Shown: positions 1 to 64,000 of the stretch, one piece after another | How positions within the stretch are numbered: the first letter of the stretch is position 1 | Layout: every line of letters begins with the position of its first letter | The notes under the pieces: model-generated | Told to the model about the DNA's origin: nothing | What the model saw: the letters and a program-made list of their open reading frames with translations, nothing else | Database searches by the model: none | Assembly (NCBI GenBank): GCA_965203805.1 | Contig: OZ241917.1 | Span: 1,248,001 to 1,312,000 of the forward strand | Source: Candidatus Latescibacterota bacterium | Lineage (GTDB): Bacteria; Latescibacterota; UBA2968; GCA-2709665 | Direction of reading: 5' to 3' | Length of the DNA stretch: 64,000 nt | Position numbers and translations under genes: made by a program

Positions 1-187
1 CGTCGAAGGCGTGCAGCCGTTCGACAAACGGCACTTTCCAATGCAGACCGGGGCTCTGGATGGTACGCCTGGGTTCCCCCAGCCGGGTCACCACCACCTG
101 TTCGCGCTCGTCAACGGTGAACAGGACGGACTCGATCAGCAAACCCGCCAACACGACCGCCACGATGGCCTTGATTATCGATTTCAT
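1..187 (-). CDS. hflC: HflC protease modulator, N-terminal part (runs off window)
   Basis: Manual translation MKSIIKAIVAVVLAGLLIESVLFTVDEREQVVVTRLGEPRRTIQSPGLHWKVPF: TM segment plus SPFH start, directly downstream of hflK. Confidence 0.85.
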   Translation of the reverse strand, partial: MKSIIKAIVAVVLAGLLIESVLFTVDEREQVVVTRLGEPRRTIQSPGLHWKVPFVERLHAFD

Positions 188-189
188 CG

Positions 190-1191
190 TCAGTTCCCCC
201 CTGCTGTCGCCGGCTGAGCGGATTTCGCTGCCCTGGGTTGCAACTGAAGCATGTTCAGGAAACCGCTTCCCTTGCCGTCGGACTCCACCACGTATTTCTG
301 AATGCCCGGCAGGATCTTCTCCATGGTTTCCAGATAGAGCCTGACCTCGGTCACGTCTTTCGCCTTGCGGTACTCCTTCAGGACCTCCAGGAAGCGCTCC
401 GCGTCGCCCTGGGACCGTTTGACCCGCTCCACCGTATACGCCTCCGCCTCGCGGATCATCTGCTCGGCTTCGCCCCGTGCCTTGGGGATCACTTCGTTCC
501 GATAGGCTTCGGCCTCGTTGCGCAACCGTTCTCGATCCTCGCGGGCGCTGGCGACGTCCTTGAACGCGTGATCCACCTCGCGCGGGACCGACACTGTCTG
601 CAACTTTACATTCTCCACGTGCACACCGATGTCGTAGAGATCGAACACCTCTTTGACCTGTTCCTCAATCTCGGTCTGGATCTTGAATTTGCCCTCGGTG
701 AGCGCTTCGTCGATCGCCGATCGGCCAACCACCTGTCGCAGCGCCGCTTCCACCACGCTCCGGACGGCGTGCACCTGGTCGGCGGCGTTGAACAGATAAT
801 CTTCGATGTCGCTGATCCGATACTGGACGATCAGTTCCACGTTCACGATATTTTCGTCGCCGGTGAGCATGGACGCCTCGCGGCTCACGTTCTGATACCG
901 GGGCACCGGCTCCACGGCGATGGTCCGAAACCCGATCTCAACCCGCTTCACCTCGCTGACCCGCTCGATTTCCACCGACTCGACGGGCCACGGAAGATGG
1001 TAGTGTATGCCGGGCTCCTCCACGCCCATGGATTTGCCGAACCGCAGTACCACCGCCTGTTCGGCCGGCTGCACGATGTAAATCCCGCTGAGCAGCCACA
1101 GCAGGACGAGGACGCCCAGCCCGTAATAGACCAGCCGGGGGCTGAGGGACAGGTCGAAACTCGGCCGACCCGGAAAATCGTATTGTTGCAT
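190..1191 (-). CDS. hflK: FtsH protease modulator HflK (SPFH domain)
   Basis: N-terminal TM, PGIHYHLPWPVE, MLTGDENIV, PKARGEA and RLYLETME motifs. Confidence 0.92.
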   Translation of the reverse strand: MQQYDFPGRPSFDLSLSPRLVYYGLGVLVLLWLLSGIYIVQPAEQAVVLRFGKSMGVEEPGIHYHLPWPVESVEIERVSEVKRVEIGFRTIAVEPVPRYQNVSREASMLTGDENIVNVELIVQYRISDIEDYLFNAADQVHAVRSVVEAALRQVVGRSAIDEALTEGKFKIQTEIEEQVKEVFDLYDIGVHVENVKLQTVSVPREVDHAFKDVASAREDRERLRNEAEAYRNEVIPKARGEAEQMIREAEAYTVERVKRSQGDAERFLEVLKEYRKAKDVTEVRLYLETMEKILPGIQKYVVESDGKGSGFLNMLQLQPRAAKSAQPATAGGN

Positions 1192-1266
1192 AGGGCAAAC
1201 CCCTTGATGAAATGGCCTGCATCGGAATGCCGCCGGAACGTGAGGATGCGGCGGGCGAACCTTCCG

Positions 1267-2190
1267 TTAATTCAGATAATCGCCAATCCGGGCCATCTGC
1301 TCGATGCCACGGAGGCAGCATGTAACGCCCGCGACGCGATTGGCGGTCCGAACGGCCGAGGGAACGCTGCCGGTCTTGAGAAACGACCACGTGAAGCCCA
1401 TCAGGAACGCGTCGCCGCATCCGGTCTCGTCAACCGGAACGGCGGCGGCCTGCGCCGGATAGTGTCGGACTTCAACGAAGCCCCGCGGATTTCTGGCGAC
1501 CGAATCGGCCCCATCTTCGCCGCGGGTAATCAACAGCGCCCTTGGCCCCAGGGACAGAACCCGCTCGCCGAATTTCCGGGCGGCCTCTTCGCTGTCCAGG
1601 GACCCGCCGGCCAGGAGTTCACCCTCGCGCTCGTTCAGCTGGACGACATCCGCACAGCCCAGCCACGCCTCCCACCGGGGGGGCACGCGGAAAAACCTGC
1701 GGCAATTGTTGTCGATTCCCAGCGTGAGGCTGTGAACGTCCATCAGCACGAGACCGCTGGAGGCGCGCCGGAAGGCCTGCAGCGCCTGTAGCTCAAGTTC
1801 CATGCCGGTGATGAAATTGACGCAGACCGCATCGCAGCCGTTAAACGGCAGAAGCCGCTCGACGGTCAGCACGGGTACGCCGCCCAGAAGTGTTTCCTGC
1901 TTCCGATTCCTGGAATCGTACGTCAGGAAACAATGGGGGTTCGGTTCCGGCACGAACCGTACGCCGTCCATCCGCACGGACGCCATCGAGCCCAGCAGAC
2001 GCCGAACCGCGTCTTCGACGTCCTTACCCACGTTGCACACCGGAAATATCGTGGCGGAACCCACCTCGGCCAGCGCCGCGATACTGTAAAGGATGCCGCC
2101 GTAACTATTGGTTCGGGTCCCGTCTGGCGTCAAGATCGTATCCCGGTTGATTGAACCGACCACCGCGATACGACGCGCGTTTCCGGACAT
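1267..2190 (-). CDS. PfkB/ribokinase-family carbohydrate kinase
   Basis: VVGSINRD start, QLNERE, ITRGEDG, DETGCGDAF PfkB signature; start could be 2202. Confidence 0.85.
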   Translation of the reverse strand: MSGNARRIAVVGSINRDTILTPDGTRTNSYGGILYSIAALAEVGSATIFPVCNVGKDVEDAVRRLLGSMASVRMDGVRFVPEPNPHCFLTYDSRNRKQETLLGGVPVLTVERLLPFNGCDAVCVNFITGMELELQALQAFRRASSGLVLMDVHSLTLGIDNNCRRFFRVPPRWEAWLGCADVVQLNEREGELLAGGSLDSEEAARKFGERVLSLGPRALLITRGEDGADSVARNPRGFVEVRHYPAQAAAVPVDETGCGDAFLMGFTWSFLKTGSVPSAVRTANRVAGVTCCLRGIEQMARIGDYLN

Positions 2191-2300
2191 CGCCCACCTC
2201 ACCGGAGACAGTTTTTGAATCTACCACAAATCCCGGTACGTGTCAACCCCAATCCCCCCTGTCTGAACCGCCCGTTACCGCCGTCCCGGCGCCGCCGGCG

Positions 2301-4382
2301 TCACCCCGCATGCCCCGTCCGACTCTCCAGGTCTACGGATTCGGCGCGCCTTCGCAACGCCTCGTGGCGTTCCAGGTCCGGGTCCCGATCCAGGAGCCGG
2401 ACCGCTTCCTCACGAGCCGACCGGACCAGGTCCACGTCCCGCGACAGGTCGGCAAATCGAAACTCCGGATACCCCGCCTGCCGGGTGCCGAAGATCTGTC
2501 CCGGTCCGCGGATCTTCAAGTCCATCTCCGCGATTTCGAACCCGTCGCCGGTGGCGGCCATCGCGTCCAGCCTGGCGCGCGCGTCCGGGGTGAGGTCACC
2601 TTCCGGGTCGGCGATCAGGATACAGTACGAATCCGCGGCGCCCCGGCCCACGCGGCCTCTGAGCTGGTGGAGTTGCGCCAGGCCGAACCGTTCCGCGTGT
2701 TCCACCATCATCACCGTCGCGCCGGGAACGTCCACCCCGACCTCGATCACCGTCGTGGAGACCAGGACGTCCAGCGCGCCCTTCCGGAACGCGGCCATCA
2801 CCCCCTCTTTCTCCGCGGGAGGAAGGCGTCCGTGCAGCAGCCCGAGTCTCAACCCCGACAGGACGCCGTCCCGCAATTCCCCGAACGCCGAGGACGCGGC
2901 CCTGATGTCCCCCGCTCCGGACGCTTCGATCAGAGGAAAGACGATGTAAGCCTGCCCGCCTTCCAACACCCGTTCGCGCAGGAAGCGATAGGCTCTTTCC
3001 CTGTCCGCCGGGGTCCGCCAGCCGGTCTTCACCGGCTGCCGTCCGGGGGGCAGTTCGTCAAGCACCGTCACTTCCAGGTCCCCGTACAGCGTGAGCGCAA
3101 GCGAGCGGGGTATGGGCGTGGCGGTCATCACCAGCAGGTGGGCGCGGGCCTCCATTTCCAGCAGCGCGGCGCGCTGCAGCACGCCGAACCGATGCTGCTC
3201 GTCCACGACCGCAAGACCCAGCCCGGCGAAAACGACGTCCTCCTGCAACAGCGCGTGGGTGCCCGTCACCAGATGAACGCGGCCCGAGGCGAGACCTGAG
3301 AGGATTTCGCGACGCCGTGCCCGGGTCTGCCGCCCGGTGAGGCACGCCACCGAGAGCCCCAGCGGGGCCGTTAGCGTCTGGATGGTCTCGGCGTGCTGCT
3401 CGGCCAGAATCTCGGTAGGGGCCATCAGCGCCGCCTGAGCGCCGCCGTCCACCGCCGACAGCATGGCCGCCGTGGCCACCAGGGTCTTGCCCGAACCGAC
3501 GTCGCCCTGCAGCAGCCGGCGCATGGGCCTGCCCCGCGCGAGGTCCCCGCCGATCTCGTCCATCGCCCGTTGCTGGGCGCCGGTGGGTTCGAAGGGCAAT
3601 GTCGCCATCAATCGCGCGGTCAGGACGCCACTCTCGGTAGCCACGGGGCCCGGCCGTCCGCTCCTGGCCGGCTGCAACCCCCTCAGGCGCAGTTGGAGAT
3701 AGAGCAACTCATCGAACGCGAGCCTGCGCCGGGCCGCCTCCACATCCTGTCTCGCGTCCGGAAAATGAAGCATTGTCACGGCTTCACGGAGCGGGGGCGA
3801 CCCGAAACGGGCCCGCAGCGCGTCCGGCAAGGGGTCTTCCAAATCCACGTCCTGCAGCGCGTGGTAGATGACGCGGCGCAACCCGCGACTGGTGAGTCGC
3901 TCGGCCTTCATCCGCGCCGTTGTCGAATAGACGGGTATCACGCGTCCCGTATGGACCCGCGTCCCCTCGTCGCGCTCGGAAATCACCTCGACGTCGGGGT
4001 GGACCATCTGCCGCTTGCGGCCGAATCTGGTCACTTTGCCACCAACAGCCAGGAGGTCGCCGGGCGCAAACGCCTGCCGCAGGTATCGGTGCCCCGCAAA
4101 CCAGACGCATTCCAGGGCGCCCGATTCGTCTTCCAGCACGAGTACGAACCGGGGCCGCCTGCCCGGAACCACGTTCACGTCGCGAACCGTGGCGACGGCC
4201 GTGACCTCTCCGCCTGCACCCAGATCCGCGATGCGCGACTGCCGCGACCGGTCCAGGTACCGGTACGGCAGGTAGAGGAGGAGATCCGCAAGGGTGACGA
4301 TCCCCACCTCCCGCAGCAGATCCTCCCGTTTCGCGCCGACGCCGCGGGCCGTACTGACTGGAAGGTCCAGTTCGGGAAACAT
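2301..4382 (-). CDS. recG: ATP-dependent DNA helicase RecG
   Basis: LLQGDVGSGKT, DEQHRFG, MTATPIPRSL, QLHQLRGRVGRG, DLKIRGPG; start taken at ATG 4382. Confidence 0.95.
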   Translation of the reverse strand: MFPELDLPVSTARGVGAKREDLLREVGIVTLADLLLYLPYRYLDRSRQSRIADLGAGGEVTAVATVRDVNVVPGRRPRFVLVLEDESGALECVWFAGHRYLRQAFAPGDLLAVGGKVTRFGRKRQMVHPDVEVISERDEGTRVHTGRVIPVYSTTARMKAERLTSRGLRRVIYHALQDVDLEDPLPDALRARFGSPPLREAVTMLHFPDARQDVEAARRRLAFDELLYLQLRLRGLQPARSGRPGPVATESGVLTARLMATLPFEPTGAQQRAMDEIGGDLARGRPMRRLLQGDVGSGKTLVATAAMLSAVDGGAQAALMAPTEILAEQHAETIQTLTAPLGLSVACLTGRQTRARRREILSGLASGRVHLVTGTHALLQEDVVFAGLGLAVVDEQHRFGVLQRAALLEMEARAHLLVMTATPIPRSLALTLYGDLEVTVLDELPPGRQPVKTGWRTPADRERAYRFLRERVLEGGQAYIVFPLIEASGAGDIRAASSAFGELRDGVLSGLRLGLLHGRLPPAEKEGVMAAFRKGALDVLVSTTVIEVGVDVPGATVMMVEHAERFGLAQLHQLRGRVGRGAADSYCILIADPEGDLTPDARARLDAMAATGDGFEIAEMDLKIRGPGQIFGTRQAGYPEFRFADLSRDVDLVRSAREEAVRLLDRDPDLERHEALRRRAESVDLESRTGHAG

Positions 4383-4698
4383 CGAATTACCTCTCGCGGC
4401 TTCGCGGGGTAGCCCGGCGACGGCGCCCGCCACGGCTGCAGACAAGGTGGACCCGCGCCGGCGCGAAGGGGCACGGCGCGTGATGCGCGGGACCGTGCGA
4501 ATATAGATCATCCGAAAAACCCCGTCAAGACCCCGCCCGTTTTCCCTCGCCCCGACAACGGGCAAGCGCAATTTCCTTGATCACGCACGGACCGCGCGTT
4601 ATCATGCCTGTGCGTCTGCATCTGTGTCGAGTTTTCACGCCACCTTGAGACGTGCGGTTTCACCCGCGAATCAATAGGCCCCCGCGCCAGGAAGAGCA

Positions 4699-5385
4699 AT
4701 GGATTCCGGTTCCATCCACGACGCCGCCGGCAGCGGCGACCTCGACACATTGAAGAAAATCGTCGAGGAACACCCCGAGGCGATCGACCAGGACGATCAG
4801 CACGGGTGGCGCCCCATATTCCACGCCGGTCTGCGCCGCCGCCTCAATATTGTCCGATATCTGATCGACAACGGCGCCGACCTTGCGGCTCACGACGGGT
4901 ACGTGATGCACTATGCTGCCGAAGTGCCCGACAATAGAGACGTTGTGTCGTTGCTGGTCGCGTACGGCGGAGTGGACGCCCACACGAAACCGGCGAGCGA
5001 AGTTGCGCGCCAGTTCATCTATTCGGTCTTTCTGGCAAACGCGCCGCGTGTCGATGCCATGCTCCACGCGAATGGGTGGCTCACGCATGAACGGTACGCG
5101 CGCGGTGATACGGCCCTGCACCACGCCTGCCGGAATGGCGACCTGGACGTCGTCATCCACCTCGTCGCTCACGGCGCAGACGTCAATGCCAGGTCGGACA
5201 ACGGTCACTTTCCGCTGTACTGCGCCGCGGGACACGGACACGCGGAAACAACGCGGTACGTCCTCGAGCGCGGCGCGGACCCGGACGAGAGCATGCCGGA
5301 TGGCAAAACGGTTGCCGTCTGGTTGCGACAATACGCCCACCATGACTGCCGGATGAAGGCTTGTCTGGAGATACTCGACATGTGA
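4699..5385 (+). CDS. Ankyrin repeat protein
   Basis: GDTALHHACRNG, GHFPLYCAAGHG and GADVNA ankyrin motifs. Confidence 0.88.
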   Translation: MDSGSIHDAAGSGDLDTLKKIVEEHPEAIDQDDQHGWRPIFHAGLRRRLNIVRYLIDNGADLAAHDGYVMHYAAEVPDNRDVVSLLVAYGGVDAHTKPASEVARQFIYSVFLANAPRVDAMLHANGWLTHERYARGDTALHHACRNGDLDVVIHLVAHGADVNARSDNGHFPLYCAAGHGHAETTRYVLERGADPDESMPDGKTVAVWLRQYAHHDCRMKACLEILDM

Positions 5386-6012
5386 TCGATCGATATTGCG
5401 GGCCGGCAGCCGCCCGGTACCCGCCGGTGGCGACCTCACCGTCGCCCGGCGGCGCGGGGCGAAACGACGGCCGGAGTGTCTCCGGATTCTGTTCGACGAG
5501 ACAGACGTCAAGGGTGGTCGATAAATTCACTTGACAAGGATTGCGCCATTCCTTTTATTAGGGAAACGTGGAAATATATTTGTACTGCGTATCAAGGCTA
5601 TTTCCCCGGTATGACCGTAATAAACGCCATCCAGAGACGCTATCTGCTGTAGCACGACGGCCTGTGTTTCGGTAAAATTCGCATGAGGCGCGCCAACCTG
5701 CCGATCGCCAGGCCATTCCACGCGTGAGGGTCGAATGTAACAGGTCCACACCCAAATCCCGCAGCCCGCAAGTCGGGTCGTCCATTCAATAACAATCGCA
5801 ACGCGGTTTGCAACTCATCTTACGGAAGCACCCCCAAACTGATCGGAGTGACCGATTCACGACAGTCGAAACGATGAAGTCTGAAGGTGGTTTTTTGTAG
5901 GATGTTCGTGACGGGGAGGCATACCCTGACGCCCACGCCGCCCCGTCGGCAACCGTTGCGGCCATCATCTTCCACGGGCCGCGGCAAGTAACTTATTTTT
6001 AGGGAGGTAGAC

Positions 6013-6342
6013 ATGGCAGGTAGAGTTATCGTAGGTCTCATCGCCCTCGGCGCGATTATTGGGGGCCTGGCTGGCGACGGGTTCCTGGGAGAGGGAATCC
6101 TCGCGCTCGTGCTGGTCATCCTGGGTCTCGCCTATGCGGGCGTTGCGATCGACGCTGAGGACGCAACGGCCTACCTCGTGCTCGCACTTGCCGTCGGCGG
6201 CGCAGGGATGGCGAACGTGCTGGGTAACATCCCGGGAATCGGCGAGAAGCTGGACGCAATCGTCGATCTGTCCAGCGTTTCCCTGTATGCCGGTGTGGTT
6301 ACCGTGCTTGTGCAGCGGACTCTGAATCGGCTAAAAGGTTAG
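6013..6342 (+). CDS. Small multi-TM membrane protein, unknown function
   Basis: Strong RBS GGAGG before ATG; about 4 hydrophobic Gly/Ala/Leu-rich segments. Confidence 0.75.
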   Translation: MAGRVIVGLIALGAIIGGLAGDGFLGEGILALVLVILGLAYAGVAIDAEDATAYLVLALAVGGAGMANVLGNIPGIGEKLDAIVDLSSVSLYAGVVTVLVQRTLNRLKG

Positions 6343-6618
6343 TAATTCTGGCGGAATAAGTACGCAGCAAATGCAGGCAAGACTCTTGAGGTAAAAAACA
6401 GGGCGACCGCATTCGCCGGTGTCAATGAGCCGATTTGTCCTTGTCTCGCATTTCGAACTCCCCCATCGAAATGCGGATAAGGCGACGTCAGCGTGAGAAT
6501 GGCCGCCTTTCGAACAAGAGAGATCGAAGCACTCCTGTCTGCATGGCACGGTACCAAAAGAGTTTCTGGACAGGTCGCCGGATTTTCTGACCCGATTTCC
6601 GGCGATCTGTTTTTGTGT

Positions 6619-6651
6619 ACAAGACCCCCGGGGGTACCGCGGGGGTCTTGT
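6619..6651. repeat. Intergenic hairpin with 12-bp perfect arms (ACAAGACCCCCG / CGGGGGTCTTGT)
   Basis: Inverted repeat seen directly; function (terminator or operator) unknown. Confidence 0.6.
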
Positions 6652-6840
6652 CGTATCCCACAGATCCGGTCGCAGACTGTATCCGGCGCACCAATATACA
6701 TTCACCTGTTTATGTCCATCCAGTCTCGCAATCCAAAAAAAAGCCGCTGGTCCCGTGCCGGCACAGGCCCCTTGGTTTCAACGTCTGGAGGGAGCCCTCA
6801 CGATCGAGCGGAGACACGTAAGATGTCGCCCCGTCGCGCG

Positions 6841-8988
6841 ATGCGAGCCTCCATACTTCTGCTGGCCCTGGTCGTCGTCGGATGCCAGCCGGACGAAACG
6901 GTAACCGTCTCCGGCGCGGTGTCGAAACCGGGGAATTACCGATTCGCGCCGGGCAGGCCGGCCGCTGAATATGTGGAGGATGCGGGCGGCGCAACGGAAG
7001 AGGCGCTGACGGTTGAGGCCTACGTCTTGCGTTCGTGGACGGACACGTCCGCTGCGGCGGAAGGCGGAAACGCGACGATTCCGCTCTCGGATAATCCGGA
7101 GCTGTCGCCCGGGGATGAGATACGGATTCCCGCGCGGGTCTATGACGTGCGGCTGGACACCGTTCGGCGTGTGAGCGACGTCCGGCTGGCCTACCGGGAT
7201 CGAATCTATCGGATTCCCTCGGGCGCTCTGGTGACCGGGCGAACTGAACGCGGCGTCCAGGTGGCGGTGATGCTGGGGCGCGGAGAGGCAATTGAGCCCC
7301 CCGATACCGCCAAGGCCGTTTCCGCCTTTCACTATCTGTACATCCATCTGCATCCCGGCGAATACCCGCGCCTGGCGCGATTCGCCGGCGAAGTTCTGGA
7401 CAGCATGGACGTGCTCGATGACGCCCGCGTCATCCACACGCGCGTCGTAAGCTCCCTGGAACACCGGCGTGCCGGAGGTCTGCAGCTTGCCCCCGACGGG
7501 TATTGGCGCGTGATCGAAGGCTTTTTCCTGGCCCCGAGGAAGACATCGCGCCCCGCAAGAGGCATGCGCAGGCGGCGGTTTGAGGACGGACGGGTGTTGA
7601 CGACCTTTCCGAACGGACGGGAACGATGGCAGCACCCCGACGGGCGGGTCAGGATAACGTCTCCAGGCGGCGCCACCGAAGACCGGCTACCCGACAGACG
7701 GATCGTGTTCACCGACCGGTGGAAGAACGTGCGTACCACATATCCCGACGGACGGATCAACGTGACGTTTTCAAGCGGCGCCACCGAAGACCGGTTTCCC
7801 GACGGAAGAATTGTATTCACCGACCGGCGGAAGAACGTTCGCACCATGTATCCCGACGGACGCCAGGAATTGCGAATGGCAACGGGCGGGCGGGTGATGC
7901 TCGGGGCCGACGGTACCGTGCTTCATTCCGGTTCCGCGGACAGCGCGGCCGCGGGACCTGATTCACGACAGGCGGCGACCGCCCGGATGGAGGAACATCC
8001 CCGGGACACGATCCGCGAACCCGTTGCGGCGACCCGGACCGGCGGCGACCGCCCGCCACCGCGCGGCGAGGGAAGCCTGCGTATCATCCCGTCCAATGAA
8101 TATGGGAAAATAAACGTTCTGGACGGTACGACCCGTGAGACGTTTCCAGACGGGCGACGGGTAGAGACCGATCACCTCGGTCAGAGAATCACCATCTGGC
8201 CCGACGGGAAAAAGGAACTCCGGATGCCTGCCGCCTACGGGTATCCGGGTGAGCTGAAGACGGAGCTTGCAACGGTCGACCGGCTTCCTGAAGCGGTCGA
8301 CGTGGGCGAGGAACTGACGGTGACGGGACAGATCCACGCCGAAGTGGAAGGAATCAACGTCATGGCGTTCCTCGTGCCCGATGGAGATGCGATCGAAGGC
8401 GACGTGCGCCGGGCGGAACGGCGGTTTCACGCGCGGTTCCGGTTCGGCGAGGCAGGGCATTGCCGCGTTCAGGTGCAGGTTGTATTGCCCAAGGCGCGCA
8501 CGTATACGGTTTCACACCAGTCTGTCATTGTCGGCAACCCCGATGGGCTGGAGGACGAAGTCCTTGAAATCCTTCCCTATCCTGGGGACGAGGCCGCGCA
8601 GTTGTTTCTGATCGATCGAATCAACGCTTCCCGGAAGCGGATTCGACGCCGTCCGGTCTCTCCGCATCCCGAACTGATGCACGTGGCCCGCATCCGGCTT
8701 GAAGAGATGCTTGCACAGGGTATCCTGTCCCATTATTCCATGGCGGGACTGGACGTGGGTTGGCATACGACCTACCGGCGGTTGCCCTTCCACCGCGTGA
8801 GTGAAAATGTGGCGAGAACCCGTTTTGTCGAGACGATGCACGCCGGCTGGATGCTGAGCGCGGGGCACCGTGCGAATATCCTGGCGAAGCACTGGACGCA
8901 CGTTGGGGTGGCGGTTGCGGAGGCGGAGGAATCGGTCTGGGGTGTTCAGGTGTTCGGACAGCGTTTCAACCGGAACCCTTTGCGGTAA
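6841..8988 (+). CDS. Predicted lipoprotein: SLBB-like domain, PDG beta-hairpin repeats (TCP10/CENP-J-like) and C-terminal CAP (SCP) domain
   Basis: Lipobox-like LVVVGC; VTVSGAVSKPGNY...AGG...LSPGDEIRIP (SLBB); repeated xxPDGR; SENVA...WMLSAGHRANIL...HVGVAV (CAP); start may be 6823. Confidence 0.75.
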   Translation: MRASILLLALVVVGCQPDETVTVSGAVSKPGNYRFAPGRPAAEYVEDAGGATEEALTVEAYVLRSWTDTSAAAEGGNATIPLSDNPELSPGDEIRIPARVYDVRLDTVRRVSDVRLAYRDRIYRIPSGALVTGRTERGVQVAVMLGRGEAIEPPDTAKAVSAFHYLYIHLHPGEYPRLARFAGEVLDSMDVLDDARVIHTRVVSSLEHRRAGGLQLAPDGYWRVIEGFFLAPRKTSRPARGMRRRRFEDGRVLTTFPNGRERWQHPDGRVRITSPGGATEDRLPDRRIVFTDRWKNVRTTYPDGRINVTFSSGATEDRFPDGRIVFTDRRKNVRTMYPDGRQELRMATGGRVMLGADGTVLHSGSADSAAAGPDSRQAATARMEEHPRDTIREPVAATRTGGDRPPPRGEGSLRIIPSNEYGKINVLDGTTRETFPDGRRVETDHLGQRITIWPDGKKELRMPAAYGYPGELKTELATVDRLPEAVDVGEELTVTGQIHAEVEGINVMAFLVPDGDAIEGDVRRAERRFHARFRFGEAGHCRVQVQVVLPKARTYTVSHQSVIVGNPDGLEDEVLEILPYPGDEAAQLFLIDRINASRKRIRRRPVSPHPELMHVARIRLEEMLAQGILSHYSMAGLDVGWHTTYRRLPFHRVSENVARTRFVETMHAGWMLSAGHRANILAKHWTHVGVAVAEAEESVWGVQVFGQRFNRNPLR
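7669..7860 (+). repeat. Intragenic 108-bp (36 aa) tandem repeat
   Basis: GATEDRLPDRRIVFTDRWKNVRTTYPDG at 7669 recurs as GATEDRFPDGRIVFTDRRKNVRTMYPDG at 7777. Confidence 0.85.
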
Positions 8989-8991
8989 ACG

Positions 8992-9130
8992 CCGCTGCAG
9001 GCGCGCCTGGCCCATCTGGCGCGCGCCCACGAAACCGCCCTGCTCTGCCTGACCTCAAAAGCCAGGGAGACGCCAAGGGCTGCGGCAATCTCTGCCGCCT
9101 GCTGACCGACGGGCATCTGCGTTCCTCCAA
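8992..9130 (+). repeat. Chimeric copy of internal imuA and dnaE2 fragments
   Basis: 8992-9074 is identical to 11662-11744 (83 bp); 9075-9130 matches 13642-13697 (53/56). Confidence 0.92.
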
Positions 9131-9172
9131 CGTAAACAGGGATAGGAGCCGGCCTTTATTGTCACGGACCCG

Positions 9173-10969
9173 TCAATCCCCCACCTTTATCCGAAGGCTC
9201 GATGTGCCCTTGAGAAACAGATCGACGTCCTGTTGCGCGGAAACAGTCCCCACGGGGACCTGGTCCTGAGGAGGAAACACGTCTCCGGGCTCGGATCCGG
9301 GCGGCGTAAAGTCAACCGGACCCGTTTCTTCAAGTGGCGTTACATAACTCAACCTGGCCATCAGCAGGACATTCTGGTCCGCTTGATTCAGCCGTGCGAA
9401 AACATCGTCGATCGTCTCCTCGTCAGGTTCATCATCAACCGGTTCTCCACGTCCAATGGACCTCAACACGGGGGAGTCATCCTGCAATGCCGCGACGGAA
9501 CCTGCAATGAGTTGGTAGACGCCGGCCGGAAACGTATCCGGCACGCTGAGCGTCAGCGCGATTTTCCGGTCGCTCCGCCGCCCCACGCGCAACGATACGT
9601 TAACGGCCAGCCTGTCCCCTGGACTGACGACGGTGTCCGCGGCGACGTCCATCACCTTGGCAAAACGAGGCTCGGAGATCACTTCGATGTGAACCTCGGC
9701 CTCCCGTACCCGCAAGGCGTAATCGTCCCTGTCCATAAGCCCGATGAGTGTGAAGAACAAATCTCCCTGGGCAGTCTCAACCAAAGAGGTGAGCCCTCCT
9801 CCGAGCGAGGCGTTCAGCCGGGAAAAAGCAAGCGTCGAATCGGTGCCGACAAAGGAAATATCCGTGGTAACGCGGATACTGTGATCCGGCTCATTGTCGA
9901 CCCGACTGGACAAAGGAGCAAAAAACGCACTGGCGACGAGATCGCTCGAGATACGTGGAGCGACACCAATGGCGGGCATCCTGTGCGCAAGCTCGACAAG
10001 GTCCCCCGATGGAAACGTATACACGCTCTTGATCGGTACCAATTCCGGGCCGTCATCGAGCACGCCGCGAACCGCTAGCCGGCGGTCCTCCGTCAGTGTG
10101 CCCCGCACCGTCGGGTTCAGCGTCGCGAACTTGTACGGCGCTCTCAAATTGGAGATTTCTCCGAGCACCCGCGCTTCGATTATTGGAAGCGCCACCGGAC
10201 CCACTCCCAACATGGGATGCCCGAAACCATATATTCGATCGCCGTCAACGTAGGATATGGTTCCCAAGGAGCTGATGGTAAGCTCGCCCAGCAGCAAACC
10301 AACCGCCAGCGGCCTTCCGGGCGCAAAGCTTTCCTGGCGCTGCCGCGTCAACCCGGCGGCCACCGCCTCGCTCAGGAGGGACGAATCCCCTCCAGGCGGC
10401 GGCATACGATTGAACCCCGTGCTCAGCAAGGGGATATCCAGGGGGACGATACGGCGCCCCCGCAAAGTGGCCGCGCGTTTGGCCACCGGCGCCGTTCCCT
10501 TGGAGCCGATGACCCATTCCATCGGCGTGGCAAAGAAGTAGTACGGCGGACTGTCCTGGGAATCAAATCCATAAGCGATGGCGCCCCAGGCGCCCTGCTC
10601 GGTGAAAACCGGCGAACCGCTCATACCCTTGGCAATCCCCCCGAGCTGTATCAAAACCGGGTCGGAGGCTTCCACCATGTAGACCGGCATAGGCGGCAGG
10701 AAATCATCGACTACCTGGATGAACTTCATTTTCAGGTCCACGAGTTCGCCATTGGCGAATTCGGTGCGCAGGAACACCGGCGTGCCCACTGGCCTGGACC
10801 GGACCGAGTCGATCGATACGACCCTGGAGAGATCCCATGGTTGCAACTCTCCACCTGGTTCCGGCTCTTGCGGAGCGAGTGGAGGATCACGATCGTCCCC
10901 ACAGGACCACAGAACGAGAAACACGAAGGGAAAAAGCGCGGAGCGAATCGACGTAATCGTGAGTTGCAT
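9173..10969 (-). CDS. SpoIVB-like peptidase S55 domain lipoprotein
   Basis: Lipobox-like VLWSC; GIAKGMSGSPV catalytic Ser motif; GTISYVDGDRIYGFGHPM. Confidence 0.85.
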   Translation of the reverse strand: MQLTITSIRSALFPFVFLVLWSCGDDRDPPLAPQEPEPGGELQPWDLSRVVSIDSVRSRPVGTPVFLRTEFANGELVDLKMKFIQVVDDFLPPMPVYMVEASDPVLIQLGGIAKGMSGSPVFTEQGAWGAIAYGFDSQDSPPYYFFATPMEWVIGSKGTAPVAKRAATLRGRRIVPLDIPLLSTGFNRMPPPGGDSSLLSEAVAAGLTRQRQESFAPGRPLAVGLLLGELTISSLGTISYVDGDRIYGFGHPMLGVGPVALPIIEARVLGEISNLRAPYKFATLNPTVRGTLTEDRRLAVRGVLDDGPELVPIKSVYTFPSGDLVELAHRMPAIGVAPRISSDLVASAFFAPLSSRVDNEPDHSIRVTTDISFVGTDSTLAFSRLNASLGGGLTSLVETAQGDLFFTLIGLMDRDDYALRVREAEVHIEVISEPRFAKVMDVAADTVVSPGDRLAVNVSLRVGRRSDRKIALTLSVPDTFPAGVYQLIAGSVAALQDDSPVLRSIGRGEPVDDEPDEETIDDVFARLNQADQNVLLMARLSYVTPLEETGPVDFTPPGSEPGDVFPPQDQVPVGTVSAQQDVDLFLKGTSSLRIKVGD

Positions 10970-11144
10970 AGCGGTTCCCTTTCTCCCTCTCCTTTGTTCC
11001 TTAAGATTAATATAGGTCCGTATACTTCTCTTCGTATAACAGAAATATACGGACTTAATCGAAAAACACAAGACCGGCCCCGGGTTCGGTAACCCCCGGG
11101 CCCGGCGCGTGCCGTGACGTATGTCACATTTTTGCAAAAAACAC

Positions 11145-11171
11145 TTGACAAAACAGACATCTGTCTGTTTT
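11145..11171 (+). promoter_or_regulatory. TTGACA -35 box overlapped by palindrome AAAACAGACA-TC-TGTCTGTTTT; candidate repressor (SOS-type) operator
   Basis: Perfect 10-bp arms at 11150-11159 and 11162-11171, just upstream of imuA. Confidence 0.6.
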
Positions 11172-11175
11172 TTGT

Positions 11176-11901
11176 TTGTGGACACTCCTTCAGGAGCATG
11201 CGGAACCGTTTTCACTCCCGGGAAAGGTCGGCCAGGTGCGGGGCGTATCGGGAAATATCAAACAAAAACGCTTTTCAGCCTTGCAGGACAACGGGTTGCA
11301 GCGCCTCCGGGCCGATCTGAACAGGATCAGGACCCGGACGAAAACGCCGTGCTGGTCGCTGGCGCAGTTGGCCGGGCGTCTTTGCGAACTCTCCTCCGAT
11401 TCGGGAGCCGGGCTGCTCACGGCTGCCTTCCGGCTGGTGCTGGACGCGCAGTTCGGGCATGAGCCGGCGGCCTGGATCACGGCCACGCCGGATACCTTTT
11501 TCGCCCCCGATGCAGCCGACAACGGCGTGGACCTGAATGCCCTCGTCGTCGTCCACGTGCCCGATGCGCAGTCCGCGGCGCGATCGGCGGACCGGCTCCT
11601 GAGGTCAGGCGCCTTCGGCCTGATAGTAATGGATCTGCACGCCGATCCCGCAATCCCGTTTCCGCTGCAGGCGCGCCTGGCCCATCTGGCGCGCGCCCAC
11701 GAAACCGCCCTGCTCTGCCTGACCTCAAAAGCCAGGGAGACGCCTTCGCTGGGACCGATGGTCTGTCTGCGAGGGCAATCCTCCTGCCAGCGCCTGGGGG
11801 TCGACCGCTTCCAATACGACATCGAAATTCTGAAGGACAGACGTCATGGACCGGGCTGGCGCCACACCGAAATCTGCCGCGGGCCGGACGGCCTGCATTA
11901 A
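11176..11901 (+). CDS. imuA: ImuA / RecA-like mutasome accessory protein
   Basis: LAGRLCELS with degenerate P-loop, FFAPDAADNGVDL, LLRSGAFGLIVMDL; first gene of the cassette; start uncertain (possibly GTG 11236). Confidence 0.8.
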   Translation: MWTLLQEHAEPFSLPGKVGQVRGVSGNIKQKRFSALQDNGLQRLRADLNRIRTRTKTPCWSLAQLAGRLCELSSDSGAGLLTAAFRLVLDAQFGHEPAAWITATPDTFFAPDAADNGVDLNALVVVHVPDAQSAARSADRLLRSGAFGLIVMDLHADPAIPFPLQARLAHLARAHETALLCLTSKARETPSLGPMVCLRGQSSCQRLGVDRFQYDIEILKDRRHGPGWRHTEICRGPDGLH

Positions 11902-13375
11902 TATCCGGGCGCTTCCGCTGCAACTCCTGCTGAGGAGACACCCGGAATGGAAGCGGAGGCCGGTCGCGGTGGTGGAAAAAGAGAATCCTCAGAGCCCCAT
12001 CCTCTGGGTGAACTCAGCGGCCGGGCGGGCCGGCATCCGCACGGGAATGCGCTATGCCTCGGCCCTTTCACTGGACCGGGACCTGTGCGCAGGAACGGTT
12101 TCCGAGAGGGAAATCCAGGCCGCGGTGCGACAGGTCCACCGGCTTCTGGACCGTTTCAGCCCCCGGATCGAGCCCTGCAACGACGAACCCGGGATTTTCT
12201 GGGTCGACGCCAGCGGACTCGACAAACTCCATGCTTCTCTTGAGGACTGGGCCATGCAGATCGACTCCCGCCTCTCCCGGCTGGCGCTGAAGGCCAGCAT
12301 CGTCGTCGGGTTCAGCCGTTTCGGCAGCTATGCCATCGCCAGGTCGGTGAACCGGGTGACCGTGTTTCCTTCCCCCGAGGTCGAGCAGGCGGAAAGCCGA
12401 ATGGTGCGGCTGCTGCATCTGCAAATCGACCCGAAGCTGCGCGACCGGCTCGAAAAACTGGCGGTTCACACCGTGAGCGATTTCCTGGCGCTTCCCTCGG
12501 GCGGCATCGCGCATCGCCTCGGCGAGCAGGCCTGGAGCCTCTACCGTTTTGCGTCGGGAACGCTGTCGCTGCCGATTCAATCCCGGAAGATCCCCGAGCC
12601 CCTCCGCGTCCGGATAGACCTGGACGAGCCCGAATCCAATGCCCAAAGACTCCTTTTCTGGATCCGGCGGCGGCTGGACCCCCTGTTGCGGGCCACGGCG
12701 GCAAGGTGCCAGGCGGTGGCGGCCCTGCACCTGCACCTGCTGCTGGAAGACGGAGACCGTCATCGCCGGCGCATCCAGCCGGCAAGGCCGACCCTGGAGG
12801 CGCCGGTCCTGCTGGACCTGCTCGGTTTGCACCTGGAAACGGTCTCTTTCCGCGCGCCTCCGGTGGAATTGGCCCTCGAGGCGGAGGGTGTGTTCGTCTC
12901 CGCCGAAACCCTGGACCTGCTGCAGCAGAATCCGCGCCGCAATCTCGAGGCGGCCCTGGATGCGCTGGCCCGTGTCCGCGCCGAGTTCGGCCCCGATTCC
13001 GTGCTGTCGGCCCGGCTCAAACCGGGGCACCTGCCGGAAGCCCGTTTCGAGTGGCAGCCCTTCAGGAAGCTTGCCGCAGCCAGTCCCCGCCCGGTCCCCG
13101 TGCGTCCCCTGGTGCGGCGCGTCCACGCCTGTCCCGGACTCCTGGAAGGGGCTTCCCTTTACCAGGCGAAAAACCGGAAGCCGCCGGGCGCCTGTCTGCG
13201 TGCGGACACGCACAGGCAGGCGGAGCACTCGCCGGGACACGCGATCAGCGGAGGATGGTGGCGCCGGGAGATCCGGAGAGACTACCGGTTCATCAACACC
13301 CGCCGGGGGGAACGCCTCTGGATCTATTACGACCAGCAGGCGCGCCGCTGGTACGCCCAGGGCCGCGTCGAGTGA
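11846..13375 (+). CDS. imuB: ImuB, inactive Y-family polymerase
   Basis: AGRAGIRTGMRYASA, RFSPRIEP, GIFWVDASGL, C-terminal ISGGWW...RDY...LWIYYD. Confidence 0.88.
   Translation: MDRAGATPKSAAGRTACINIRALPLQLLLRRHPEWKRRPVAVVEKENPQSPILWVNSAAGRAGIRTGMRYASALSLDRDLCAGTVSEREIQAAVRQVHRLLDRFSPRIEPCNDEPGIFWVDASGLDKLHASLEDWAMQIDSRLSRLALKASIVVGFSRFGSYAIARSVNRVTVFPSPEVEQAESRMVRLLHLQIDPKLRDRLEKLAVHTVSDFLALPSGGIAHRLGEQAWSLYRFASGTLSLPIQSRKIPEPLRVRIDLDEPESNAQRLLFWIRRRLDPLLRATAARCQAVAALHLHLLLEDGDRHRRRIQPARPTLEAPVLLDLLGLHLETVSFRAPPVELALEAEGVFVSAETLDLLQQNPRRNLEAALDALARVRAEFGPDSVLSARLKPGHLPEARFEWQPFRKLAAASPRPVPVRPLVRRVHACPGLLEGASLYQAKNRKPPGACLRADTHRQAEHSPGHAISGGWWRREIRRDYRFINTRRGERLWIYYDQQARRWYAQGRVE
13191..13220 (-). 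mobile_element. 30-bp palindromic mini-insertion in imuB (in frame)
   Basis: Reverse complement CCTGCCTGTGCGTG-TC-CGCACGCAGACAGG has the same arms as the element at 61613-61648. Confidence 0.8.
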
Positions 13376-16300
13376 CCAGACCCGCCTCCAACCCGCCGCC
13401 CTACGTGCCTCTCTGGTGCAAGAGCAACTATTCCTTTCTGGAAGGCGCCAGCCATCCCGAGGAACTGGTCGAGGCCTGCCGGCGGAACGGCCTTCCCGCC
13501 ATGGCCCTCACCGACCGGAACGGCGTGTACGGAATCGTCAGGGCCCACGTTCAGGCCCAACAGGCGGGCATACACCTGATCGCGGGATCGCAGATCGGCC
13601 TCCAGGACGGATCGGAAATCCTGCTGCTGGCCCGGAACCGGAAGGGTTACGGCAATCTCTGCCGCCTGCTGACCGACGGGCATCTGCGTTCGTCCAAAGG
13701 AACGTGTACGCCGGGTCTGGAGGACGTATGCCGCCGCAATCCCGGCCTGATCGCCCTGTGGACCGGCCGGGCCGGGCCGGAAGCGCCCGCGGAGGGCGGC
13801 CCGGAGCCCGTACTGGAACAGCTCAAAACGGCATTCGGAGACCGCCTGTACATCCTGTTGGCCAGGCACCGCCGGGCGGAGGAGGTCCTGCGGGAAATCC
13901 GGCTCCGGGAACTGGCGGACCGGTTCGGCCTTCCCACCGCGGCCGCCGTGGAGGTCCTCTATCATACCCCCGAACGACGGCGCCTGCAGGATGTCCTCAC
14001 CTGTATCCGGGAAGGCGTGACCCTGTCCACGGCGGGCCGGAACATCCGGCCGAACGACCAGCACGCTCTGAAGCGTCCGGACGATCTGGCCCGCCTCTTC
14101 ATGGACGATCCGGAGTCGGTCATGCGGACCCGGGAAATTGCCGACCGCTGCTCCTTCTCGCTCCAGGAACTGCGCTACCGCTATCCGCTGGAACGCGTGC
14201 CGGAGGGCAGGACTTCCATCCAGTACCTGCGCGACCGGACGTTCGAGGGCGCCGAGCGACGGATGGGTGAAAAGTTCCAGAGCCAGATTCCGCAACTGGA
14301 GAAGGAACTCGATCTGATCCAGGAACTGGAGTACGAAGGCTACTTCCTGACCATGTACGAGATCGTCGAGTACTGCCGCCGTGAAAATATCCTCTGCCAG
14401 GGCCGGGGGTCGGCCGCCAACTCGGCGGTCTGCTTCGCCCTGGGGATCACCAGCGTGGACCCGACCCAGGTGGAACTTCTCTTCGAACGCTTTCTGTCCA
14501 GGGAGAGGGCCGAGCCTCCGGATATCGACCTGGATATCGAACACAACCGCAGGGAAGAAGTGATCCAGCATATGTACGAAAAATACGGGCGCGACCGCGC
14601 CGCCATGGTAGCCAACGTGGTACGTTATCGGTACCGGTCCGCCATCCGGGAAGTGGGCAAGGCGCTGGAGATTTCGGCAACCGGCCTGGACCGCCTGGCC
14701 AAGCTGGTGTCCCATGAAAACTGGAGCGACGCCTTCATTGCGCAGGCCGGGCTCGATCCCCGGAACCCGGCCCTGCGCCATCTCGCTTCCCTGGTGGAAG
14801 AGATCCAGGATTTTCCCCGCCATCTCTCCATACATCCCGGCGGCTTTCTGCTGGGCCATCGTCCTGTCCACGAACTGGTGCCCATCGAGAACGCCACGAT
14901 GGACGGCAGAACGGTCATTCAATGGGACAAGGAGGACGTGGAGCAGGCCGGTCTGTTCAAGGTGGACCTGCTGGGACTGGGCGCCCTCACCCATCTGCAT
15001 CTCTGCTTCGATCTCCTGCGGCGGCACCGCCGGCAGAACCTGTCTCTGGCCACCCTTCCCCGGGACGACGCGGCGACCTTCGAAATGATCTGCCGCAGCG
15101 ATACCGTGGGGGTGTTTCAGATCGAAAGCCGGGCGCAGATGGCCATGCTGGGGCGACTCAAGCCGTGCAGCTATTACGACCTGGTGATCGAGATCAGCAT
15201 TGTGCGTCCCGGACCCATCACGGGCGGCATGGTGCATCCCTATCTGCGGCGGCGCAATGAGGACGAGGAAGTCGAATATCCCCATCCTTCCCTCGTTCCC
15301 GTTCTAAAAAAAACCATGGGCATCCCTCTGTTTCAAGAGCAGGTGATGCAACTGGCCATGGTTGCGGCCGACTACACCCCCGGCGAGGCCGACCAGCTCC
15401 GGCGAGACATGGCGGCTTGGCGGCGTTCCGGACGCATTGAGCGGCATCACCGCCGCCTCGTCACCCGCATGGTTAAAAAGGGCATCCAGCGGGAGTTTGC
15501 CGAGCGTGTTTTCCAGCAGATCCGCGGGTTCGGCGAATACGGCTTTCCCGAGAGCCATGCCGCCAGCTTTGCCCATATCGCCTATGCCACCGCCTATCTC
15601 AAATGCCACCGTCCGGCGGAGTTCGTCTGCGCCCTGCTGAACGCCCAGCCGATGGGGTTCTACTCTGCCGCCACCATCGTCAACGACGCCCGGATTCATG
15701 GGGTTGAGGTGCAACCGGTCAGCATTCTCGACAGCCACTGGGATTGCACGCTGGTCCGAATTGAGAGTGATCAAGGGAAATCCGCCGAGTTCGCGGTTCG
15801 CATGGGACTGCGCTACGTCGGAGAGTTGGGCGAAAGAGACTGGGAGAAGTTGGCGAAGGCCTCTCGGCAGACCCCCTTCCGCGATCTGCCGGACGTCGCC
15901 CGGCGCAGCGGGCTTCGCCAGGACAAGTTGGAAGCCCTGGCCGAGGCAGGCGCCTTCGAATGTTTCGGTATGGACCGCCGCAGTGCGCTCTGGCAGATCC
16001 ACGGGTTCGCAACCCAACAAAAGCCTGTGCTGCCATTGAGCAGCCGCGCCCCGCTGCCTCAGTTCCCCCCCCTGAGCGGGCTGGAGACCATCGTCTGGGA
16101 CCATCAGGCCAGCAGCCACAGCTCCCGGGGCCACCTCTTGAAACCGCTGCGTTCCGCGCTGGCTGCTCGGGGGCTACCCAATGCCCGCCAACTCAATCGG
16201 ATGCCGGACAGCCGCCGGGTCAGCTACGCGGGGATGGTCATTTGTCGCCAGCGCCCGGGAACCGCGAAAGGCGTCATCTTCATGACCCTGGAGGATGAGA

Positions 16301-16494
16301 CGGGTTTTGTGAACCTGGTTATCTGGGAAAGGACTTTCAAGCGCTATTCCCTGCTGGCCAAAACGCTTTCCTGCATGGGCGTGACCGGAAAACTGCAGGT
16401 GGGAGAGGGCGTCACCCACCTGGTGGTTGAAAAAATCTGGAAGCCGAAGCTGGATAACGGGTCGCTCCGCCTCAAGAGCCGGGATTTTCATTGA
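13372..16494 (+). CDS. dnaE2: Error-prone DNA polymerase DnaE2 (ImuC)
   Basis: PHP start SNYSFLEGASHPEEL, QGRGSAANS, EPPDIDLD, RHLSIHPGG, YGFPESHAASF, C-terminal SRDFH motif; GTG start overlaps the imuB stop. Confidence 0.95.
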   Translation: MTRPASNPPPYVPLWCKSNYSFLEGASHPEELVEACRRNGLPAMALTDRNGVYGIVRAHVQAQQAGIHLIAGSQIGLQDGSEILLLARNRKGYGNLCRLLTDGHLRSSKGTCTPGLEDVCRRNPGLIALWTGRAGPEAPAEGGPEPVLEQLKTAFGDRLYILLARHRRAEEVLREIRLRELADRFGLPTAAAVEVLYHTPERRRLQDVLTCIREGVTLSTAGRNIRPNDQHALKRPDDLARLFMDDPESVMRTREIADRCSFSLQELRYRYPLERVPEGRTSIQYLRDRTFEGAERRMGEKFQSQIPQLEKELDLIQELEYEGYFLTMYEIVEYCRRENILCQGRGSAANSAVCFALGITSVDPTQVELLFERFLSRERAEPPDIDLDIEHNRREEVIQHMYEKYGRDRAAMVANVVRYRYRSAIREVGKALEISATGLDRLAKLVSHENWSDAFIAQAGLDPRNPALRHLASLVEEIQDFPRHLSIHPGGFLLGHRPVHELVPIENATMDGRTVIQWDKEDVEQAGLFKVDLLGLGALTHLHLCFDLLRRHRRQNLSLATLPRDDAATFEMICRSDTVGVFQIESRAQMAMLGRLKPCSYYDLVIEISIVRPGPITGGMVHPYLRRRNEDEEVEYPHPSLVPVLKKTMGIPLFQEQVMQLAMVAADYTPGEADQLRRDMAAWRRSGRIERHHRRLVTRMVKKGIQREFAERVFQQIRGFGEYGFPESHAASFAHIAYATAYLKCHRPAEFVCALLNAQPMGFYSAATIVNDARIHGVEVQPVSILDSHWDCTLVRIESDQGKSAEFAVRMGLRYVGELGERDWEKLAKASRQTPFRDLPDVARRSGLRQDKLEALAEAGAFECFGMDRRSALWQIHGFATQQKPVLPLSSRAPLPQFPPLSGLETIVWDHQASSHSSRGHLLKPLRSALAARGLPNARQLNRMPDSRRVSYAGMVICRQRPGTAKGVIFMTLEDETGFVNLVIWERTFKRYSLLAKTLSCMGVTGKLQVGEGVTHLVVEKIWKPKLDNGSLRLKSRDFH

Positions 16495-16830
16495 CCGGAT
16501 GTGCGGCAAGCGCCGCGGACGATGCTGCCTACGCCGCCGCCCTCCCCACTGTGGAGCACGCCCCCCTCGTGACGGCTACGAGTTGACGCAGGATCCGGAC
16601 TTCACCGACCCCGGCGGCATCATCGGTGCTTGCTCTACCTCAAGGAGAAGACCACGGCTTCGTTGGTTTCCGAACGTTGCGCTACGGACCCACCATCGTT
16701 ATATTGAGGAGAACAGGAAGCCGAATACATTGGCCCCTTTCTACGGCGGGAATCAGGGTGAAACTCGACGGTAGGCCATTTGATAAACCCTGGAACCGAC
16801 CCGTGCTTCCAAACGCTCAGGGCAGCCCGT

Positions 16831-17763
16831 ATGGCCGAATTTGACACTATTTCCAAACACCTGATGCACACCCATCCCCTGGACTTTGTCCGTTTCAGCC
16901 TGGATCAGGACGACGTAGAGGTCGTCGAAATCCTTGACACTGAGCAACCCACCGTCGAAACGCGCCGCACCGACAGCCTGATCCGCGTGCACATCGGCGG
17001 CGAGGAGGCGTTGGTCCATCACGAATTTCAAACGACGGACAGCACGCATCCGCCGATGCCGCGCCGCATGGCCGGGTATATCGGCCGCGGCCTTGAACTG
17101 CACGGCCTGCCGATCTATTCCCATGTCATCTACCTACGGCCCGATGCGGGGCGGGCTGATCCGGGACACTACCTGCAAGATCGGACCGGCTACCGGGTGG
17201 TAGTGCAATACAGGGTAATTCGGCTTATTGAGATCGACGGTGAACGCATCTTCCGCATGGGACATACGGGCTTGCTGCCTTTTGCGCCTTTGATGCGGCC
17301 GCCAGCGGAGATGGCCCCAGCGGCGTGGTTGCGTCAGTGTATTCACGCCGCCGCCGAGCTACCGCTGGCTCGGTCTGTCAAGGCCGATTTTCTCGCTGGT
17401 CTAACGCTGTTGAGCGGGTTGGTTTACGACTCGGAAACCATTCGGAATCTTAGTTTTCAGGAGGGCATCATGGACATCGTGCGCGAGTCATCCTTTGCTC
17501 AATACCTTACCAAGCAAGGCATTGAGCAGGGTATTGAACAGGGCATTGAGCAGGGTATCCGGGAAAGCATCCTGGAAGTATTGGCGCTTCGCTTTGATGT
17601 GGACGCGGCGCAGCAGTTGGCCGCCAGGATTGGGGCCATTGACGAAGTGCCCCGGCTAAAGCAATTGCATCGGGCGGCGATACAGGCGTCCAGTCTGCCG
17701 GCGTTTCGGGACCTGTTAGAGGCTACCGACGGCAACGAAGGGCCGACCAGGAACCAGCCTTGA
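16831..17763 (+). CDS. Rpn-family (PD-(D/E)XK) recombination-promoting nuclease / putative transposase
   Basis: RRTDSLI...HHEFQT...MPRRMAGY core; GIEQ repeats; C-terminal LEVLALRF...LKQLHRAA domain. Confidence 0.85.
   Translation: MAEFDTISKHLMHTHPLDFVRFSLDQDDVEVVEILDTEQPTVETRRTDSLIRVHIGGEEALVHHEFQTTDSTHPPMPRRMAGYIGRGLELHGLPIYSHVIYLRPDAGRADPGHYLQDRTGYRVVVQYRVIRLIEIDGERIFRMGHTGLLPFAPLMRPPAEMAPAAWLRQCIHAAAELPLARSVKADFLAGLTLLSGLVYDSETIRNLSFQEGIMDIVRESSFAQYLTKQGIEQGIEQGIEQGIRESILEVLALRFDVDAAQQLAARIGAIDEVPRLKQLHRAAIQASSLPAFRDLLEATDGNEGPTRNQP
17470..17763 (+). CDS. Candidate in-frame internal small protein (Rpn-S-like antitoxin, 97 aa)
   Basis: GGAGG at 17460-17464 precedes in-frame ATG 17470, just before the GIEQ repeats. 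Confidence 0.5.
   Translation: MDIVRESSFAQYLTKQGIEQGIEQGIEQGIRESILEVLALRFDVDAAQQLAARIGAIDEVPRLKQLHRAAIQASSLPAFRDLLEATDGNEGPTRNQP
17515..17559 (+). repeat. 12-bp tandem repeat encoding (QGIE)x3-QGI
   Basis: CAAGGCATTGAG CAGGGTATTGAA CAGGGCATTGAG CAGGGTATC. Confidence 0.9.
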
Positions 17764-18095
17764 TTCGTCGTATTTCGGCAAGGTCATTTTAGATTTTCCC
17801 GGAAGAACAAAGGCGATTTTCCGGCACAATTCAGTGATTCTAGAGGTCACCGAACGTGACCAGAGAAACGGTGTAACCTGACCGGATTATTTCCACATTT
17901 CACGCGGCATGACTAACAGTCCGTTGCTTGTATTTGACGAACCAAGGCCAGCCTGCTTATTCGGCGGATTATATGTTGCCTGATTGTGGACGCAACATCT
18001 GAGCAGACGTCGAGCAGATGTCGATCACCGCCGATCGTGGCAACGCGAGCGGGCAGATTGTGAGCATGTTCGCTCCCACCTGAAAGGCGGACTCT

Positions 18096-19543
18096 ATGGG
18101 AATAACCGATACTAAAGATGCCGAAAGGCAAAAGCCGCAGCCGGCAACGTTTGAATTCAAAAATATCGGACCCGTCAAGGATGCCGAATTGGAATTGGGA
18201 GATCTTACCATCATCGCGGGCCGAAACAATACCGGCAAGACTTACATAGCATACACATTATACGGGTTCCTGAAAATGTTCGAGGAATGGCCGGAACTTG
18301 TAGACGACGCAGACCTCGATTCGGGGACACCTCACTATATCAAGGAAATGCTCGCCAAAAAAATGCGGGAAATCGTCCGGGCTGAACATACGGTTGACCG
18401 GGAATTGCGACATGAAATGCGTTCGGAGTTGATGCGCGAAATGACTCAGGCATTCTCGGGGCCCCGTCTGCCTGACGTGTTCAGTTCGCCACGAAGTGCT
18501 TTCCAGGGCGCTGCACTTGACGTCAGACTCGGCGCCGATTTTTCCAGGGATGAGCGACGTTTCGAAACAACCGTGTCCGACGGCACAGTACTTTCGCTGA
18601 AATACGACGGACGAAATGTCACCCTTCATACGAAACAGGGTAAGCAGCGACACAGTCGGTTCGAGATTAACGAAGCTCTTTCGTCTCTTTATCTTCAGTT
18701 TCTGTTTCCTGAACTTCCGTCCAATACGTTTATACTGTCAGCGGAGCGTTTTGGTATTTCACTTTTCTACAGGGAACTCGACTTTACCAAAAACCAATTG
18801 GTCGATGTACTGAAAAAATGGGCGACGACAAGACATTGGGCAGGAGTTCGAGGTTCATGTTCATCGACGGTGCCACCAGCCGGTACGCACTTCCAATAAA
18901 ACACAATATCGACTACACCAGGAGCATTCCGGATATAAAATCAAAGGATGGCAGTCTTCACGCCCATCGATTTGCAGACGAAATAAAGGACATGATGGGC
19001 GGCTACTACCGGGCGTCCGGAGACGAGATACGATTCATCTCAAAGGCTCGAGGAAAGGGACGGAGCTTCAATATTCCCTTGCACATCGCTTCCTCGTCTG
19101 CACGAGGCTTATCGGACTTTTACTTTTTCCTGCGTCATGTTGCAAGCAGCGGCCACCTTCTTATCATTGACGAGCCGGAAAGCCATCTTGACACTGCCAA
19201 CCAGATACTTCTGGCGCGATTGTTGGCACGATTCGTACGCGCTGGTTTGAAAGTGCTCATCACGACCCACAGCGACTATTTGATCAAGGAAATCAACAAT
19301 CTGGTCATGTTAAACAGCACGTTCGCGGAGAAAGAATCGGTTGTAAAAAAACTAAAGTATCGATCGGACGATGCACTGGAACCGGAATCAATTCGAGCAT
19401 ACGTCGCTGAGAACAATGGGCTTACGAAGTGTGACGTTGATGAATTCGGCATCGATATGCCGGTTTTCGATCAAACCATCGACGAGATAAACAAGGTCGC
19501 AAACGAACTGGCATCTCGACTTTCGGATGACTCGGAGGGTTGA
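18096..19543 (+). pseudogene. ABC-type AAA ATPase (AAA_15/AAA_21-like) split by a frameshift at the A6 run 18813-18818
   Basis: ORF1 has NIGPVK and Walker A GRNNTGKT; ORF2 has ASSSARGL, IIDEPESHL and ITTHSDY; one extra A joins them as VLKKMGDD. Confidence 0.82.
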
Positions 19544-19616
19544 AGTGGGGTTTGCTGCTTTTCTGAAGAGAATCCTCGATTCCAAGATTCTGGTTTCGAG
19601 AAGGCACGATGGGAGC

Positions 19617-20156
19617 ATGATTCTTCGAGAAGAGGGAATAATGAAAGTCGAAGTGGCCAACACCCCGACATGCATCGCGGGGATTCATATAGAAAGAATC
19701 GGTAGTTTTTCGAGGATAGAAAGAATCGGTAGTTTTTCGAGGATACGAAAGGGCAAATGGAAGCGAACCTGCGATTACCTGTTGGTCTGTGAGGACGAGA
19801 AATCGTGTTTTGCGATATTCATCGATTTAAAAAAGACGATACGCGGCGACGGAGAACCGGAGGAGCAACTTCGGTGGTCGCTGCCGATTTATAGGTATCT
19901 TTGTGCGATATATGCGGTACATTCTGACTGCGAATTCAAGCATTCCGGCACAACAGTTCGAAAGTTCATAATTGGCGAAAAATACCATGAACGATTCGAC
20001 AAACAGCCTATTAGACCACAACCGGGAGGCGTTCAAAAGGAATCATATAAGGGTATGGAAGTACATAACGTACGTCGGACCGAGAATTCCATTCAATTTG
20101 CTTCTGCGTGGTGCGACCGGAACGTAATGCGGTCGCCACAGCTGCAAGCAACTTGA
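19617..20156 (+). CDS. Hypothetical ATPase partner with a PD-(D/E)XK-like motif
   Basis: RTCDYLLV...FIDLKK; directly downstream of the ATPase; start uncertain (19527/19617/19641). Confidence 0.55.
   Translation: MILREEGIMKVEVANTPTCIAGIHIERIGSFSRIERIGSFSRIRKGKWKRTCDYLLVCEDEKSCFAIFIDLKKTIRGDGEPEEQLRWSLPIYRYLCAIYAVHSDCEFKHSGTTVRKFIIGEKYHERFDKQPIRPQPGGVQKESYKGMEVHNVRRTENSIQFASAWCDRNVMRSPQLQAT
19689..19742 (+). repeat. Perfect 27-bp tandem duplication (IERIGSFSR x2)
   Basis: ATAGAAAGAATCGGTAGTTTTTCGAGG occurs twice in tandem. Confidence 0.95.
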
Positions 20157-20185
20157 CGTTGGAAGGGAATGGTGAACGTGCCGAA

Positions 20186-20497
20186 ATGAACGCGCGTATT
20201 CAAACTCCAACGGATGAATCGGCAGCGTTTTGCCAACGCTGGAGCGTCGTCGAAATGGCGTTGTTCGGCTCCGCATTACGTGACGATTTCGGTCCCGATA
20301 GCGATATCGACGTTCTGGTAAGCTTCGAAGAACGGGCACGCCATACGCTGCTGGACATGATGCGCATGCAGGACGAGTTGACGCAAACGTTCGGCCGGTG
20401 GGCGGACGTTCTCGAGCGCGCTGCGATTGAGGCCAGCGCGAATTACATCCGTCGCGAGGCCATCCTGGGTTCTGCGGAGACGTTCTATGCGGCGTAG
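20186..20497 (+). CDS. Minimal nucleotidyltransferase (MNT/MntA-like antitoxin), no HEPN partner seen
   Basis: LFGSALRDDFGPDSDIDVLV motif, about 103 aa. Confidence 0.85.
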   Translation: MNARIQTPTDESAAFCQRWSVVEMALFGSALRDDFGPDSDIDVLVSFEERARHTLLDMMRMQDELTQTFGRWADVLERAAIEASANYIRREAILGSAETFYAA

Positions 20498-20663
20498 CGT
20501 CAAATCACCCCACAACGAGACTCCCTGATCTGAAAACCCTTATCGGGAGATTCGCCGGACGCAACGCCTGGGTATTCCACTCGATGGCCGCGATCATTCT
20601 CAAGCCGTGCTTGTAAGTTAAATCCCGCCTGAGATCCATCCCGATGCTGACGGCGGCCGATCC

Positions 20664-22178
20664 ATGTCCCTCCCGAAATCTCCTCTTACGCAGAAGTTGG
20701 CGAGAATATTCCTCCTTCCGGCAATTGTCGTCTGTATATGTTCCAGCAACTGCCCCGCCTACCGCCTCGTCGGGTCGGAAGCACTGTCAGATGCCCTCGT
20801 CGCCCATCACTATTCCATCAACGCCACCCTCGACGCGGTCATCGTGGTGGACCCGACGGTTCCGACCTTCGAATACCACACCTTTTTTGCCATGGGACAC
20901 GCGGATGAACCGGAAGGGGAACAGGGAAAGCTGCACTTCCTCGAACACATAATCGCAGGTACGGGAAGCCGCCCGCCCGGAGAACTCGAACAGCTGATCA
21001 GACACAACGGCGGGCAGAGCTCTGCCTCCACATCGCTGCACATGACCTGCTTTACCCTCCGGTTTCCCAAGAACAAGCTCGAACTTGCAGTTCAGATAGA
21101 CCGGGAGAGGTTCTGCAATACTCTGATTGATCAGAAAAGTATCGAACGAGAAAGGCAAGTGATCCTCACAGAACTCAGCTCGAGGAGTGCAAATGAGTGG
21201 ACCCGTTTTACCAATCAGTTCTGGGGCTTGATTTATGGAAGGGAAACCTTCGGCGGTGTCGGTACCAGGTCGCTGATCAAGAATATCGAACCGAGCGCCA
21301 TTAGACATACCTTTGAAGAAATCCTGCGCCGGCAGAGACGCCTTGTCGCGGTGGTCGGTCACGTTGACGTCAGTGACGTCCTGGCGAAACTGGACGGCGC
21401 ATTTCCGGACACGACCTTGCAAGAGGCAGCCGAATGGCCCGATCCGGAGTTTCCCAACGCGGACGTGTTAGGCGAGACACATCACGTCGAGTACGAAAGA
21501 TCCGGTGTATCCCGATTCCGGAGAGCCTGGCGCATACCTGGCCTGGAACATCGCGACTACGCGGGTTTTCTCGTCCTTAACGGCATCCTGACCAGGCCGT
21601 CCGGGTCGCTCCGAACGGCATTGGTCGATGCCAAAGGTGTCGATGAATTCAGGGTATGGGTCGAAAACTGCAGGGGATTCGGCCTATTTAATCTTGAGGC
21701 GGAGATGCAGCCTGCCACATCGATAGAGGCTGTCGACACCGCCATCCGAAAGGAACTGCTGGAGATTCGAACGAAAGGCGTCACGGAGAATCAACTCCGG
21801 GCTGCCCAAAATATGGAACTCAGCCGTCTGTATTCCGAGTTTTACGACCGGTCGGCGATCGCTCGTCGGTTCGGAGAGGCATTTGCCCTCTCGCTCGATC
21901 CTCTTCGTTATCCGAAATTGATTTCCGAAATACAATCCGTGAGTGCAGGAGACATTTCGCGCGTCGCCCTGAATTACATGTCGACGGCGAATTCCGTTAC
22001 GCTTTCCCGGACACCTGATGAGCAAAACGTGTTGTGGGTACAAATCGTCGTGATTGTTATTCTCATCTCCGTTCCTGTTGGAATCCTGTTGCTCACAATC
22101 TGGGTTGTCAAGAAGGTCATCCGGAAATTCTCACGAAGGAAACTCTCCGATGAGCAGGTTCCTGATCGTCGCGCTTAG
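20664..22178 (+). CDS. M16 (pitrilysin-family) zinc peptidase, catalytic subunit, copy 1, with C-terminal TM anchor
   Basis: HFLEH (HxxEH), ERERQVILTE, signal-like N-terminus, hydrophobic C-terminal helix followed by a basic tail. Confidence 0.85.
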   Translation: MSLPKSPLTQKLARIFLLPAIVVCICSSNCPAYRLVGSEALSDALVAHHYSINATLDAVIVVDPTVPTFEYHTFFAMGHADEPEGEQGKLHFLEHIIAGTGSRPPGELEQLIRHNGGQSSASTSLHMTCFTLRFPKNKLELAVQIDRERFCNTLIDQKSIERERQVILTELSSRSANEWTRFTNQFWGLIYGRETFGGVGTRSLIKNIEPSAIRHTFEEILRRQRRLVAVVGHVDVSDVLAKLDGAFPDTTLQEAAEWPDPEFPNADVLGETHHVEYERSGVSRFRRAWRIPGLEHRDYAGFLVLNGILTRPSGSLRTALVDAKGVDEFRVWVENCRGFGLFNLEAEMQPATSIEAVDTAIRKELLEIRTKGVTENQLRAAQNMELSRLYSEFYDRSAIARRFGEAFALSLDPLRYPKLISEIQSVSAGDISRVALNYMSTANSVTLSRTPDEQNVLWVQIVVIVILISVPVGILLLTIWVVKKVIRKFSRRKLSDEQVPDRRA

Positions 22179-23493
22179 TGTGCTTCTCTACTGGATCGTT
22201 TGTGTTCAGCAGGCTTCCGCGAGGATTCCTAATCACCATCTGTACTATCGTAACGATGTCCGGGCCCCGCTAACCAGCCTGGAAATCGTCTTCCTCGGCG
22301 CCGGGAGCAACCAGGATGGGCATGAACGGGCTGGACTCGCGTTGACTGCCGCCAGACTGATCGAGGATTATTCAAAAAGGCATGGATATGCGGCTCAGTT
22401 GGAAATACTGGGCGCACAACTCAATGTCGGGACATCCTTTCAATACCAGGCATTGTCACTGTCCGGTCTATCCGAAAACTTCCAAGCGTCCGTCGGAATC
22501 GTGAACGACCTGATTCGACGAACGGCATTTACCGAATTCGCCGTTGAAAAGGCAAAGCGGGAGTTACAAAAATCTTACCAGCATTCCGTACGGGCCGACG
22601 CTTACGGGTTTATGAGAAACTACGCGCTTGCACAAACAATGGGTGTACCGAGGTGGTTCTCCAGCCAGGCGGTAAGACAATTGACATTAGAGGCTATCAC
22701 GCAATATCAGGATATGTTCCTGAAAGCCGACGTCGTCTTCTTCAAGGCGATTTCCGATCTCGACTCGATCGCTATCAGGAAGTCGCTCCTTACAATCGCG
22801 AAAGGCCGTAAGAAAGGCGGATTTGTCTGGTCGCCGCCAACTCAAGAAGCCGACAATCGTCCCGGTCGCACCGCATTCGTAATCGAAAATTACTCCCATC
22901 TCAAGAACGTCTACTTTTACTTGCTTATCCCCTGTGGAAAACTGGGTCAAGATAATTACGTTCCCAACCTGGTATCCTCGACGCTGGGGAGCGTCCGGGT
23001 TGGAGGGATGCTCGACATCTATCTGCGGGACGAGTTGGCACTGGTTTACGGTACTTCCTGTAATTATTCAAGTTCGCACAATATCAGATACCTTGAGATT
23101 TTCGCCGATCCTCGACTGGAGAATAGTGAGGAACTGATAATAAAGATGTACGAATTCATCCCAGGACTTGCCGACAACCCTCGCTTCTGGGAGACCGTTT
23201 CAGAATTGCGCGATAATCCGGACTTCGCCGACGCCGAATTTCACGAGGAAATGACACCAAAGCGCGACCTGGATTACGAGGTCGATGACGCCCTCTTCAA
23301 CTTTCCGAGCCGCGGAAGCGGGTACAAATCTGTAACGGACACCGAGGTACGGTCTTTTCTTCAGAAGTACTTCGTGGAAGAGAATATGATGATGATTTTA
23401 TTCGGACCGAAGGAACACATTATCGAAATCCTGGAGAAACATTGGCCTGATATGACCATTCACGTGCAGACCGTGGAGAGCGCTATCGAGTAG
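22150..23493 (+). CDS. M16 peptidase-like non-catalytic partner, copy 1
   Basis: Signal peptide, GAGS..D...AGLA lacking HxxEH, LRDELALVYG; overlaps the upstream gene. Confidence 0.78.
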   Translation: MSRFLIVALSVLLYWIVCVQQASARIPNHHLYYRNDVRAPLTSLEIVFLGAGSNQDGHERAGLALTAARLIEDYSKRHGYAAQLEILGAQLNVGTSFQYQALSLSGLSENFQASVGIVNDLIRRTAFTEFAVEKAKRELQKSYQHSVRADAYGFMRNYALAQTMGVPRWFSSQAVRQLTLEAITQYQDMFLKADVVFFKAISDLDSIAIRKSLLTIAKGRKKGGFVWSPPTQEADNRPGRTAFVIENYSHLKNVYFYLLIPCGKLGQDNYVPNLVSSTLGSVRVGGMLDIYLRDELALVYGTSCNYSSSHNIRYLEIFADPRLENSEELIIKMYEFIPGLADNPRFWETVSELRDNPDFADAEFHEEMTPKRDLDYEVDDALFNFPSRGSGYKSVTDTEVRSFLQKYFVEENMMMILFGPKEHIIEILEKHWPDMTIHVQTVESAIE

Positions 23494-23811
23494 GCCACTC
23501 ACCGCGACGTATCACCCGAACGGCATGCCCATAACGAGAACCCGGACTCGTCTCACGTCGGAGGCCTTCACGTCCTTTCAAATGCCATCCCAGCCTGGTT
23601 TCCGCTTGATCCCGCCGTCGACGAGAGCTATTAATTGACCTGAGGAGAGTGGCGTCCCGATCGACGGAGTCAGATTGGGTATCTGTTCAGTCGTATGCCG
23701 AGGATGGCTTTCTACTGCCTGAACACCGCGCCCACTCCCCTGTCCGCGAACCCTCATTTTCTTGTCGGTTACCCGAACCTGGTCCTTCCGCTCTTTCCCA
23801 TGGTGTCCGAC

Positions 23812-25287
23812 ATGGCGAAAACGTGCATATATGCGGCAATCGTCGTCTGCATATGTACGGCCACGTGCCATGCCTACCGGCTCGTCGGGTCGGAGGCGTT
23901 GTCGGAGGCCCTCGTCGCCCACCACTATACCATCAATGACAGGCTCGACGCGGTCATCGTGGTTGATAAGACAATCCCGACTTTCGAGTACCAGACGTTC
24001 TATGCCATGGGTTCCGCTGATGAACCGGAGGGACAGCAGGGCGAACTTCATTTCCTTGAGCACATTATCGCAGATGCCGGCAGCCGCCCGCCGGGCGAAC
24101 TCGCAGAGTTGATTGGCGCCAATGGCGGACAATATCACGCAACTACAGACTTGAATCTTACCAATTTCAGGTTGAGATTCCCCAGGGACAAACTGCCGGT
24201 CGCGGTCGAGATAGACCGGGATGGATTCTACAGTACGGTGATCAACAATGAAGTTGTGGAAAAGCAACGACAAATTGTGTTGACTGAACTCAGAAGAAAC
24301 CTTGCCAGGTCGAGCAGGAGGTTTTCCAGTCAATTCTGGGGGATGGTCTACGGAAGAGACAAGCTCGAGGGCGTCGGCACCGAGGCACTGATAAATGATA
24401 TCACGCCAGGGGACCTGAAACAACTCTTCCATAACGTCTTTCGCAGGAAAAGGCGTCTGATTGTGGTAATCGGCGATATTGACGTGGCTGACGTCCTCGC
24501 TAGATTGGTCGAGGCCTTTCCCGCCGGGAAGATGGAACCGCAACGTGGTTCTAGTTTATCACGGTTTCCAAATCCCGATGTGCTGGGCGAGAGATATCAG
24601 AAGGAATTCGAACACATCAACAGGTCCAGGTTCAGAAAGACCTGGCACATACCCGAACTCGGCCATCCAGACTACGCAGGCGCAGTCATTCTGGCTTCGA
24701 TCCTGGAAAGGTCGTCAAACTCGCTACGGACCTCTCTGTTGGATTCTCAGATTGCGAGCAGTTTCAGTGTGTGGATTGACAGCCAAAGGGGATTCGGCCT
24801 ATTGAGTCTCAATGCCGTAATGGCCCCGGTAGCATCCACCGAAGCTATCGAGAGCGCGATTAGTGATACGTTAAATAAGATAAAGACACACGGAATCACC
24901 GAAGATGATCTGGAAGCGGCGAGGAATACCGAGTTGCGGCATCTATATTCCGAGTTTTACGACAGATCGGAACTGGCAAAGGGGTTCGGCGCGGCATTCG
25001 CACACACTGGCGACCCTCTTCTCTATGCGAGGTTGGTCCCCCAGATCCGGCAGGTACTCGTCGACGACATTCAGCGAATTGTCAACGAACACTTCATCCA
25101 GGAGAACGCCATCACGCTTTCCTGGACAATGAAGGAGAAACACCCGCCGTGGGCCCAACTCGTCGTGGTTGTTGTCCTTATATGCGTTCCTGGCGGGATC
25201 CTGATAGCCGCAATCCGTGTTGTCAGAAAACGCACATCCGGCCGTGAGAATGTTGACGATGAAGAGACACGCAAATACCATTGTTAG
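23812..25287 (+). CDS. M16 zinc peptidase, catalytic subunit, copy 2
   Basis: HFLEH; paralog of 20664-22178 (AYRLVGSEALS, LYSEFYDRS); start 23800 or 23812. Confidence 0.85.
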   Translation: MAKTCIYAAIVVCICTATCHAYRLVGSEALSEALVAHHYTINDRLDAVIVVDKTIPTFEYQTFYAMGSADEPEGQQGELHFLEHIIADAGSRPPGELAELIGANGGQYHATTDLNLTNFRLRFPRDKLPVAVEIDRDGFYSTVINNEVVEKQRQIVLTELRRNLARSSRRFSSQFWGMVYGRDKLEGVGTEALINDITPGDLKQLFHNVFRRKRRLIVVIGDIDVADVLARLVEAFPAGKMEPQRGSSLSRFPNPDVLGERYQKEFEHINRSRFRKTWHIPELGHPDYAGAVILASILERSSNSLRTSLLDSQIASSFSVWIDSQRGFGLLSLNAVMAPVASTEAIESAISDTLNKIKTHGITEDDLEAARNTELRHLYSEFYDRSELAKGFGAAFAHTGDPLLYARLVPQIRQVLVDDIQRIVNEHFIQENAITLSWTMKEKHPPWAQLVVVVVLICVPGGILIAAIRVVRKRTSGRENVDDEETRKYHC

Positions 25288-26602
25288 AATTGGGCTGTTC
25301 AGTGTTGTTTGCACGCTACCGGCACCCGCCCGCGTACCCAACCATCACGTATTCTATGAACGTGACAACCGTGCGCCGGTTACGACGCTGGAGATCGTCT
25401 TCCTGGGAGCCGGCAGCAGCGCGGTCGGCCCGTCAAAGACCGGACTGGCGGTCACGGCCGCCGCACTGATCGAGGATTATTCAAAAGAACATGGATACAC
25501 GGCTCGACTGGAAACATTGGGCGCACGGCTTAAAGTCAGAACGTATTTTCGATACCAGACGATGGACCTGTCCTGCTTGTCCGGGAATTTCGAAGCTTCC
25601 GTAGGAATCGTGAACGACCTGATGCGGCGGATGGCTGTCACGGGGCCCGCACTTGAAGAGACAAAGGGGAAATTACGCAGATCGTACGAGAAAACCGTAG
25701 ATTCCGGCAGCCATGATATCCTGAGGAACTACGCGCTTGCACGGTCGGTCGGTGTAGGAAAATGGTTCTCACGGGAAGCAATGAAGCAAATCACATTGGA
25801 GGATGTCAGGGAGTACTGCGCACGGTTTCTGAACGCGGAAGTTGTGTTCTTCAAGGCAGTCTCGAACCTTGACTCCACGGAGGTCGACGCATCGCTTCGT
25901 CCAATCACGAGCGACCGCCGGCAAGAGGGTTTCGTCTGGTCGCCCGGAACACCGAAAGCCGAACGCCTTCCAGGGCACTCCGCGTTCGTGTTCGAGCACT
26001 ACTCGCATCTGAAGAACGTCTACTGTTACTGGCTCATCCCAATTGGAACGGTCGGCCAGGAAAATTACATTCCCAATATGGTGTCCTGGACGCTTGGACG
26101 CGGTGGCACCCGCGGCTTGCTCTTCAAACAACTGCGTGAAGAGGCGGGACTGGTTTACGGTACATCCTGTTCCTATCTAAGTGAAGACGACGTCAGGTTC
26201 CTGGAGATTTCCGCCGATCCACGACTCGAAAACAGCGAGGAACTGTTGACAAGCGTGCAGGAGATGATCGTCGGGCTTGCCGACAGACCTGACTTCTGGA
26301 CCTCTATAGCGCAGTTGCGCGAGAACCCGGACGCCATCGAAGCCCATATACATGGCGAATATGCGCCGCGGCGCAAGCTGAACCGTGCGGTCGACAGGGC
26401 CATCTTCAACTATCCTAGCCGGGCAGACGGCATCAAATCCGTCACGGATGACGAGATACGATCGTTTCTCGAGAAATACTTCGTGGCGGAGAATATGGTC
26501 ATGGTGCTGTTCGGGCCGAAGGACCATATCATTGAAATTCTGGAAAGACACTGGCCGGATATCACGATTCACGTACAGCCCGTAGAGAAGGCTATCGAAT
26601 AG
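25259..26602 (+). CDS. M16 peptidase-like non-catalytic partner, copy 2
   Basis: Paralog of 22150-23493 (YSHLKNVY, ADPRLENSEEL, FGPKDHIIEILE). Confidence 0.78.
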   Translation: MKRHANTIVRIGLFSVVCTLPAPARVPNHHVFYERDNRAPVTTLEIVFLGAGSSAVGPSKTGLAVTAAALIEDYSKEHGYTARLETLGARLKVRTYFRYQTMDLSCLSGNFEASVGIVNDLMRRMAVTGPALEETKGKLRRSYEKTVDSGSHDILRNYALARSVGVGKWFSREAMKQITLEDVREYCARFLNAEVVFFKAVSNLDSTEVDASLRPITSDRRQEGFVWSPGTPKAERLPGHSAFVFEHYSHLKNVYCYWLIPIGTVGQENYIPNMVSWTLGRGGTRGLLFKQLREEAGLVYGTSCSYLSEDDVRFLEISADPRLENSEELLTSVQEMIVGLADRPDFWTSIAQLRENPDAIEAHIHGEYAPRRKLNRAVDRAIFNYPSRADGIKSVTDDEIRSFLEKYFVAENMVMVLFGPKDHIIEILERHWPDITIHVQPVEKAIE

Positions 26603-26622
26603 GCGACGTCCCCAACCCACCT

Positions 26623-28005
26623 ATGTCCCGCCCACTATCGCCCCCCGACTCCGATCCCTCCCCGTCCGACCCGGCGCCGGTGCTTCCGCAGGTCTGGGCG
26701 ATCGCATGGCCCGTGGTGGCGGCATCGATGCTGGACGCCATGGAGGGGCTTGTCGACATTTCCATGGTGGGACAACTGGGACCGGCCGCGATTTCTGCGG
26801 TTGGGCTCAGCCGGCAGGTCCTGTTCGTGATCATGGTCATGGCGATTTCGGTCAGCACCGGATCCCGGACCCTCGTCGCGCAATTCTACGGCGCGGGCAG
26901 ACACGGCGACCTCAGCAATGCGGCCCAGCAGGCAATCCTCATGGGAATCCTGCTTTCGGGGGGGCTGGCTCTCGTGGGGAGCATGATCGCGCGGCCGGCG
27001 CTGGTCCTCCTCGGCGCACAGGAAGACGTGCTCGTCCACGCCGTGCCGTTCATGCGCGTCTACTTCGCCGGCATCGTCTTCATGATGCCCAATTTCATCA
27101 TCGGCGGAATCTTTGGCGGCGCGGGGGATACCCGGACGCCCCTGAAGATTTCCTGTCTCATCATCTGTCTGAAGATTCCGCTCTCCTACGGCCTGATCTT
27201 CGGGGCATGGGGCCTGCCCCAGCTAGGCGTGACCGGCGCGGCGCTCGGCAGTGTTGTCTGTCGGGCCGTCGGCTGCGCCATCGGCCTGTACCTGCTCACG
27301 ACAGGGCGCACGCGGGTCCACATGCGTTGGAACTGGCGACTCCCGTTCAGCCGGGACATCATCGGGCGCATGATGCGCATTGGCGTGCCTGCCGGGATTC
27401 AAGGTTTCTTCCGCAACGGCGCCCGCATCCTGATCTATCGCGTCGTGGGTTGGACGAGCCGGCCCACCGCTGCAACGGCCGCGCTCACCATCGGCCTGCA
27501 GATGCGGATGATCGGCATCATGCCGGCCCTTGCGTTCTCCGTGGCGGGCACCGCGCTGGTCGGGCAACGATTGGGCGCGAGTCAGATCCGCGAGGCCGAG
27601 CGCTTCGCATCAAACACGATCCGGCTGTGCATGACGTTCATCACCGTCTGCGCCGTCCTCATCTGCGTCTTCGCGCGGGAGATCGTCGACCTGTTCACGG
27701 ATTCCGCGGCGGTGATCGACATGGGAACCGTGATGCTCCTGTACTTTACGGTCGCACAGGTCTTCTCCGCGTTGTCCATCGTCGCCGGGGGCGTCCTGGC
27801 CGGCGGCGGTGAAACCAAGCCCCTGCTCTACTATACGATTGTTGCGCAGTGGCTGGTGATGCTGCCGCTCTCCTACGTCCTGGCGTTTCTGCTGGATATG
27901 GATGCCGCGGGAATCTGGATTGCCTGGTTCATAGGCGGCGCTGCACAGGGGATTCTGGCCTGGTCCCGGTATCGGAAGGGCGCGTGGAAGCGGACCGTCA
28001 TTTAA
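26623..28005 (+). CDS. MATE family efflux transporter
   Basis: About 12 TM; DISMVGQLG, GAGDTRTPL, GVTGAALGS, GIWIAW. Confidence 0.92.
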   Translation: MSRPLSPPDSDPSPSDPAPVLPQVWAIAWPVVAASMLDAMEGLVDISMVGQLGPAAISAVGLSRQVLFVIMVMAISVSTGSRTLVAQFYGAGRHGDLSNAAQQAILMGILLSGGLALVGSMIARPALVLLGAQEDVLVHAVPFMRVYFAGIVFMMPNFIIGGIFGGAGDTRTPLKISCLIICLKIPLSYGLIFGAWGLPQLGVTGAALGSVVCRAVGCAIGLYLLTTGRTRVHMRWNWRLPFSRDIIGRMMRIGVPAGIQGFFRNGARILIYRVVGWTSRPTAATAALTIGLQMRMIGIMPALAFSVAGTALVGQRLGASQIREAERFASNTIRLCMTFITVCAVLICVFAREIVDLFTDSAAVIDMGTVMLLYFTVAQVFSALSIVAGGVLAGGGETKPLLYYTIVAQWLVMLPLSYVLAFLLDMDAAGIWIAWFIGGAAQGILAWSRYRKGAWKRTVI

Positions 28006-28549
28006 GTTCGGCGCTGCGAAGCTGCTTCACTTTACGCCCCATTTCTTCGATGCCAGGCGCGTTTCCAACCTGCACGTATAGACGATGGGCTTCTTCGAAG
28101 ACCCTCAGCGCTTCATCGTTCCTGCCAATACGTTCAAGAAGCCTGGCGAAACCACGGAGCGCATTCGCGAGCGGGTGCGCCGGTGTGGGGTCGAGATCAC
28201 GGTAAATCTGTATAGCCAGCCGGAAATCCCGTTCCGCGGCGGCCGCATCGCCGAGGTCCCGGCGGACGTCCGCGACGTGACGAAGCGAATGCGCCATCTT
28301 TTCGGCATGATTCGCCGCAACGTAGTGGTTGTACCCCTCCCGGTAAAAGTGGAGGGCGCCCTCCCGATTGCCCCGGTCCCTCTCGAACTGCCCGTACACG
28401 TGCGCCACCCTGCCCAGCGATTCATGGTCGTCTTCCCGGCACAGTCCCGCCGCTTCGGCCACGAGGCGTTTTCCCCGCTCGTAATCCGCATTCCCCCTCG
28501 TCCTCCATGCTTCGTCCAGCAGTTGCGCGATTTTCTGTTTCCTTGACAT
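27998..28549 (-). CDS. Tetratricopeptide repeat protein
   Basis: Helical repeats AHSLRHVADVRRDLG, ANALRGFARLLERIG. Confidence 0.7.
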   Translation of the reverse strand: MSRKQKIAQLLDEAWRTRGNADYERGKRLVAEAAGLCREDDHESLGRVAHVYGQFERDRGNREGALHFYREGYNHYVAANHAEKMAHSLRHVADVRRDLGDAAAAERDFRLAIQIYRDLDPTPAHPLANALRGFARLLERIGRNDEALRVFEEAHRLYVQVGNAPGIEEMGRKVKQLRSAELK

Positions 28550-28578
28550 GCATACCCTTTCTCTCCGGCGACTGGGAA

Positions 28579-29325
28579 TTACCGTTTTCTCGGCGTGTAG
28601 AACAACAGGGTCCCGATCTGTACGTATCCGATCGAGGCATACAATAATGCGCCCGTGTGGGTCGCGGTCAACACGGCCAGTTTCGAACCGTTCGACCGGT
28701 CGTCGCGTAACATTCTGCACATCAACGCCCGGCCGATCCCCCTGCGCCGGGCCGCGGGCGCAACGTGCATATTCGAACACCACGTTGCGGAATCCACGAC
28801 GATGCTCTGGACCCAGCCCACGGGCTCATCGCCTTCGAGCGCGACGTATTGCCTGAGCGGAGCGTCCGGGGAAAGGTGTTCCGGCAGAATCTGCCTGATC
28901 CGCGTCGTCCGGTTCAATCTGTCCGCCAGTTCGGCCGTGAGAATACGCTTGATGGGCAGTGGGTCCGCCGCGCGAGGAATGCGCCTCAGTCGATGCACCA
29001 TAACCGGTTCGGTTGAATTCAGACGGTAGTTGAGGGCTTTGAAATCCGACCGCATCCCGACGTCGGATTCCCCCTCGGCGCAGATCGCGCAGATGCCGAA
29101 CTGGCCCCGGGTGTTCTTCGTAGCCACCCTGTGGATCTCTTCCGCGTCAACGCCATGGGCGATCCACTCCTCCCTGCGATACGTACCACGCTTTCTCGGC
29201 GCATCCCTCACCGCCCAGATGTGACCCTCCCGGCTCGCGGGATATGGATGCGTAAAGCTCCTGGTAAAGCTGAAGCCGCGGGCGAAAACTTCCAGCGCCC
29301 GCTGCATGAGCGCGTTTTCGGGCAC
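28579..29325 (-). CDS. GNAT acetyltransferase
   Basis: VAPAARRRGIGRALM AcCoA motif; LYASIGY. Confidence 0.85.
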   Translation of the reverse strand: MPENALMQRALEVFARGFSFTRSFTHPYPASREGHIWAVRDAPRKRGTYRREEWIAHGVDAEEIHRVATKNTRGQFGICAICAEGESDVGMRSDFKALNYRLNSTEPVMVHRLRRIPRAADPLPIKRILTAELADRLNRTTRIRQILPEHLSPDAPLRQYVALEGDEPVGWVQSIVVDSATWCSNMHVAPAARRRGIGRALMCRMLRDDRSNGSKLAVLTATHTGALLYASIGYVQIGTLLFYTPRKR

Positions 29326-29491
29326 GGTATCCTATCTTTCCTCTATCGAAATCACATGAGCCGGGCAGTTGTCCGGGATGCGTCCAGATACAACTGGACA
29401 GCGGGCGTGGCGCCCTATAGTTTTCGAAGACCGCGGAGACGATCCTGTTTCAATAACTTCGGAGAGTTTGCAACCTGACACGGTCGACCGA

Positions 29492-30043
29492 ATGATGCAA
29501 AATACACCTTCGTCGCCCCAAGGGAAATTCCAATCGCACCCGGCTCACGCGGGCGATCCACGGCTTCGACCCGGCGATCGCCTGGGGGTCGTTTCCGACT
29601 CCCACGGACTTATGAGACCGGAAGTGCTGGAACACCTCGAGGGCGTCCACGCGATCGTCCACGCGGGCGACGTAGGGAAAATCTCCGTCCTGGAGCAATT
29701 GGAACGAATCGCGCCGGTGTACGCGGTCCGCGGCAACGTGGACCTGGTTCCGCCGTGCAGCGACCTCCCCGAAAACCTCGTGCTGTCCGCCGGCAGGAGA
29801 CGAATTCTGGTAACCCACGTCCTCGAAGACGCGGACGTCGCGGGTTTCGATCTGGTGGTGTGCGGCCATTCTCACAACCCGAAAATCAGCACGGTAGGAT
29901 CGACGTGCTGCCTGAATCCGGGCAGCATCGGGCCCCGCCGTTTCAAGCTACCCGTCTCGATCGGCTACATCACTGTTTCTTCCGACGGCGCGCTGGATCC
30001 CGAACTGAGAACCGTGGAGATCGGATCGTCGTGCGCCGGATGA
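29492..30043 (+). CDS. YfcE-like metallophosphoesterase
   Basis: SDSHG, HAGD, VRGNVD, GHSH, NPGS motifs; start uncertain. Confidence 0.88.
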   Translation: MMQNTPSSPQGKFQSHPAHAGDPRLRPGDRLGVVSDSHGLMRPEVLEHLEGVHAIVHAGDVGKISVLEQLERIAPVYAVRGNVDLVPPCSDLPENLVLSAGRRRILVTHVLEDADVAGFDLVVCGHSHNPKISTVGSTCCLNPGSIGPRRFKLPVSIGYITVSSDGALDPELRTVEIGSSCAG

Positions 30044-30069
30044 GTTGATTCCATATGAGGACCCACTGA

Positions 30070-31758
30070 ATGAAAAGGAATGCCGGAAAGCCGGCCAGCA
30101 CCCATGCCGAATGGGTCATTTCACGAATGACCATGCCCCGTGAGCTGGAAGCTTCAGCCGACGATATGCGAAAAAAGGGCCGGGGCGCGGAAGTATGGGC
30201 GATGTTCATGGCGACGATTCGTGGCGACCTGGATACGATTCAAAAGCTTGTCGAGCGCAACGCCGACCTCCTCCGCTGCGTCCACTACTACACCCAGCCC
30301 ATCAAGTTCGCGGTCCGGGAAGGTCACGCCGAGGTCGTGCGTTTCCTGCTGGATAACGACGTGAGCCCCTTCTACCGGACCCGGATCTTCCATGAATCGC
30401 TGGTCGACCTGGCGGCGGACCGGGAGCACCACGAAATCGTCAGAATCCTCGAAGAAGCCATCAGCAAAAAGAGCGGGGGCTACACCCGGGAGACGGAGCC
30501 CCTCGCGAACGAACTCATCGAATCCGTCCGTACACGGGATTACGAGAAGACGGCGCGCATTGTCCGGAGTTCGCCGGAACGCGTCAGATTGAGCAACGCG
30601 AACGGGACGACGGCGCTGCACGAGGCGGTTGAAATTGGCGACTTCCACGCAACGCGGCTGCTCCTGGACAACGGCGCAGACGTTCAGGCCCAGGCCGGCA
30701 CGGGTTTCAGCGTAGGCCGGAAGCCAATCCACATGGCGCTCTATGCAGGATGGCGGGACCGGATTCTCATACGAAAGAAGGCGGCGCTGGCGGGCTATCT
30801 GGTCGGCCGGGGCGCGGACTACAATATCCTGGTGGCGGCCGCGTTCGGCGACACCCGGCGCGTCCGGGAGTTTCTGGACGCGGATCCCTCCCTTGCCAAT
30901 TTTCGCGACACGTGCGACAGGCCGCCCATATCCGTCGCGGCCGGCCGGGGCCATCACGACATCGTGGACCTTCTGCTTGAACGAGGCGCCGATCCGAACG
31001 CGCCGGAACCGGACGCGCCCCGCGGCAAAGCCCTGCTGGAGGCCGTATTTCACGGCCATACCGCCACCGCCGAACTGTTACTCCAATACGGCGCCGATCC
31101 CAACGGCAACGTGGACTCGACGGGTACGGCATTCGTTCATGCCAGAAAGCACCCGGAACTCTATGAATTGATGAAATCACACGGCGGGAGGGAGGATATC
31201 ATCCCGCCCATCCGCGGGGCGGTAAACGCCAACGACCTGGCAGTGGTGGACGAAATCCTCAAACGGAATCCTGAAGAGATTGTGAATGCGCCGCTGGGAA
31301 ATCCCGCTCGGCGCGGCAGGCTGGCAATGGTGGAGCTTCTGCTGAAACACGGCGCCGCGATTACCGACGAGAATCACGGCGGCTTCTTCCGTGTCTACGA
31401 AACCGCGAAATACTTCCTCGATAAAGGGGCAAATCCCAACTACCGGAACTGGCAGGGGATCTCGTCTCTCCACATGATCGCGCACGAGGGCGACGTTCAA
31501 AGAGCCGGCCTTCTGCTCGACTATGGCGCGGAGATCGACGAATTGGAACCGGAATACTGCGCGACGCCCCTCGGCCTGGCGTGCCGGGCGGGGCATGCGC
31601 CAATGGTCGAATTCCTCCTCGCGCGCGGCGCGGACGCCGGCCTTCCGCGCGAGCATCCCTGGGCGCGGCCCCTGGCGTGGGCGGAGAAAAGGGGACACAC
31701 GTCGATTGCAGGGACGCTGCGGCACACGGCGCCGGACAACGGGATATCTGCATCTTGA
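30070..31758 (+). CDS. Ankyrin repeat protein
   Basis: GTTALHEA, GADPN, ATPLGLAC and many other ankyrin repeats; paralogous to 39100-40761. Confidence 0.88.
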   Translation: MKRNAGKPASTHAEWVISRMTMPRELEASADDMRKKGRGAEVWAMFMATIRGDLDTIQKLVERNADLLRCVHYYTQPIKFAVREGHAEVVRFLLDNDVSPFYRTRIFHESLVDLAADREHHEIVRILEEAISKKSGGYTRETEPLANELIESVRTRDYEKTARIVRSSPERVRLSNANGTTALHEAVEIGDFHATRLLLDNGADVQAQAGTGFSVGRKPIHMALYAGWRDRILIRKKAALAGYLVGRGADYNILVAAAFGDTRRVREFLDADPSLANFRDTCDRPPISVAAGRGHHDIVDLLLERGADPNAPEPDAPRGKALLEAVFHGHTATAELLLQYGADPNGNVDSTGTAFVHARKHPELYELMKSHGGREDIIPPIRGAVNANDLAVVDEILKRNPEEIVNAPLGNPARRGRLAMVELLLKHGAAITDENHGGFFRVYETAKYFLDKGANPNYRNWQGISSLHMIAHEGDVQRAGLLLDYGAEIDELEPEYCATPLGLACRAGHAPMVEFLLARGADAGLPREHPWARPLAWAEKRGHTSIAGTLRHTAPDNGISAS

Positions 31759-31810
31759 TCCTGCAAAGAGGAACTGGGGTACGCGCCCGCCGCCGGATCG
31801 ACTTCCCCCG

Positions 31811-32521
31811 TCAACGTCGTCTACGGGAATCCCACCACCTGGCGATAGGATATGGAGCATAGACAAGGGAAAACATGGCAAGGCCGACGAGGTCGAGAAC
31901 AGCGAGGTACCACGGCCACGGGAGGAAGAAGAAGGGAGATACGGTGCCCCAGGGGGGCTCGGAGAGATACATGTAGTTCGAATCGCAGAGGTAATTGACA
32001 ACCGCGACAACCGCCGCGAGTACGTGGAGCCCGACGAACGCTCTGAAGAGCCCGTTCAGCGTCGGCCGCAGGTTCAGGCCCCACGTGGCGTACAGGACTC
32101 CCGCGACAATGCCGGAATGCGAGATGAAATACTGGAAGAACCGGTACTGCGGAAAGTCAACCGACAGGTTACCCGGCGTGACAACCGCGTTCGCCGACCC
32201 GACGAGGCCCCAGAAGTAGGCGATCTCGTACACTTTCTGATTGCGAAACAGCAGGGTGATCGACGTCAGAAAGATCGCGATTCCGCACAGATGGAGAGGC
32301 AGGAAATATCGAAGGAATATATCGAGGCCATAGCCGGTGATCCGGAAGCCCCAGTGGATCAGTTCGTTGCCGAGGATGAGGACCGCCAGCACAAAGCCTA
32401 CGGCGGAGGCCGTTCGTGGGCCGGCCCGTTTCGCGATCAGCGACAGCAGCACCGGCAGGGCCACCGTTAGCGCCATCGCGACCAGATGCGGCGGCCCGAA
32501 CGTCTGAAATCCGCCGGTCAA
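31811..32521 (-). CDS. YwaF/TIGR02206-like integral membrane protein
   Basis: FGPPH, LPLHLC, FFQYFISH, SNYMYL, PWPWY; TTG start overlaps the upstream stop. Confidence 0.82.
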   Translation of the reverse strand: MTGGFQTFGPPHLVAMALTVALPVLLSLIAKRAGPRTASAVGFVLAVLILGNELIHWGFRITGYGLDIFLRYFLPLHLCGIAIFLTSITLLFRNQKVYEIAYFWGLVGSANAVVTPGNLSVDFPQYRFFQYFISHSGIVAGVLYATWGLNLRPTLNGLFRAFVGLHVLAAVVAVVNYLCDSNYMYLSEPPWGTVSPFFFLPWPWYLAVLDLVGLAMFSLVYAPYPIARWWDSRRRR

Positions 32522-34479
32522 CGCGCCCACCCCACGCCGGAAGCCAGGTCTCGTCCCACCCGCCATGTCTTTCCCGACACGTTGACAGTCATCTCCACGC
32601 GATCGTTCCCGGCACCGGCCCCTGCGGGCAATTCGGCTGAAACGGCGGGCGGCTCCGTGCCGCGGTAGGGTACGATCACCGTGGCGAAAACCGCGGGCGC
32701 CTGGTTGTCCAGCGCGAACCGGAACGCCTGCCGCGGCTTGCGGTAACCGTACTCCCACGCGAACCAGCCGGTCTCTTCGACGATTGACGCGGCGCACCCC
32801 TCCGCCGCCTGCACCAGAACGTTGGCATCGTCAAATCCCGTGAACGCCCGGTTTCCCCCACCGTTGAACGTGACGTCTCCCGGCGCGAACTGGAAGTGAA
32901 GGTCCAGCTGACCGGGCGCGTTGCCGATCGCCTCGTCGAGCAACACGAAGAAACGCCTGCTCACGAACCAGACCGTACGCCGGTGGATCAGGTTGGGATA
33001 CGATCCGTTCTCCACCGCCAGGACGTCTGAGTCGGACCCTTCGGAGACCCACATCAGGTGGCGCGCGTCGTCGGCGATATCCCCGCCGTCCAGAGTCAGG
33101 GTCTGATGCACCGAGGTCTGCCGGTGCCAGGCGCGCGCCTCCCCGTCACGTCCATAGGTATAGAAACCCGTGTCGGGCATCAACCAGCGGCCGTACGCGT
33201 ACAATTCGAACGTTCCGTTATCGGGCTGGTCGTGGCTCGAAATCGCGGGCGGAGAACAGTGCAGGGCCGCGTAGATCTGGTCGGGTCCCCAGGCGTTGCG
33301 CATCACGTAGAAGCCGGCCTCTTTGAACGCGTGGCTCTTCCGGTCCGGAAGGGCTTCGCGGTGCAGGTTCGCACGGGCCGCGTACTTGGGATCGTCCAGC
33401 AATTCGGTCGCGTTCACCAATTCGTCGTAGAGCGGCCACTCCGTCCGGACGTCCGTGGTTTTCAACGGACGCGAGCCATCCCCGAACATGGGCGGACCCA
33501 GGTCCGGCGTTGCGATCCAGAAGATGTAGTCGTACATCTTTCGGACACGCTCCAGGAACGCCTCCGGTATCTCGATGTCGAACGCGTCCAGGCGTCCGAA
33601 GATCTCCACGGCGTCCCTCAAAACGCCCTGGTGATAGCCGAAGGACCACTCTCTCTGCACCCCGTCCCCCGTTGTCTGCCCCAGGATGTTTTCTTCGACG
33701 CGCGCCAGCCCCAATTCCATCCACTCGCGAGACTCCCGGAACTCGTTGAACGTGTACGCGACATTGATGAATCCACGCTGTTCGAACACGGCCTTGTTGT
33801 GGATGAGGCCCATCGGAATCAGCTTTGTCTTCGTCTGATGGTCGTACAGGCTCGCGAGCAGCACGCCCAGAAACTCCGGCGTGAACGCCTCGGCCTGAAC
33901 CAGGCCGCGAAACGCCGCGCAGATATTCGTGGCCCGGATGCCCGTCTGCAGATCCAGCCACGCGAATCCTTTCCAGAATTTGTAGACGGGATGGGTTCTG
34001 GTGTGTTTTTCGAGCGGATGCTTCGATATCCAGTCGGTCGCCAGATCGACGAATGCCCGCCCGTACTTTTCGTCCCGCGTCGCCGCATAGGCGTTGGCAA
34101 GCGGGGCGGCCCAATAGAAACGATAGAGTACGCATACCCATTCGATATCCCCTGGCGGGTCCCACTCCCAGTCCATATCCTCGCCGTACTGCGCCTCTTC
34201 GTACGGCCCCCATTGGAAGATGCGGCGGCAGATCTTGTCAGCCGCTGTATGATCGCCTCCTCCGCGGGGTTCTTCCAGCGGGTATTTCCCCCGGTAATAG
34301 TCCAGCAGCGCGGTGAGTGCGCCCAACCGGTCGCCGGCATCGGCCGCGTGTTTCACCGCCTCCAGCCCCGCCCCTGTCAGGTCCAGTTTCTCAAGAATGT
34401 CTTGCGGGTCGAACGACGAAAGCGGCATCTCATGATCGATCTGATCCGCGCCCGCGGGGCGCTCCACAACGTAAGTCAT
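32518..34479 (-). CDS. Heparinase II/III-like polysaccharide lyase
   Basis: DGVQREWSFGYH, GFYVMR, HDQPDNGTFEL, DTGFYTY, HQTLTLDG, HRRTV. Confidence 0.85.
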   Translation of the reverse strand: MTYVVERPAGADQIDHEMPLSSFDPQDILEKLDLTGAGLEAVKHAADAGDRLGALTALLDYYRGKYPLEEPRGGGDHTAADKICRRIFQWGPYEEAQYGEDMDWEWDPPGDIEWVCVLYRFYWAAPLANAYAATRDEKYGRAFVDLATDWISKHPLEKHTRTHPVYKFWKGFAWLDLQTGIRATNICAAFRGLVQAEAFTPEFLGVLLASLYDHQTKTKLIPMGLIHNKAVFEQRGFINVAYTFNEFRESREWMELGLARVEENILGQTTGDGVQREWSFGYHQGVLRDAVEIFGRLDAFDIEIPEAFLERVRKMYDYIFWIATPDLGPPMFGDGSRPLKTTDVRTEWPLYDELVNATELLDDPKYAARANLHREALPDRKSHAFKEAGFYVMRNAWGPDQIYAALHCSPPAISSHDQPDNGTFELYAYGRWLMPDTGFYTYGRDGEARAWHRQTSVHQTLTLDGGDIADDARHLMWVSEGSDSDVLAVENGSYPNLIHRRTVWFVSRRFFVLLDEAIGNAPGQLDLHFQFAPGDVTFNGGGNRAFTGFDDANVLVQAAEGCAASIVEETGWFAWEYGYRKPRQAFRFALDNQAPAVFATVIVPYRGTEPPAVSAELPAGAGAGNDRVEMTVNVSGKTWRVGRDLASGVGWAR

Positions 34480-34776
34480 CCGGCTTCCCTCTTTGACGGT
34501 TAACGAGCAATCGCTCTCGGTGTACGCACTCGACTGCGGCCTGCACTACCCACGTAACTTACGCTCCGGCCGTCGCATTTGCAATACAATTGTCGGGCAT
34601 TTGGGGGGAAGGGAAGACAATGGACAAACAGATTCGACAGGACGACAAACGAGAGGCCGGATCTGCCGGTTGGAGATGTTGACGGGAAACTGTTCGCCAG
34701 ATGCTGGAACGTCGAAAGGTAAATTTGAAAGTATCACTTGCAACTTTTACATCTTCGCAGTACATTCGCTGATGCT

Positions 34777-35958
34777 ATGGTTACTCGAGAGATTGCAGAC
34801 AGGCTGGTGGCATTATTCAAACAATACCCCTTTGTCACCGTGACCGGCCCGCGGCAGTCGGGCAAGACTACGCTCTGCCGCGCTGCGTTTCCCCATCTCG
34901 AATACGTCAACCTGGAAGCGCCGGATCAACGTCTCTTCGCCGAGTCGGATCCACGGGGTTTTCTTTCCCACGTCGGCGATGGGGTTATTCTGGATGAGAT
35001 CCAGCGCGTTCCGCAACTCCTTTCCTACCTCCAGGTCCTGGCAGACGAAACAGGCCGTAACAGTCTGTTCGTTTTGACCGGCAGCGAGCAGTTCAGGATA
35101 TCCGATACGATCAGTCAATCCCTGGCGGGTCGTACGGCGCTGCTTTGCCTCCTGCCATTCTCGCTGGACGAACGGAGACGCGCGGGCGCCAGCGGCGAGG
35201 TCGACGACATCCTGTTCTCCGGATGTTACCCCCGGATTCACGATCAAAAACTCGAACCCAGACAGGCGCTCGGCGACTATTTCGAAACCTATGTCGAGCG
35301 AGACGTGCGCCGCATGGGAGAGGTCCGCAATCTCTCCGGCTTTCGTCGATTCGCGCGGCTGTGCGCCGGGCGTGTGGGCCAGCTTCTCAATTTCTCGTCA
35401 CTTGGCGCCGACGCGGGCGTTTCGCATACTACGGCGCGCGAGTGGCTTTCGATTCTGGAAGCCAGCTACGTTGTCTTTCAGCTCCCGCCATTCTACGCCA
35501 ACATACGCAAACGCCTGACGAAGTCACCCAAGCTCTATTTCTACGACGTCGGTCTGGCGAGCTATCTGATCGGTATCGAACATGCGGATCAGATTGCAAC
35601 CCACCCTCTGCGCGGCGCGCTGTTCGAAAACGCCGTCGTCTCAGAGGCAATAAAGTATCTGTTCAACCGGGGCCGCCGTTCCAATCTCTCATTTTTCCGC
35701 GATACCCGGGGTCTGGAGTGCGACCTTCTCTACGAGCGGGGCAGTCGAATCGGCGCAATTGAGATCAAATCCGGCGCGACCGTGGCATCCGATTACTTCG
35801 ACGCGCTGAATCGGGTCGCAAGACTCCTGCCGCAGGTCTCCGACAGAGGATTGGTCTACGGAGGCGCGATGCGGCAGTCCCGTAGCGACGTTGAAGTGGT
35901 GACGCTCGCCGACGTCGGCGACCTGCTCGAGCGGTTTGACAATCGAAACGAGGGATGA
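34777..35958 (+). CDS. AAA_14 ATPase with DUF4143
   Basis: GPRQSGKTT, ILDEIQ, LTGS, KSPKLYFYDVG, GALFEN, ECDL...IEIK. Confidence 0.9.
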   Translation: MVTREIADRLVALFKQYPFVTVTGPRQSGKTTLCRAAFPHLEYVNLEAPDQRLFAESDPRGFLSHVGDGVILDEIQRVPQLLSYLQVLADETGRNSLFVLTGSEQFRISDTISQSLAGRTALLCLLPFSLDERRRAGASGEVDDILFSGCYPRIHDQKLEPRQALGDYFETYVERDVRRMGEVRNLSGFRRFARLCAGRVGQLLNFSSLGADAGVSHTTAREWLSILEASYVVFQLPPFYANIRKRLTKSPKLYFYDVGLASYLIGIEHADQIATHPLRGALFENAVVSEAIKYLFNRGRRSNLSFFRDTRGLECDLLYERGSRIGAIEIKSGATVASDYFDALNRVARLLPQVSDRGLVYGGAMRQSRSDVEVVTLADVGDLLERFDNRNEG

Positions 35959-36059
35959 ACGATCCCGTCTCGATCCGAGCGGGATCAGCAATCCCGGGAC
36001 TGTGGTGCGAAGGCGATGTCATACCCTTCTAAATGACTGGAAAACAGGGATATATACTT

Positions 36060-37049
36060 ATGGATATAATTCGTCTCGGTCTCGTCGGTTCGGGCGGCAT
36101 GGCGCACAGCCGGGCGCGGACTTTCACGGAAATGCAGGGATGCCGGTTGACGGTCCTGGCCGCCCGGAACCCGCAAACCGGCGCGGAACTGGCCGACCGG
36201 CATTCATTGCCGCACCTGGGAAACTGGGAGGACCTGATCGGCCGATCCGACGTGGACGCCGTGGTGGTCTGTACCAATAACGACAGCCACGGTCCCATCG
36301 CAAGGGCCGCCCTGGAGGCTGGCAAACCCGTCTTTCTGGAATATCCCGTTGCGCGCCGCGTCGACGAGGGAGAAGCCCTGGTCGCACTCGCCCGTGAGAC
36401 GGGCACGGTCCTTCGCGTGGCCCATCCGGAGGCCGTATCCGGCGCTCACCGGCAACTCAAAGAGACCGTCGGTTCGCTGGGCGGTCTGCTGGCGGCGGTA
36501 TTCACGCGCCTGACCCCGGGGAGAGGGGCGCGGCCGGAGGTGCTGTTCAATCTGACCGCGTCGGGACCGCCGAGTCTCTTCTTCGTCTATCAGGTCTACC
36601 CGCTCGTCGACATGTTCGGCCCCGCGTCGTGGGTGGAAGGGTACGCCCATTACGAGGGAATGGACGACACCGGAACGTACAGACGCTTCGTCAACCGGGT
36701 CGTCGCGGGGTTTGCCGGCGGCGGCACAGCCGAATGGACGTGGGCCGGCGGGATCTCAATCGGGAAGGCCGAACAGTACCAACGGATCGTGCTGGAGAAC
36801 GGGACGCTGCGCCATGAGGGCGGGGGCTGGCGGCTTTCCACCGCTGACGGCAAAGAGGAACAACTGTCGTCGCCAGGACGGGAGACGTCGCTGGAGAGCC
36901 TGTTTCTGGAAGAAGCGCGCGGCAGTCGGAATGGATGGCGAGCAGACCTGGACACGGCCCTCGGCGCCATTCGCATCGGGCTGGGCGCGGAGGAGGCCGC
37001 GAACCGGGGCGGACGCGTGCATCTCGGGGATGGCGGAACCGGCGGGTGA
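36060..37049 (+). CDS. Gfo/Idh/MocA oxidoreductase
   Basis: GLVGSGGMA, DVDAVVVCT, GKPVFLEYP. Confidence 0.85.
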   Translation: MDIIRLGLVGSGGMAHSRARTFTEMQGCRLTVLAARNPQTGAELADRHSLPHLGNWEDLIGRSDVDAVVVCTNNDSHGPIARAALEAGKPVFLEYPVARRVDEGEALVALARETGTVLRVAHPEAVSGAHRQLKETVGSLGGLLAAVFTRLTPGRGARPEVLFNLTASGPPSLFFVYQVYPLVDMFGPASWVEGYAHYEGMDDTGTYRRFVNRVVAGFAGGGTAEWTWAGGISIGKAEQYQRIVLENGTLRHEGGGWRLSTADGKEEQLSSPGRETSLESLFLEEARGSRNGWRADLDTALGAIRIGLGAEEAANRGGRVHLGDGGTGG

Positions 37050-37053
37050 AGAT

Positions 37054-37830
37054 TTACTGTCTTGTCGTACCGGTCGCCTGGTCTTCGCGCGGGCCGAAGG
37101 CAGCCATGTAGAGGCGTGTGCGCTCGTTGAGCACGCCGTAAAACGCCCGCGTTTCGGGGTCGGGATCATCCCGCCATAACGCCGCGGGAATTCCCGAATC
37201 GTTCGCCAGCGCTGGCCTGTTGCGATGGCCGTAGTAAATCTGCGCGGTCTTCTGGACGGCCTGAGTGGGGCGCGTCGTAGCCGTGTGCAGCAGGGCGACG
37301 TTGAACAGCGCGCACGTACCGGCCGGACCATGGAGGTCGTACACCCCGCCCCGTTCCAGCTGTGACGCCGGATCGACCAGGACCGCATGATCGATGGATT
37401 CGGGCGAGATAGAAAAACAGTGCGTGCCCTCGTCCACGTCCGTGAGGTAAACCATCAGCTGAATATAGTCCATGCGCAGGGGATGTTCGGGCCAGTGGGG
37501 CCTGTCGCGATGCCAGGCCTGGTGGATATCGCCCGCATACGGACCCATCCCTCGCAGACCGATCTCGCCGAAGCAGACGGGACCGCCCATCAATTCCTCG
37601 ATGACGGGCAGAATTCTCGGGTGGCGGACCAGCTCATCGAATCGAGGCGTGGTGATCAGGGCGTTGTAGTTGGCGTCCTGGTGGTACCCGTAAGGATGCC
37701 AGAAATACGGATACCGGCGGCGGTCTTCCTCGAACAGATCGTGGAAGATACGCACCTCGTCGGGATCCAGGAATACGCCGAGGTTCAGGAAGCCGTTCCG
37801 GGCGAACGAGTCGCGGTCGATCGAATTCAT
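37054..37830 (-). CDS. Phytanoyl-CoA dioxygenase (PhyH) family
   Basis: FARNGFL, WHRD, VYLTDV, AGTCALF...LLH. Confidence 0.85.
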   Translation of the reverse strand: MNSIDRDSFARNGFLNLGVFLDPDEVRIFHDLFEEDRRRYPYFWHPYGYHQDANYNALITTPRFDELVRHPRILPVIEELMGGPVCFGEIGLRGMGPYAGDIHQAWHRDRPHWPEHPLRMDYIQLMVYLTDVDEGTHCFSISPESIDHAVLVDPASQLERGGVYDLHGPAGTCALFNVALLHTATTRPTQAVQKTAQIYYGHRNRPALANDSGIPAALWRDDPDPETRAFYGVLNERTRLYMAAFGPREDQATGTTRQ

Positions 37831-38025
37831 TGGGTTTCGTCCTGGCGATGAATGACCGGCATCGAGAAAGCGGTCGGTTGCGTACGGAGTGACGAGCGAC
37901 GCAAAGTGCGAAGAGATTGCCCGATGGGAATATATCCGGCCGGCGTCCCGAAGCCAAGCACCTTCAATGGCTGCCCGAAACCGGACCGGACACGGGATGA
38001 GACGTACTTACACCACGGAGGCCTG

Positions 38026-40761
38026 ATGAAATCGGACGGATACGCAAGCCGCATTGCGCGGTGGATTGTTGCGGCGGCAGGGGTCTTGGCCGTGTTCCTC
38101 GCGGTCACCCCGGCTTCTTCGCAAAGCGCGGCCGGCGACACCTTTTCCTTCGCCCTGATCGGAGACGTGCCCTACGCCGACGCCGACAGTATCCGGTTCG
38201 CAAGGGTGATCGACGAGATCAACGCGGATGAAGACATTCAATGGGTCATCCACGCCGGCGACATCAAAAGCGGCGGGCAACCCTGTACGGACGCGTATCT
38301 TGAAGAACGCCTCAAAAGATTCAGCCGCTTCGAGGACCCGTTCATCCTCACGCCCGGTGATAACGAATGGACGGACTGCCATAAGAAGAATGCCGGCCGC
38401 TTCGACCCGCTGGAACGCCTCCGGAAACTGCGGTCGCTGTTCTATCCCCGGGCCGGGATGACGCTCGGGAAGCGTCCGATGCGAGTTGACTCACAGGCGT
38501 CGTTTACGGAATACAGCGAGTTCATCGAGAACGTCCGCTGGGAACGGGCCGGGGTTCACTTCGCGACCGTTCACATCGTGGGGAGCAGGAACGGGCTGGC
38601 TGCGTTTCAGCGCCGGGACTCGACCGAGGTCGGATCGATCCCGATGAGGACGGAACGGCACGACACGGCGGTCGAGCGGCGCACCCGGGCAGGGATCGTA
38701 TGGCTTCGCAAAGCCTTCGCCGCGGCAGGTGAATCGGGCAAGGGTCTTTTTCTAACCCTTCATGCCACGATGGGACTGGAGCAGAAGCCGACGCCGGACC
38801 CGCCTCACTTTCAGGCGGTCCTCGACGTGTTGCGCGAGGAAACGGAGCGATTCGGCCGTCCCGTGGTGCTGGCGCACGGCGACTCGCACTATTTCCGGAT
38901 CGACAAACCGCTGAGACGCAAAGGAGGCGGCAGACGCCTTGCGAATTTCACGCGCGTGGAGACGTTCGGCGCCTCCGACGTACACTGGATCGAGGTGACA
39001 GTGGACCCCGCCAGCGAGAACGTGTTCCGATTCGAGCAGAGAATCGTGAACGAGGAACGGACGAACGGAGAACGGCATGACACGACGGAAAGGAGCGGGA
39101 TGAACATCGAAAAACGCGGCGACTCGAAACGTACGTCGCAGGAGATCATCGACGCCATGCACCGCCCCGCCTGGTGCGTAGAAACGGAGGCGGGGCGTCT
39201 GTATTGGGAACTCATCGGCGCCGCGATCCGGGACGACGCCGGCGCCCTGCGCAAACACTTGCGCGACGATCCGAACTGCGCCAGACTGCAGTTCTGGTAT
39301 ACCCCCCCAATCCACTTCGCGGTGCGGGAGGGCAATCTCGACGCCACGAGAGTGTTGTGGGAAGCCTATGCGCACGACGAGGTGTCCGATCTTATTGTCA
39401 TGGCCGACGACCGCGGCCACACGGCAGTGGCCGATTATCTCCGCAAGGCTGTCGGCGCCAGCGTGGCGTCGGATCTTCCGCTGCACGAGGCCGTGAAAGC
39501 CCGAGACCACGAGAAGATCCAACGCCTTCTCGAAGATTCGGACGGGATCGCATCACAACGGGACGCGGAAGGCAGGACCGCGCTACACGTTGCGGTCGCT
39601 GAGGGAGACGAGAAAGCGGTTCAGGTTCTTCTCGAGAGCAACATCGAGGTGGACGCGACCGACCATGCGGGTTTTCGCGCCGTCCACTATGCCCGTTGGC
39701 GCGACCTGATGTGGCACCGGTCAAGGGTGAACCCGGAACTGGCTGAACTGCTTCGAAAGGCAGGCTCTCGCGACACCCCCACGCTGGCTGCCGCGCGGGG
39801 CGACCTGGATGCCGTTCGCGCGTTCGTCGCGGCTGATCCCGCGGCCGTGAACGACGGCGACGGATTTCAGAAGCGCCCGCTCTCGGCCGCCGTGGAGCAC
39901 GGTCATCGCGAAATCGTCCGATTTCTGCTGGACAACGGCGCGGACCCCATCCTGCGTGAGGGTCGCATGTGTCCCTACGGGTCGTCCCTGATGACCGCCA
40001 CCGTGGAAGACGACCTGGAAGTCGCAACGTGGCTGCTGGAGGCGGGGGCCGATCCGAACGGACACGTCAACTCCTCGGGTTCCCCCGCGATCCGCGCTCG
40101 TACCGACGCCATGCGGGGTCTCCTGTACGGCTACGGAGGGCGCGCTTCCGGGGCGTGGGGGTACGTGCAGCGCGGTGACTTCGAAACCGTGGCGGCAATT
40201 CTGCGCTATACCGACGATCCGTTTTCCAATGAGGAGAGCGAGTATCTGACCACGCCCTACACCGCCGTCGTCAGCGGCTGCGGGCGCAAGGAGGACCGGG
40301 GAGAATCCACGGACGCCCACGAGGCGATGTTCAACATGTTTCTTCAGCGCAATCATCCGATGCCCCGTGTGCTCACGGCCTGCAAGACCTATCTCTACCA
40401 CGTGCCCCGCATGACGCGCAGGCTCCTCGAACACGGCCTGGACCCGGACCTGCCCGACTGGCAGCGGCGCACCCCGCTCCACGACCTCTGCCGGGGCAAC
40501 CGGGCCGTGGCCGACGCCGGGGCGATGGTGCGCATGTTCCTTGAGTACGGCGCGGACATCAACGCGATCGACGAGCATGACCGGTCCACCCCGCTGGGGA
40601 TCGCCGCCCGCGAGGGAAACACGGAGCTGGTTGGGCTGCTGCTGGACAGCGGCGCGGACCCCAACGCGGCGGGCGCCGAATGGGCAGCGCCCATGGCCTG
40701 GGCGGAACGCCGAGGTCACGAGACGATCGTGAAGATGCTCATGGACGGCGGTGCGCGGTAG
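38026..40761 (+). CDS. Secreted metallophosphoesterase fused in frame to an ankyrin repeat protein
   Basis: Signal peptide; GDVPY, HAGDIK, PGDNEW, HGDSH; ankyrin repeats after about 39100; internal AGGAG plus ATG at 39100. Confidence 0.75.
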   Translation: MKSDGYASRIARWIVAAAGVLAVFLAVTPASSQSAAGDTFSFALIGDVPYADADSIRFARVIDEINADEDIQWVIHAGDIKSGGQPCTDAYLEERLKRFSRFEDPFILTPGDNEWTDCHKKNAGRFDPLERLRKLRSLFYPRAGMTLGKRPMRVDSQASFTEYSEFIENVRWERAGVHFATVHIVGSRNGLAAFQRRDSTEVGSIPMRTERHDTAVERRTRAGIVWLRKAFAAAGESGKGLFLTLHATMGLEQKPTPDPPHFQAVLDVLREETERFGRPVVLAHGDSHYFRIDKPLRRKGGGRRLANFTRVETFGASDVHWIEVTVDPASENVFRFEQRIVNEERTNGERHDTTERSGMNIEKRGDSKRTSQEIIDAMHRPAWCVETEAGRLYWELIGAAIRDDAGALRKHLRDDPNCARLQFWYTPPIHFAVREGNLDATRVLWEAYAHDEVSDLIVMADDRGHTAVADYLRKAVGASVASDLPLHEAVKARDHEKIQRLLEDSDGIASQRDAEGRTALHVAVAEGDEKAVQVLLESNIEVDATDHAGFRAVHYARWRDLMWHRSRVNPELAELLRKAGSRDTPTLAAARGDLDAVRAFVAADPAAVNDGDGFQKRPLSAAVEHGHREIVRFLLDNGADPILREGRMCPYGSSLMTATVEDDLEVATWLLEAGADPNGHVNSSGSPAIRARTDAMRGLLYGYGGRASGAWGYVQRGDFETVAAILRYTDDPFSNEESEYLTTPYTAVVSGCGRKEDRGESTDAHEAMFNMFLQRNHPMPRVLTACKTYLYHVPRMTRRLLEHGLDPDLPDWQRRTPLHDLCRGNRAVADAGAMVRMFLEYGADINAIDEHDRSTPLGIAAREGNTELVGLLLDSGADPNAAGAEWAAPMAWAERRGHETIVKMLMDGGAR

Positions 40762-40809
40762 GCGGGCCGGAGTCAAACCGATCAACCGAAAACGGAGACG
40801 CGGTTGCAC

Positions 40810-41376
40810 ATGCCGGAAAAGACGGAAATACAGCCTCGATTCCTGGCGTTCCTGCGGGGCATCAACGTGGGCGGGAAGAACATCGTACCCAAAGACGCGC
40901 TCCGCGAGTGCTTCGAGTCCCTGGGATTCCGTAGCGCCCGCACCTACATCCAGAGCGGCAATATCCTCTTCCGGTCCGCCGAAACCGACGTTACCGCACT
41001 GACGGACGAGATCGAAATTGCGCTTTCGGTCAGATTCTCGTACGATGCCCGCGCCGTCGTCCTGTCCCGCGAATCATTTCGAACCGCGGTCGACTCGGCC
41101 CCGGAGGATTGGGGGCGCGACGACGCCCGGATGCACCACGCGCTCTTCACGATGGCGGGAATCACCTCCGAACGGATTATCTCCGGGCTTCGGTCGCCGA
41201 AACCGGAATGGGAAACCGTTACCGCCGGTCCCGGGGTGATCTTCTGGTCGGTGTCCAGGGCGCACGCGACCCGGGCGACCTGGGTGAAGCTGCCGGCGTC
41301 GCCGGAATACAAGCAGATCACCGCCCGAAATCACAATACGGTATTCAGACTCAGGGAACTCTTCGAGGAGATATAG
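40810..41376 (+). CDS. DUF1697 family protein
   Basis: FLRGINVGG, TYIQSGN, TARNHNT. Confidence 0.9.
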   Translation: MPEKTEIQPRFLAFLRGINVGGKNIVPKDALRECFESLGFRSARTYIQSGNILFRSAETDVTALTDEIEIALSVRFSYDARAVVLSRESFRTAVDSAPEDWGRDDARMHHALFTMAGITSERIISGLRSPKPEWETVTAGPGVIFWSVSRAHATRATWVKLPASPEYKQITARNHNTVFRLRELFEEI

Positions 41377-41380
41377 CCGA

Positions 41381-41710
41381 ATGGCCGGTGACGGGAAACT
41401 CATCCCGCGGATACGATCGATTCTGTCTCAGGAGGAGGGATTCTCCGAGAGAAGGATGTTCGGGGGCGTCTGCTTCATGATCCACGGGAACATGTGCGCC
41501 GGGACGTGGAAGGGTTCGCTGATCGTCCGCCTCGACAGGGCCGATCACGATGAGACGCTTGCGGAGCCGCACACGAAGGCGTTCGACGTCGCGGGTCGGG
41601 TCATGAGAGGATGGGCGATGGTAGGGCCGCCCGCGATCGAATCGGATGAGGGTCTTGAGGAATGGGTGTACAGGGCGGCTGATTACGTCCGGTCGCTTCC
41701 GGCGAAATGA
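41381..41710 (+). CDS. TfoX N-terminal domain protein
   Basis: RRMFGGVCFMIHGNM, MRGWAMV. Confidence 0.85.
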   Translation: MAGDGKLIPRIRSILSQEEGFSERRMFGGVCFMIHGNMCAGTWKGSLIVRLDRADHDETLAEPHTKAFDVAGRVMRGWAMVGPPAIESDEGLEEWVYRAADYVRSLPAK

Positions 41711-41750
41711 AGAGGCCGGCATCAAACGGAAACGGCGGCGCTCTGCTCCC

Positions 41751-42068
41751 CTATTGCAACGGTGAGAAGGAGGTTGGGATGAGGACGTGGGAGAAGACCT
41801 CATCCACGATGGGCCCGTTGGCTTCGGTCCGTTCCCTGGCCGCGATCCATTCGGGGTCCGCGCGGAATGCATCCCACGCCGTCTCCATCGCCTCTTCGCT
41901 TTCGAATGCGCAGAGGTAGATGAGTTCGCTGGCATCCTTTCGAGTCCAGAAACCGACGACTTTGATTCCGTGCCGGTCAAAGATGCCAAACGTGGTATTA
42001 TTGAACCGGTCGAGGATGTCCGGCATCCGGCCTTCGGGGATGCGGTAGGTACGGTGTTCGTAGATCAT
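41751..42068 (-). CDS. NIPSNAP family protein
   Basis: IYEHRTY, AWDAFRADPEW, LIPTSFSP. Confidence 0.9.
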   Translation of the reverse strand: MIYEHRTYRIPEGRMPDILDRFNNTTFGIFDRHGIKVVGFWTRKDASELIYLCAFESEEAMETAWDAFRADPEWIAARERTEANGPIVDEVFSHVLIPTSFSPLQ

Positions 42069-42257
42069 CGGGCTTCTCCCTGGTGTGCAGGATCGTGATA
42101 AGTGGAGCATTCGGTCGGGCTGCGCCGCGGCATGGTAACAAGAAACAAGGCGGATGGAAAGGGCGGGGTTACCCGGTCGTCGTACATCGGCGGAACGCGG
42201 AAGACCGTCGATTCAATGCCAGGCAGTCGAGTACATGCCTGAGAGGATTAAGGAAAC

Positions 42258-43766
42258 GTGAGTACTGACAAACGCGGGGGAATCTGCTTCCGCGTGGACG
42301 ACAACAAACCGACACGACAGTGGATTGAGTTCGCGGACCTATTCAACCGGCACGGGCTGAAGTTCTGCGCCGCACTCTGTCCGGGAAGAATGGCGGGCGA
42401 CGAAACCTACGTAAGTCTCGTCCGGACGCTACAGGACCAGGGGCACGAAATCATGGACCACACGCCCCTTCACAGCGTCGACAAGATCCCGCTCCCCAGC
42501 GTCGCGGATGCGGATGCCTGGCGTATAAAACCGGGCGTCGACCACGTGGATGACACGCTCGTCTACCTGACCTACGCCGGAATTGACTCTGCCTCGCTTC
42601 CGGAGGGTCGCGCAGATATCTCGGGCAACCTGATGAAAGGACGTACGCCACGCGACCTTGCCGACACCAACCAGACGAGGTTCATCGCCGTCTACTTTCC
42701 GTGTATCGGACGCGTATTCCGGTTCAGGCAGATGGAGCATTCGGGCGATACTGCCCTGGCGTTGCGCAGCTTCTGGGACGAAGACAACGTCGATCTGGGA
42801 GAACTTCGGGATATCGCCTACCACAAGCTTGGCAAATCCGACGTTCGGATGACACTGGCTGCCCGCAGGCTCCTGGCCGAATCGTCGCTGAGGCTGTTCG
42901 ACGAGCTTGGCCTCGATCGACCCTATACGTGGATTCAGCCGGGGTCCGGCGGGTGTTCCGACTTCTGGCGCGGGGATGTCAAGGAATGTCTCGGAGATCT
43001 GTACGGATACGCGGCCGCGGCAACCTACCCGGACCGGTCCCACAAATGCTACAACGAGGCTGATCCGAGTGCCGACAAATGCTTCGGCATGCAGTGGGGA
43101 AACTTCGACGACGAGGCACAGGACCTGAATTGGAACCTGAAACGAATTGCGGACGGAATCGCCAGGCGCCATATTCTGATCGGCCACAGCCACTTCTGGG
43201 AGCACGCGATGCCGGATGGCTGGCAAGGCTACCTTGATCGGGTCGACGGAATCCTGTCCTGGTGCAGGCGCAACCACGTCCCTGTCAGGACCTATACGGA
43301 GTGGGCGGAGGTCCTCTATAACGTGAGAACGGACCCCAAAGTGAATGTGTTTCCCAATCTCGGCGTCGACCTGGATGCGGACTGTATACCGGACGGATAC
43401 GATGTGTTGTCGGCGAAACGGGTCCGAAACGAGGGCGCTCCCGATGGCCCGCCTGTCTATCTGGCGGTACGGGATGCCGGGCCGATCTGCAAAGTGGAGA
43501 GATTGGGCGGACTCGAAAAAGGCGCGAATACTTTCTCGGTCCGGACGTTCGGGCAGCCGGGCGACGCCATTGAGGCGACGTTCAGGTTCTTCGAAGTCGG
43601 ATCGATTGAGAAGCACGTGTTTTCAGTGGCAGGCCCCGAATGGACCGAACAATCCGCGACTCTCGAGGTGCCGCCGGAAGCATCTCTGGTGAATGTCTCC
43701 ATCGAGTGCACCCGTACCGGCGGCGGCTTGAAGTTAGGCGGGATGCGATTGAGCGCGTCCGAATGA
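42258..43766 (+). CDS. Polysaccharide deacetylase-like (NodB fold) protein with C-terminal beta-sandwich
   Basis: FRVDD and GHEIMDHTPLH metal motifs. Confidence 0.6.
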   Translation: MSTDKRGGICFRVDDNKPTRQWIEFADLFNRHGLKFCAALCPGRMAGDETYVSLVRTLQDQGHEIMDHTPLHSVDKIPLPSVADADAWRIKPGVDHVDDTLVYLTYAGIDSASLPEGRADISGNLMKGRTPRDLADTNQTRFIAVYFPCIGRVFRFRQMEHSGDTALALRSFWDEDNVDLGELRDIAYHKLGKSDVRMTLAARRLLAESSLRLFDELGLDRPYTWIQPGSGGCSDFWRGDVKECLGDLYGYAAAATYPDRSHKCYNEADPSADKCFGMQWGNFDDEAQDLNWNLKRIADGIARRHILIGHSHFWEHAMPDGWQGYLDRVDGILSWCRRNHVPVRTYTEWAEVLYNVRTDPKVNVFPNLGVDLDADCIPDGYDVLSAKRVRNEGAPDGPPVYLAVRDAGPICKVERLGGLEKGANTFSVRTFGQPGDAIEATFRFFEVGSIEKHVFSVAGPEWTEQSATLEVPPEASLVNVSIECTRTGGGLKLGGMRLSASE

Positions 43767-43860
43767 AATCCAGAACTTCAGAATGAACGCCGGTCCGTCG
43801 CAAGCTCGGGCGTGTCGGACGAAATTAAAAAACGCCGTATCTACCGAACAGGAGCGATTG

Positions 43861-45000
43861 ATGTCCACAACGACCGATGCCTTTGATCTGCTGATTACGG
43901 CCGGCCGCGTCTTCTGCGCCGAGACCGGCCTGGACGGACCGGGCGCCGTGGCCGTACGCGGCGACCGCATCGTCGCCTCGGGCCCTGACCTGCAGGGGAG
44001 TGCGGCGCGGACTCTCGAGTACCCCGACGCCCTGCTTCTGCCGGGGCTGGTGGATATGCACGCGCACCCGTCCCGGGGCGGCTCGCGGTTCGGCGTCGAT
44101 CCCGACGCGCACTTTCTTCCGTGCGGGGTCACCACCTGCATGTCGCAGGGCGACGCGGGCGCCCTCAACTGGCCTGCCTATCGGGAGGAGGTCGTCCGTG
44201 GATGCCGCACCCGGGTGAGGCTGGCCCTCCACCTCTCGAAAACCGGTGAAACGCCGCCGGATCACTGCTTCGAGCAGCTCGAAAACGCCGACGTCGGCGT
44301 CTGTGCGGATACCGTCGCCGCAGCCGGAGACGAAATCTGGGGGATCGCGTTCAACACCGTACTTGAACCCAGGCTTGAACACGACCCGAAAGAGATCATG
44401 CGCCGCGGGATCGAAGCCGCCGAGCGAAGCGGGCGCCCCATCCTCTACGGCCCGCGCTTCAACGTGGATTTTCCGCTCACGGAACAGCTGGCGTGCCTGA
44501 GGGCGGGGGACGTTTTCACCTATACGTTCAGCCCCCGCCCGGACAATATCATCCAGGGCGGCAGGGTTCGGCGGGCCGTCCGGGAGGCCAGGGACCGGGG
44601 GATCCTCTTCGACGGATGCCACGGGGCGCAGTCTTTCAGTTTCGCCCACGCGGAGCCGGCCATCGCGGAGGGATTCTACCCCGACACGATTTCCACCGAC
44701 CAGTACATCGCTCACGTCGGCGCCGATCCGCCGCATCACCTGCCCAGGACGATGTCGAAGTACATCGCCGCCGGCATGCCCGAAGCGGAAGTCTTCGCGC
44801 GGGCAACCGCACGCCCGGCGGAATTGCTGGGGCTGAAGGGTGAGGTGGGGACGCTGGCGCCGGGCGCGTGCGCCGACCTGGCCGTCCTGCAGTGGAACCC
44901 GGAGGGGCGGCTGCGCGACGTGCTGGACGTCGCGCGCCCCGGCGGGTCCTGGGAGCCGCTGGCCACCGTGAAATCGGGCGAGTTTGTGTCGACGGGATGA
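43861..45000 (+). CDS. Amidohydrolase (dihydroorotase-like / deacetylase family)
   Basis: PGLVDMHAH, GVTT...GDAG, PDTISTD, GTLAPGACADL. Confidence 0.85.
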   Translation: MSTTTDAFDLLITAGRVFCAETGLDGPGAVAVRGDRIVASGPDLQGSAARTLEYPDALLLPGLVDMHAHPSRGGSRFGVDPDAHFLPCGVTTCMSQGDAGALNWPAYREEVVRGCRTRVRLALHLSKTGETPPDHCFEQLENADVGVCADTVAAAGDEIWGIAFNTVLEPRLEHDPKEIMRRGIEAAERSGRPILYGPRFNVDFPLTEQLACLRAGDVFTYTFSPRPDNIIQGGRVRRAVREARDRGILFDGCHGAQSFSFAHAEPAIAEGFYPDTISTDQYIAHVGADPPHHLPRTMSKYIAAGMPEAEVFARATARPAELLGLKGEVGTLAPGACADLAVLQWNPEGRLRDVLDVARPGGSWEPLATVKSGEFVSTG

Positions 45001-45207
45001 ACTGGATGATTCAATATACTTCCCCGGTAAATATGCCGTTGAAGGGGATGATTGCCATGGCGAACGATACTGCCATAATTTTCATGTCGACGCTTGAATT
45101 TCACGCGGGCGCCAGATCCGGATTCGGTCTCTGCCTTCCATCCGAAAGCGAATTGTCGTGTCCACAAGACCCGCATGTCAAATCCTATCGAACGGAGGAA
45201 ACCCACT

Positions 45208-46158
45208 GTGAGTCAGGAAGTGATTATGATCGTCGGTTTTTTGCTCGGCGCCTATTCAATCGTAGGAAACGACGCGATCCAGACCCTCGGCACCTTTCTC
45301 AGTTCGAACGCGAGACGCCCGTGGTGGGTACTCTGGATCTTCGCCTGCAGTATTCTGGTGTTGGTACTCGCGTACGGATGGTGGTTCCACGACGACGTCT
45401 CCTACGGCAGGCTGGAGAAAATCCCCGAACCCGAACAGTGGACGTGGATCTACTGCGTCCCTCCGTTCGTTCTGCTCCTGCTGACCCGTTGGGGCATCCC
45501 GGTGAGCACCACGTTTCTGACCCTGACGATCTTCGCCCCGAAGGCACTGCCGAGCATGCTGATCAAATCGCTGGCCGGGTACGCGACCGCCTTCATTGCG
45601 GCCATCCTGATCTATCGATGGGTCACCCGCGGGCTCGAGTCCCGATTTCACAGAACGGAGGGTCCCACGAGCGGCTGGTGGGTCGTCGCGCAATGGTGTT
45701 CGACCGGTTTTCTATGGAGCCAATGGCTGATACAGGACCTGGCAAACATCTTCGTCTTCCTTCCACGCAGCCTCAGCGCGGAATGGTTCTTCTCGGCGGT
45801 CGTCGTCATGCTGGCCCTGCATGCCATTATCTTCTACAACCACGGTGGCGCAATCCAGAAGGTGGTCCTGACCAAGACGAACACCACCGACATACGGTCT
45901 GCCACATTCGTTGACCTGATCTACGGTATCGTACTGTTCCTGTTCAAGGAGGTATCCAAGCTTCCGATGAGTACAACGTGGGTCTTCGTCGGCCTTCTGG
46001 CAGGACGCGAGATCGCGGTCTCATGGAACCAGCGGCACCGGGGACGCAAGGAAGTGACGCGGCTGGTGGCGACGGATTTCGCCAAGATCACCGGCGGGCT
46101 GCTCGTCAGTATCGGCCTTGCCTACCTGCTGCCCAGACTGCAGGCGATGTTCGGTTGA
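45208..46158 (+). CDS. Multi-TM membrane protein, phosphate-permease (PiT/PHO4)-like
   Basis: GNDAIQTLGT, GIPVSTT, QDLAN, PMSTTW repeats. Confidence 0.7.
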   Translation: MSQEVIMIVGFLLGAYSIVGNDAIQTLGTFLSSNARRPWWVLWIFACSILVLVLAYGWWFHDDVSYGRLEKIPEPEQWTWIYCVPPFVLLLLTRWGIPVSTTFLTLTIFAPKALPSMLIKSLAGYATAFIAAILIYRWVTRGLESRFHRTEGPTSGWWVVAQWCSTGFLWSQWLIQDLANIFVFLPRSLSAEWFFSAVVVMLALHAIIFYNHGGAIQKVVLTKTNTTDIRSATFVDLIYGIVLFLFKEVSKLPMSTTWVFVGLLAGREIAVSWNQRHRGRKEVTRLVATDFAKITGGLLVSIGLAYLLPRLQAMFG

Positions 46159-46269
46159 CCGGCTGCCTGTGGATCCGGTAGCGGGAACGGAAGCGGGCAC
46201 GGTTCACGACGTCAGGATCGAAGCAGAACAGTCCCTTGGACGTCAACGCGGATTATTTACCCATCTTTA

Positions 46270-46285
46270 TCAAGATAAATCTTGA
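46270..46285. promoter_or_regulatory. Palindrome TCAAGAT-AA-ATCTTGA overlapping TTGACA upstream of the TA operon; candidate autoregulatory operator
   Basis: Perfect 7-bp arms about 50 bp before the antitoxin ATG. Confidence 0.45.
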
Positions 46286-46334
46286 CAGATTCAGCAAAAT
46301 GCCTCAATTTGACAAAAAAACGGGGTTCTGCGCT

Positions 46335-46562
46335 ATGAATTCGCCACGGGAAAAATTCTCGAGCCAGGTTGCACCGGAGTTGCTGGGCACGATGCGGGAG
46401 ATTGCCCGTGAGGAGGGGCGTCACTTCCAGGCGGTGTTGGAAGAGGCCATGCGGGAATACATCGACAACCGGACCCGGCAGAAGCTCCGCACCGAGGTCA
46501 TGGCCCATTTTCAGGCCAGCGTTGAGCGAAACCGCCGGCTGGGTGAAATGCTGGCCGGATGA
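46335..46562 (+). CDS. Putative antitoxin (ribbon-helix-helix-like)
   Basis: 75 aa, KFSSQV...LEEAMREYI; ATGA-coupled to the Doc toxin. Confidence 0.75.
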   Translation: MNSPREKFSSQVAPELLGTMREIAREEGRHFQAVLEEAMREYIDNRTRQKLRTEVMAHFQASVERNRRLGEMLAG

Positions 46563-46948
46563 CCCGTGACTTCCCCACCATACAGGAAGTCATCGTCATC
46601 CACGGCGTCCTGATCGAGACTTTTGGCGGGTCGCCCGGCATTCGAGACGAAGGCGCCCTCGCTTCGGCGCTGATGCGACCCCAGCTTGGGTACTACGACG
46701 GTCTGATCGAGCAGGCCGCCGCGCTCATGGAAAGCCTGGCAAACAACCATCCCTTTGTAGACGGGAACAAACGGGCGGCCTTCTTCGTCACCGACACCTT
46801 CCTGCGCATGAACGGCCGCTTCATCGATTGCGACGACGATGAGGCATACGCGTTTATCGTCGGGATGCTGGAGGCCGGTTCATTCCGGTTCGCCGAGTTG
46901 AATACGTGGCTTCAGGAAAAGGTCGTACCCCTGCCGGGTGTTGGATGA
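46559..46948 (+). CDS. doc: Doc/Fic family toxin
   Basis: GIRDEGAL, HPFVDGNKR motif. Confidence 0.9.
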   Translation: MTRDFPTIQEVIVIHGVLIETFGGSPGIRDEGALASALMRPQLGYYDGLIEQAAALMESLANNHPFVDGNKRAAFFVTDTFLRMNGRFIDCDDDEAYAFIVGMLEAGSFRFAELNTWLQEKVVPLPGVG

Positions 46949-47062
46949 GCGGTCGAGATACGGTATTTTACGGATAGATTACTGTTTTTTTGAAGTTGAA
47001 GGAATATTGATAAGGGCCGAAGAACGCCCTGCGGTCCGGGCAGACCATCCGGGAGATTCCAA

Positions 47063-48352
47063 ATGCAATACCAGGCACCGAGGACGGAAGCGCAGATAGA
47101 AGCCGCTTTCCGACAGGCCGCCGAACAGTACGCCGCCGTTGGCGTAGACGCGTCGGAAGCAGTTGAAAAGGCGCTGGATGTGCCCATCTCGCTTCACTGC
47201 TGGCAGGCCGACGACGTGGCGGGGTTCGAGACGAAGGATGAAGCCGTGGAAGGCGGCGGCATCATGGCCACCGGGAACTATCCGGGCAGGGCGCGAAACG
47301 GCGAGGAGCTTCGCGGCGACCTGAAGCAGGTCATCGGCCTGTTGCCCGGGCAGCACCGCGCGAACGTCCACGCGTCGTACGGCGACACGGGCGGCAGAGT
47401 CGTGGACCGGGACCGCCTGGAACCCGGACACTTCGCCGGGTGGATAGACTGGGCGAAAAAAAACGACGTCGGTCTGGACTTCAACCCCACGTATTTCGCC
47501 CATCCGAAGGCGAACGACGGGTACACCCTGGCCCATCCTGACAAGGATATCCGTGAATTCTGGATCCGGCACGGCGTGGCCAGCCGGCGAATCGCGGAGG
47601 CCATCGGCACCGCGCTGGAAGACGTTTGCGTGAACAACCACTGGATTCCCGACGGCGCCAAGGACCATCCCGCGGACCGACTCGGGCCCCGCGAACGCCT
47701 GGTGGCGTCGCTCGACGCCGTCCTGGACCCCGCCCTGGGCATCGGACCTGCGTGCGTGGACGCCGTGGAGGGCAAACTCTTCGGCCTGGGCGTGGAAGAC
47801 TACACGGTGGGCTCCAATGACTTCTACGCGAACTACGCCCTGTCGCGGGGCGCGGTTCTCTGCCTGGACATGGGCCATTTCCACCCCACGGAGTCCATCG
47901 CAGACAAGATCTCCGCACACCTCCCCTTCCACGAGAAACTGCTCATCCACACCAGCCGGCCCATCCGCTGGGACTCGGACCACGTCGTGCTGTTCGGCGA
48001 CGACGTGCGCAACGTCTTCCTGGAGATCGTGCGGTGCGGCGCGCTCGACCGCGTGTACGTGGCCCTGGATTTCTTCGACGCCAGCATCAACCGTGTCGGG
48101 GCCTACGTAATCGGAACACGCGCGACGCGGAAAGCCATCCTCTATGCGCTGCTGGATCCTACGGAAAATCTGAATGAACTAGAACGGGAAGGAAAACTGG
48201 CGCAGAAGCTCGGTCTGATGGAAGACATGAAAACCATGCCGTTTGCCGCCGTCTGGGACATGGCCTGCCTGGCATCCGGCGTCCCCCCCGGCACCGCGTG
48301 GATTCCCGAAATGGAAGCCTACGAAGAACAGGTTTTGTCAAAACGAGGCTAA
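47063..48352 (+). CDS. rhaA: L-rhamnose isomerase
   Basis: ISLHCWQADDVAGFE, ATGNYPGRARN, GHFHPTE, RWDSDHV, LDFFDASINR. Confidence 0.93.
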   Translation: MQYQAPRTEAQIEAAFRQAAEQYAAVGVDASEAVEKALDVPISLHCWQADDVAGFETKDEAVEGGGIMATGNYPGRARNGEELRGDLKQVIGLLPGQHRANVHASYGDTGGRVVDRDRLEPGHFAGWIDWAKKNDVGLDFNPTYFAHPKANDGYTLAHPDKDIREFWIRHGVASRRIAEAIGTALEDVCVNNHWIPDGAKDHPADRLGPRERLVASLDAVLDPALGIGPACVDAVEGKLFGLGVEDYTVGSNDFYANYALSRGAVLCLDMGHFHPTESIADKISAHLPFHEKLLIHTSRPIRWDSDHVVLFGDDVRNVFLEIVRCGALDRVYVALDFFDASINRVGAYVIGTRATRKAILYALLDPTENLNELEREGKLAQKLGLMEDMKTMPFAAVWDMACLASGVPPGTAWIPEMEAYEEQVLSKRG

Positions 48353-48472
48353 AGAAAAACGCGGATCGGTGTGCGTAACAACCCACACCGGTCCGCGTTC
48401 CCTATCGGCTTTGATTCTCTTGTGCACCCTACCGAATCAACCGGATATCCCACCGTTAGAATTACTTACCGC

Positions 48473-48646
48473 TCATTCCCAGTTTTGAAGTTCGTCGAGA
48501 TACGACCTGATCGCTTCGGCGACCAGGTTACGCACTTCATCCTCCGTTTCACCCGCCACGCCAATCCCCGGAAGTTCCGGCACATACGCCCCGTAGGACC
48601 GGGAGCCGTAATTCTCAATGATGACCAGATTCTCAGCCTGGGACAT
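48473..48646 (-). CDS. HicB-like antitoxin (57 aa, below the ORF-track cutoff), no HicA seen
   Basis: Manual translation MSQAENLVIIENYGSRSYGAYVPELPGIGVAGETEDEVRNLVAEAIRSYLDELQNWE. Confidence 0.8.
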   Translation of the reverse strand: MSQAENLVIIENYGSRSYGAYVPELPGIGVAGETEDEVRNLVAEAIRSYLDELQNWE

Positions 48647-48716
48647 CTTTATCCTCGCTGTCGGCCTCTCTCAATCCGGCCTGTTTGAGTACCAGACTCA
48701 GCCGGTGGTTCATTTA

Positions 48717-48923
48717 TCAAACCAAATCCTTAATAACCGCTACAGTACCACTGACTAATACTAATAGAGGATTTTCAATAAGTTCAACGGCTTCTTTTGC
48801 TGATGTGTGGTCATCACAAATCATAAAGAAAAACATAAGTGTTATTGCAAGATAGCCAAGGAAAAATAACACAAATACGTTAAGACGAAATTTCGATTTA
48901 GTTTCGGTATGTGTCTGTTCCAT
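48717..48923 (-). CDS. Small AT-rich 2-TM protein
   Basis: AGGAG RBS; two hydrophobic segments; composition differs from flanks. Confidence 0.55.
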   Translation of the reverse strand: MEQTHTETKSKFRLNVFVLFFLGYLAITLMFFFMICDDHTSAKEAVELIENPLLVLVSGTVAVIKDLV

Positions 48924-49388
48924 CTCTTCTCTCCTTTGACAACAATTGGCCTTGATTTGTCACTTTTGGGTGACGTTAAATCGAATATACGCAAGTTAAT
49001 AAAGGCGATTTGACGTCGGATTTCCAAGATACTTCAGGTCCCTGGATGTGAATGAACGGAAAAATGTCCGTTTCGACGACCTTTTCGGCCCAATTCGGAA
49101 GCATTTGTCGCGGCGCCGCGTTGCTGCTTTTGTTAAACTAAGGTTTTTGGCAGTATAAAGAAAAACGCCCTTGAAAACAAGGACGTTGATTTTTAATCAA
49201 TGTGTGACAAATAAGAGATTAAGTCACACCGACGACTTATTTGTTTAGGCGTCTCACGAACTCTTGAAACGACAGGCCCGGCGTTAAGCGTAGGAGGAGA
49301 AGGCTACCTGACCCCTGGGAGGCAGGAGAAGGATGGAGGCCAATGAGGGGTTGGCGCCAAAAAACATGAGCACACTTCTCGACCCACG

Positions 49389-52300
49389 TTACGTACCAAC
49401 CGGATCATAGGCGAGGTCGAATACCTTGTCAGTCATCCAGCGCTTGAAGCCCGGATTGTCCATGAACTGCTTGAACAGCTGGGTGTCGTCCTTCATCATC
49501 GCAGTCATCACTCGCACCAGAGCTGTATCGTGCTCGATCCGGGCATTCTGGCGGTCGGAGTTCTGCCGGGCGTTCTGGAACGCGGTGTCGGCAGCCACGC
49601 GGGCGGGAATGGTCTCTATGATGAGTTGCTCCACGCGGTCGCGATCTTCCCACTGAATATCACCAAAGTGTTCGTTGAAGTCCCGAAGTATGTTGGAAAG
49701 CCGATCCAATTCCAACTCCGGTTGATGTCCTCCGCCGGCCGTCGGTACCGGATCGATCTCTGCATCCTCGTCCGGCAACAGGATCTGTTGCATCGCCCGC
49801 TTCTCAACCCGGTAGCTGTCCAGATCGATCGCATCGAGGATCCCTTTGGAAAGGTCCTCCTCCTCGGGAGCGGGTAACTTCGGGACCAGGAAGTTGAGGA
49901 AAATCGAACGCTTTTCCCATTCCGCATTGTTGTAGTGAAGGATGGATGAAAGGAAGGCGTAGGTCCTCACGAAGGCCTTGGCCCTGCCCTTGAACGCGAC
50001 CTGGCCGTCTTCGTCCAGATCGCTTCGATAGACCGCAACACAAGCATCCAGGATGGGATCGAGACGGTCGCGTTCGGCCCCTTCCAGGTAGAGCCGCACA
50101 AAATCCTCGATCTGCATATCCGAATAGACCTGTGCGCCGTCCAGGTCCGCCTGCAGGTCGTGGAGCTTGTTCGGGTCGGTCTCGTCGGCCAGAATCGTCG
50201 TCCGGTAGAAGTCAGCGAACGCATCGCGGATGGTGTCCGTATCGTTGAGAAAATCAAGTACGAACACATCGTGCTTCTGCGGCTGAGCGCGGTTCAGGCG
50301 GGAAAGCGTCTGCACGGCCTTGATGCCGGACAGCGTCTTATCCACGTACATCGTGTGCAGCAGGGGCTCGTCGTACCCGGTCTGAAACTTGTCCGCGCAG
50401 ACCAGGAACCGGTAAGGGTCCTCCCGGAATCGCCCGGCGATCTGCGATGAGGGCAGGCCGTTCAAAGACGCCTCGCTGACTTTGGCGCCGCCGTATTCGT
50501 GCTCTCCTGAGAAAGCGACCAGGACCTGGTACTGGCTTTTCCGCTCCTTGAGATAGGTACGGATGGCGTGATAGTACTGAATCGCGCGCGCAATGCCGTT
50601 TGTGACCACCATTGCCCGCGCCGATCCGCCGATCTTTCCCTGCTTCAACACCTGGTCGTGGAAATGGTCGACCATGATCTCGGCCTTGAGGCGAATCGCG
50701 TGGTCGCTTCCTTCCACGAACCGGCGCAGCTTCCTTTGCGCCTTACGCACGTCGAACTCAGGATCGTCTTCAACCGTCTTGGCGAGCTTGTAGTAGCTGT
50801 TCACCGGCGTGTAGCGGGCGAGAACGTCGAGGATGAATCCTTCCTGAATGGCCTGCTTCATGGTGTAGCTATGAAAGGCCCGATGGCTCACCGTTCCGTC
50901 GGGCTGCGGGTCCGGCGCGCCGAAAATCTCGAGCGTCTTGTTCTTGGGTGTGGCGGTAAACGCGAAATAGCTGGCGTTGGGAAGCAGTTTCCGCGACTCC
51001 ATCAGGCGGTTAATCCGGTCTTCGAAGGTATCCTGATCGTCATCTTCTCCCGCTTCCGAAAGCGCCTGCGCCATGGCCGCGCTGGTGCGCCCCCCCTGGC
51101 TTGAATGGGCTTCGTCGATAATGATGGCGAAGCGTTTGCCCCGTTGCTCGTTGCCGATCTCGTCCAGGATGAACGGAAATTTCTGGACCGTGGAAATGAT
51201 GATCTTCTTTCCGCTTTCGATGAAGCGGCGCAGATCTCCCGAGGCGTCGGCGTGTCCTACCGTCGCCGCCACCTGGGCGTACTGTTTGATCGTGTCGCGG
51301 ATCTGCCGGTCCAGGATGAGCCTGTCCGTGACGACGATGATCGAGTCGAAAACAGGAGCGTCATCCTTCTCCAGGCCGATCAACTGGTGGGCAAGCCAGG
51401 CGATTGAGTTGCTCTTCCCACTGCCGGCGGAATGCTGGATCAGGTAGCGCTGTCCGGCGCCTCGTGCGCCCGAATCTTCCAGCAGCCGGCGAACCACGTC
51501 GAGTTGATGGAAACGCGGCCAGACCTGCGTCCTCCGGTTCTTACCGCTCTTCTCATCCTTCGACTCCACCACTTGCGCGTAGTTCTCAAGGATGTTGGCG
51601 AGACTCTCACGCGTGAGGACATCCCGCCACAGGTAGGCGACCGCGAGACCCTCCGGGTTGGGCGGATTGCCCGCGCCGTCGTTCCAGCCACGGTTAAAGG
51701 GAAGAAACCACGAAGCCTTCCCCTTCAGGTGGGTGCAAAAACGCACCTCACGCTCGTCCAACGCGAAGTGCGCGATACACCGCCCGAAGCCAAACAGCTT
51801 TTCTCGCGGATTCCGGTCTTTTCGGTACTGCCAGACCGCATCGTCCACCGTCTGTTTGGTCAGGCTGTTTTTCAATTCGAACGTGAACACGGGCAGCCCG
51901 TTGATGAAGAGCCCGATGTCCAGCGCCCGTTGCGCCTCGTCCCGGCTGTAGCGAAGCTGGCGGGTGACCGTGAAGCGGTTTTGTTCGAAGCGTTCCTGTG
52001 CGTTCGGGTTGTCCGGCGAAGGCGTACCGTAAAACAGATCCAGGTACAGCGGTCCGTGCTTGATCCCGTTGCGCAGCATGTCGATCGTACCGCGCTTGTT
52101 GATCTCGCCCTGTAGCCGACTCAAAAACGCGCGCCGGGTCGGTCCGTCCTTGGAAAACGATAGCGACTCGACGGCCTTGGGTTGCGTGTTCCGCAAGAAC
52201 GCCGACAATTGGACCAGATCGACGCAGTACTCCTGATCGTAATCGTGGGGATTGCCGCAACTCCAGCCAACGCCCCCATAACCGGCAGGAGGCTCTGCCA

Positions 52301-52391
52301 CGGTCCCGGAGGTCGGCGGCTCGCAGGCATTGCCCGTCAGGCCGGTGCAAATCAGGCGTTCAAGTCCGCGTTCGGAGGTGTCTGTGTTCAA
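49389..52391 (-). CDS. hsdR: Type I restriction enzyme subunit R
   Basis: DIGLFINGLPVFTFELK nuclease motif, HSAGSGKS, DEAH, FTATP, KFQTGYDEP, QTLSRLNR. Confidence 0.95.
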   Translation of the reverse strand: MNTDTSERGLERLICTGLTGNACEPPTSGTVAEPPAGYGGVGWSCGNPHDYDQEYCVDLVQLSAFLRNTQPKAVESLSFSKDGPTRRAFLSRLQGEINKRGTIDMLRNGIKHGPLYLDLFYGTPSPDNPNAQERFEQNRFTVTRQLRYSRDEAQRALDIGLFINGLPVFTFELKNSLTKQTVDDAVWQYRKDRNPREKLFGFGRCIAHFALDEREVRFCTHLKGKASWFLPFNRGWNDGAGNPPNPEGLAVAYLWRDVLTRESLANILENYAQVVESKDEKSGKNRRTQVWPRFHQLDVVRRLLEDSGARGAGQRYLIQHSAGSGKSNSIAWLAHQLIGLEKDDAPVFDSIIVVTDRLILDRQIRDTIKQYAQVAATVGHADASGDLRRFIESGKKIIISTVQKFPFILDEIGNEQRGKRFAIIIDEAHSSQGGRTSAAMAQALSEAGEDDDQDTFEDRINRLMESRKLLPNASYFAFTATPKNKTLEIFGAPDPQPDGTVSHRAFHSYTMKQAIQEGFILDVLARYTPVNSYYKLAKTVEDDPEFDVRKAQRKLRRFVEGSDHAIRLKAEIMVDHFHDQVLKQGKIGGSARAMVVTNGIARAIQYYHAIRTYLKERKSQYQVLVAFSGEHEYGGAKVSEASLNGLPSSQIAGRFREDPYRFLVCADKFQTGYDEPLLHTMYVDKTLSGIKAVQTLSRLNRAQPQKHDVFVLDFLNDTDTIRDAFADFYRTTILADETDPNKLHDLQADLDGAQVYSDMQIEDFVRLYLEGAERDRLDPILDACVAVYRSDLDEDGQVAFKGRAKAFVRTYAFLSSILHYNNAEWEKRSIFLNFLVPKLPAPEEEDLSKGILDAIDLDSYRVEKRAMQQILLPDEDAEIDPVPTAGGGHQPELELDRLSNILRDFNEHFGDIQWEDRDRVEQLIIETIPARVAADTAFQNARQNSDRQNARIEHDTALVRVMTAMMKDDTQLFKQFMDNPGFKRWMTDKVFDLAYDPVGT

Positions 52392-52399
52392 CGTGAAGC

Positions 52400-52813
52400 C
52401 TACTGGTCGGTGAACGGGTTTATAATCCGGAGGCCATCGTAGTCCTGATCCGTGCTCAAATCCTCGGTGTACACGTCATCGCAGCCCATGGCACGGGCTG
52501 CGGCGAGAATTGCGCCGTCCCAATAGGACAGCCCGAAACGTTGGCTGATGGCGATTGCTGCAATGAACAAACTGAGCGTGATGTCCTGCACCGGAAAGTG
52601 ACTAATGCTCTCGATGAATTGCAGCGCGTGGTCCTGGGTGATCGCTCCAGGACGGCTGGAGCGCGTAGACTGGTGATAGAATTCCTGGAGTACTTGGACG
52701 GACAACGCAAGATCTCCCTCTTCCAGCAGCCGTTGAGCCGAACGCTGCTTGCCGGCTTCATCAGGAGCGGGGCTGGCCGCGTATATCAGGACGTTCGTAT
52801 CAACAAAGCGCAC
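52400..52813 (-). CDS. PIN domain (VapC-like) toxin
   Basis: FVDTNVLIY, QVLQEF, SYWDGAI, TEDL, INPF. Confidence 0.9.
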   Translation of the reverse strand: MRFVDTNVLIYAASPAPDEAGKQRSAQRLLEEGDLALSVQVLQEFYHQSTRSSRPGAITQDHALQFIESISHFPVQDITLSLFIAAIAISQRFGLSYWDGAILAAARAMGCDDVYTEDLSTDQDYDGLRIINPFTDQ

Positions 52814-52818
52814 GGCGC

Positions 52819-53160
52819 TTACCCGCCCTTGGGATCCTGGCGTTCGACAGCGGCCGCTGCCTCGGCTTCGGCCCTTGCCCTGGCCCGGTCGTACAGCTCC
52901 TCTCGAGACAGGTTGTCGGCGGCCCTGAATCCGGGTGAAGTGGTGCGAATTTTCTCAATGACCTCGCTCAACATCCTGCGCCGACGCTTGGCCTCTGGCT
53001 CCGTGACCGTCCCGTTGTCGGCTGCGCCGCCTGCGCGGTCCGATGCCAGACTCTTCAGGTAGTCTCGCACGAGGGCCGATACCGACGTGTCCAATTCTGC
53101 CGCACGGATGCGCGCGAGCCGATGTGTCTCTTCGTCGACGGATACGGTGATATTTCTCAT
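52819..53160 (-). CDS. VapB-like antitoxin (RHH)
   Basis: MRNITVSVDEE...TSVSALVRDYL...LSREELYDR, upstream of the PIN gene. Confidence 0.82.
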   Translation of the reverse strand: MRNITVSVDEETHRLARIRAAELDTSVSALVRDYLKSLASDRAGGAADNGTVTEPEAKRRRRMLSEVIEKIRTTSPGFRAADNLSREELYDRARARAEAEAAAAVERQDPKGG

Positions 53161-53200
53161 AGTCACAGCCTCACAGTTTCTGTGTATCACAATATACGCA

Positions 53201-53371
53201 TTAGCCGGCCGAATACCCGCGACCAGGCGGGCGGCCATCCTGATCGGCGCTGTCGATCAGGTCTCCGTTGGCCAACCCGTCCCACCCTTTTTCTGCCGCC
53301 GTATCGACTGAGTGTGCGGGGAATTCCCGCCTGAGGGGCCTGGGCGTACCGTGATCAAACAGTATCTTCAA
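53201..53371 (-). pseudogene. Truncated DUF5615-like PIN toxin
   Basis: Manual translation LKILFDHGTPRPLRREFPAHSVDTAAEKGWDGLANGDLIDSADQDG then an early stop; overlaps the DUF433 end. Confidence 0.72.
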
Positions 53372-53603
53372 GGCTGCTCACCGGCACGGGCGCCTTCAGG
53401 GAGTCTGCCACGTATTGCAGGACGGCTCTCACCTTCCATTCGTCGACGGGCGCGAACCACTCCATGAACTCCTTGATGGTGGCACCGGCCTCCAGGTTCT
53501 CAAACAGGGCCGATACGGGCAGTCTACTGTCGGTGAAGAGCCAGGCACCGCTGACCTTGCCAGGGATTCGCTCCACCCCAGGGCACTTCGACCAATCAAT
53601 CAT
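53355..53603 (-). CDS. DUF433 antitoxin
   Basis: PGKVSGAWLFTDSRLPVSALFENLEAGATIKEFMEWF. Confidence 0.88.
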   Translation of the reverse strand: MIDWSKCPGVERIPGKVSGAWLFTDSRLPVSALFENLEAGATIKEFMEWFAPVDEWKVRAVLQYVADSLKAPVPVSSLEDTV

Positions 53604-53626
53604 GTCCTCTCCTCCTCTGCAACTGG

Positions 53627-53653
53627 GTACTCTTCTGCCGATTCTTCGGCGTC
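53627..53653 (-). repeat. Orphan copy of the hsdS 3' tail
   Basis: 26/27 match to 56991-57017 (DAEESAEEY); likewise ends in an ATGA overlap with a DUF433 start. Confidence 0.8.
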
Positions 53654-53732
53654 CGCCAGGCGTCTGTGGTCAAACTGTAACCGTGCAGTGGTTCACCACA
53701 ATCGAATTCGTCGCCGTTGCCGGTGGGGCTGC

Positions 53733-53797
53733 TCGTCGACGGATACGGTGATGTTCTTTATAGTCACAGTCTCACAGTTTCTGTGTGTCACAATATA
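53733..53797 (-). pseudogene. Degenerate copy of the antitoxin promoter and 5' end
   Basis: Near-identical to 53132-53196, with start ATG changed to ATA. Confidence 0.8.
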
Positions 53798-53959
53798 GCC
53801 AACAATCGGTCGATGGGCAACGACTGCGGCAGCAGTCTGCTGGTCTTTATCGCTCGTTTTCGGCTAATTCTACCAGGTCGCCGCGGTACCTAAAGTCATA
53901 GTTGTGGTGTTCGCGACTAATCCACCGAGAAACCCATCACACCAGCGAACAGATGCGGC

Positions 53960-54562
53960 TCAAGAGTTCCTTCTCCGCATCCGCCTACCCAGGTCGTATT
54001 CACATCCACCCCGCCTATCGAAGGTTACATTCACAAGAAACTCAAGGTTTCGGGGAGTGAGTTTTCCCCAAGGCACGACTGAAACGTGCGCCTTAGGTGC
54101 AAGTAGATTATCAATTATTCGATCGGGCAAATGGGGATATCTCATTTCATATTCGGCGCGGTTGTCGATTGTCCCCCAAGATCCTATATCCGGATGGATT
54201 AGGCGTTTTTCCTCATCACCATGTGCTGCAGTGACGTATGTACATTGGGTGGAAGGCAAGTTGACAACAAGGATTCCAGACTTTTTGTTCCTGACGCCAT
54301 CAAACATGCTTGAGTACAGCTCCCAATCGATGTGTTTCCGCCACTTCGTTTCCGTACCGACGAGAAGAATTGTAACGGTTGAGTCTCGTAGATAATCATC
54401 ACGTATCTTCTCGCGTATTGTCTCATCGCTCAACTCTTCGGAGATGTCCCCGCTATCTACGGATCTATCGATGAAAACGCCAAAGTTCGTACCCATCTCA
54501 ATCAAACCATTCTTATAGGCTTGGTCGTTCTCGTGATGATAGCTGACAAACACTTTATGCAT
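53960..54562 (-). CDS. TIR domain protein (ThsB / MTH538-like)
   Basis: HKVFVSYHH, STVTILLVG, KHIDWEL with candidate catalytic Glu, GILVVNLP. Confidence 0.88.
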   Translation of the reverse strand: MHKVFVSYHHENDQAYKNGLIEMGTNFGVFIDRSVDSGDISEELSDETIREKIRDDYLRDSTVTILLVGTETKWRKHIDWELYSSMFDGVRNKKSGILVVNLPSTQCTYVTAAHGDEEKRLIHPDIGSWGTIDNRAEYEMRYPHLPDRIIDNLLAPKAHVSVVPWGKLTPRNLEFLVNVTFDRRGGCEYDLGRRMRRRNS

Positions 54563-55064
54563 AAGTTCGATCCCTTTCTGAGAAAGATTCTATCAAAATC
54601 CGCTGCGCCGTACAGGCCTTGCCTTCATCGGTTTGTGAATTTAGGCAAAAGGCGACTATCCCGATGACACAGATAAGCAGGAAGCCTAAAGGCATCAGCA
54701 GCCCAGTGTATTTCCGCCTAAAAAATCGACGTTTCTCAAATTCCTCCGTCTCGCGACCGAGAAAGTTGTATGGCAGGTCTTTTTCCAAAGTCACAAGTAC
54801 TTTGTGCTTTGCAGCCAGCCGGCCCGTCACGGAATGCAGCGAAAACATCCAGGAGAGGGATACAAGAATCCCCAACAGATACAGTACCCAGATCGTCTCA
54901 GTGCCCGGCGCCAGCTTGTGAAGGAGTACCGATGCTGCGACTATACTGGTGACCATTCCTGAATATAGCTTGTTCAAGCTCTCTCGAAGCGAAGCTACTC
55001 GTTCCGCAAGTTCGGCGTGGAGCTTATACGTCTCAAGCAACAATTTTCTATTGTCACCACTCAT
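54555..55064 (-). CDS. Small membrane effector-like protein (RipA/Pycsar-effector-like architecture)
   Basis: LLETYKLHAELAERVASLR..N helix, hydrophobic segments, AKHKVL..LE..LP; overlaps the TIR start. Confidence 0.65.
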   Translation of the reverse strand: MSGDNRKLLLETYKLHAELAERVASLRESLNKLYSGMVTSIVAASVLLHKLAPGTETIWVLYLLGILVSLSWMFSLHSVTGRLAAKHKVLVTLEKDLPYNFLGRETEEFEKRRFFRRKYTGLLMPLGFLLICVIGIVAFCLNSQTDEGKACTAQRILIESFSERDRTYA

Positions 55065-55207
55065 GCGGACTCCCTTCGCACACAGATCGGATCCAGTACC
55101 CGCTTGCACGAGAATGTTGCAACCGTGACGTCGACAGCGCATTGCGAGGGTATAACCTACAATCGCAAATCTACGTCAAAGGTCCCACACGAAGCTTTTT
55201 AAACAGC

Positions 55208-55678
55208 CTACAAGACATTCTCGCAAATCCACTCGTCTAATTCGCCCCGATCACGCAACCGCTCCAGAGCTCTCACTACCGTCGGCGAATTGTTAACCCA
55301 GTTATACATGATTCTTGCACGAGGCTTCTGCATGGCGTGTGCCCCGCCAATTTCGTAACCGATCCACATTGAAACCGCGATCGCAGCAGTCACGTTGACC
55401 AAGAAACCGTCACTATCGAGGATCGTGGTCATGATGTAGTCCGGTAATTCGTCTGAGTCCGTGTCGACATTATCGTCCCACTCAGCCATGTAAACCATGA
55501 CCCTGTGCGTGTTTACGATATATTCTGCTTCTCGTTCGGCCTTCCAATCGTCGGTTTTGTGAGACATGAAGACCAACCTGCTTTCAGGCGTCCTTTCGAG
55601 CACCAAATGCTCTGCAAAGACCTGTGAAACGGTTTCAGGGCGATGGAACCTTACCAATTTGTTGAATCTAAGTGCCAT
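55208..55678 (-). CDS. TIR-like domain protein, paralog 2
   Basis: VFMSHKT, DGFLVNV, SMWIGYEIGGA. Confidence 0.78.
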   Translation of the reverse strand: MALRFNKLVRFHRPETVSQVFAEHLVLERTPESRLVFMSHKTDDWKAEREAEYIVNTHRVMVYMAEWDDNVDTDSDELPDYIMTTILDSDGFLVNVTAAIAVSMWIGYEIGGAHAMQKPRARIMYNWVNNSPTVVRALERLRDRGELDEWICENVL

Positions 55679-55852
55679 AACTTTGTACACCAGAATCGAA
55701 GTTGAAGCACCAGCCCGTCCTGACGAAACGGTTGCTTTGCGCCCTAAGCAGTTCGCTTACTATACGCAATGAAACGTGAAATCGTCAGCATAGTCAGTAA
55801 TATCCAATTGCCAAGAGATGTTCGAGTGCTTGTACTTAGCCACCCGAACGAC

Positions 55853-56323
55853 TTATAGAATATTCTTCAAGATCCAATGGTCTACCTCGTACCGATTGCG
55901 CAACCGCTCCAGAGCATTCACTACAGACGGCAGACCCGCTATCGAGTCGTACATGATCTTAGCACGAGGCTTCTGCATCGCATGTGCCCCACCAATCTCG
56001 TAACCAATCCACATTGAAATCCTGATCGCAGCGATTACATTGACCAGAAATCCGTCACATTTGCGGATGGCATTCATAATGTAATCCGGCAATTCGTCCG
56101 AATCATCCTCAACATTGTCGTCCCATTCGGCCATGTAAACCATCACACCGGGCAAGAGCACGATGCGCCTTGCTTCCCGCTCGGCTTGCCAATCGCCGGT
56201 CTTGTGAGACATGAACACGATTTTATCGGTAGCGGCCTTAGTGCGTACTACCTGTTCGGCCAAATACCGGGTGTCGATTTCAGCGTGATCTCGTCGAACC
56301 AATCTGTTGAATCTAACCGCCAT
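55853..56323 (-). CDS. TIR-like domain protein, paralog 1
   Basis: VFMSHKT, AIRKCDGFLV, SMWIGYEIGGA. Confidence 0.78.
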   Translation of the reverse strand: MAVRFNRLVRRDHAEIDTRYLAEQVVRTKAATDKIVFMSHKTGDWQAEREARRIVLLPGVMVYMAEWDDNVEDDSDELPDYIMNAIRKCDGFLVNVIAAIRISMWIGYEIGGAHAMQKPRAKIMYDSIAGLPSVVNALERLRNRYEVDHWILKNIL

Positions 56324-56738
56324 AAGAATGAACCTCGAATTCGTCGGTGTTGAGCCCGCGATTTTCAAGTTTGCACTGCTGTCCGAAGGTAATGCAGGAT
56401 CTCACCCCAACCGAAGGTCCGTAATTTCCCAAAGTCAGCTCAATTACCCATCACTGTATTGCGTGATCGAAAGTAATCGATCGGTTGTGCGCCGTAATAG
56501 GGATTACTGAAATCAATCCATTACCGGTGGCGAGACATTCGCCATCGAATTTGGGCTGCCCTCCAAGTATTAGGTCAGTTGTAATCGTGTAACTTGGAAA
56601 CAGAACTTACGACAACTCCAAGTTGCGAACATACCCGCCGAAACCATCGGTAGCTTCGCGAAAATTCCAATCTGCGGTGTCGCTGTTGGTCACGCTATCT
56701 CTGTTCCGCATTCAGATCGGGAATTCACCAAATTCGCT

Positions 56739-56967
56739 TCAGGTTCGGATTGGCGTTCTGAGATGGTCAGCTTCGTGTTTCAGTACGACCGGGACCTGCC
56801 ACGGCCTCACTTCGGTGAACCACTCGAGGAACTGACTCAATGGTGGCCCCGCTCTCTCGGTCTTCAAAAAGAGCCACTACCGGCAACTTTTTTTCGGTGA
56901 ACGCAATGGCTCCGCCGATCTTCCTGTCATTTCGTTCGACTGCCAAGAAGTTGCTTCAGTCGGTCAT
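56739..56967 (-). pseudogene. DUF433 antitoxin pseudogene
   Basis: MTD*SNFLAVER..KIGGAIAFTEKKLPVVALFEDRESGATI / QFLEWF; nonsense codon and frameshift; aligns with 53355-53603. Confidence 0.75.
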
Positions 56968-58418
56968 ACGGTCATTTCGTCTTCGGCTGCGTACTCTTCT
57001 GCCGATTCCTCGGCGTCGGTGTAGTCGTCTTTGGGAAGCGTGTCGAGTTCCGGAAGTTCGGCCGCCGCTTCGCGCACGTCAAGCTTGCCGGTGACGACAT
57101 CGGCGATCAGGCGGGTGCGGTACTCTTGGATTAAGTCGATTTCTCGTTTTAACCGACCAATCGCATAATCCAGGCTGTTCGTTTTCTCAGAGATTACGTC
57201 AAGTATGGCTGCTTGCACTTCCAGAACTGGAAGAAAAACCGGAAATCTGCGCAGTGTGCTGCTATTGGTGGAGGCGAGGTTCGTCGTCTGCTTTGCTGTT
57301 AATTCGAAATATGTCCGTCCGTGTATCGACCCCATGAGTCCAACAAGAAATTCTGGGCTAAGGAGTCCTCGCTTACAACGCACCGCAAAGATGTGATTCT
57401 GGTGTAAACATCCAGGAATCTCATCTCGCCATACACATCCACGCCCGAGTTTGTCGATATCTCCACCTTCTGTCATCAGAACATCCCCCGTCAACACGGT
57501 GCTCCGATTCGCCTCATTCAGCGGCACACTGATAGACTTGATGTTTGTCAGGTCCAAACATCCTGCCTGAACATTAGCGACGCGTAAGTATGGTCGAGAT
57601 ATTGTTCGCGTACTACTGTAGTCCTTGCCCAACGTTAGACCTGTTTGAACCTGCGCTACATCCTTGAGACGGTGAAGTTGCCAATCCTCCGGCACCTGTC
57701 CTAGCCACTTCACACCTGACGGCTTGTAAGCCGGGTAGGGCTTTCCGGTTCGGACGTCGATCTGGCCTGTGACGGCCTGATGGATGATAGCCTGTTTCTG
57801 CTCCTCCAGCAGCGAAATCAGCCTCTGTTTGGCGCGGATGTAGCGCTGGATGCGCCGGTCGGCGTGGTCGAGGAAGCGGACGATGGCGGTTTGTTCGGCG
57901 AGGGGAGGGACACATGTGTAAATCATCTTGAAGTGTTCAGGACGCAGACTCCACATATCCGACGTAATGCCATAAGACCATCGCTCAGTCTCCTTTGCGA
58001 ATCCGGGCGTCCGGAACAGAAAATGGACGAAGTCAGAATCAACGCCATCGCGTGGACGTTGTACGATGTAGGCCGGACTTACGATGCCTTGGTAATCAGA
58101 AGCTCCGAAGGCGCCCTGCCAGGCTCGCATTTTGTTATATGCTATGTATCCGGGCCGGACCAATTTGTAGGCAGACTTATCCAGGTTCGAACCGTCTTTC
58201 TTTGTGCTGTCCTCCAGAAGCTGATTCTGAAGGATGACTCCCCGTTTGATCGTTACGGAGAGCATCGGTTCCTCTGGATGATCACGTTCCTTCACTTCTT
58301 CAAAGAGTGTGCGATTAGGTAAAACCTCCCAGTGGGACGGAACTTTACCCAACCACTTTACTCCGGAATCCTTCATTTTGGGATACGGCCACAATTCGTT
58401 GGTTTTCGAAAACTGCAT
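56964..58418 (-). CDS. hsdS: Type I RM specificity subunit S
   Basis: DSGVKWLGKVPSHW and PSGVKWLGQVPEDW repeats, PPLAEQTAIVRFLD, EYRTRLIADVVTGKLDVR. Confidence 0.93.
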   Translation of the reverse strand: MQFSKTNELWPYPKMKDSGVKWLGKVPSHWEVLPNRTLFEEVKERDHPEEPMLSVTIKRGVILQNQLLEDSTKKDGSNLDKSAYKLVRPGYIAYNKMRAWQGAFGASDYQGIVSPAYIVQRPRDGVDSDFVHFLFRTPGFAKETERWSYGITSDMWSLRPEHFKMIYTCVPPLAEQTAIVRFLDHADRRIQRYIRAKQRLISLLEEQKQAIIHQAVTGQIDVRTGKPYPAYKPSGVKWLGQVPEDWQLHRLKDVAQVQTGLTLGKDYSSTRTISRPYLRVANVQAGCLDLTNIKSISVPLNEANRSTVLTGDVLMTEGGDIDKLGRGCVWRDEIPGCLHQNHIFAVRCKRGLLSPEFLVGLMGSIHGRTYFELTAKQTTNLASTNSSTLRRFPVFLPVLEVQAAILDVISEKTNSLDYAIGRLKREIDLIQEYRTRLIADVVTGKLDVREAAAELPELDTLPKDDYTDAEESAEEYAAEDEMTV

Positions 58419-58701
58419 GCCAAGCGATCCTCGTCGGAATCTCCTGCATCATTCGGTATAACAACGATATTAAGCGTCACAAATGAAATACCTGGTTGTT
58501 CTCCCTCGATTAGGCCGGCAGGTTTTCCACGAACTGCTTGAAATTCGGTACTTTTTACACTACCGCATACAGGTCCTTTGAGAACTGCGCCTCCGGACAG
58601 CTTTCCGACCACGACGTTTCAGAACGGTGAGAAATTCGTGATCGACTTATGGTTTCTCGGCCCAGTGTTCCTTCTTCGCCAGTCGCCAAATCGCTTACCG
58701 T

Positions 58702-59085
58702 CTATCGAGCAGCGATGTCATCCAGCTTTGCGTTGATCGTCTTCCATCTCCATGGGATCGGGTCTTCAAGCGAGGATAGCCCACTATACGGCCTATCCTG
58801 AGCCACGATTTGGATGGTAGGCTTGCTGAGGCTGCGGGCTAACTCCGTTTCGACGATGACGCCGGGAGCGTTGTGCGTGTCTTGACCGATCAGGACGACT
58901 ACTACGTCACACTCTGCGATGGCCTTTTTCGCCTGGTTCTTCCAGTCTTCATCCGGGTACGCCTCATTGAGAGAGCAGTTGTGTACGCGATGTTGGGTAT
59001 GTTCTTTTGCCTGTTCGAAGAAGCTATTCTTGAGGTCGTGGTCTTTATCAAACTCAAAACTCACAAAAATGCTGAGACGCGGCAT
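58702..59085 (-). CDS. TIR domain protein (MTH538/ThsB-like)
   Basis: IFVSFEFDKD, CDVVVVLIGQDTHNAPGVIVETELA. Confidence 0.85.
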   Translation of the reverse strand: MPRLSIFVSFEFDKDHDLKNSFFEQAKEHTQHRVHNCSLNEAYPDEDWKNQAKKAIAECDVVVVLIGQDTHNAPGVIVETELARSLSKPTIQIVAQDRPYSGLSSLEDPIPWRWKTINAKLDDIAAR

Positions 59086-59229
59086 AAGCTCTACCCTCCT
59101 CTGAATTTAAATTTGAATCGGATTTTCTCGGCGGCGTTCGAATGGATTTGTCGGGAGGTACTAAGGTGCTTTTATGGTGTAAAAGCTATCGATTGCCTGA
59201 TTCTTCGCCTTGCGGCTATATACGTGTGT

Positions 59230-59330
59230 GTCATCCTGCGTATGGATGCCAAAACCGGAGGTGCTTGCTGAATAACCCCTGTCTACTTCATCTTCGCTGG
59301 TTTCAATAATGATCCCGGTGCTGGTCGTCA
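59230..59330 (-). pseudogene. HicB-like antitoxin remnant (approximate limits)
   Basis: IIIETSEDEVDRGYSASTSGFGIHTQDDT resembles a HicB N-terminal fold, then diverges. Confidence 0.45.
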
Positions 59331-59360
59331 CTCGCTCTTGCACTTTCGTTTCCCTTCGGG

Positions 59361-59576
59361 TCAGCCGTCGCGACGGTCTGTTGGCCTGTTCTGTGTCGAA
59401 TTGCGAATCCGCGCGGCCATCGCTTCCAGCACGGGGTCGGAATACCGCCTGGAATTGAACCACTCCACCGTTTCCTCTGCTGTCATGTCGGCGGTTTCGG
59501 CAGTAATGCGGGCGCGGGCCTTGCGCATGAACTCGACACAGTCGAAATTCTTCTTGCGGCGGGGCTCTTCAGTCAT
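59361..59576 (-). CDS. Small 'FDC' protein B2 (putative antitoxin)
   Basis: KKNFDCVEFMRKARARITAETADMT; near-identical to 62421-62636. Confidence 0.7.
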   Translation of the reverse strand: MTEEPRRKKNFDCVEFMRKARARITAETADMTAEETVEWFNSRRYSDPVLEAMAARIRNSTQNRPTDRRDG

Positions 59577-59726
59577 GGACGATTTCCTCGGGCGCGCAAA
59601 TGTCGATAGCACCGAATCCATTCTGACAATTGACCTCGTTGCAGGCCCTGATGCCATGCCAGTTCACCATCTGTCTGAAGCTCCAGCTTGCGCTGAAAGC
59701 CTCCACTCCCTTCCCGATCTTCATCA

Positions 59727-59963
59727 TCAATCGCCCTCGGCGCCGGATCGTCCGACGTCGCTTGCCCTATCGTCCTGCCAGGGTCGCACAACCCTGGACT
59801 TCGGAATGCGAGCGAAGAATGGATCTTTTCGGACAGCCGCATTGAGCCGCCGACGCCGCTCTTCCGGTGACATCCCCACCAGTTCCGCGTTGATCCTGTC
59901 CCGGACCTCGCGCGTCCACTTTACGCAGTCGAAAGCCCTTGCGCTGCTCTCACTATTCTTCAT
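59727..59963 (-). CDS. Small 'FDC' protein A2 (putative antitoxin)
   Basis: FDCVKWTREVRDRINAELVGMSPEER; overlaps the PIN remnant stop. Confidence 0.7.
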   Translation of the reverse strand: MKNSESSARAFDCVKWTREVRDRINAELVGMSPEERRRRLNAAVRKDPFFARIPKSRVVRPWQDDRASDVGRSGAEGD

Positions 59964-60111
59964 TTACATGCTCCGTCGGGCTGCGCATGTCCACCGGTGG
60001 GTATCCCATGCGCCGGTTCACCGCGTTGTACATCCTGATTCGCCACAGGTTCACCATGTGCCTGAAGTTCCAGCCTGTCGCCATCCGTAGCGGTGACGCG
60101 TGCGTATTCAT
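59953..60111 (-). pseudogene. Internally deleted PIN gene remnant
   Basis: WNFRHMVNLWRIRMYNAVNRRMGY matches the PIN C-terminus at about 63140-63215. Confidence 0.78.
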
Positions 60112-60255
60112 GACCGTCTGCCATCTCCAATAATCTCGTCTAACAACCCTTCGGTCTCCCTCTCAAGCGCCACGATGTCAGCCCGTATTTCTTCCAACGT
60201 CCGCATCGGCTGGGGTTTGTAGAAGTATCGCGTGAAGCTGATTTCATAGCCGATC
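60108..60255 (-). pseudogene. Orphan hsdM 3' tail with its own stop codon
   Basis: IGYEISFTRYFYKPQPMRTLEEIRADIVALERETEGLLDEIIGDGRRS*; 60193-60255 matches 63644-63706 (62/63). Confidence 0.9.
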
Positions 60256-60920
60256 TTGAGGGTGGTCAGGTCCCAGGTGTGAGCAGCAGAGGCCAGACCC
60301 GGGCGTGGTCAGAATTCATGGGTCTGAGTTAGCCATGACTTCCTTGTGTTCTACAGGTATTCAACATGCCCGGCCATCTCTTCGGCTTCCAAAACCTGAT
60401 AGATCAACATCAAGCCACGAATTATCTCACCAACCGTGTTTTCTTGAGACGTGTAGACAATTCCTCTGTGGTCAGGTACAATTGCTGCAAGACGAAGAAA
60501 GTCATCGTCCTGCGTGAAGATGACTCGTTCTGTTTCCCTGGCAATTCCAAGGATTACCTCGTCTGACGCACCAAGATTCCCGGCTTCGGCAACAGTCAGT
60601 ACGTCCACGCCTCTCCGACGGAGCCCCATTACAATTGCTCTGGAGACATTCTCATGGAAGCTCTGATTAAGTTACCTATTGGCACGCCATGCAGAAAGTC
60701 GTAGAATTGGAGCGTGAGCCGTCGTGTTGTGATTTCTGATGGATCGACATAGAACGAGGGGCCCAGGGATGAAACAAATGAGTTTTTCGGATCTGGCGTA
60801 CAGGACGAAGAAGAAGCAGACGCGCAGGGAACGTTTTCTGAAAGAGATGGATGCGGTGTTGCCGTGGGAGATACTGCTTAAATCGATTGAGAGGAAGTAT
60901 CCGAAACCTGGCAACGGTCG

Positions 60921-60947
60921 CCTGCCTGCCGAGTCGGCGCAGGCAGG
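60921..60947 (+). mobile_element. 27-bp palindromic mini-insertion CCTGCCTGCCGAGTCGGCGCAGGCAGG
   Basis: Removal restores GNGRRPIG. Confidence 0.88.
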
Positions 60948-61057
60948 TCGTCCGATCGGTGCGGAGGTGATGCTGCGTATCTACTTTATGCAACAATGGT
61001 ATGGATTGAGCGATCCGGGAATGGAAGACAGTCTCTACGACGTGGAGTCGATGCGTC

Positions 61058-61076
61058 CCTGCCTGCTGCAGGCAGG
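61058..61076 (+). mobile_element. 19-bp palindromic mini-insertion CCTGCCTGCTGCAGGCAGG
   Basis: Removal restores the frame and ESMRRFAGVNINGVPDETT. Confidence 0.9.
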
Positions 61077-61612
61077 GCTTTGCGGGTGTGAACATCAACG
61101 GCGTACCTGATGAGACGACGATCTGCAAATTCCGTCACTTTCTGGAGCACCATGGGTTGACGGAAGCGTTGTTTCGGCAAACGAAGCGCTACTTGTCCAG
61201 GCGGGGATTGATCGTGAACGAAGGCACGATCGTGGATGCCACGATCATTCACGCGCCTTCTTCGACGAAGAACAAGGATCGGAAACGGGATCCTGAAATG
61301 GCCAGCACGAAGAAGGGCAACACGTGGCATTTCGGCATGAAGGCGCACGTGGGCGCGGATGTGAAGGGACGGGTGCACAGTGTGGTGACCACCCCCGCTT
61401 CGGTGCATGATTCGCAGGCGATGGATGCCTGTCTGCACGGAAAAGAAAAGACCATCTACGGCGACAAGGCCTATGCGGATCAGACGCGAAAAGAACGGGC
61501 CGAAGCCAACGACGTGGAATGGCGAGTGCTTCGCAAGGCCCGCCGGGGCAAGCGGCTCAACTGCGCGGATGTTTCGTTCAACAAGAAGAGCAATCGCACG
61601 CGCGCACGGGTC

Positions 61613-61648
61613 CCTGCCTGTGCGTGCTGTCTCACGCACGCAGACAGG
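61613..61648 (+). mobile_element. 36-bp palindromic mini-insertion CCTGCCTGTGCGTGCTGTCTCACGCACGCAGACAGG
   Basis: Removal restores RARVEHPF, the DDE Glu motif. Confidence 0.9.
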
Positions 61649-61981
61649 GAACATCCCTTTGGGATCATCAAACACCTGTGGGGCTACCGAAAGGTCAGGT
61701 ATCGCGGTCTGGCGAAGAATACGGCGCATCTGTTCACCTTGTTTGCCTTGGCTAACTTCCATATGGCACGTCAGGAACTGGCTACTACATAGGCACCCGT
61801 GCCTCCAATTCGGACGCTGGCGGCCAAAATGGCCGGCACCGAGCGCATCCGGGGCCGGAATCACCCGTGCAAACCCGAAAGATGACGACCCTCTCAACAT
61901 AAACAGCCTCCGAAACGACCCATAAGTTACAACTTGCTCATTCCCTCTGGTTGATCAGAGGTTCCCTCATCGGTCAAAAAC

Positions 61982-62311
61982 TTAATCGTTGCCATGTTGG
62001 GTCGAGTCTTGGATCTTTTGGGAAATCTTCGAAGAAAACTTCTGACGCAAGGAATCTACAAATGCTCGACTCTCCTCAAGCGATCGGTCAATCTCATTCT
62101 GATGATCGAAATAGTAAGCCAGTGCTGCGTATACATCCGCCAGGGAAATGTCGTAATCACTGGCGATTTCGTCGGCGCTCTTGCCCAGGCGCTCGTGCCA
62201 GATGACGATATTCTCGACGGCAATTCGACGACCGACAATGCGCGGTTTGCCACCTGAAATGCCCGGGGTGATCTCAATATGTTGATTCAGGGTTTCCGTT
62301 GTCATTTCCAT
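61982..62311 (-). CDS. DUF433 antitoxin
   Basis: ITPGISGGKPRIVGRRIAV, ADVYAALAYYFDH. Confidence 0.9.
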   Translation of the reverse strand: MEMTTETLNQHIEITPGISGGKPRIVGRRIAVENIVIWHERLGKSADEIASDYDISLADVYAALAYYFDHQNEIDRSLEESRAFVDSLRQKFSSKISQKIQDSTQHGND

Positions 62312-62420
62312 CTCCTCCTGAGTTCAGCGACCGTCACGGAGCCCTCACGTTCATCGCCGACATCAAAGAAGAACCGGGGTCGGGGCGTCGCCCGCCCTTG
62401 CGCGTCAGTTTCCCTTCGGT

Positions 62421-62636
62421 TCAGCCGTCGGGACTGTCTGTTGCCCTGTTCTCATTCGATTTGCGTATTCGCGCGGCCATTGCTTCCAGCACAGGGTCGG
62501 AATACCGCCTGGAATTGAACCACTCTATCCGTTCGTCAGCAGTCATATCGGCGGTTTCGGCCGTAATGCGGGCGCGGGCCTGGCGCATGAATTTGACACA
62601 GTCGAAATTCTTCTTGTGGCGGGGGCTTTCAGACAT
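62421..62636 (-). CDS. Small 'FDC' protein B1 (putative antitoxin)
   Basis: KKNFDCVKFMRQARARITAETADMT; start uncertain. Confidence 0.7.
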   Translation of the reverse strand: MSESPRHKKNFDCVKFMRQARARITAETADMTADERIEWFNSRRYSDPVLEAMAARIRKSNENRATDSPDG

Positions 62637-62900
62637 GGACGATTTTCTCATGGGCTCGATTGTCGATCGTGGCGTATCCATTGACGCCATTGCAGAGCAC
62701 GATGCGCATGAATCCTTCTATGCGGGAAAAGGCTTTAGGTCGGGGATCATGGAGTTACCCATAGAGAGTATCTCGTACTTCGCGATTGAATAAACCAAAA
62801 AGACCCGCAACGTCGGCAATGATTCAGTCAAGCGTCCCGACTCGCTCGTCCCGATGCCTCGGTACGGTCTCGCCGTGCCGGCTGCTTGTCAAGCCATTGA

Positions 62901-63104
62901 TCAGGGTTCATTCTCTTTGTCTTTTTCCGATTCGCGCAATGGCGCCGCCAGTCGTTCCAGAACAGGATCTTCATAGCGATACGTGCGATAGTACTGGATT
63001 CGCTCTGCAGGGCTCATGCCGGCTGTTTCTGCGGCAATCCTCGCACGAACCTCACGCACAAAGCGGATGCAGTCGAACCTCTCGGTTGCGGTATCATTTG
63101 TCAT
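62901..63104 (-). CDS. Small 'FDC' protein A1 (putative antitoxin of the upstream PIN)
   Basis: FDCIRFVREVRARIAAETAGMSPAER...DPVLE; overlaps the PIN stop. Confidence 0.7.
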   Translation of the reverse strand: MTNDTATERFDCIRFVREVRARIAAETAGMSPAERIQYYRTYRYEDPVLERLAAPLRESEKDKENEP

Positions 63105-64000
63105 AGCTGATCGCCTCCGGGGATAGGACGTTCAATTCCTCGTACCCCATTTGCCGGTTGACTGCGTTGTACAACCGGTTTCGTCGCCAGTTCACCATGT
63201 GCCTGAAATTCCAGCTTGCCAAAACGTCGGCCTCAGCCAGGGTTGCCAGGGCGATATGCTCCGCGTCGGCGCGGTTCGCAAGGCCGAGAGCCCCGGAACC
63301 AATGTATGCGTCCGCAAGCCGTTCTGCCTCATCTGTGAGAAAGAGCATCTCTTTGTTCGCAGCGGGAATCTGATCGATCACATTGCGCACGCTTTCCGGT
63401 GCCCCCGCCAGTTCCCTGAGAATGACTTCTGAATAAACGAGGATAGCATCTCCGTGCTTGAACTTATCAAACAACTCCATGGATGCCTCACGGACCTCAT
63501 CGTCCAGACATCCGCCGATCACCGAGGTGTCCACGTAGATGCGCGGCTTGCCGTACACAGCCGGCGGTTCCCGCACCATCGGCAGGTCGCCGAGTAACCC
63601 CTCGGTCTCTTTCTCCAGCGCTCTGATATCCACCCCGATCTCCTCCAACGTCCGCATCGGCTGGGGTTTGTAGAAGTACCGCGTGAAGCTGATTTCATAG
63701 CCGATCCTGACACTGTCGGGTCGGTACCAGGCGTCAGGCGCGTAGGGCAGGACCTCCCGCTGCAGGAACGCTTCGATGCCGCCCTCCTCTTGCAGCGGAA
63801 TCTGCTCTGTGTCGCGCAGGTCGGTGTCCGGTTCGTACTCGACCACGGCAGTCTTGCCGTTGACGGTAGCCTCAAAACGTCCACGTAGCGGGTCGGCTTC
63901 CGTGCCCTTTCTGTGGATCTTCTTGATAACGGGCGGCGCGGCTTCGCTACGCTCGCCGGTTTCCTTCATCTTCTTGATTTCGGCGGCCTTATAGGCACGG
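63094..64000 (-). CDS. hsdM: Type I RM methyltransferase HsdM C-terminus fused in frame to a PIN domain (5' part outside window)
   Basis: YEPDTDLRDTEQIP, REVLPYAPDAW, IGYEISFTRYFY (HsdM tail), then RIYVDTSVIGG...DAEHIALA...SWNFRHMVN (PIN) with no stop between. Confidence 0.85.
   Translation of the reverse strand, partial: RAYKAAEIKKMKETGERSEAAPPVIKKIHRKGTEADPLRGRFEATVNGKTAVVEYEPDTDLRDTEQIPLQEEGGIEAFLQREVLPYAPDAWYRPDSVRIGYEISFTRYFYKPQPMRTLEEIGVDIRALEKETEGLLGDLPMVREPPAVYGKPRIYVDTSVIGGCLDDEVREASMELFDKFKHGDAILVYSEVILRELAGAPESVRNVIDQIPAANKEMLFLTDEAERLADAYIGSGALGLANRADAEHIALATLAEADVLASWNFRHMVNWRRNRLYNAVNRQMGYEELNVLSPEAISYDK

Follow-up and report, generated by a model that had tools for sequence, protein, structure and literature searches.

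A membrane protein of the Pfam family 8xMP (PF24838) is encoded among TIR-domain proteins in a Candidatus Latescibacterota genome, and this TIR + 8xMP module is real and conserved. The pairing is found again in many bacteria and archaea and probably represents a variant of Thoeris anti-phage signalling. We consider it probable that the cassette of TIRs and 8xMP is a Thoeris variant in which ADP-ribose signals made by the TIRs would open a ring of 8xMP subunits. Throughout, ‘the window’ denotes the whole stretch of 64,000 nucleotides that was analysed.

The cluster consists of four genes on the minus strand, with hsdS on one side and hsdR on the other, as checked in the open reading frames. In the reading direction the order is TIR-A, TIR-B, 8xMP and ThsB-like TIR. 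TIR clades are named here by motif labels coined in this analysis (WIGYE, IDWE, HEDD and WVPFE). The features of the locus are:

55853..56323, minus strand: TIR-A, 156 aa, WIGYE clade
55208..55678, minus strand: TIR-B, 156 aa from ATG, or 160 aa from GTG at 55690, WIGYE clade; next to the 8xMP gene on its upstream side
54555..55064, minus strand: 8xMP (RipA-family) membrane protein, 169 aa, with its ATG behind AAGGGAG; candidate effector
53960..54562, minus strand: ThsB-like TIR, 200 aa, IDWE clade; its start overlaps the end of the 8xMP gene by 8 nt
58702..59085, minus strand: further ThsB-like TIR, 127 aa, Glu79, upstream of hsdS
56964..58418, minus strand: hsdS (context), PADLOC Specificity_I, E 3.8e-100
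49389..52391, minus strand: hsdR (context), PADLOC REase_I, E 3.5e-44, and TIGR00348, E 2.9e-57

The sequence-only reading had described four co-oriented genes of lower GC content between hsdS and hsdR. Both the reading frames and the base composition agree with this description, the GC content being 48.9% for the cluster versus 59.0% for the genome; 3.2% of equal-sized windows of the genome are equally low. The four genes are real, although the inventory overlooked a fourth TIR, the one at 58702..59085 upstream of hsdS. The defence setting proposed for the cluster holds: it sits inside a type I restriction-modification (R-M) locus in which hsdM, an 814-codon frame extending beyond the window end, is followed by hsdS and hsdR. 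DUF433, antitoxin and PIN genes separate the TIR cluster from hsdR, and the R-M locus carries toxin-antitoxin-type genes and a transposase. R-M loci of this genome gather many passenger genes. Reading by eye revealed no evident minus-strand gene in the 640 bases separating hsdS and TIR-A. Scans for promoters (6 versus 3.4 ± 1.8) and for terminators (2 versus 3.3 ± 2.0) performed no better than on shuffled sequences.

All four TIR proteins of the locus retain the glutamate expected of a TIR enzyme. TIR-A and TIR-B, which are 63% identical and both contain WIGYE, have weak Pfam scores; TIR-A matches PADLOC ThsB1 (PDLC00436) at E 2.1e-8, while TIR-B matches ThsB1 at E 3.3e-8 and TIR_2 at E 0.014. 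The ThsB-like TIR containing IDWE matches PF08937 above the cut-off (E 1.6e-18; Glu81), and so does the upstream TIR (E 1.1e-5, 26.2 bits against a cut-off of 21.2). With NCBIfam, none of the four cluster proteins gave a match above the cut-offs. A WIGYE-clade profile of 67 rows matches ThsB of Bacillus cereus type I Thoeris (PDB 8BTN) at E 6.5e-4, and also AbTIR. In the profile alignment WIGYE stands opposite WMPWE and WTNYE, with the Glu in register with that of BcThsB and AbTIR. The aligned Glu of those two proteins is the catalytic residue. The AlphaFold model of TIR-A (pLDDT 90.9) is a TIR fold with an N-terminal extension of one strand and one helix, and has Glu109 at the catalytic position. 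Using Foldseek, this model matched the SARM1 TIR (E 2.9e-5), and also SPARTA TIRs and nucleoside deoxyribosyltransferases. All 19 TIRs in the alignment, the four of the locus among them, have Glu in this column. The three kinds of evidence, PADLOC, profile and model, thus bear out the proposal that these are genuine TIR folds, and the claim that all of them keep a candidate catalytic Glu stands.

TIR-A and TIR-B had been read as a paralogous pair. The shared motif and the 63% identity agree with that, but the two are not mutual closest relatives: each is nearer to proteins of other genomes than to the other, and they rank each other only 64th and 43rd of 66 by tree distance. On these ranks a recent duplication in place was rejected. 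Since they are not closest relatives, TIR-A and TIR-B look stacked rather than recently duplicated, as judged from the tree. Some WIGYE homologues carry the names Ca. Poribacteria and Ca. Palauibacter irciniicola, and these names suggest sponge symbionts as a reservoir of such homologues. The TIRs flanking 8xMP in three other loci (L018, L024 and L064) align with the upstream TIR, which may feed the 8xMP of the cluster as well.

The third gene had been described as a membrane protein of about 169 aa, and this is correct. The 169-aa product belongs to a recognised family, matching 8xMP at E 3.5e-14 and 53.2 bits (cut-off 30) over positions 1–134 of 136. Hydropathy predicts three membrane segments, of which the first is weak. 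In the predicted structure (pLDDT 89.4) a long helical hairpin (residues 3–51 and 56–94) is followed by a short helix (101–111) and a third membrane helix (117–145). Residues 78–119 contain 11 Lys/Arg versus 6 Asp/Glu, and the 52–56 loop contains none; this charge distribution is consistent with a cytoplasmic location of both the N-terminus and the basic region 78–119. Across 125 rows of the family Trp72 and Glu94 are invariant, and Tyr13, Arg27, Lys86, Glu105 and Pro125 are almost invariant. A search of PDB sequences with the protein gave nothing under E 0.1 and Foldseek with the model gave nothing under E 0.001. VIA-align brought up nothing beyond generic helical bundles (highest Z 10.1 at rmsd 5.1 over 139 aligned residues), and an ESM Atlas search gave leads that were all below 0.8. 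The absence of a solved structural match does not show that 8xMP is a new fold. In PADLOC 2.0 neither the window protein nor 12 other 8xMP domains match any defence-effector model.

To what extent this protein resembles the minimal pore-forming effector of the earlier proposal was judged from a four-copy complex model. The self-association score was 0.47 versus 0.00 for the best control, in a job whose four copies and custom alignment lie beyond the calibration range of the score; of the proteins solved as pairs 20 of 30 reach the mark for self-association, and of the single chains 1 of 23. At least 85% of the contacts are shared between runs, and pLDDT is at least 71. One copy contacts two neighbours through different faces in the model, and Glu105 lies close to Lys86 of the next copy. 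8xMP is thus predicted to self-associate head-to-tail with three membrane segments. No ligand-binding domain or pocket emerged for it. The proposal is upheld, at the level of prediction, as regards a membrane effector that self-associates.

8xMP is a common family, with 999 representatives at E 0.001, and 21 of the 168 phylum genomes carry it above the Pfam cut-off. In a tree of 38 rows, in which the bootstrap is not fully settled, the window protein falls in a clade of 14 rows (support 100/100, stem 2.73). Relative to the core family, the window subfamily has Arg26, Tyr79, Asn83 and Glu121 replaced and gains Arg82, His87, Arg116 and Arg117 at cytoplasmic polar positions. With the window protein as the query we found no relative among viral contigs, plasmids or phages, while a core-family query matched 32 plasmid records. 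None of these 32 is enterobacterial, which speaks weakly against a use of 8xMP by the E. coli systems TIR-I to TIR-IX (PMC11350192).

In order to examine the linkage, we counted loci with a TIR within 1.5 kb of 8xMP, using profiles made from TIRs that Pfam confirms. Such a gene was present in 10 of 11 close relatives (GTDB, five phyla), in 17 of 23 loci of the phylum over the Pfam cut-off and in 9 of 12 plasmid loci, and Pfam matches or annotation support these counts. The TIR profiles were, however, seeded from the very loci counted, and closely related genomes do not amount to independent cases. In the eleventh close relative the TIR lies 1.7 kb from 8xMP, with a UPF0236 frame in between. 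Two of the 23 phylum loci are in tandem in one genome, and two further places without a locus were left out. The plasmid loci, 12 examined of the 32 matches, span Pseudomonadota, Bacillota, Actinomycetota, cyanobacteria and haloarchaea; a tenth has a weak TIR_2 neighbour. Control loci below the cut-off had a TIR nearby in 1 of 6 and 0 of 16 cases, and random positions of this genome in 0.34%, a slight underestimate since the profiles miss some TIRs. The reverse search, with the WIGYE TIR alone, found 8xMP directly downstream, within 55 bases, in four of four distinct loci, all outside this genome (L051, L057/58, L059 and L060–62). Four weaker TIR matches from that work have no adjoining 8xMP; the neighbour of one is a caspase. 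As an indirect measure, 25 of the best 120 matches of TIR and of 8xMP share an exact contig size, whereas shifted controls average 0.36. A single TIR–8xMP fusion protein, P0238, was seen on one 1.7-kb contig. 8xMP also occurs in operons with SLOG cluster2 (L007), a caspase (L065) and SLATT (L039). The conserved linkage that the sequence-only reading had named as a check on itself was thus found in these sets, but in a 400-genome sample of Gammaproteobacteria only 2 of 13 over-cut-off 8xMP loci have a TIR nearby.

Among the gammaproteobacterial loci are RipA-like genes in a housekeeping context (L083 and L085), truncated contigs (L078, L081 and L088) and probable false matches (L089 and L090). 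A clear TIR is also missing from 6 of the 23 phylum loci and 3 of the 12 plasmid loci. The 8xMP family therefore has TIR-independent members. Two of these we take to be RipA-like, after RipA of Francisella, whose family shares PF24838 with the window protein. A 178-aa RipA-like protein aligns with the window 8xMP (probability 99%) and keeps Tyr13, Lys86 and Glu94. The RipA-like genes have no TIR; their neighbours are a Sua5 gene and what is presumably a ribosomal protein S1-like gene.

Such members would be expected if 8xMP were a general membrane protein like RipA, co-located with TIRs in mobile defence hotspots and bearing no functional link to them. RipA is described in the accessible part of PMC4688374 as an inner-membrane protein that modulates LpxA, and the passenger-rich R-M loci of this genome would offer an occasion for chance company. 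However, the adjacency of TIR and 8xMP is mostly within about 130 bases and co-oriented, it is found in bacteria and haloarchaea alike, and it is reciprocal. We regard the lack of a functional link as very unlikely.

The number of TIRs beside 8xMP varies. The earlier proposal wired several TIRs to one effector. One TIR and 8xMP stand together with no other TIR in L003, L008, L010 and L060, so the unit is smaller than the four genes seen here, and a single TIR with 8xMP is enough. Plasmids of Polaromonas and Synechococcus (L066 and L070) carry two-gene homologues. In L008, L010 and L060 the single TIR is of the WIGYE clade. This observation and the next two speak for a reading in which 8xMP takes its input here from the WIGYE TIRs alone. 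The upstream TIR and the IDWE ThsB would then be passengers, or would serve other effectors in trans, such as the SLOG-cluster2 locus of this genome. The ThsB-like TIR of the window is 65% identical to a paralogue in the same genome that lies beside TIR_2 and SLOG-cluster2 genes at 694–698 kb, about 600 kb from the TIR/8xMP cluster, and in L007 the order is WIGYE TIR, 8xMP, ThsB, TIR_2 protein and SLOG. Against such partial wiring, the sole TIR beside 8xMP in L003 is an IDWE ThsB, the start of the IDWE gene overlaps the 8xMP stop in the window, and the WIGYE–8xMP–IDWE order appears again in L057. We therefore think such partial wiring quite unlikely. The overlap also agrees with the earlier description of an IDWE TIR overlapping the membrane gene.

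Taken across genomes, the 14-row 8xMP clade pairs with four interchangeable TIR clades: WIGYE, IDWE, HEDD (followed by Nmad2) and WVPFE. Pairing of four TIR clades with one 8xMP clade is as expected for a diffusible signal. The opposite arrangement would have the roles reversed or direct, with 8xMP as a phage sensor or as a scaffold holding TIRs at the membrane, and the TIRs depleting NAD+ by contact with no diffusible signal. In favour of this, a TIR–8xMP fusion exists, TIRs are the effectors in CBASS, Pycsar and SPARTA, the SARM1 and SPARTA TIRs rank high in the Foldseek search, and the accessible part of the preprint of Yirmiya et al. (bioRxiv 10.64898/2025.12.03.692087) cautions that some putative Thoeris types may act in this way. 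Yet TIR clades that are only 13–18% identical to the ThsB of this window pair with a single 8xMP clade, in which close members mostly share 55–70% identity; a fixed protein interface is difficult to reconcile with this. The partners of 8xMP are moreover of the ThsB type (PF08937, PADLOC ThsB1), and the neighbours scanned at these loci include neither a cyclase nor an Argonaute. In the window, the 16 neighbouring proteins scanned include no member of the CBASS, Pycsar, Argonaute or Avs families. Direct action of the TIRs is, in our judgement, unlikely.

We compared the module with the described types of Thoeris. Of the features by which Yirmiya et al. (2025) broadly recognise Thoeris, in the accessible part of the preprint, those that can be read from sequence were found here: a stand-alone ThsB-type TIR, a retained Glu and, outside the gammaproteobacterial sample, a conserved adjacent effector gene. 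The functional features, a phage-triggered signal derived from ADP-ribose that activates the effector and protection against phage, are proposed. The TIRs here adjoin 8xMP, unlike type I Thoeris, in which they adjoin the SIR2-SLOG (STALD) ThsA. Unlike type II, the 169-aa protein has no Macro match, and unlike type III there is no SLOG-domain effector at this locus, the SLOG-cluster2 genes lying at the distant locus described above. In the genome STALD (PF18185) and ThsA_Macro (PF20016) gave no match, in searches whose control was also silent, which makes these absences weak. As in the multi-TIR ThsA-B1-B2 system (PMC12578639, accessible part), several TIRs are proposed to serve one effector.

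The closest parallels are two types with a membrane-only effector. The available part of the Yirmiya preprint lists 29 putative Thoeris types and validates types V–XI, among them type V with ThsF/DUF2270, whose signal is 3′cADPR, and type VII with ThsH/SLATT, whose signal is cADPR. Type V, as described there, combines ThsB with a three-membrane-helix effector that has no separate ligand-binding domain, as does the module here, where the helices are predicted. For that effector a homo-oligomeric ring is modelled, its pockets lying at the subunit boundaries, compared with the four-copy head-to-tail model of 8xMP. Unlike type V, the effector here is PF24838 and not PF10028. The window 8xMP has no match to DUF2270 (PF10028) at E 0.1, and PF10028 gave no match in the 168 phylum genomes, this genome included. 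Two DUF2270 proteins touch the 8xMP Pfam profile at E ~0.008, and the 8xMP profile scored a median of 3.3 bits on 121 DUF2270 proteins versus −0.2 on reversed sequences. HHalign gave a probability of 1.4%, which together with the lack of a PF10028 match rejects 8xMP as a direct member of DUF2270; by sequence, any homology is at most remote. Type VII likewise joins a ThsB to a small oligomerising membrane effector, oligomerisation being predicted in our case, and SLATT and 8xMP are common to one operon in L039. Unlike type VII, the window protein has no SLATT Pfam match, and HHalign of the 8xMP profile with one SLATT protein gave 0.1%; 8xMP was accordingly rejected as a SLATT member.

The sequence-only reading had proposed a new TIR-signalling system lacking ThsA. 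The conserved TIR–membrane protein pairing sustains this in part, but membrane-only Thoeris effectors have already been validated in types V and VII. 8xMP is therefore a new candidate effector family for known logic, and its pairing with TIRs not a new kind of system. It most likely works like type V or type VII Thoeris while being a member of neither. 8xMP may be among the unvalidated putative membrane effectors of the preprint, the main text of which, in its accessible part, does not mention RipA or PF24838. In a search of a largely open-access literature, no publication connected TIR defence with 8xMP, PF24838 or RipA, and the accessible part of the PMC13069673 supplement contained no such link either.

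Based on these parallels, a mechanism can be proposed. Each TIR would detect a protein of the phage and, once activated, convert NAD+ to a messenger derived from ADP-ribose. The messenger would bind between 8xMP subunits at the conserved polar residues Tyr13, Lys14, Arg27, Asn31, Lys86, Glu94 and Glu105. Binding would open the predicted 8xMP ring in the inner membrane, and the opened ring would breach the membrane and halt the infected cell by abortive infection. Additional TIRs would widen the range of phages detected. We infer the signal, the binding site, the opening of the pore and abortive infection by analogy to Thoeris types V and VII. An extended version of this model, which we consider doubtful, would make 8xMP a Thoeris effector family across domains, in which the rewired polar residues of the window subfamily read an undescribed TIR signal from at least four interchangeable clades and RipA is a domesticated immune pore.

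The finding is only moderately surprising, since Thoeris already has validated effectors of the membrane-only kind. If the Thoeris reading is true, a common protein family that has had no assigned role and escapes PADLOC 2.0 would gain a function. So small a Thoeris effector could reveal how a nucleotide is read by a bare ring of three-helix subunits. Not all Thoeris signals have been identified, and the two-gene unit of TIR and 8xMP would thus lead directly to a messenger that may be new. An immune effector family would also be linked to RipA.

The type I restriction-modification locus around the TIR/8xMP cassette contains the following repeated pieces and frames, in window coordinates:

53118-53196 and 53719-53797, repeated small-gene piece, 86% identical
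53454-53653 and 56817-57017, repeated small-gene piece, 68% identical
59323-59622 and 62383-62682, repeated small-gene piece, 84% identical
60739-61792, (+), two consecutive transposase-like frames
63094-64000, (-), hsdM, a single 814-codon frame that continues beyond the window (whole frame G000:C1:1311094-1313538 in the genome's own coordinates)

Recurrence of the small-gene pieces suggests that toxin-antitoxin-type modules were inserted and decayed repeatedly within this locus. The two transposase-like frames look like a single frameshifted transposase, presumably of the IS5 type. Since a weak PIN_3 match (E 0.028) lies in the C-terminal part of the hsdM frame, this gene possibly encodes an HsdM-PIN fusion.

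Other TIR genes are found in further R-M-like regions of the same genome:

G000:C1:694318-698056 (L047:6316-10057), (-), Type III-like Thoeris locus in a further R-M-like region
G000:C1 near 2951811 (L048), ThsB-like TIR gene with different partners
G000:C1 near 4100494 (L042), ThsB-like TIR gene with different partners

The Type III-like locus holds two TIR_2 proteins, one SLOG-cluster2 protein and one ThsB, the last sharing 65% identity with the window's ThsB.

Among the loci compared from other genomes, the TIR upstream of 8xMP is split into two pieces at L005:185-793; at L009:3730-5896 a UPF0236 frame lies between this TIR and 8xMP. RipA-like 8xMP genes of L083 and L085 adjoin a Sua5 gene without a TIR and sit on a long branch (2.86); a possible reading is domestication of the 8xMP family. 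The 8xMP domain is also embedded in two longer proteins, P0188 (859 aa) and that of L030:736-1983, one of which has an AAA_21 ATPase region; these may be genuine fusions or gene-calling artefacts.

The module also occurs with additional partners, as in this row of consecutive genes:

L065:995-3308, plasmid NZ_CP065633.1, caspase-TIR-8xMP-TIR

This row combines a type IV-like pair with the 8xMP module. At six loci (L001, L002, L004, L005, L006 and L011) 8xMP, a ThsB-like TIR and Nmad2 (PF18753) form a conserved trio, sometimes with MazG or dCTP-deaminase genes nearby, and the trio is possibly a subtype linked to modified nucleotides.

What the first reader, a model, noticed from the sequence alone, without database searches (positions are those of the whole stretch)
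60921..61648. Family of ultra-short CCTGCCTG...CAGRCAGG palindromic elements inserting precisely into coding DNA
Seen: three separate hairpin insertions (27, 19 and 36 bp) in one IS5 transposase gene, plus a fourth (30 bp) in imuB. They share terminal 8-mers, have variable cores and show no target-site duplication. Exact removal restores GRRP, MRRFAG and RVEHPF, which are conserved IS5 motifs. One insertion shifts the frame and one lies immediately before the catalytic Glu. Known: REP/REPIN and Rickettsia palindromic elements are loosely analogous but longer or mostly intergenic. Inference: a minimal non-autonomous mobile element moved by an unknown trans-acting enzyme. Its clustering in an IS suggests preference for mobile DNA, a possible transposon-silencing role, or just relaxed selection. 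Removal at the RNA or DNA level is also conceivable.
Basis: partly seen in the sequence, partly recalled or inferred. Interest (0 to 1): 0.88.

Follow-up and report, generated by a model that had tools for sequence, protein, structure and literature searches.

The report
Tiny hairpins with nuclease-carrying parent element
The 19-36-base DNA hairpins pasted into this transposon gene share their exact ends with a 282-base mobile cassette that carries a small DNA-cutting enzyme gene and sits in frame inside many unrelated bacterial proteins, so that enzyme is likely what spreads these very small mobile elements.

Summary
All four hairpins are real. The three in the IS5 gene are precise insertions without target duplication; empty alleles exist as DNA. 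The genome holds about 260 copies, and the family occurs in many phyla and in phage contigs.

This scan had already noted the family on other DNA of this genome, without naming an enzyme.

New here: 4.1 Mb away, the same arms enclose a Slx1/UPF0213-like GIY-YIG nuclease domain. This 282-bp cassette sits in frame in hsdM. Relatives occur at 35 insertion contexts in restriction-modification and housekeeping proteins. The enzyme is under purifying selection and the arms are frozen at DNA level. The window's 27-mer equals the cassette's first 14 plus last 13 bases.

Best reading: autonomous cassette plus miniature derivatives, spread by nicking and host repair (inferred, about 0.5).

Against: 7 of 9 high-copy relatives lack the cassette, a RAYT gene tracks copy number better, and no chemistry is shown. 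There is no evidence for RNA-level removal.

Unexplained: all five identical IS5 copies carry the frameshift and no intact copy remains.

The parts
60656..61965 (+). IS5-family insertion sequence, 1310 bp; one of five 100%-identical copies in the genome, all with the three hairpins
   Evidence: NCBIfam transpos_IS5_4 above cut-off; site empty in another strain
60651..60655 (+). left copy of the 5-bp target duplication of the IS5
   Evidence: empty-site joint 60650-61966 with 5 shared bases
61966..61970 (+). right copy of the 5-bp target duplication of the IS5
60656..60670 (+). IS5 left terminal inverted repeat
61951..61965 (-). IS5 right terminal inverted repeat
60769..61792 (+). interrupted IS5 transposase gene (DUF772 part, frameshift, DDE part)
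60921..60947 (-). 27-bp bulged hairpin, in frame; on the minus strand it equals the first 14 plus last 13 bases of the genome's 282-bp GIY-YIG cassette
61058..61076 (.). 19-bp hairpin, shifts the frame
61613..61648 (.). 36-bp bulged hairpin, in frame, directly before the Glu of the EHPF motif; same element at the same site in an 82%-identical IS5 of G007
13191..13220 (+). 30-bp bulged hairpin, in frame, in the C-terminal linker of an imuB-like gene

Best explanation
The hairpins are likely non-autonomous miniature derivatives of a 282-bp mobile cassette that has the same bulged-hairpin arms and encodes a Slx1/UPF0213-like GIY-YIG nuclease, which is predicted to be the enzyme that spreads both forms. 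SHOWN: the hairpins insert precisely, mostly between a purine and a pyrimidine. The cassette (G000:C1:5397827-5398108, minus strand, outside the window) has the same arms, lies in frame in hsdM, has empty alleles, and recurs in many unrelated host proteins. Its residues typical of GIY-YIG active sites are conserved and its terminal bases do not drift. INFERRED: the nuclease is made as a fusion with its host protein. It would recognise the folded arms in single-stranded or cruciform DNA and nick at the branch, as Slx1 cuts branched DNA and SsnA cuts beside its hairpin. Host repair and ligation would then paste or copy the element into a nicked site. Cutting of empty homologous sites would give homing-like conversion, which would explain the same element at the same site in diverged IS copies and the same hsdM and hsdS sites filled across many lineages. 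The five filled IS5 copies were likely either moved in trans by an intact copy since lost, or filled by conversion after transposing.
For: The arms enclose the GIY-YIG frame in G000. The hsdM site is empty in 11 of 12 relatives with a match and in a second copy in G000; the twelfth, G016, is filled. The left arm is exact at offset 0 in 8 of 8 cassette loci with DNA and the right arm in 6 of 8; one has a mismatch and one a nested insert. None of 47 mappable more distant GIY-YIG loci has an arm (54 examined, 7 not mappable). 114 of 192 proteins held keep both end peptides, 94 of them over exactly 94 residues, in 35 contexts. Hosts include HsdM, HsdS, HsdR, type III Mod, SNF2 helicase, trigger factor, ArgRS, TatD, TrmD and TfoX (52 proteins scanned). 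G000 versus G016 gives dS 0.83 and dN 0.10; codons 1-4 and 91-93 show no synonymous change in 6 of 6 pairs. Y12, Y22, G24, R32, H36 and E69 are at least 97% conserved. The model has pLDDT 91; its top fold matches are UPF0213 and Slx1, with weak E-values. The 27-mer is 14+13 terminal bases, two 33-mer types are 18+1+14, and the common 20-mer is 9+11. The target rule is shared: a purine lies 5' in 88% of 144 oriented sites, and the residue before the cassette is D, G, N, H or R in 32 of 35 contexts and never F, L, I or V. The cassette occurs in 2 of 9 high-copy versus 0 of 159 other genomes of the phylum. It occurs in 4 of 50 element-bearing genomes drawn from other lineages, including the densest; one-sided p 0.009, n=4.
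Against: Seven of 9 high-copy relatives gave no close cassette match; five of them also lack its left-end pattern, including single-contig G015 and G021. 46 of 50 other element-bearing genomes lack it. A RAYT-like gene tracks copy number better within the order (6 of 9 versus 0 of 44). GIY-YIG enzymes cut but are not known to join strands (established knowledge). Only 6 of 86 types (36 of 262 copies) are explained by the four cassette ends tested to within 2 bases, and for the shortest types that match is nearly implied by the arms. The direction (deletion from the cassette, or capture of a gene into a hairpin) is not shown. The co-occurrence tests are not corrected for kinship. No activity or expression was measured.
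Confidence: 0.5

Rival explanations
1. A HUH (RAYT/TnpA-REP-like) transposase moves the hairpins as 'double-foot' REP-like units by single-strand cut and rejoin. The GIY-YIG cassette is then a cargo-carrying version whose nuclease only helps it home, as TnpB does for IS605 (recalled analogy).
For: HUH chemistry gives joins without duplication and cuts at a dinucleotide, in cis and at a distance from the hairpin (PMC3479197, passages). That fits G|C preference, nesting and local clusters. A RAYT orthologue at 77-91% identity is in 6 of 9 high-copy and 0 of 44 other genomes of the order. Three sister contrasts on an rpoB tree point the same way. The inner stems covary around a 2-base bulge.
Against: That RAYT is flanked by its own, different REP family. 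It was not found in G015, G021 or G007. The guide prediction that CTGT arms prefer A|C failed: 9 of 72, against G|C 32 of 72. There is no leading/lagging strand bias (61 of 127; the GC-skew curve is ragged, so this test is weak). One IS200-type Y1 frame was the only Y1 motif hit among the frames of the loci scanned.
Confidence: 0.27
2. No dedicated enzyme is needed. Short single-stranded DNA or RNA copies, with the hairpin looped out, anneal to short homologies and are copied in by host repair, as recalled for the cyanobacterial SDR model.
For: The same element sits at the same site in IS copies 82-99% identical, without nearby flank differences being carried along. Targets are mostly repeated DNA (54 repeat-associated or transposase families cannot be told from this; 43 of 74 families have empty paralogues). 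Same-type sites share slightly more flank identity (4.2 versus 3.5 of 12).
Against: It does not explain a conserved nuclease locked inside the arms at 35 contexts. The flank signal is small and confounded by leftover homology. Cores do not resemble their flanks (p 0.73). A reverse transcriptase was found in 1 of 5 genomes tested.
Confidence: 0.16
3. The hairpins are removed from RNA or skipped by ribosomes, so the interrupted transposase stays active, or they act as a host switch on transposons.
For: Five identical IS5 copies, each with its own target duplication, all carry the frameshift, and no intact or close IS5 transposase was found in the genome. Frameshifting 19- and 20-mers in confirmed coding DNA lie in transposases.
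Against: Empty RNA contigs match empty DNA or a diverged relative (contigs only, so rare spliced forms would be missed). Elements lie in both orientations within genes. The identical-copy expansions in two other IS families are empty lineages. No Rfam match.
Confidence: 0.06

Closest known systems
Small dispersed repeats (SDR) of Nostocaceae, Elhai et al. 2008 Genome Res 18:1484 (paper not held; seen only through citing passages in PMC5861425, PMC3116915 and PMC2884548; other details recalled)
   Same: About 20-30-base dispersed elements; recalled to sit in tandem repeats, miniature transposons and copies of themselves, as seen here.
   Different: Different sequence and a broad phylum range. 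The cited passage confines SDR5 to Nostocaceae. I recall no cognate enzyme for SDRs; here the arms enclose a nuclease gene.
Ssn nucleases with NTS/SRM hairpins, Chenal et al. 2025, PMC11893778 (abstract and sections 8, 10, 12 read)
   Same: Roughly 94-residue single-domain GIY-YIG nuclease paired with a short hairpin repeat of high copy number.
   Different: ssnA is a free gene between two hairpins and NTS are rarely in genes. Here the gene lies inside one split hairpin and is fused in frame to host proteins. Its closest structures are UPF0213 and Slx1; membership of cd10448 was not tested.
REP/REPIN with RAYT (TnpA-REP), including double-foot and intragenic REPs (PMC6006769 sections 12 and 15 part 1; PMC3733652, PMC3479197, PMC8266576 and PMC3116915 passages)
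   Same: 20-40-base bulged palindromes, hundreds per genome, patchy among relatives, sometimes in frame in genes.
   Different: No GTAG or CGTC foot and no flanked RAYT gene. Single units insert precisely, often into other REPs.
Slx1-like GIY-YIG domain recently inserted in HsdR of Methylococcus capsulatus (Dunin-Horkawicz et al. 2006, PMC1564403, passages)
   Same: Minimal Slx1-like domain inserted in frame in a type I restriction subunit, with an empty close homologue.
   Different: A single case; the passages read mention no hairpin ends, no family and no miniature derivatives. Whether that insert has these arms was not tested.
Inteins and homing endonuclease genes (established knowledge; homing as described in PMC1564403 passages)
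   Same: In-frame nuclease insert; the same host site is filled in many lineages.
   Different: No splicing domain fits in 94 residues; the element is bounded by DNA hairpin arms and uses dozens of unrelated sites.

Membership tests
REP/REPIN-RAYT | GT[AG]G or CGTC tetranucleotide at the hairpin foot | tested here: not met
   All 86 types begin with the CCTG arm (the search pattern itself fixes this)
REP/REPIN-RAYT | RAYT gene flanked by the cognate repeat | tested here: not met
   The RAYT loci are flanked by a different REP; an element lies in 1 of 20 such loci, inside that REP
REP/REPIN-RAYT | Cleavage dinucleotide set by a foot guide | tested here: inconclusive
   G|C is preferred, but the CTGT to A|C prediction failed
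Classical MITE | Target-site duplication | tested here: not met
   Exact 27/19/36-base gaps in empty alleles
Classical MITE | Ends shared with an autonomous element | tested here: met
   Ends shared with the 282-bp cassette, which encodes a nuclease rather than a transposase
SDR of Nostocaceae | Very short structured element, nested and lying in other repeats (definition recalled) | tested here: met
   35 of 262 are nested levels; covarying stem; 43 of 74 site families have empty paralogues
SDR of Nostocaceae | Sequence identity to SDR1-8 | not testable with these tools
   Paper not held
Ssn/SRM | Single-domain GIY-YIG of CDD family cd10448 | not tested
   No CDD library; closest solved sequences are UPF0213 1zg2 and 1ywl and Slx1 6seh
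Ssn/SRM | Free-standing gene flanked by whole hairpins | tested here: not met
   In-frame insert between the two arms of one hairpin
Ssn/SRM | Site-specific cutting of single-stranded DNA | not testable with these tools
   Needs purified protein
GIY-YIG superfamily, Slx1-like group | GIY and YIG motifs, central Arg, C-terminal Glu, and the fold | tested here: met
   PF01541 above cut-off; Y12, Y22, G24, R32, E69 conserved; fold ranks UPF0213 and Slx1 first, E about 1e-3
Intein or self-splicing intron | Removal from protein or RNA | tested here: inconclusive
   No sign of RNA removal in contigs; no Rfam match; raw reads were not available

The most novel reading that the evidence does not exclude
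A new class of prokaryotic mobile element: a 282-bp, promoter-less unit that lives as an in-frame domain inside host proteins and is driven by a minimal Slx1-like nuclease instead of a transposase. It mobilises 19-37-base hairpins made only of its two ends. Other orphan tiny-hairpin families would then have cognate GIY-YIG clades of their own.
Probability: 0.45. Interest if true: 0.93.

Novelty: new variant of a known kind. Interest (0 to 1): 0.8.

Why it matters
How elements of only 20-35 bases move has been an open question since the SDR and intragenic palindrome papers. This gives a directly testable enzyme-substrate pair: a 94-residue nuclease and arms that can be ordered as oligonucleotides. 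It would also explain unexplained peptide inserts and GIY-YIG 'domains' in many annotated proteins, such as HsdM, HsdS, ArgRS and trigger factor. If the nuclease drives scarless insertion, it is a very compact insertion system.

Tried and rejected
Assembly artefact: rejected.

Target duplication or shifted boundaries: rejected by empty alleles.

Replication-strand bias: none. Core copied from the flanks: not above shuffles. Foot-guide rule: failed.

Shared reverse transcriptase: found in 1 of 5 genomes. Free small GIY-YIG genes do not track copy number: G015 has none by Pfam, low-copy G031 has two. Y1_Tnp as a whole is in 34 of 53 genomes regardless of copy number.

Neighbour clustering in 80 viral and 80 genome loci showed no recurrent nuclease. 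The lead came from 80 metagenome loci chosen for paired elements.

The cassette was not found in viral contigs (none among the 18 loci, checked) or in plasmids (best hits under 60% identity).

The single-sequence fold was useless (pLDDT 47). In the covariation alignment one of 13 rows was taken at wrong coordinates and one in the opposite orientation; both were left in.

Pure tolerance as the cause of IS enrichment is not sufficient on its own: 24 independent sites per 100 kb of transposase DNA against 0.7-3.8 in non-coding DNA. My gene calls are rough, and IS travel between hosts.

Literature: no description of the motif, its peptides or the cassette (open-access library only; two of these searches were swamped by unrelated words). 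No supplements were read; those of PMC11893778 and PMC6006769 could list these repeats.

Full report
OBSERVATION. The pattern has 4 matches in the window against 0.00 in shuffles. In the 5.87-Mb genome iterative stripping finds 262 elements of 86 sequence types: 227 innermost, 30 at a second nesting level and 5 at a third. The arm pair occurs 258 times; 13 control word pairs give 0-7. A few long matches are not hairpins and are probably chance. Most types fold into an arm stem, a 2-base bulge and a variable inner stem-loop, and the inner pairs show compensatory changes (one of 13 rows mis-extracted). Lengths cluster at 33, 31, 30, 27, 36 and 19.

PRECISION. IS5 relatives in G002, G013 and G003 are empty at the sites they cover. 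A 99%-identical IS5 in DNA run X4 lacks exactly 27, 19 and 36 bases, and that strain lacks the whole IS at this locus. Run X2 carries all inserts at about 5 times flank depth. The 226 outer sites fall into 74 site families, 43 of which have empty paralogues in the genome. Of 144 oriented sites pooled over five data sets, 88% have a purine 5' of the element and 3% have A on the 3' side; G|C is commonest (61 of 144). Two of the three IS5 sites are C|G exceptions. The imuB insert is real, but orthologues have one more codon beside it.

TARGETS. Sixteen of 74 families lie in transposase genes (IS5, IS1380, IS630, IS1182-like, IS21-like), which cover 1.1% of the DNA. Thirty lie in other repeats, 12 in leftover elements, 10 in unique non-coding DNA and 6 in unique coding DNA. 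Multi-hit frames recur in other genomes; two were confirmed as transposases by Pfam, three had no Pfam match. The same element often occupies the same site in diverged IS copies, with closer relatives empty, which suggests conversion or hot spots. Deletions between two neighbouring elements also occur.

RANGE. Copy number is 0-281 among relatives; 9 of 168 phylum genomes have 60 or more. The host is probably Ca. Latescibacterota (inferred from shared core types), and the best-holding metagenome runs are from sponge and coral.

THE CASSETTE. In 80 metagenome loci chosen for paired elements, GIY-YIG domains recurred: three fused into restriction-modification or helicase frames and four as small genes beside tRNA pieces. 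Inspection of the genome's own GIY-YIG match showed that it lies between the two arms: a 282-bp unit at G000:C1:5397827-5398108, in frame in an intact 623-residue hsdM. The site is empty in 11 relatives and in a second hsdM piece 3 kb away, and filled in G016. Protein searches return a large family. Of 192 proteins held, 114 keep both end peptides and fall into 35 host contexts, two of them large (35 and 26 members). A looser count gave 87 of 151 hits. Hosts range from HsdM, HsdS, HsdR and Mod to trigger factor, ArgRS, TatD and TrmD; two named ones are Candidatus Taylorbacteria and Komeilibacteria proteins. The interior evolves under purifying selection while the terminal codons show no synonymous change. 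The arms mark this clade only: 8 of 8 versus 0 of 47 loci. The protein is Slx1/UPF0213-like by sequence and predicted fold.

LINK TO THE HAIRPINS. The window's 27-mer is the cassette's first 14 plus last 13 bases. Two 33-mer types are the first 18 and last 14 bases of the G000 and G016 cassettes plus one base, which is the third position of a proline codon. The residue before the cassette implies the same purine-first target rule. Most core types are not explained by the four ends tested, so cores diversify or come from other cassettes.

CO-OCCURRENCE, BOTH WAYS. The cassette is in 2 of 9 high-copy and 0 of 159 other phylum genomes, and in 4 of 50 element-bearing genomes (50 of 63 candidates searched), which are denser in hairpins. 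It was not found in 7 of the 9 high-copy relatives. A RAYT orthologue is in 6 of 9 versus 0 of 44, with three concordant sister contrasts, but it has its own REP. Restriction loci turn over quickly, so past or transient presence of the cassette is plausible; that is an inference.

MECHANISM. Shown: precise insertion, shared ends, mobility of the cassette, a conserved nuclease. Inferred: expression as a fusion, nicking at the folded arms or at targets, completion by host repair, and homing-like conversion. I give this 0.5, a HUH mobiliser with the nuclease as cargo 0.27, enzyme-free conversion 0.16 and RNA-level removal 0.06.

THE IS5 PUZZLE. Five 100%-identical copies have separate target duplications, yet all carry the frameshift and the insert before the EHPF glutamate, and no intact IS5 relative was found. 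The identical-copy expansions of IS1380 (4 copies) and the IS1182-like family (7 hits) are empty lineages. A lost intact helper or conversion after transposition is more likely than activity of the broken gene, but this is open.

KNOWN KINDS. It works like the SDRs and intragenic REPs, and the enzyme-hairpin pairing recalls Ssn/NTS (PMC11893778, sections read). It fails the tested defining features of REP-RAYT, classical MITEs (no duplication) and the Ssn gene layout. One in-frame Slx1-like insert in HsdR was noted in 2006 (PMC1564403, passages). I found no description of the motif or the cassette in the searches listed; the SDR paper was not available. Earlier notes of this scan describe the hairpin family in this and other genomes without an enzyme, two with a GIY-YIG neighbour as a hint; a sequence look-up with a cassette protein returned nothing.

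VERDICT. Real, widespread and now testable. New variant of a known kind on present evidence; categorically new if the nuclease proves to be the mobiliser. Interest 0.8.

Noticed in passing
L446, L481, L487 (also L453, L161, L525): Small free-standing GIY-YIG genes sit beside tRNA pieces; in L446 and L487 the gene follows a duplicated 5' half of a tRNA gene that carries two hairpin elements while the downstream copy is empty. tRNA identity was read by eye.
   Followed up: partly
L567 (G021:C1 near 2274500); L582, L584, L593, L596: Another GIY-YIG clade is flanked by a different hairpin family (CTTCGACA..CTCAG type, recalled as SDR1-like); one such hairpin is nested inside an element of this family in G021.
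   Followed up: no
L002:1978-5685 and L573: Restriction-modification genes are repeatedly invaded in frame by small nuclease modules: a RAYT domain in a DUF1156-like methylase here, and DUF559 together with the GIY-YIG cassette in P0003, P0023 and P0056.
   Followed up: partly
L001:2513-3118: A RAYT-like gene amid long arrays of its own REP-bearing repeats; an orthologue is shared across two genera.
   Followed up: yes
G000:C1:1369844, 1663562, 2176237: Deletions between two neighbouring elements leave one hybrid element in IS1380 and IS630 copies.
   Followed up: partly
G000:C1:3240000-3470000: A dense zone of long intergenic repeats with about 137 empty and 52 filled homologous sites genome-wide.
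   Followed up: no
L008 (G007): The IS5 carries a second 27-bp insert with variant arms (CCCGCCTG..CGGGCAGG), so the strict pattern undercounts the family.
   Followed up: no
G117, G061, G062, G135: The reversed control pattern occurs 55, 9, 9 and 7 times, possibly a different palindromic family.
   Followed up: no
window 49389-64000: The IS5 sits in a type I restriction island with toxin-antitoxin-like, TIR-like and repeated small genes, read from the frames only.
   Followed up: no
P0044, P0080: Some HsdS proteins carry two cassettes or tandem cassettes.
   Followed up: no
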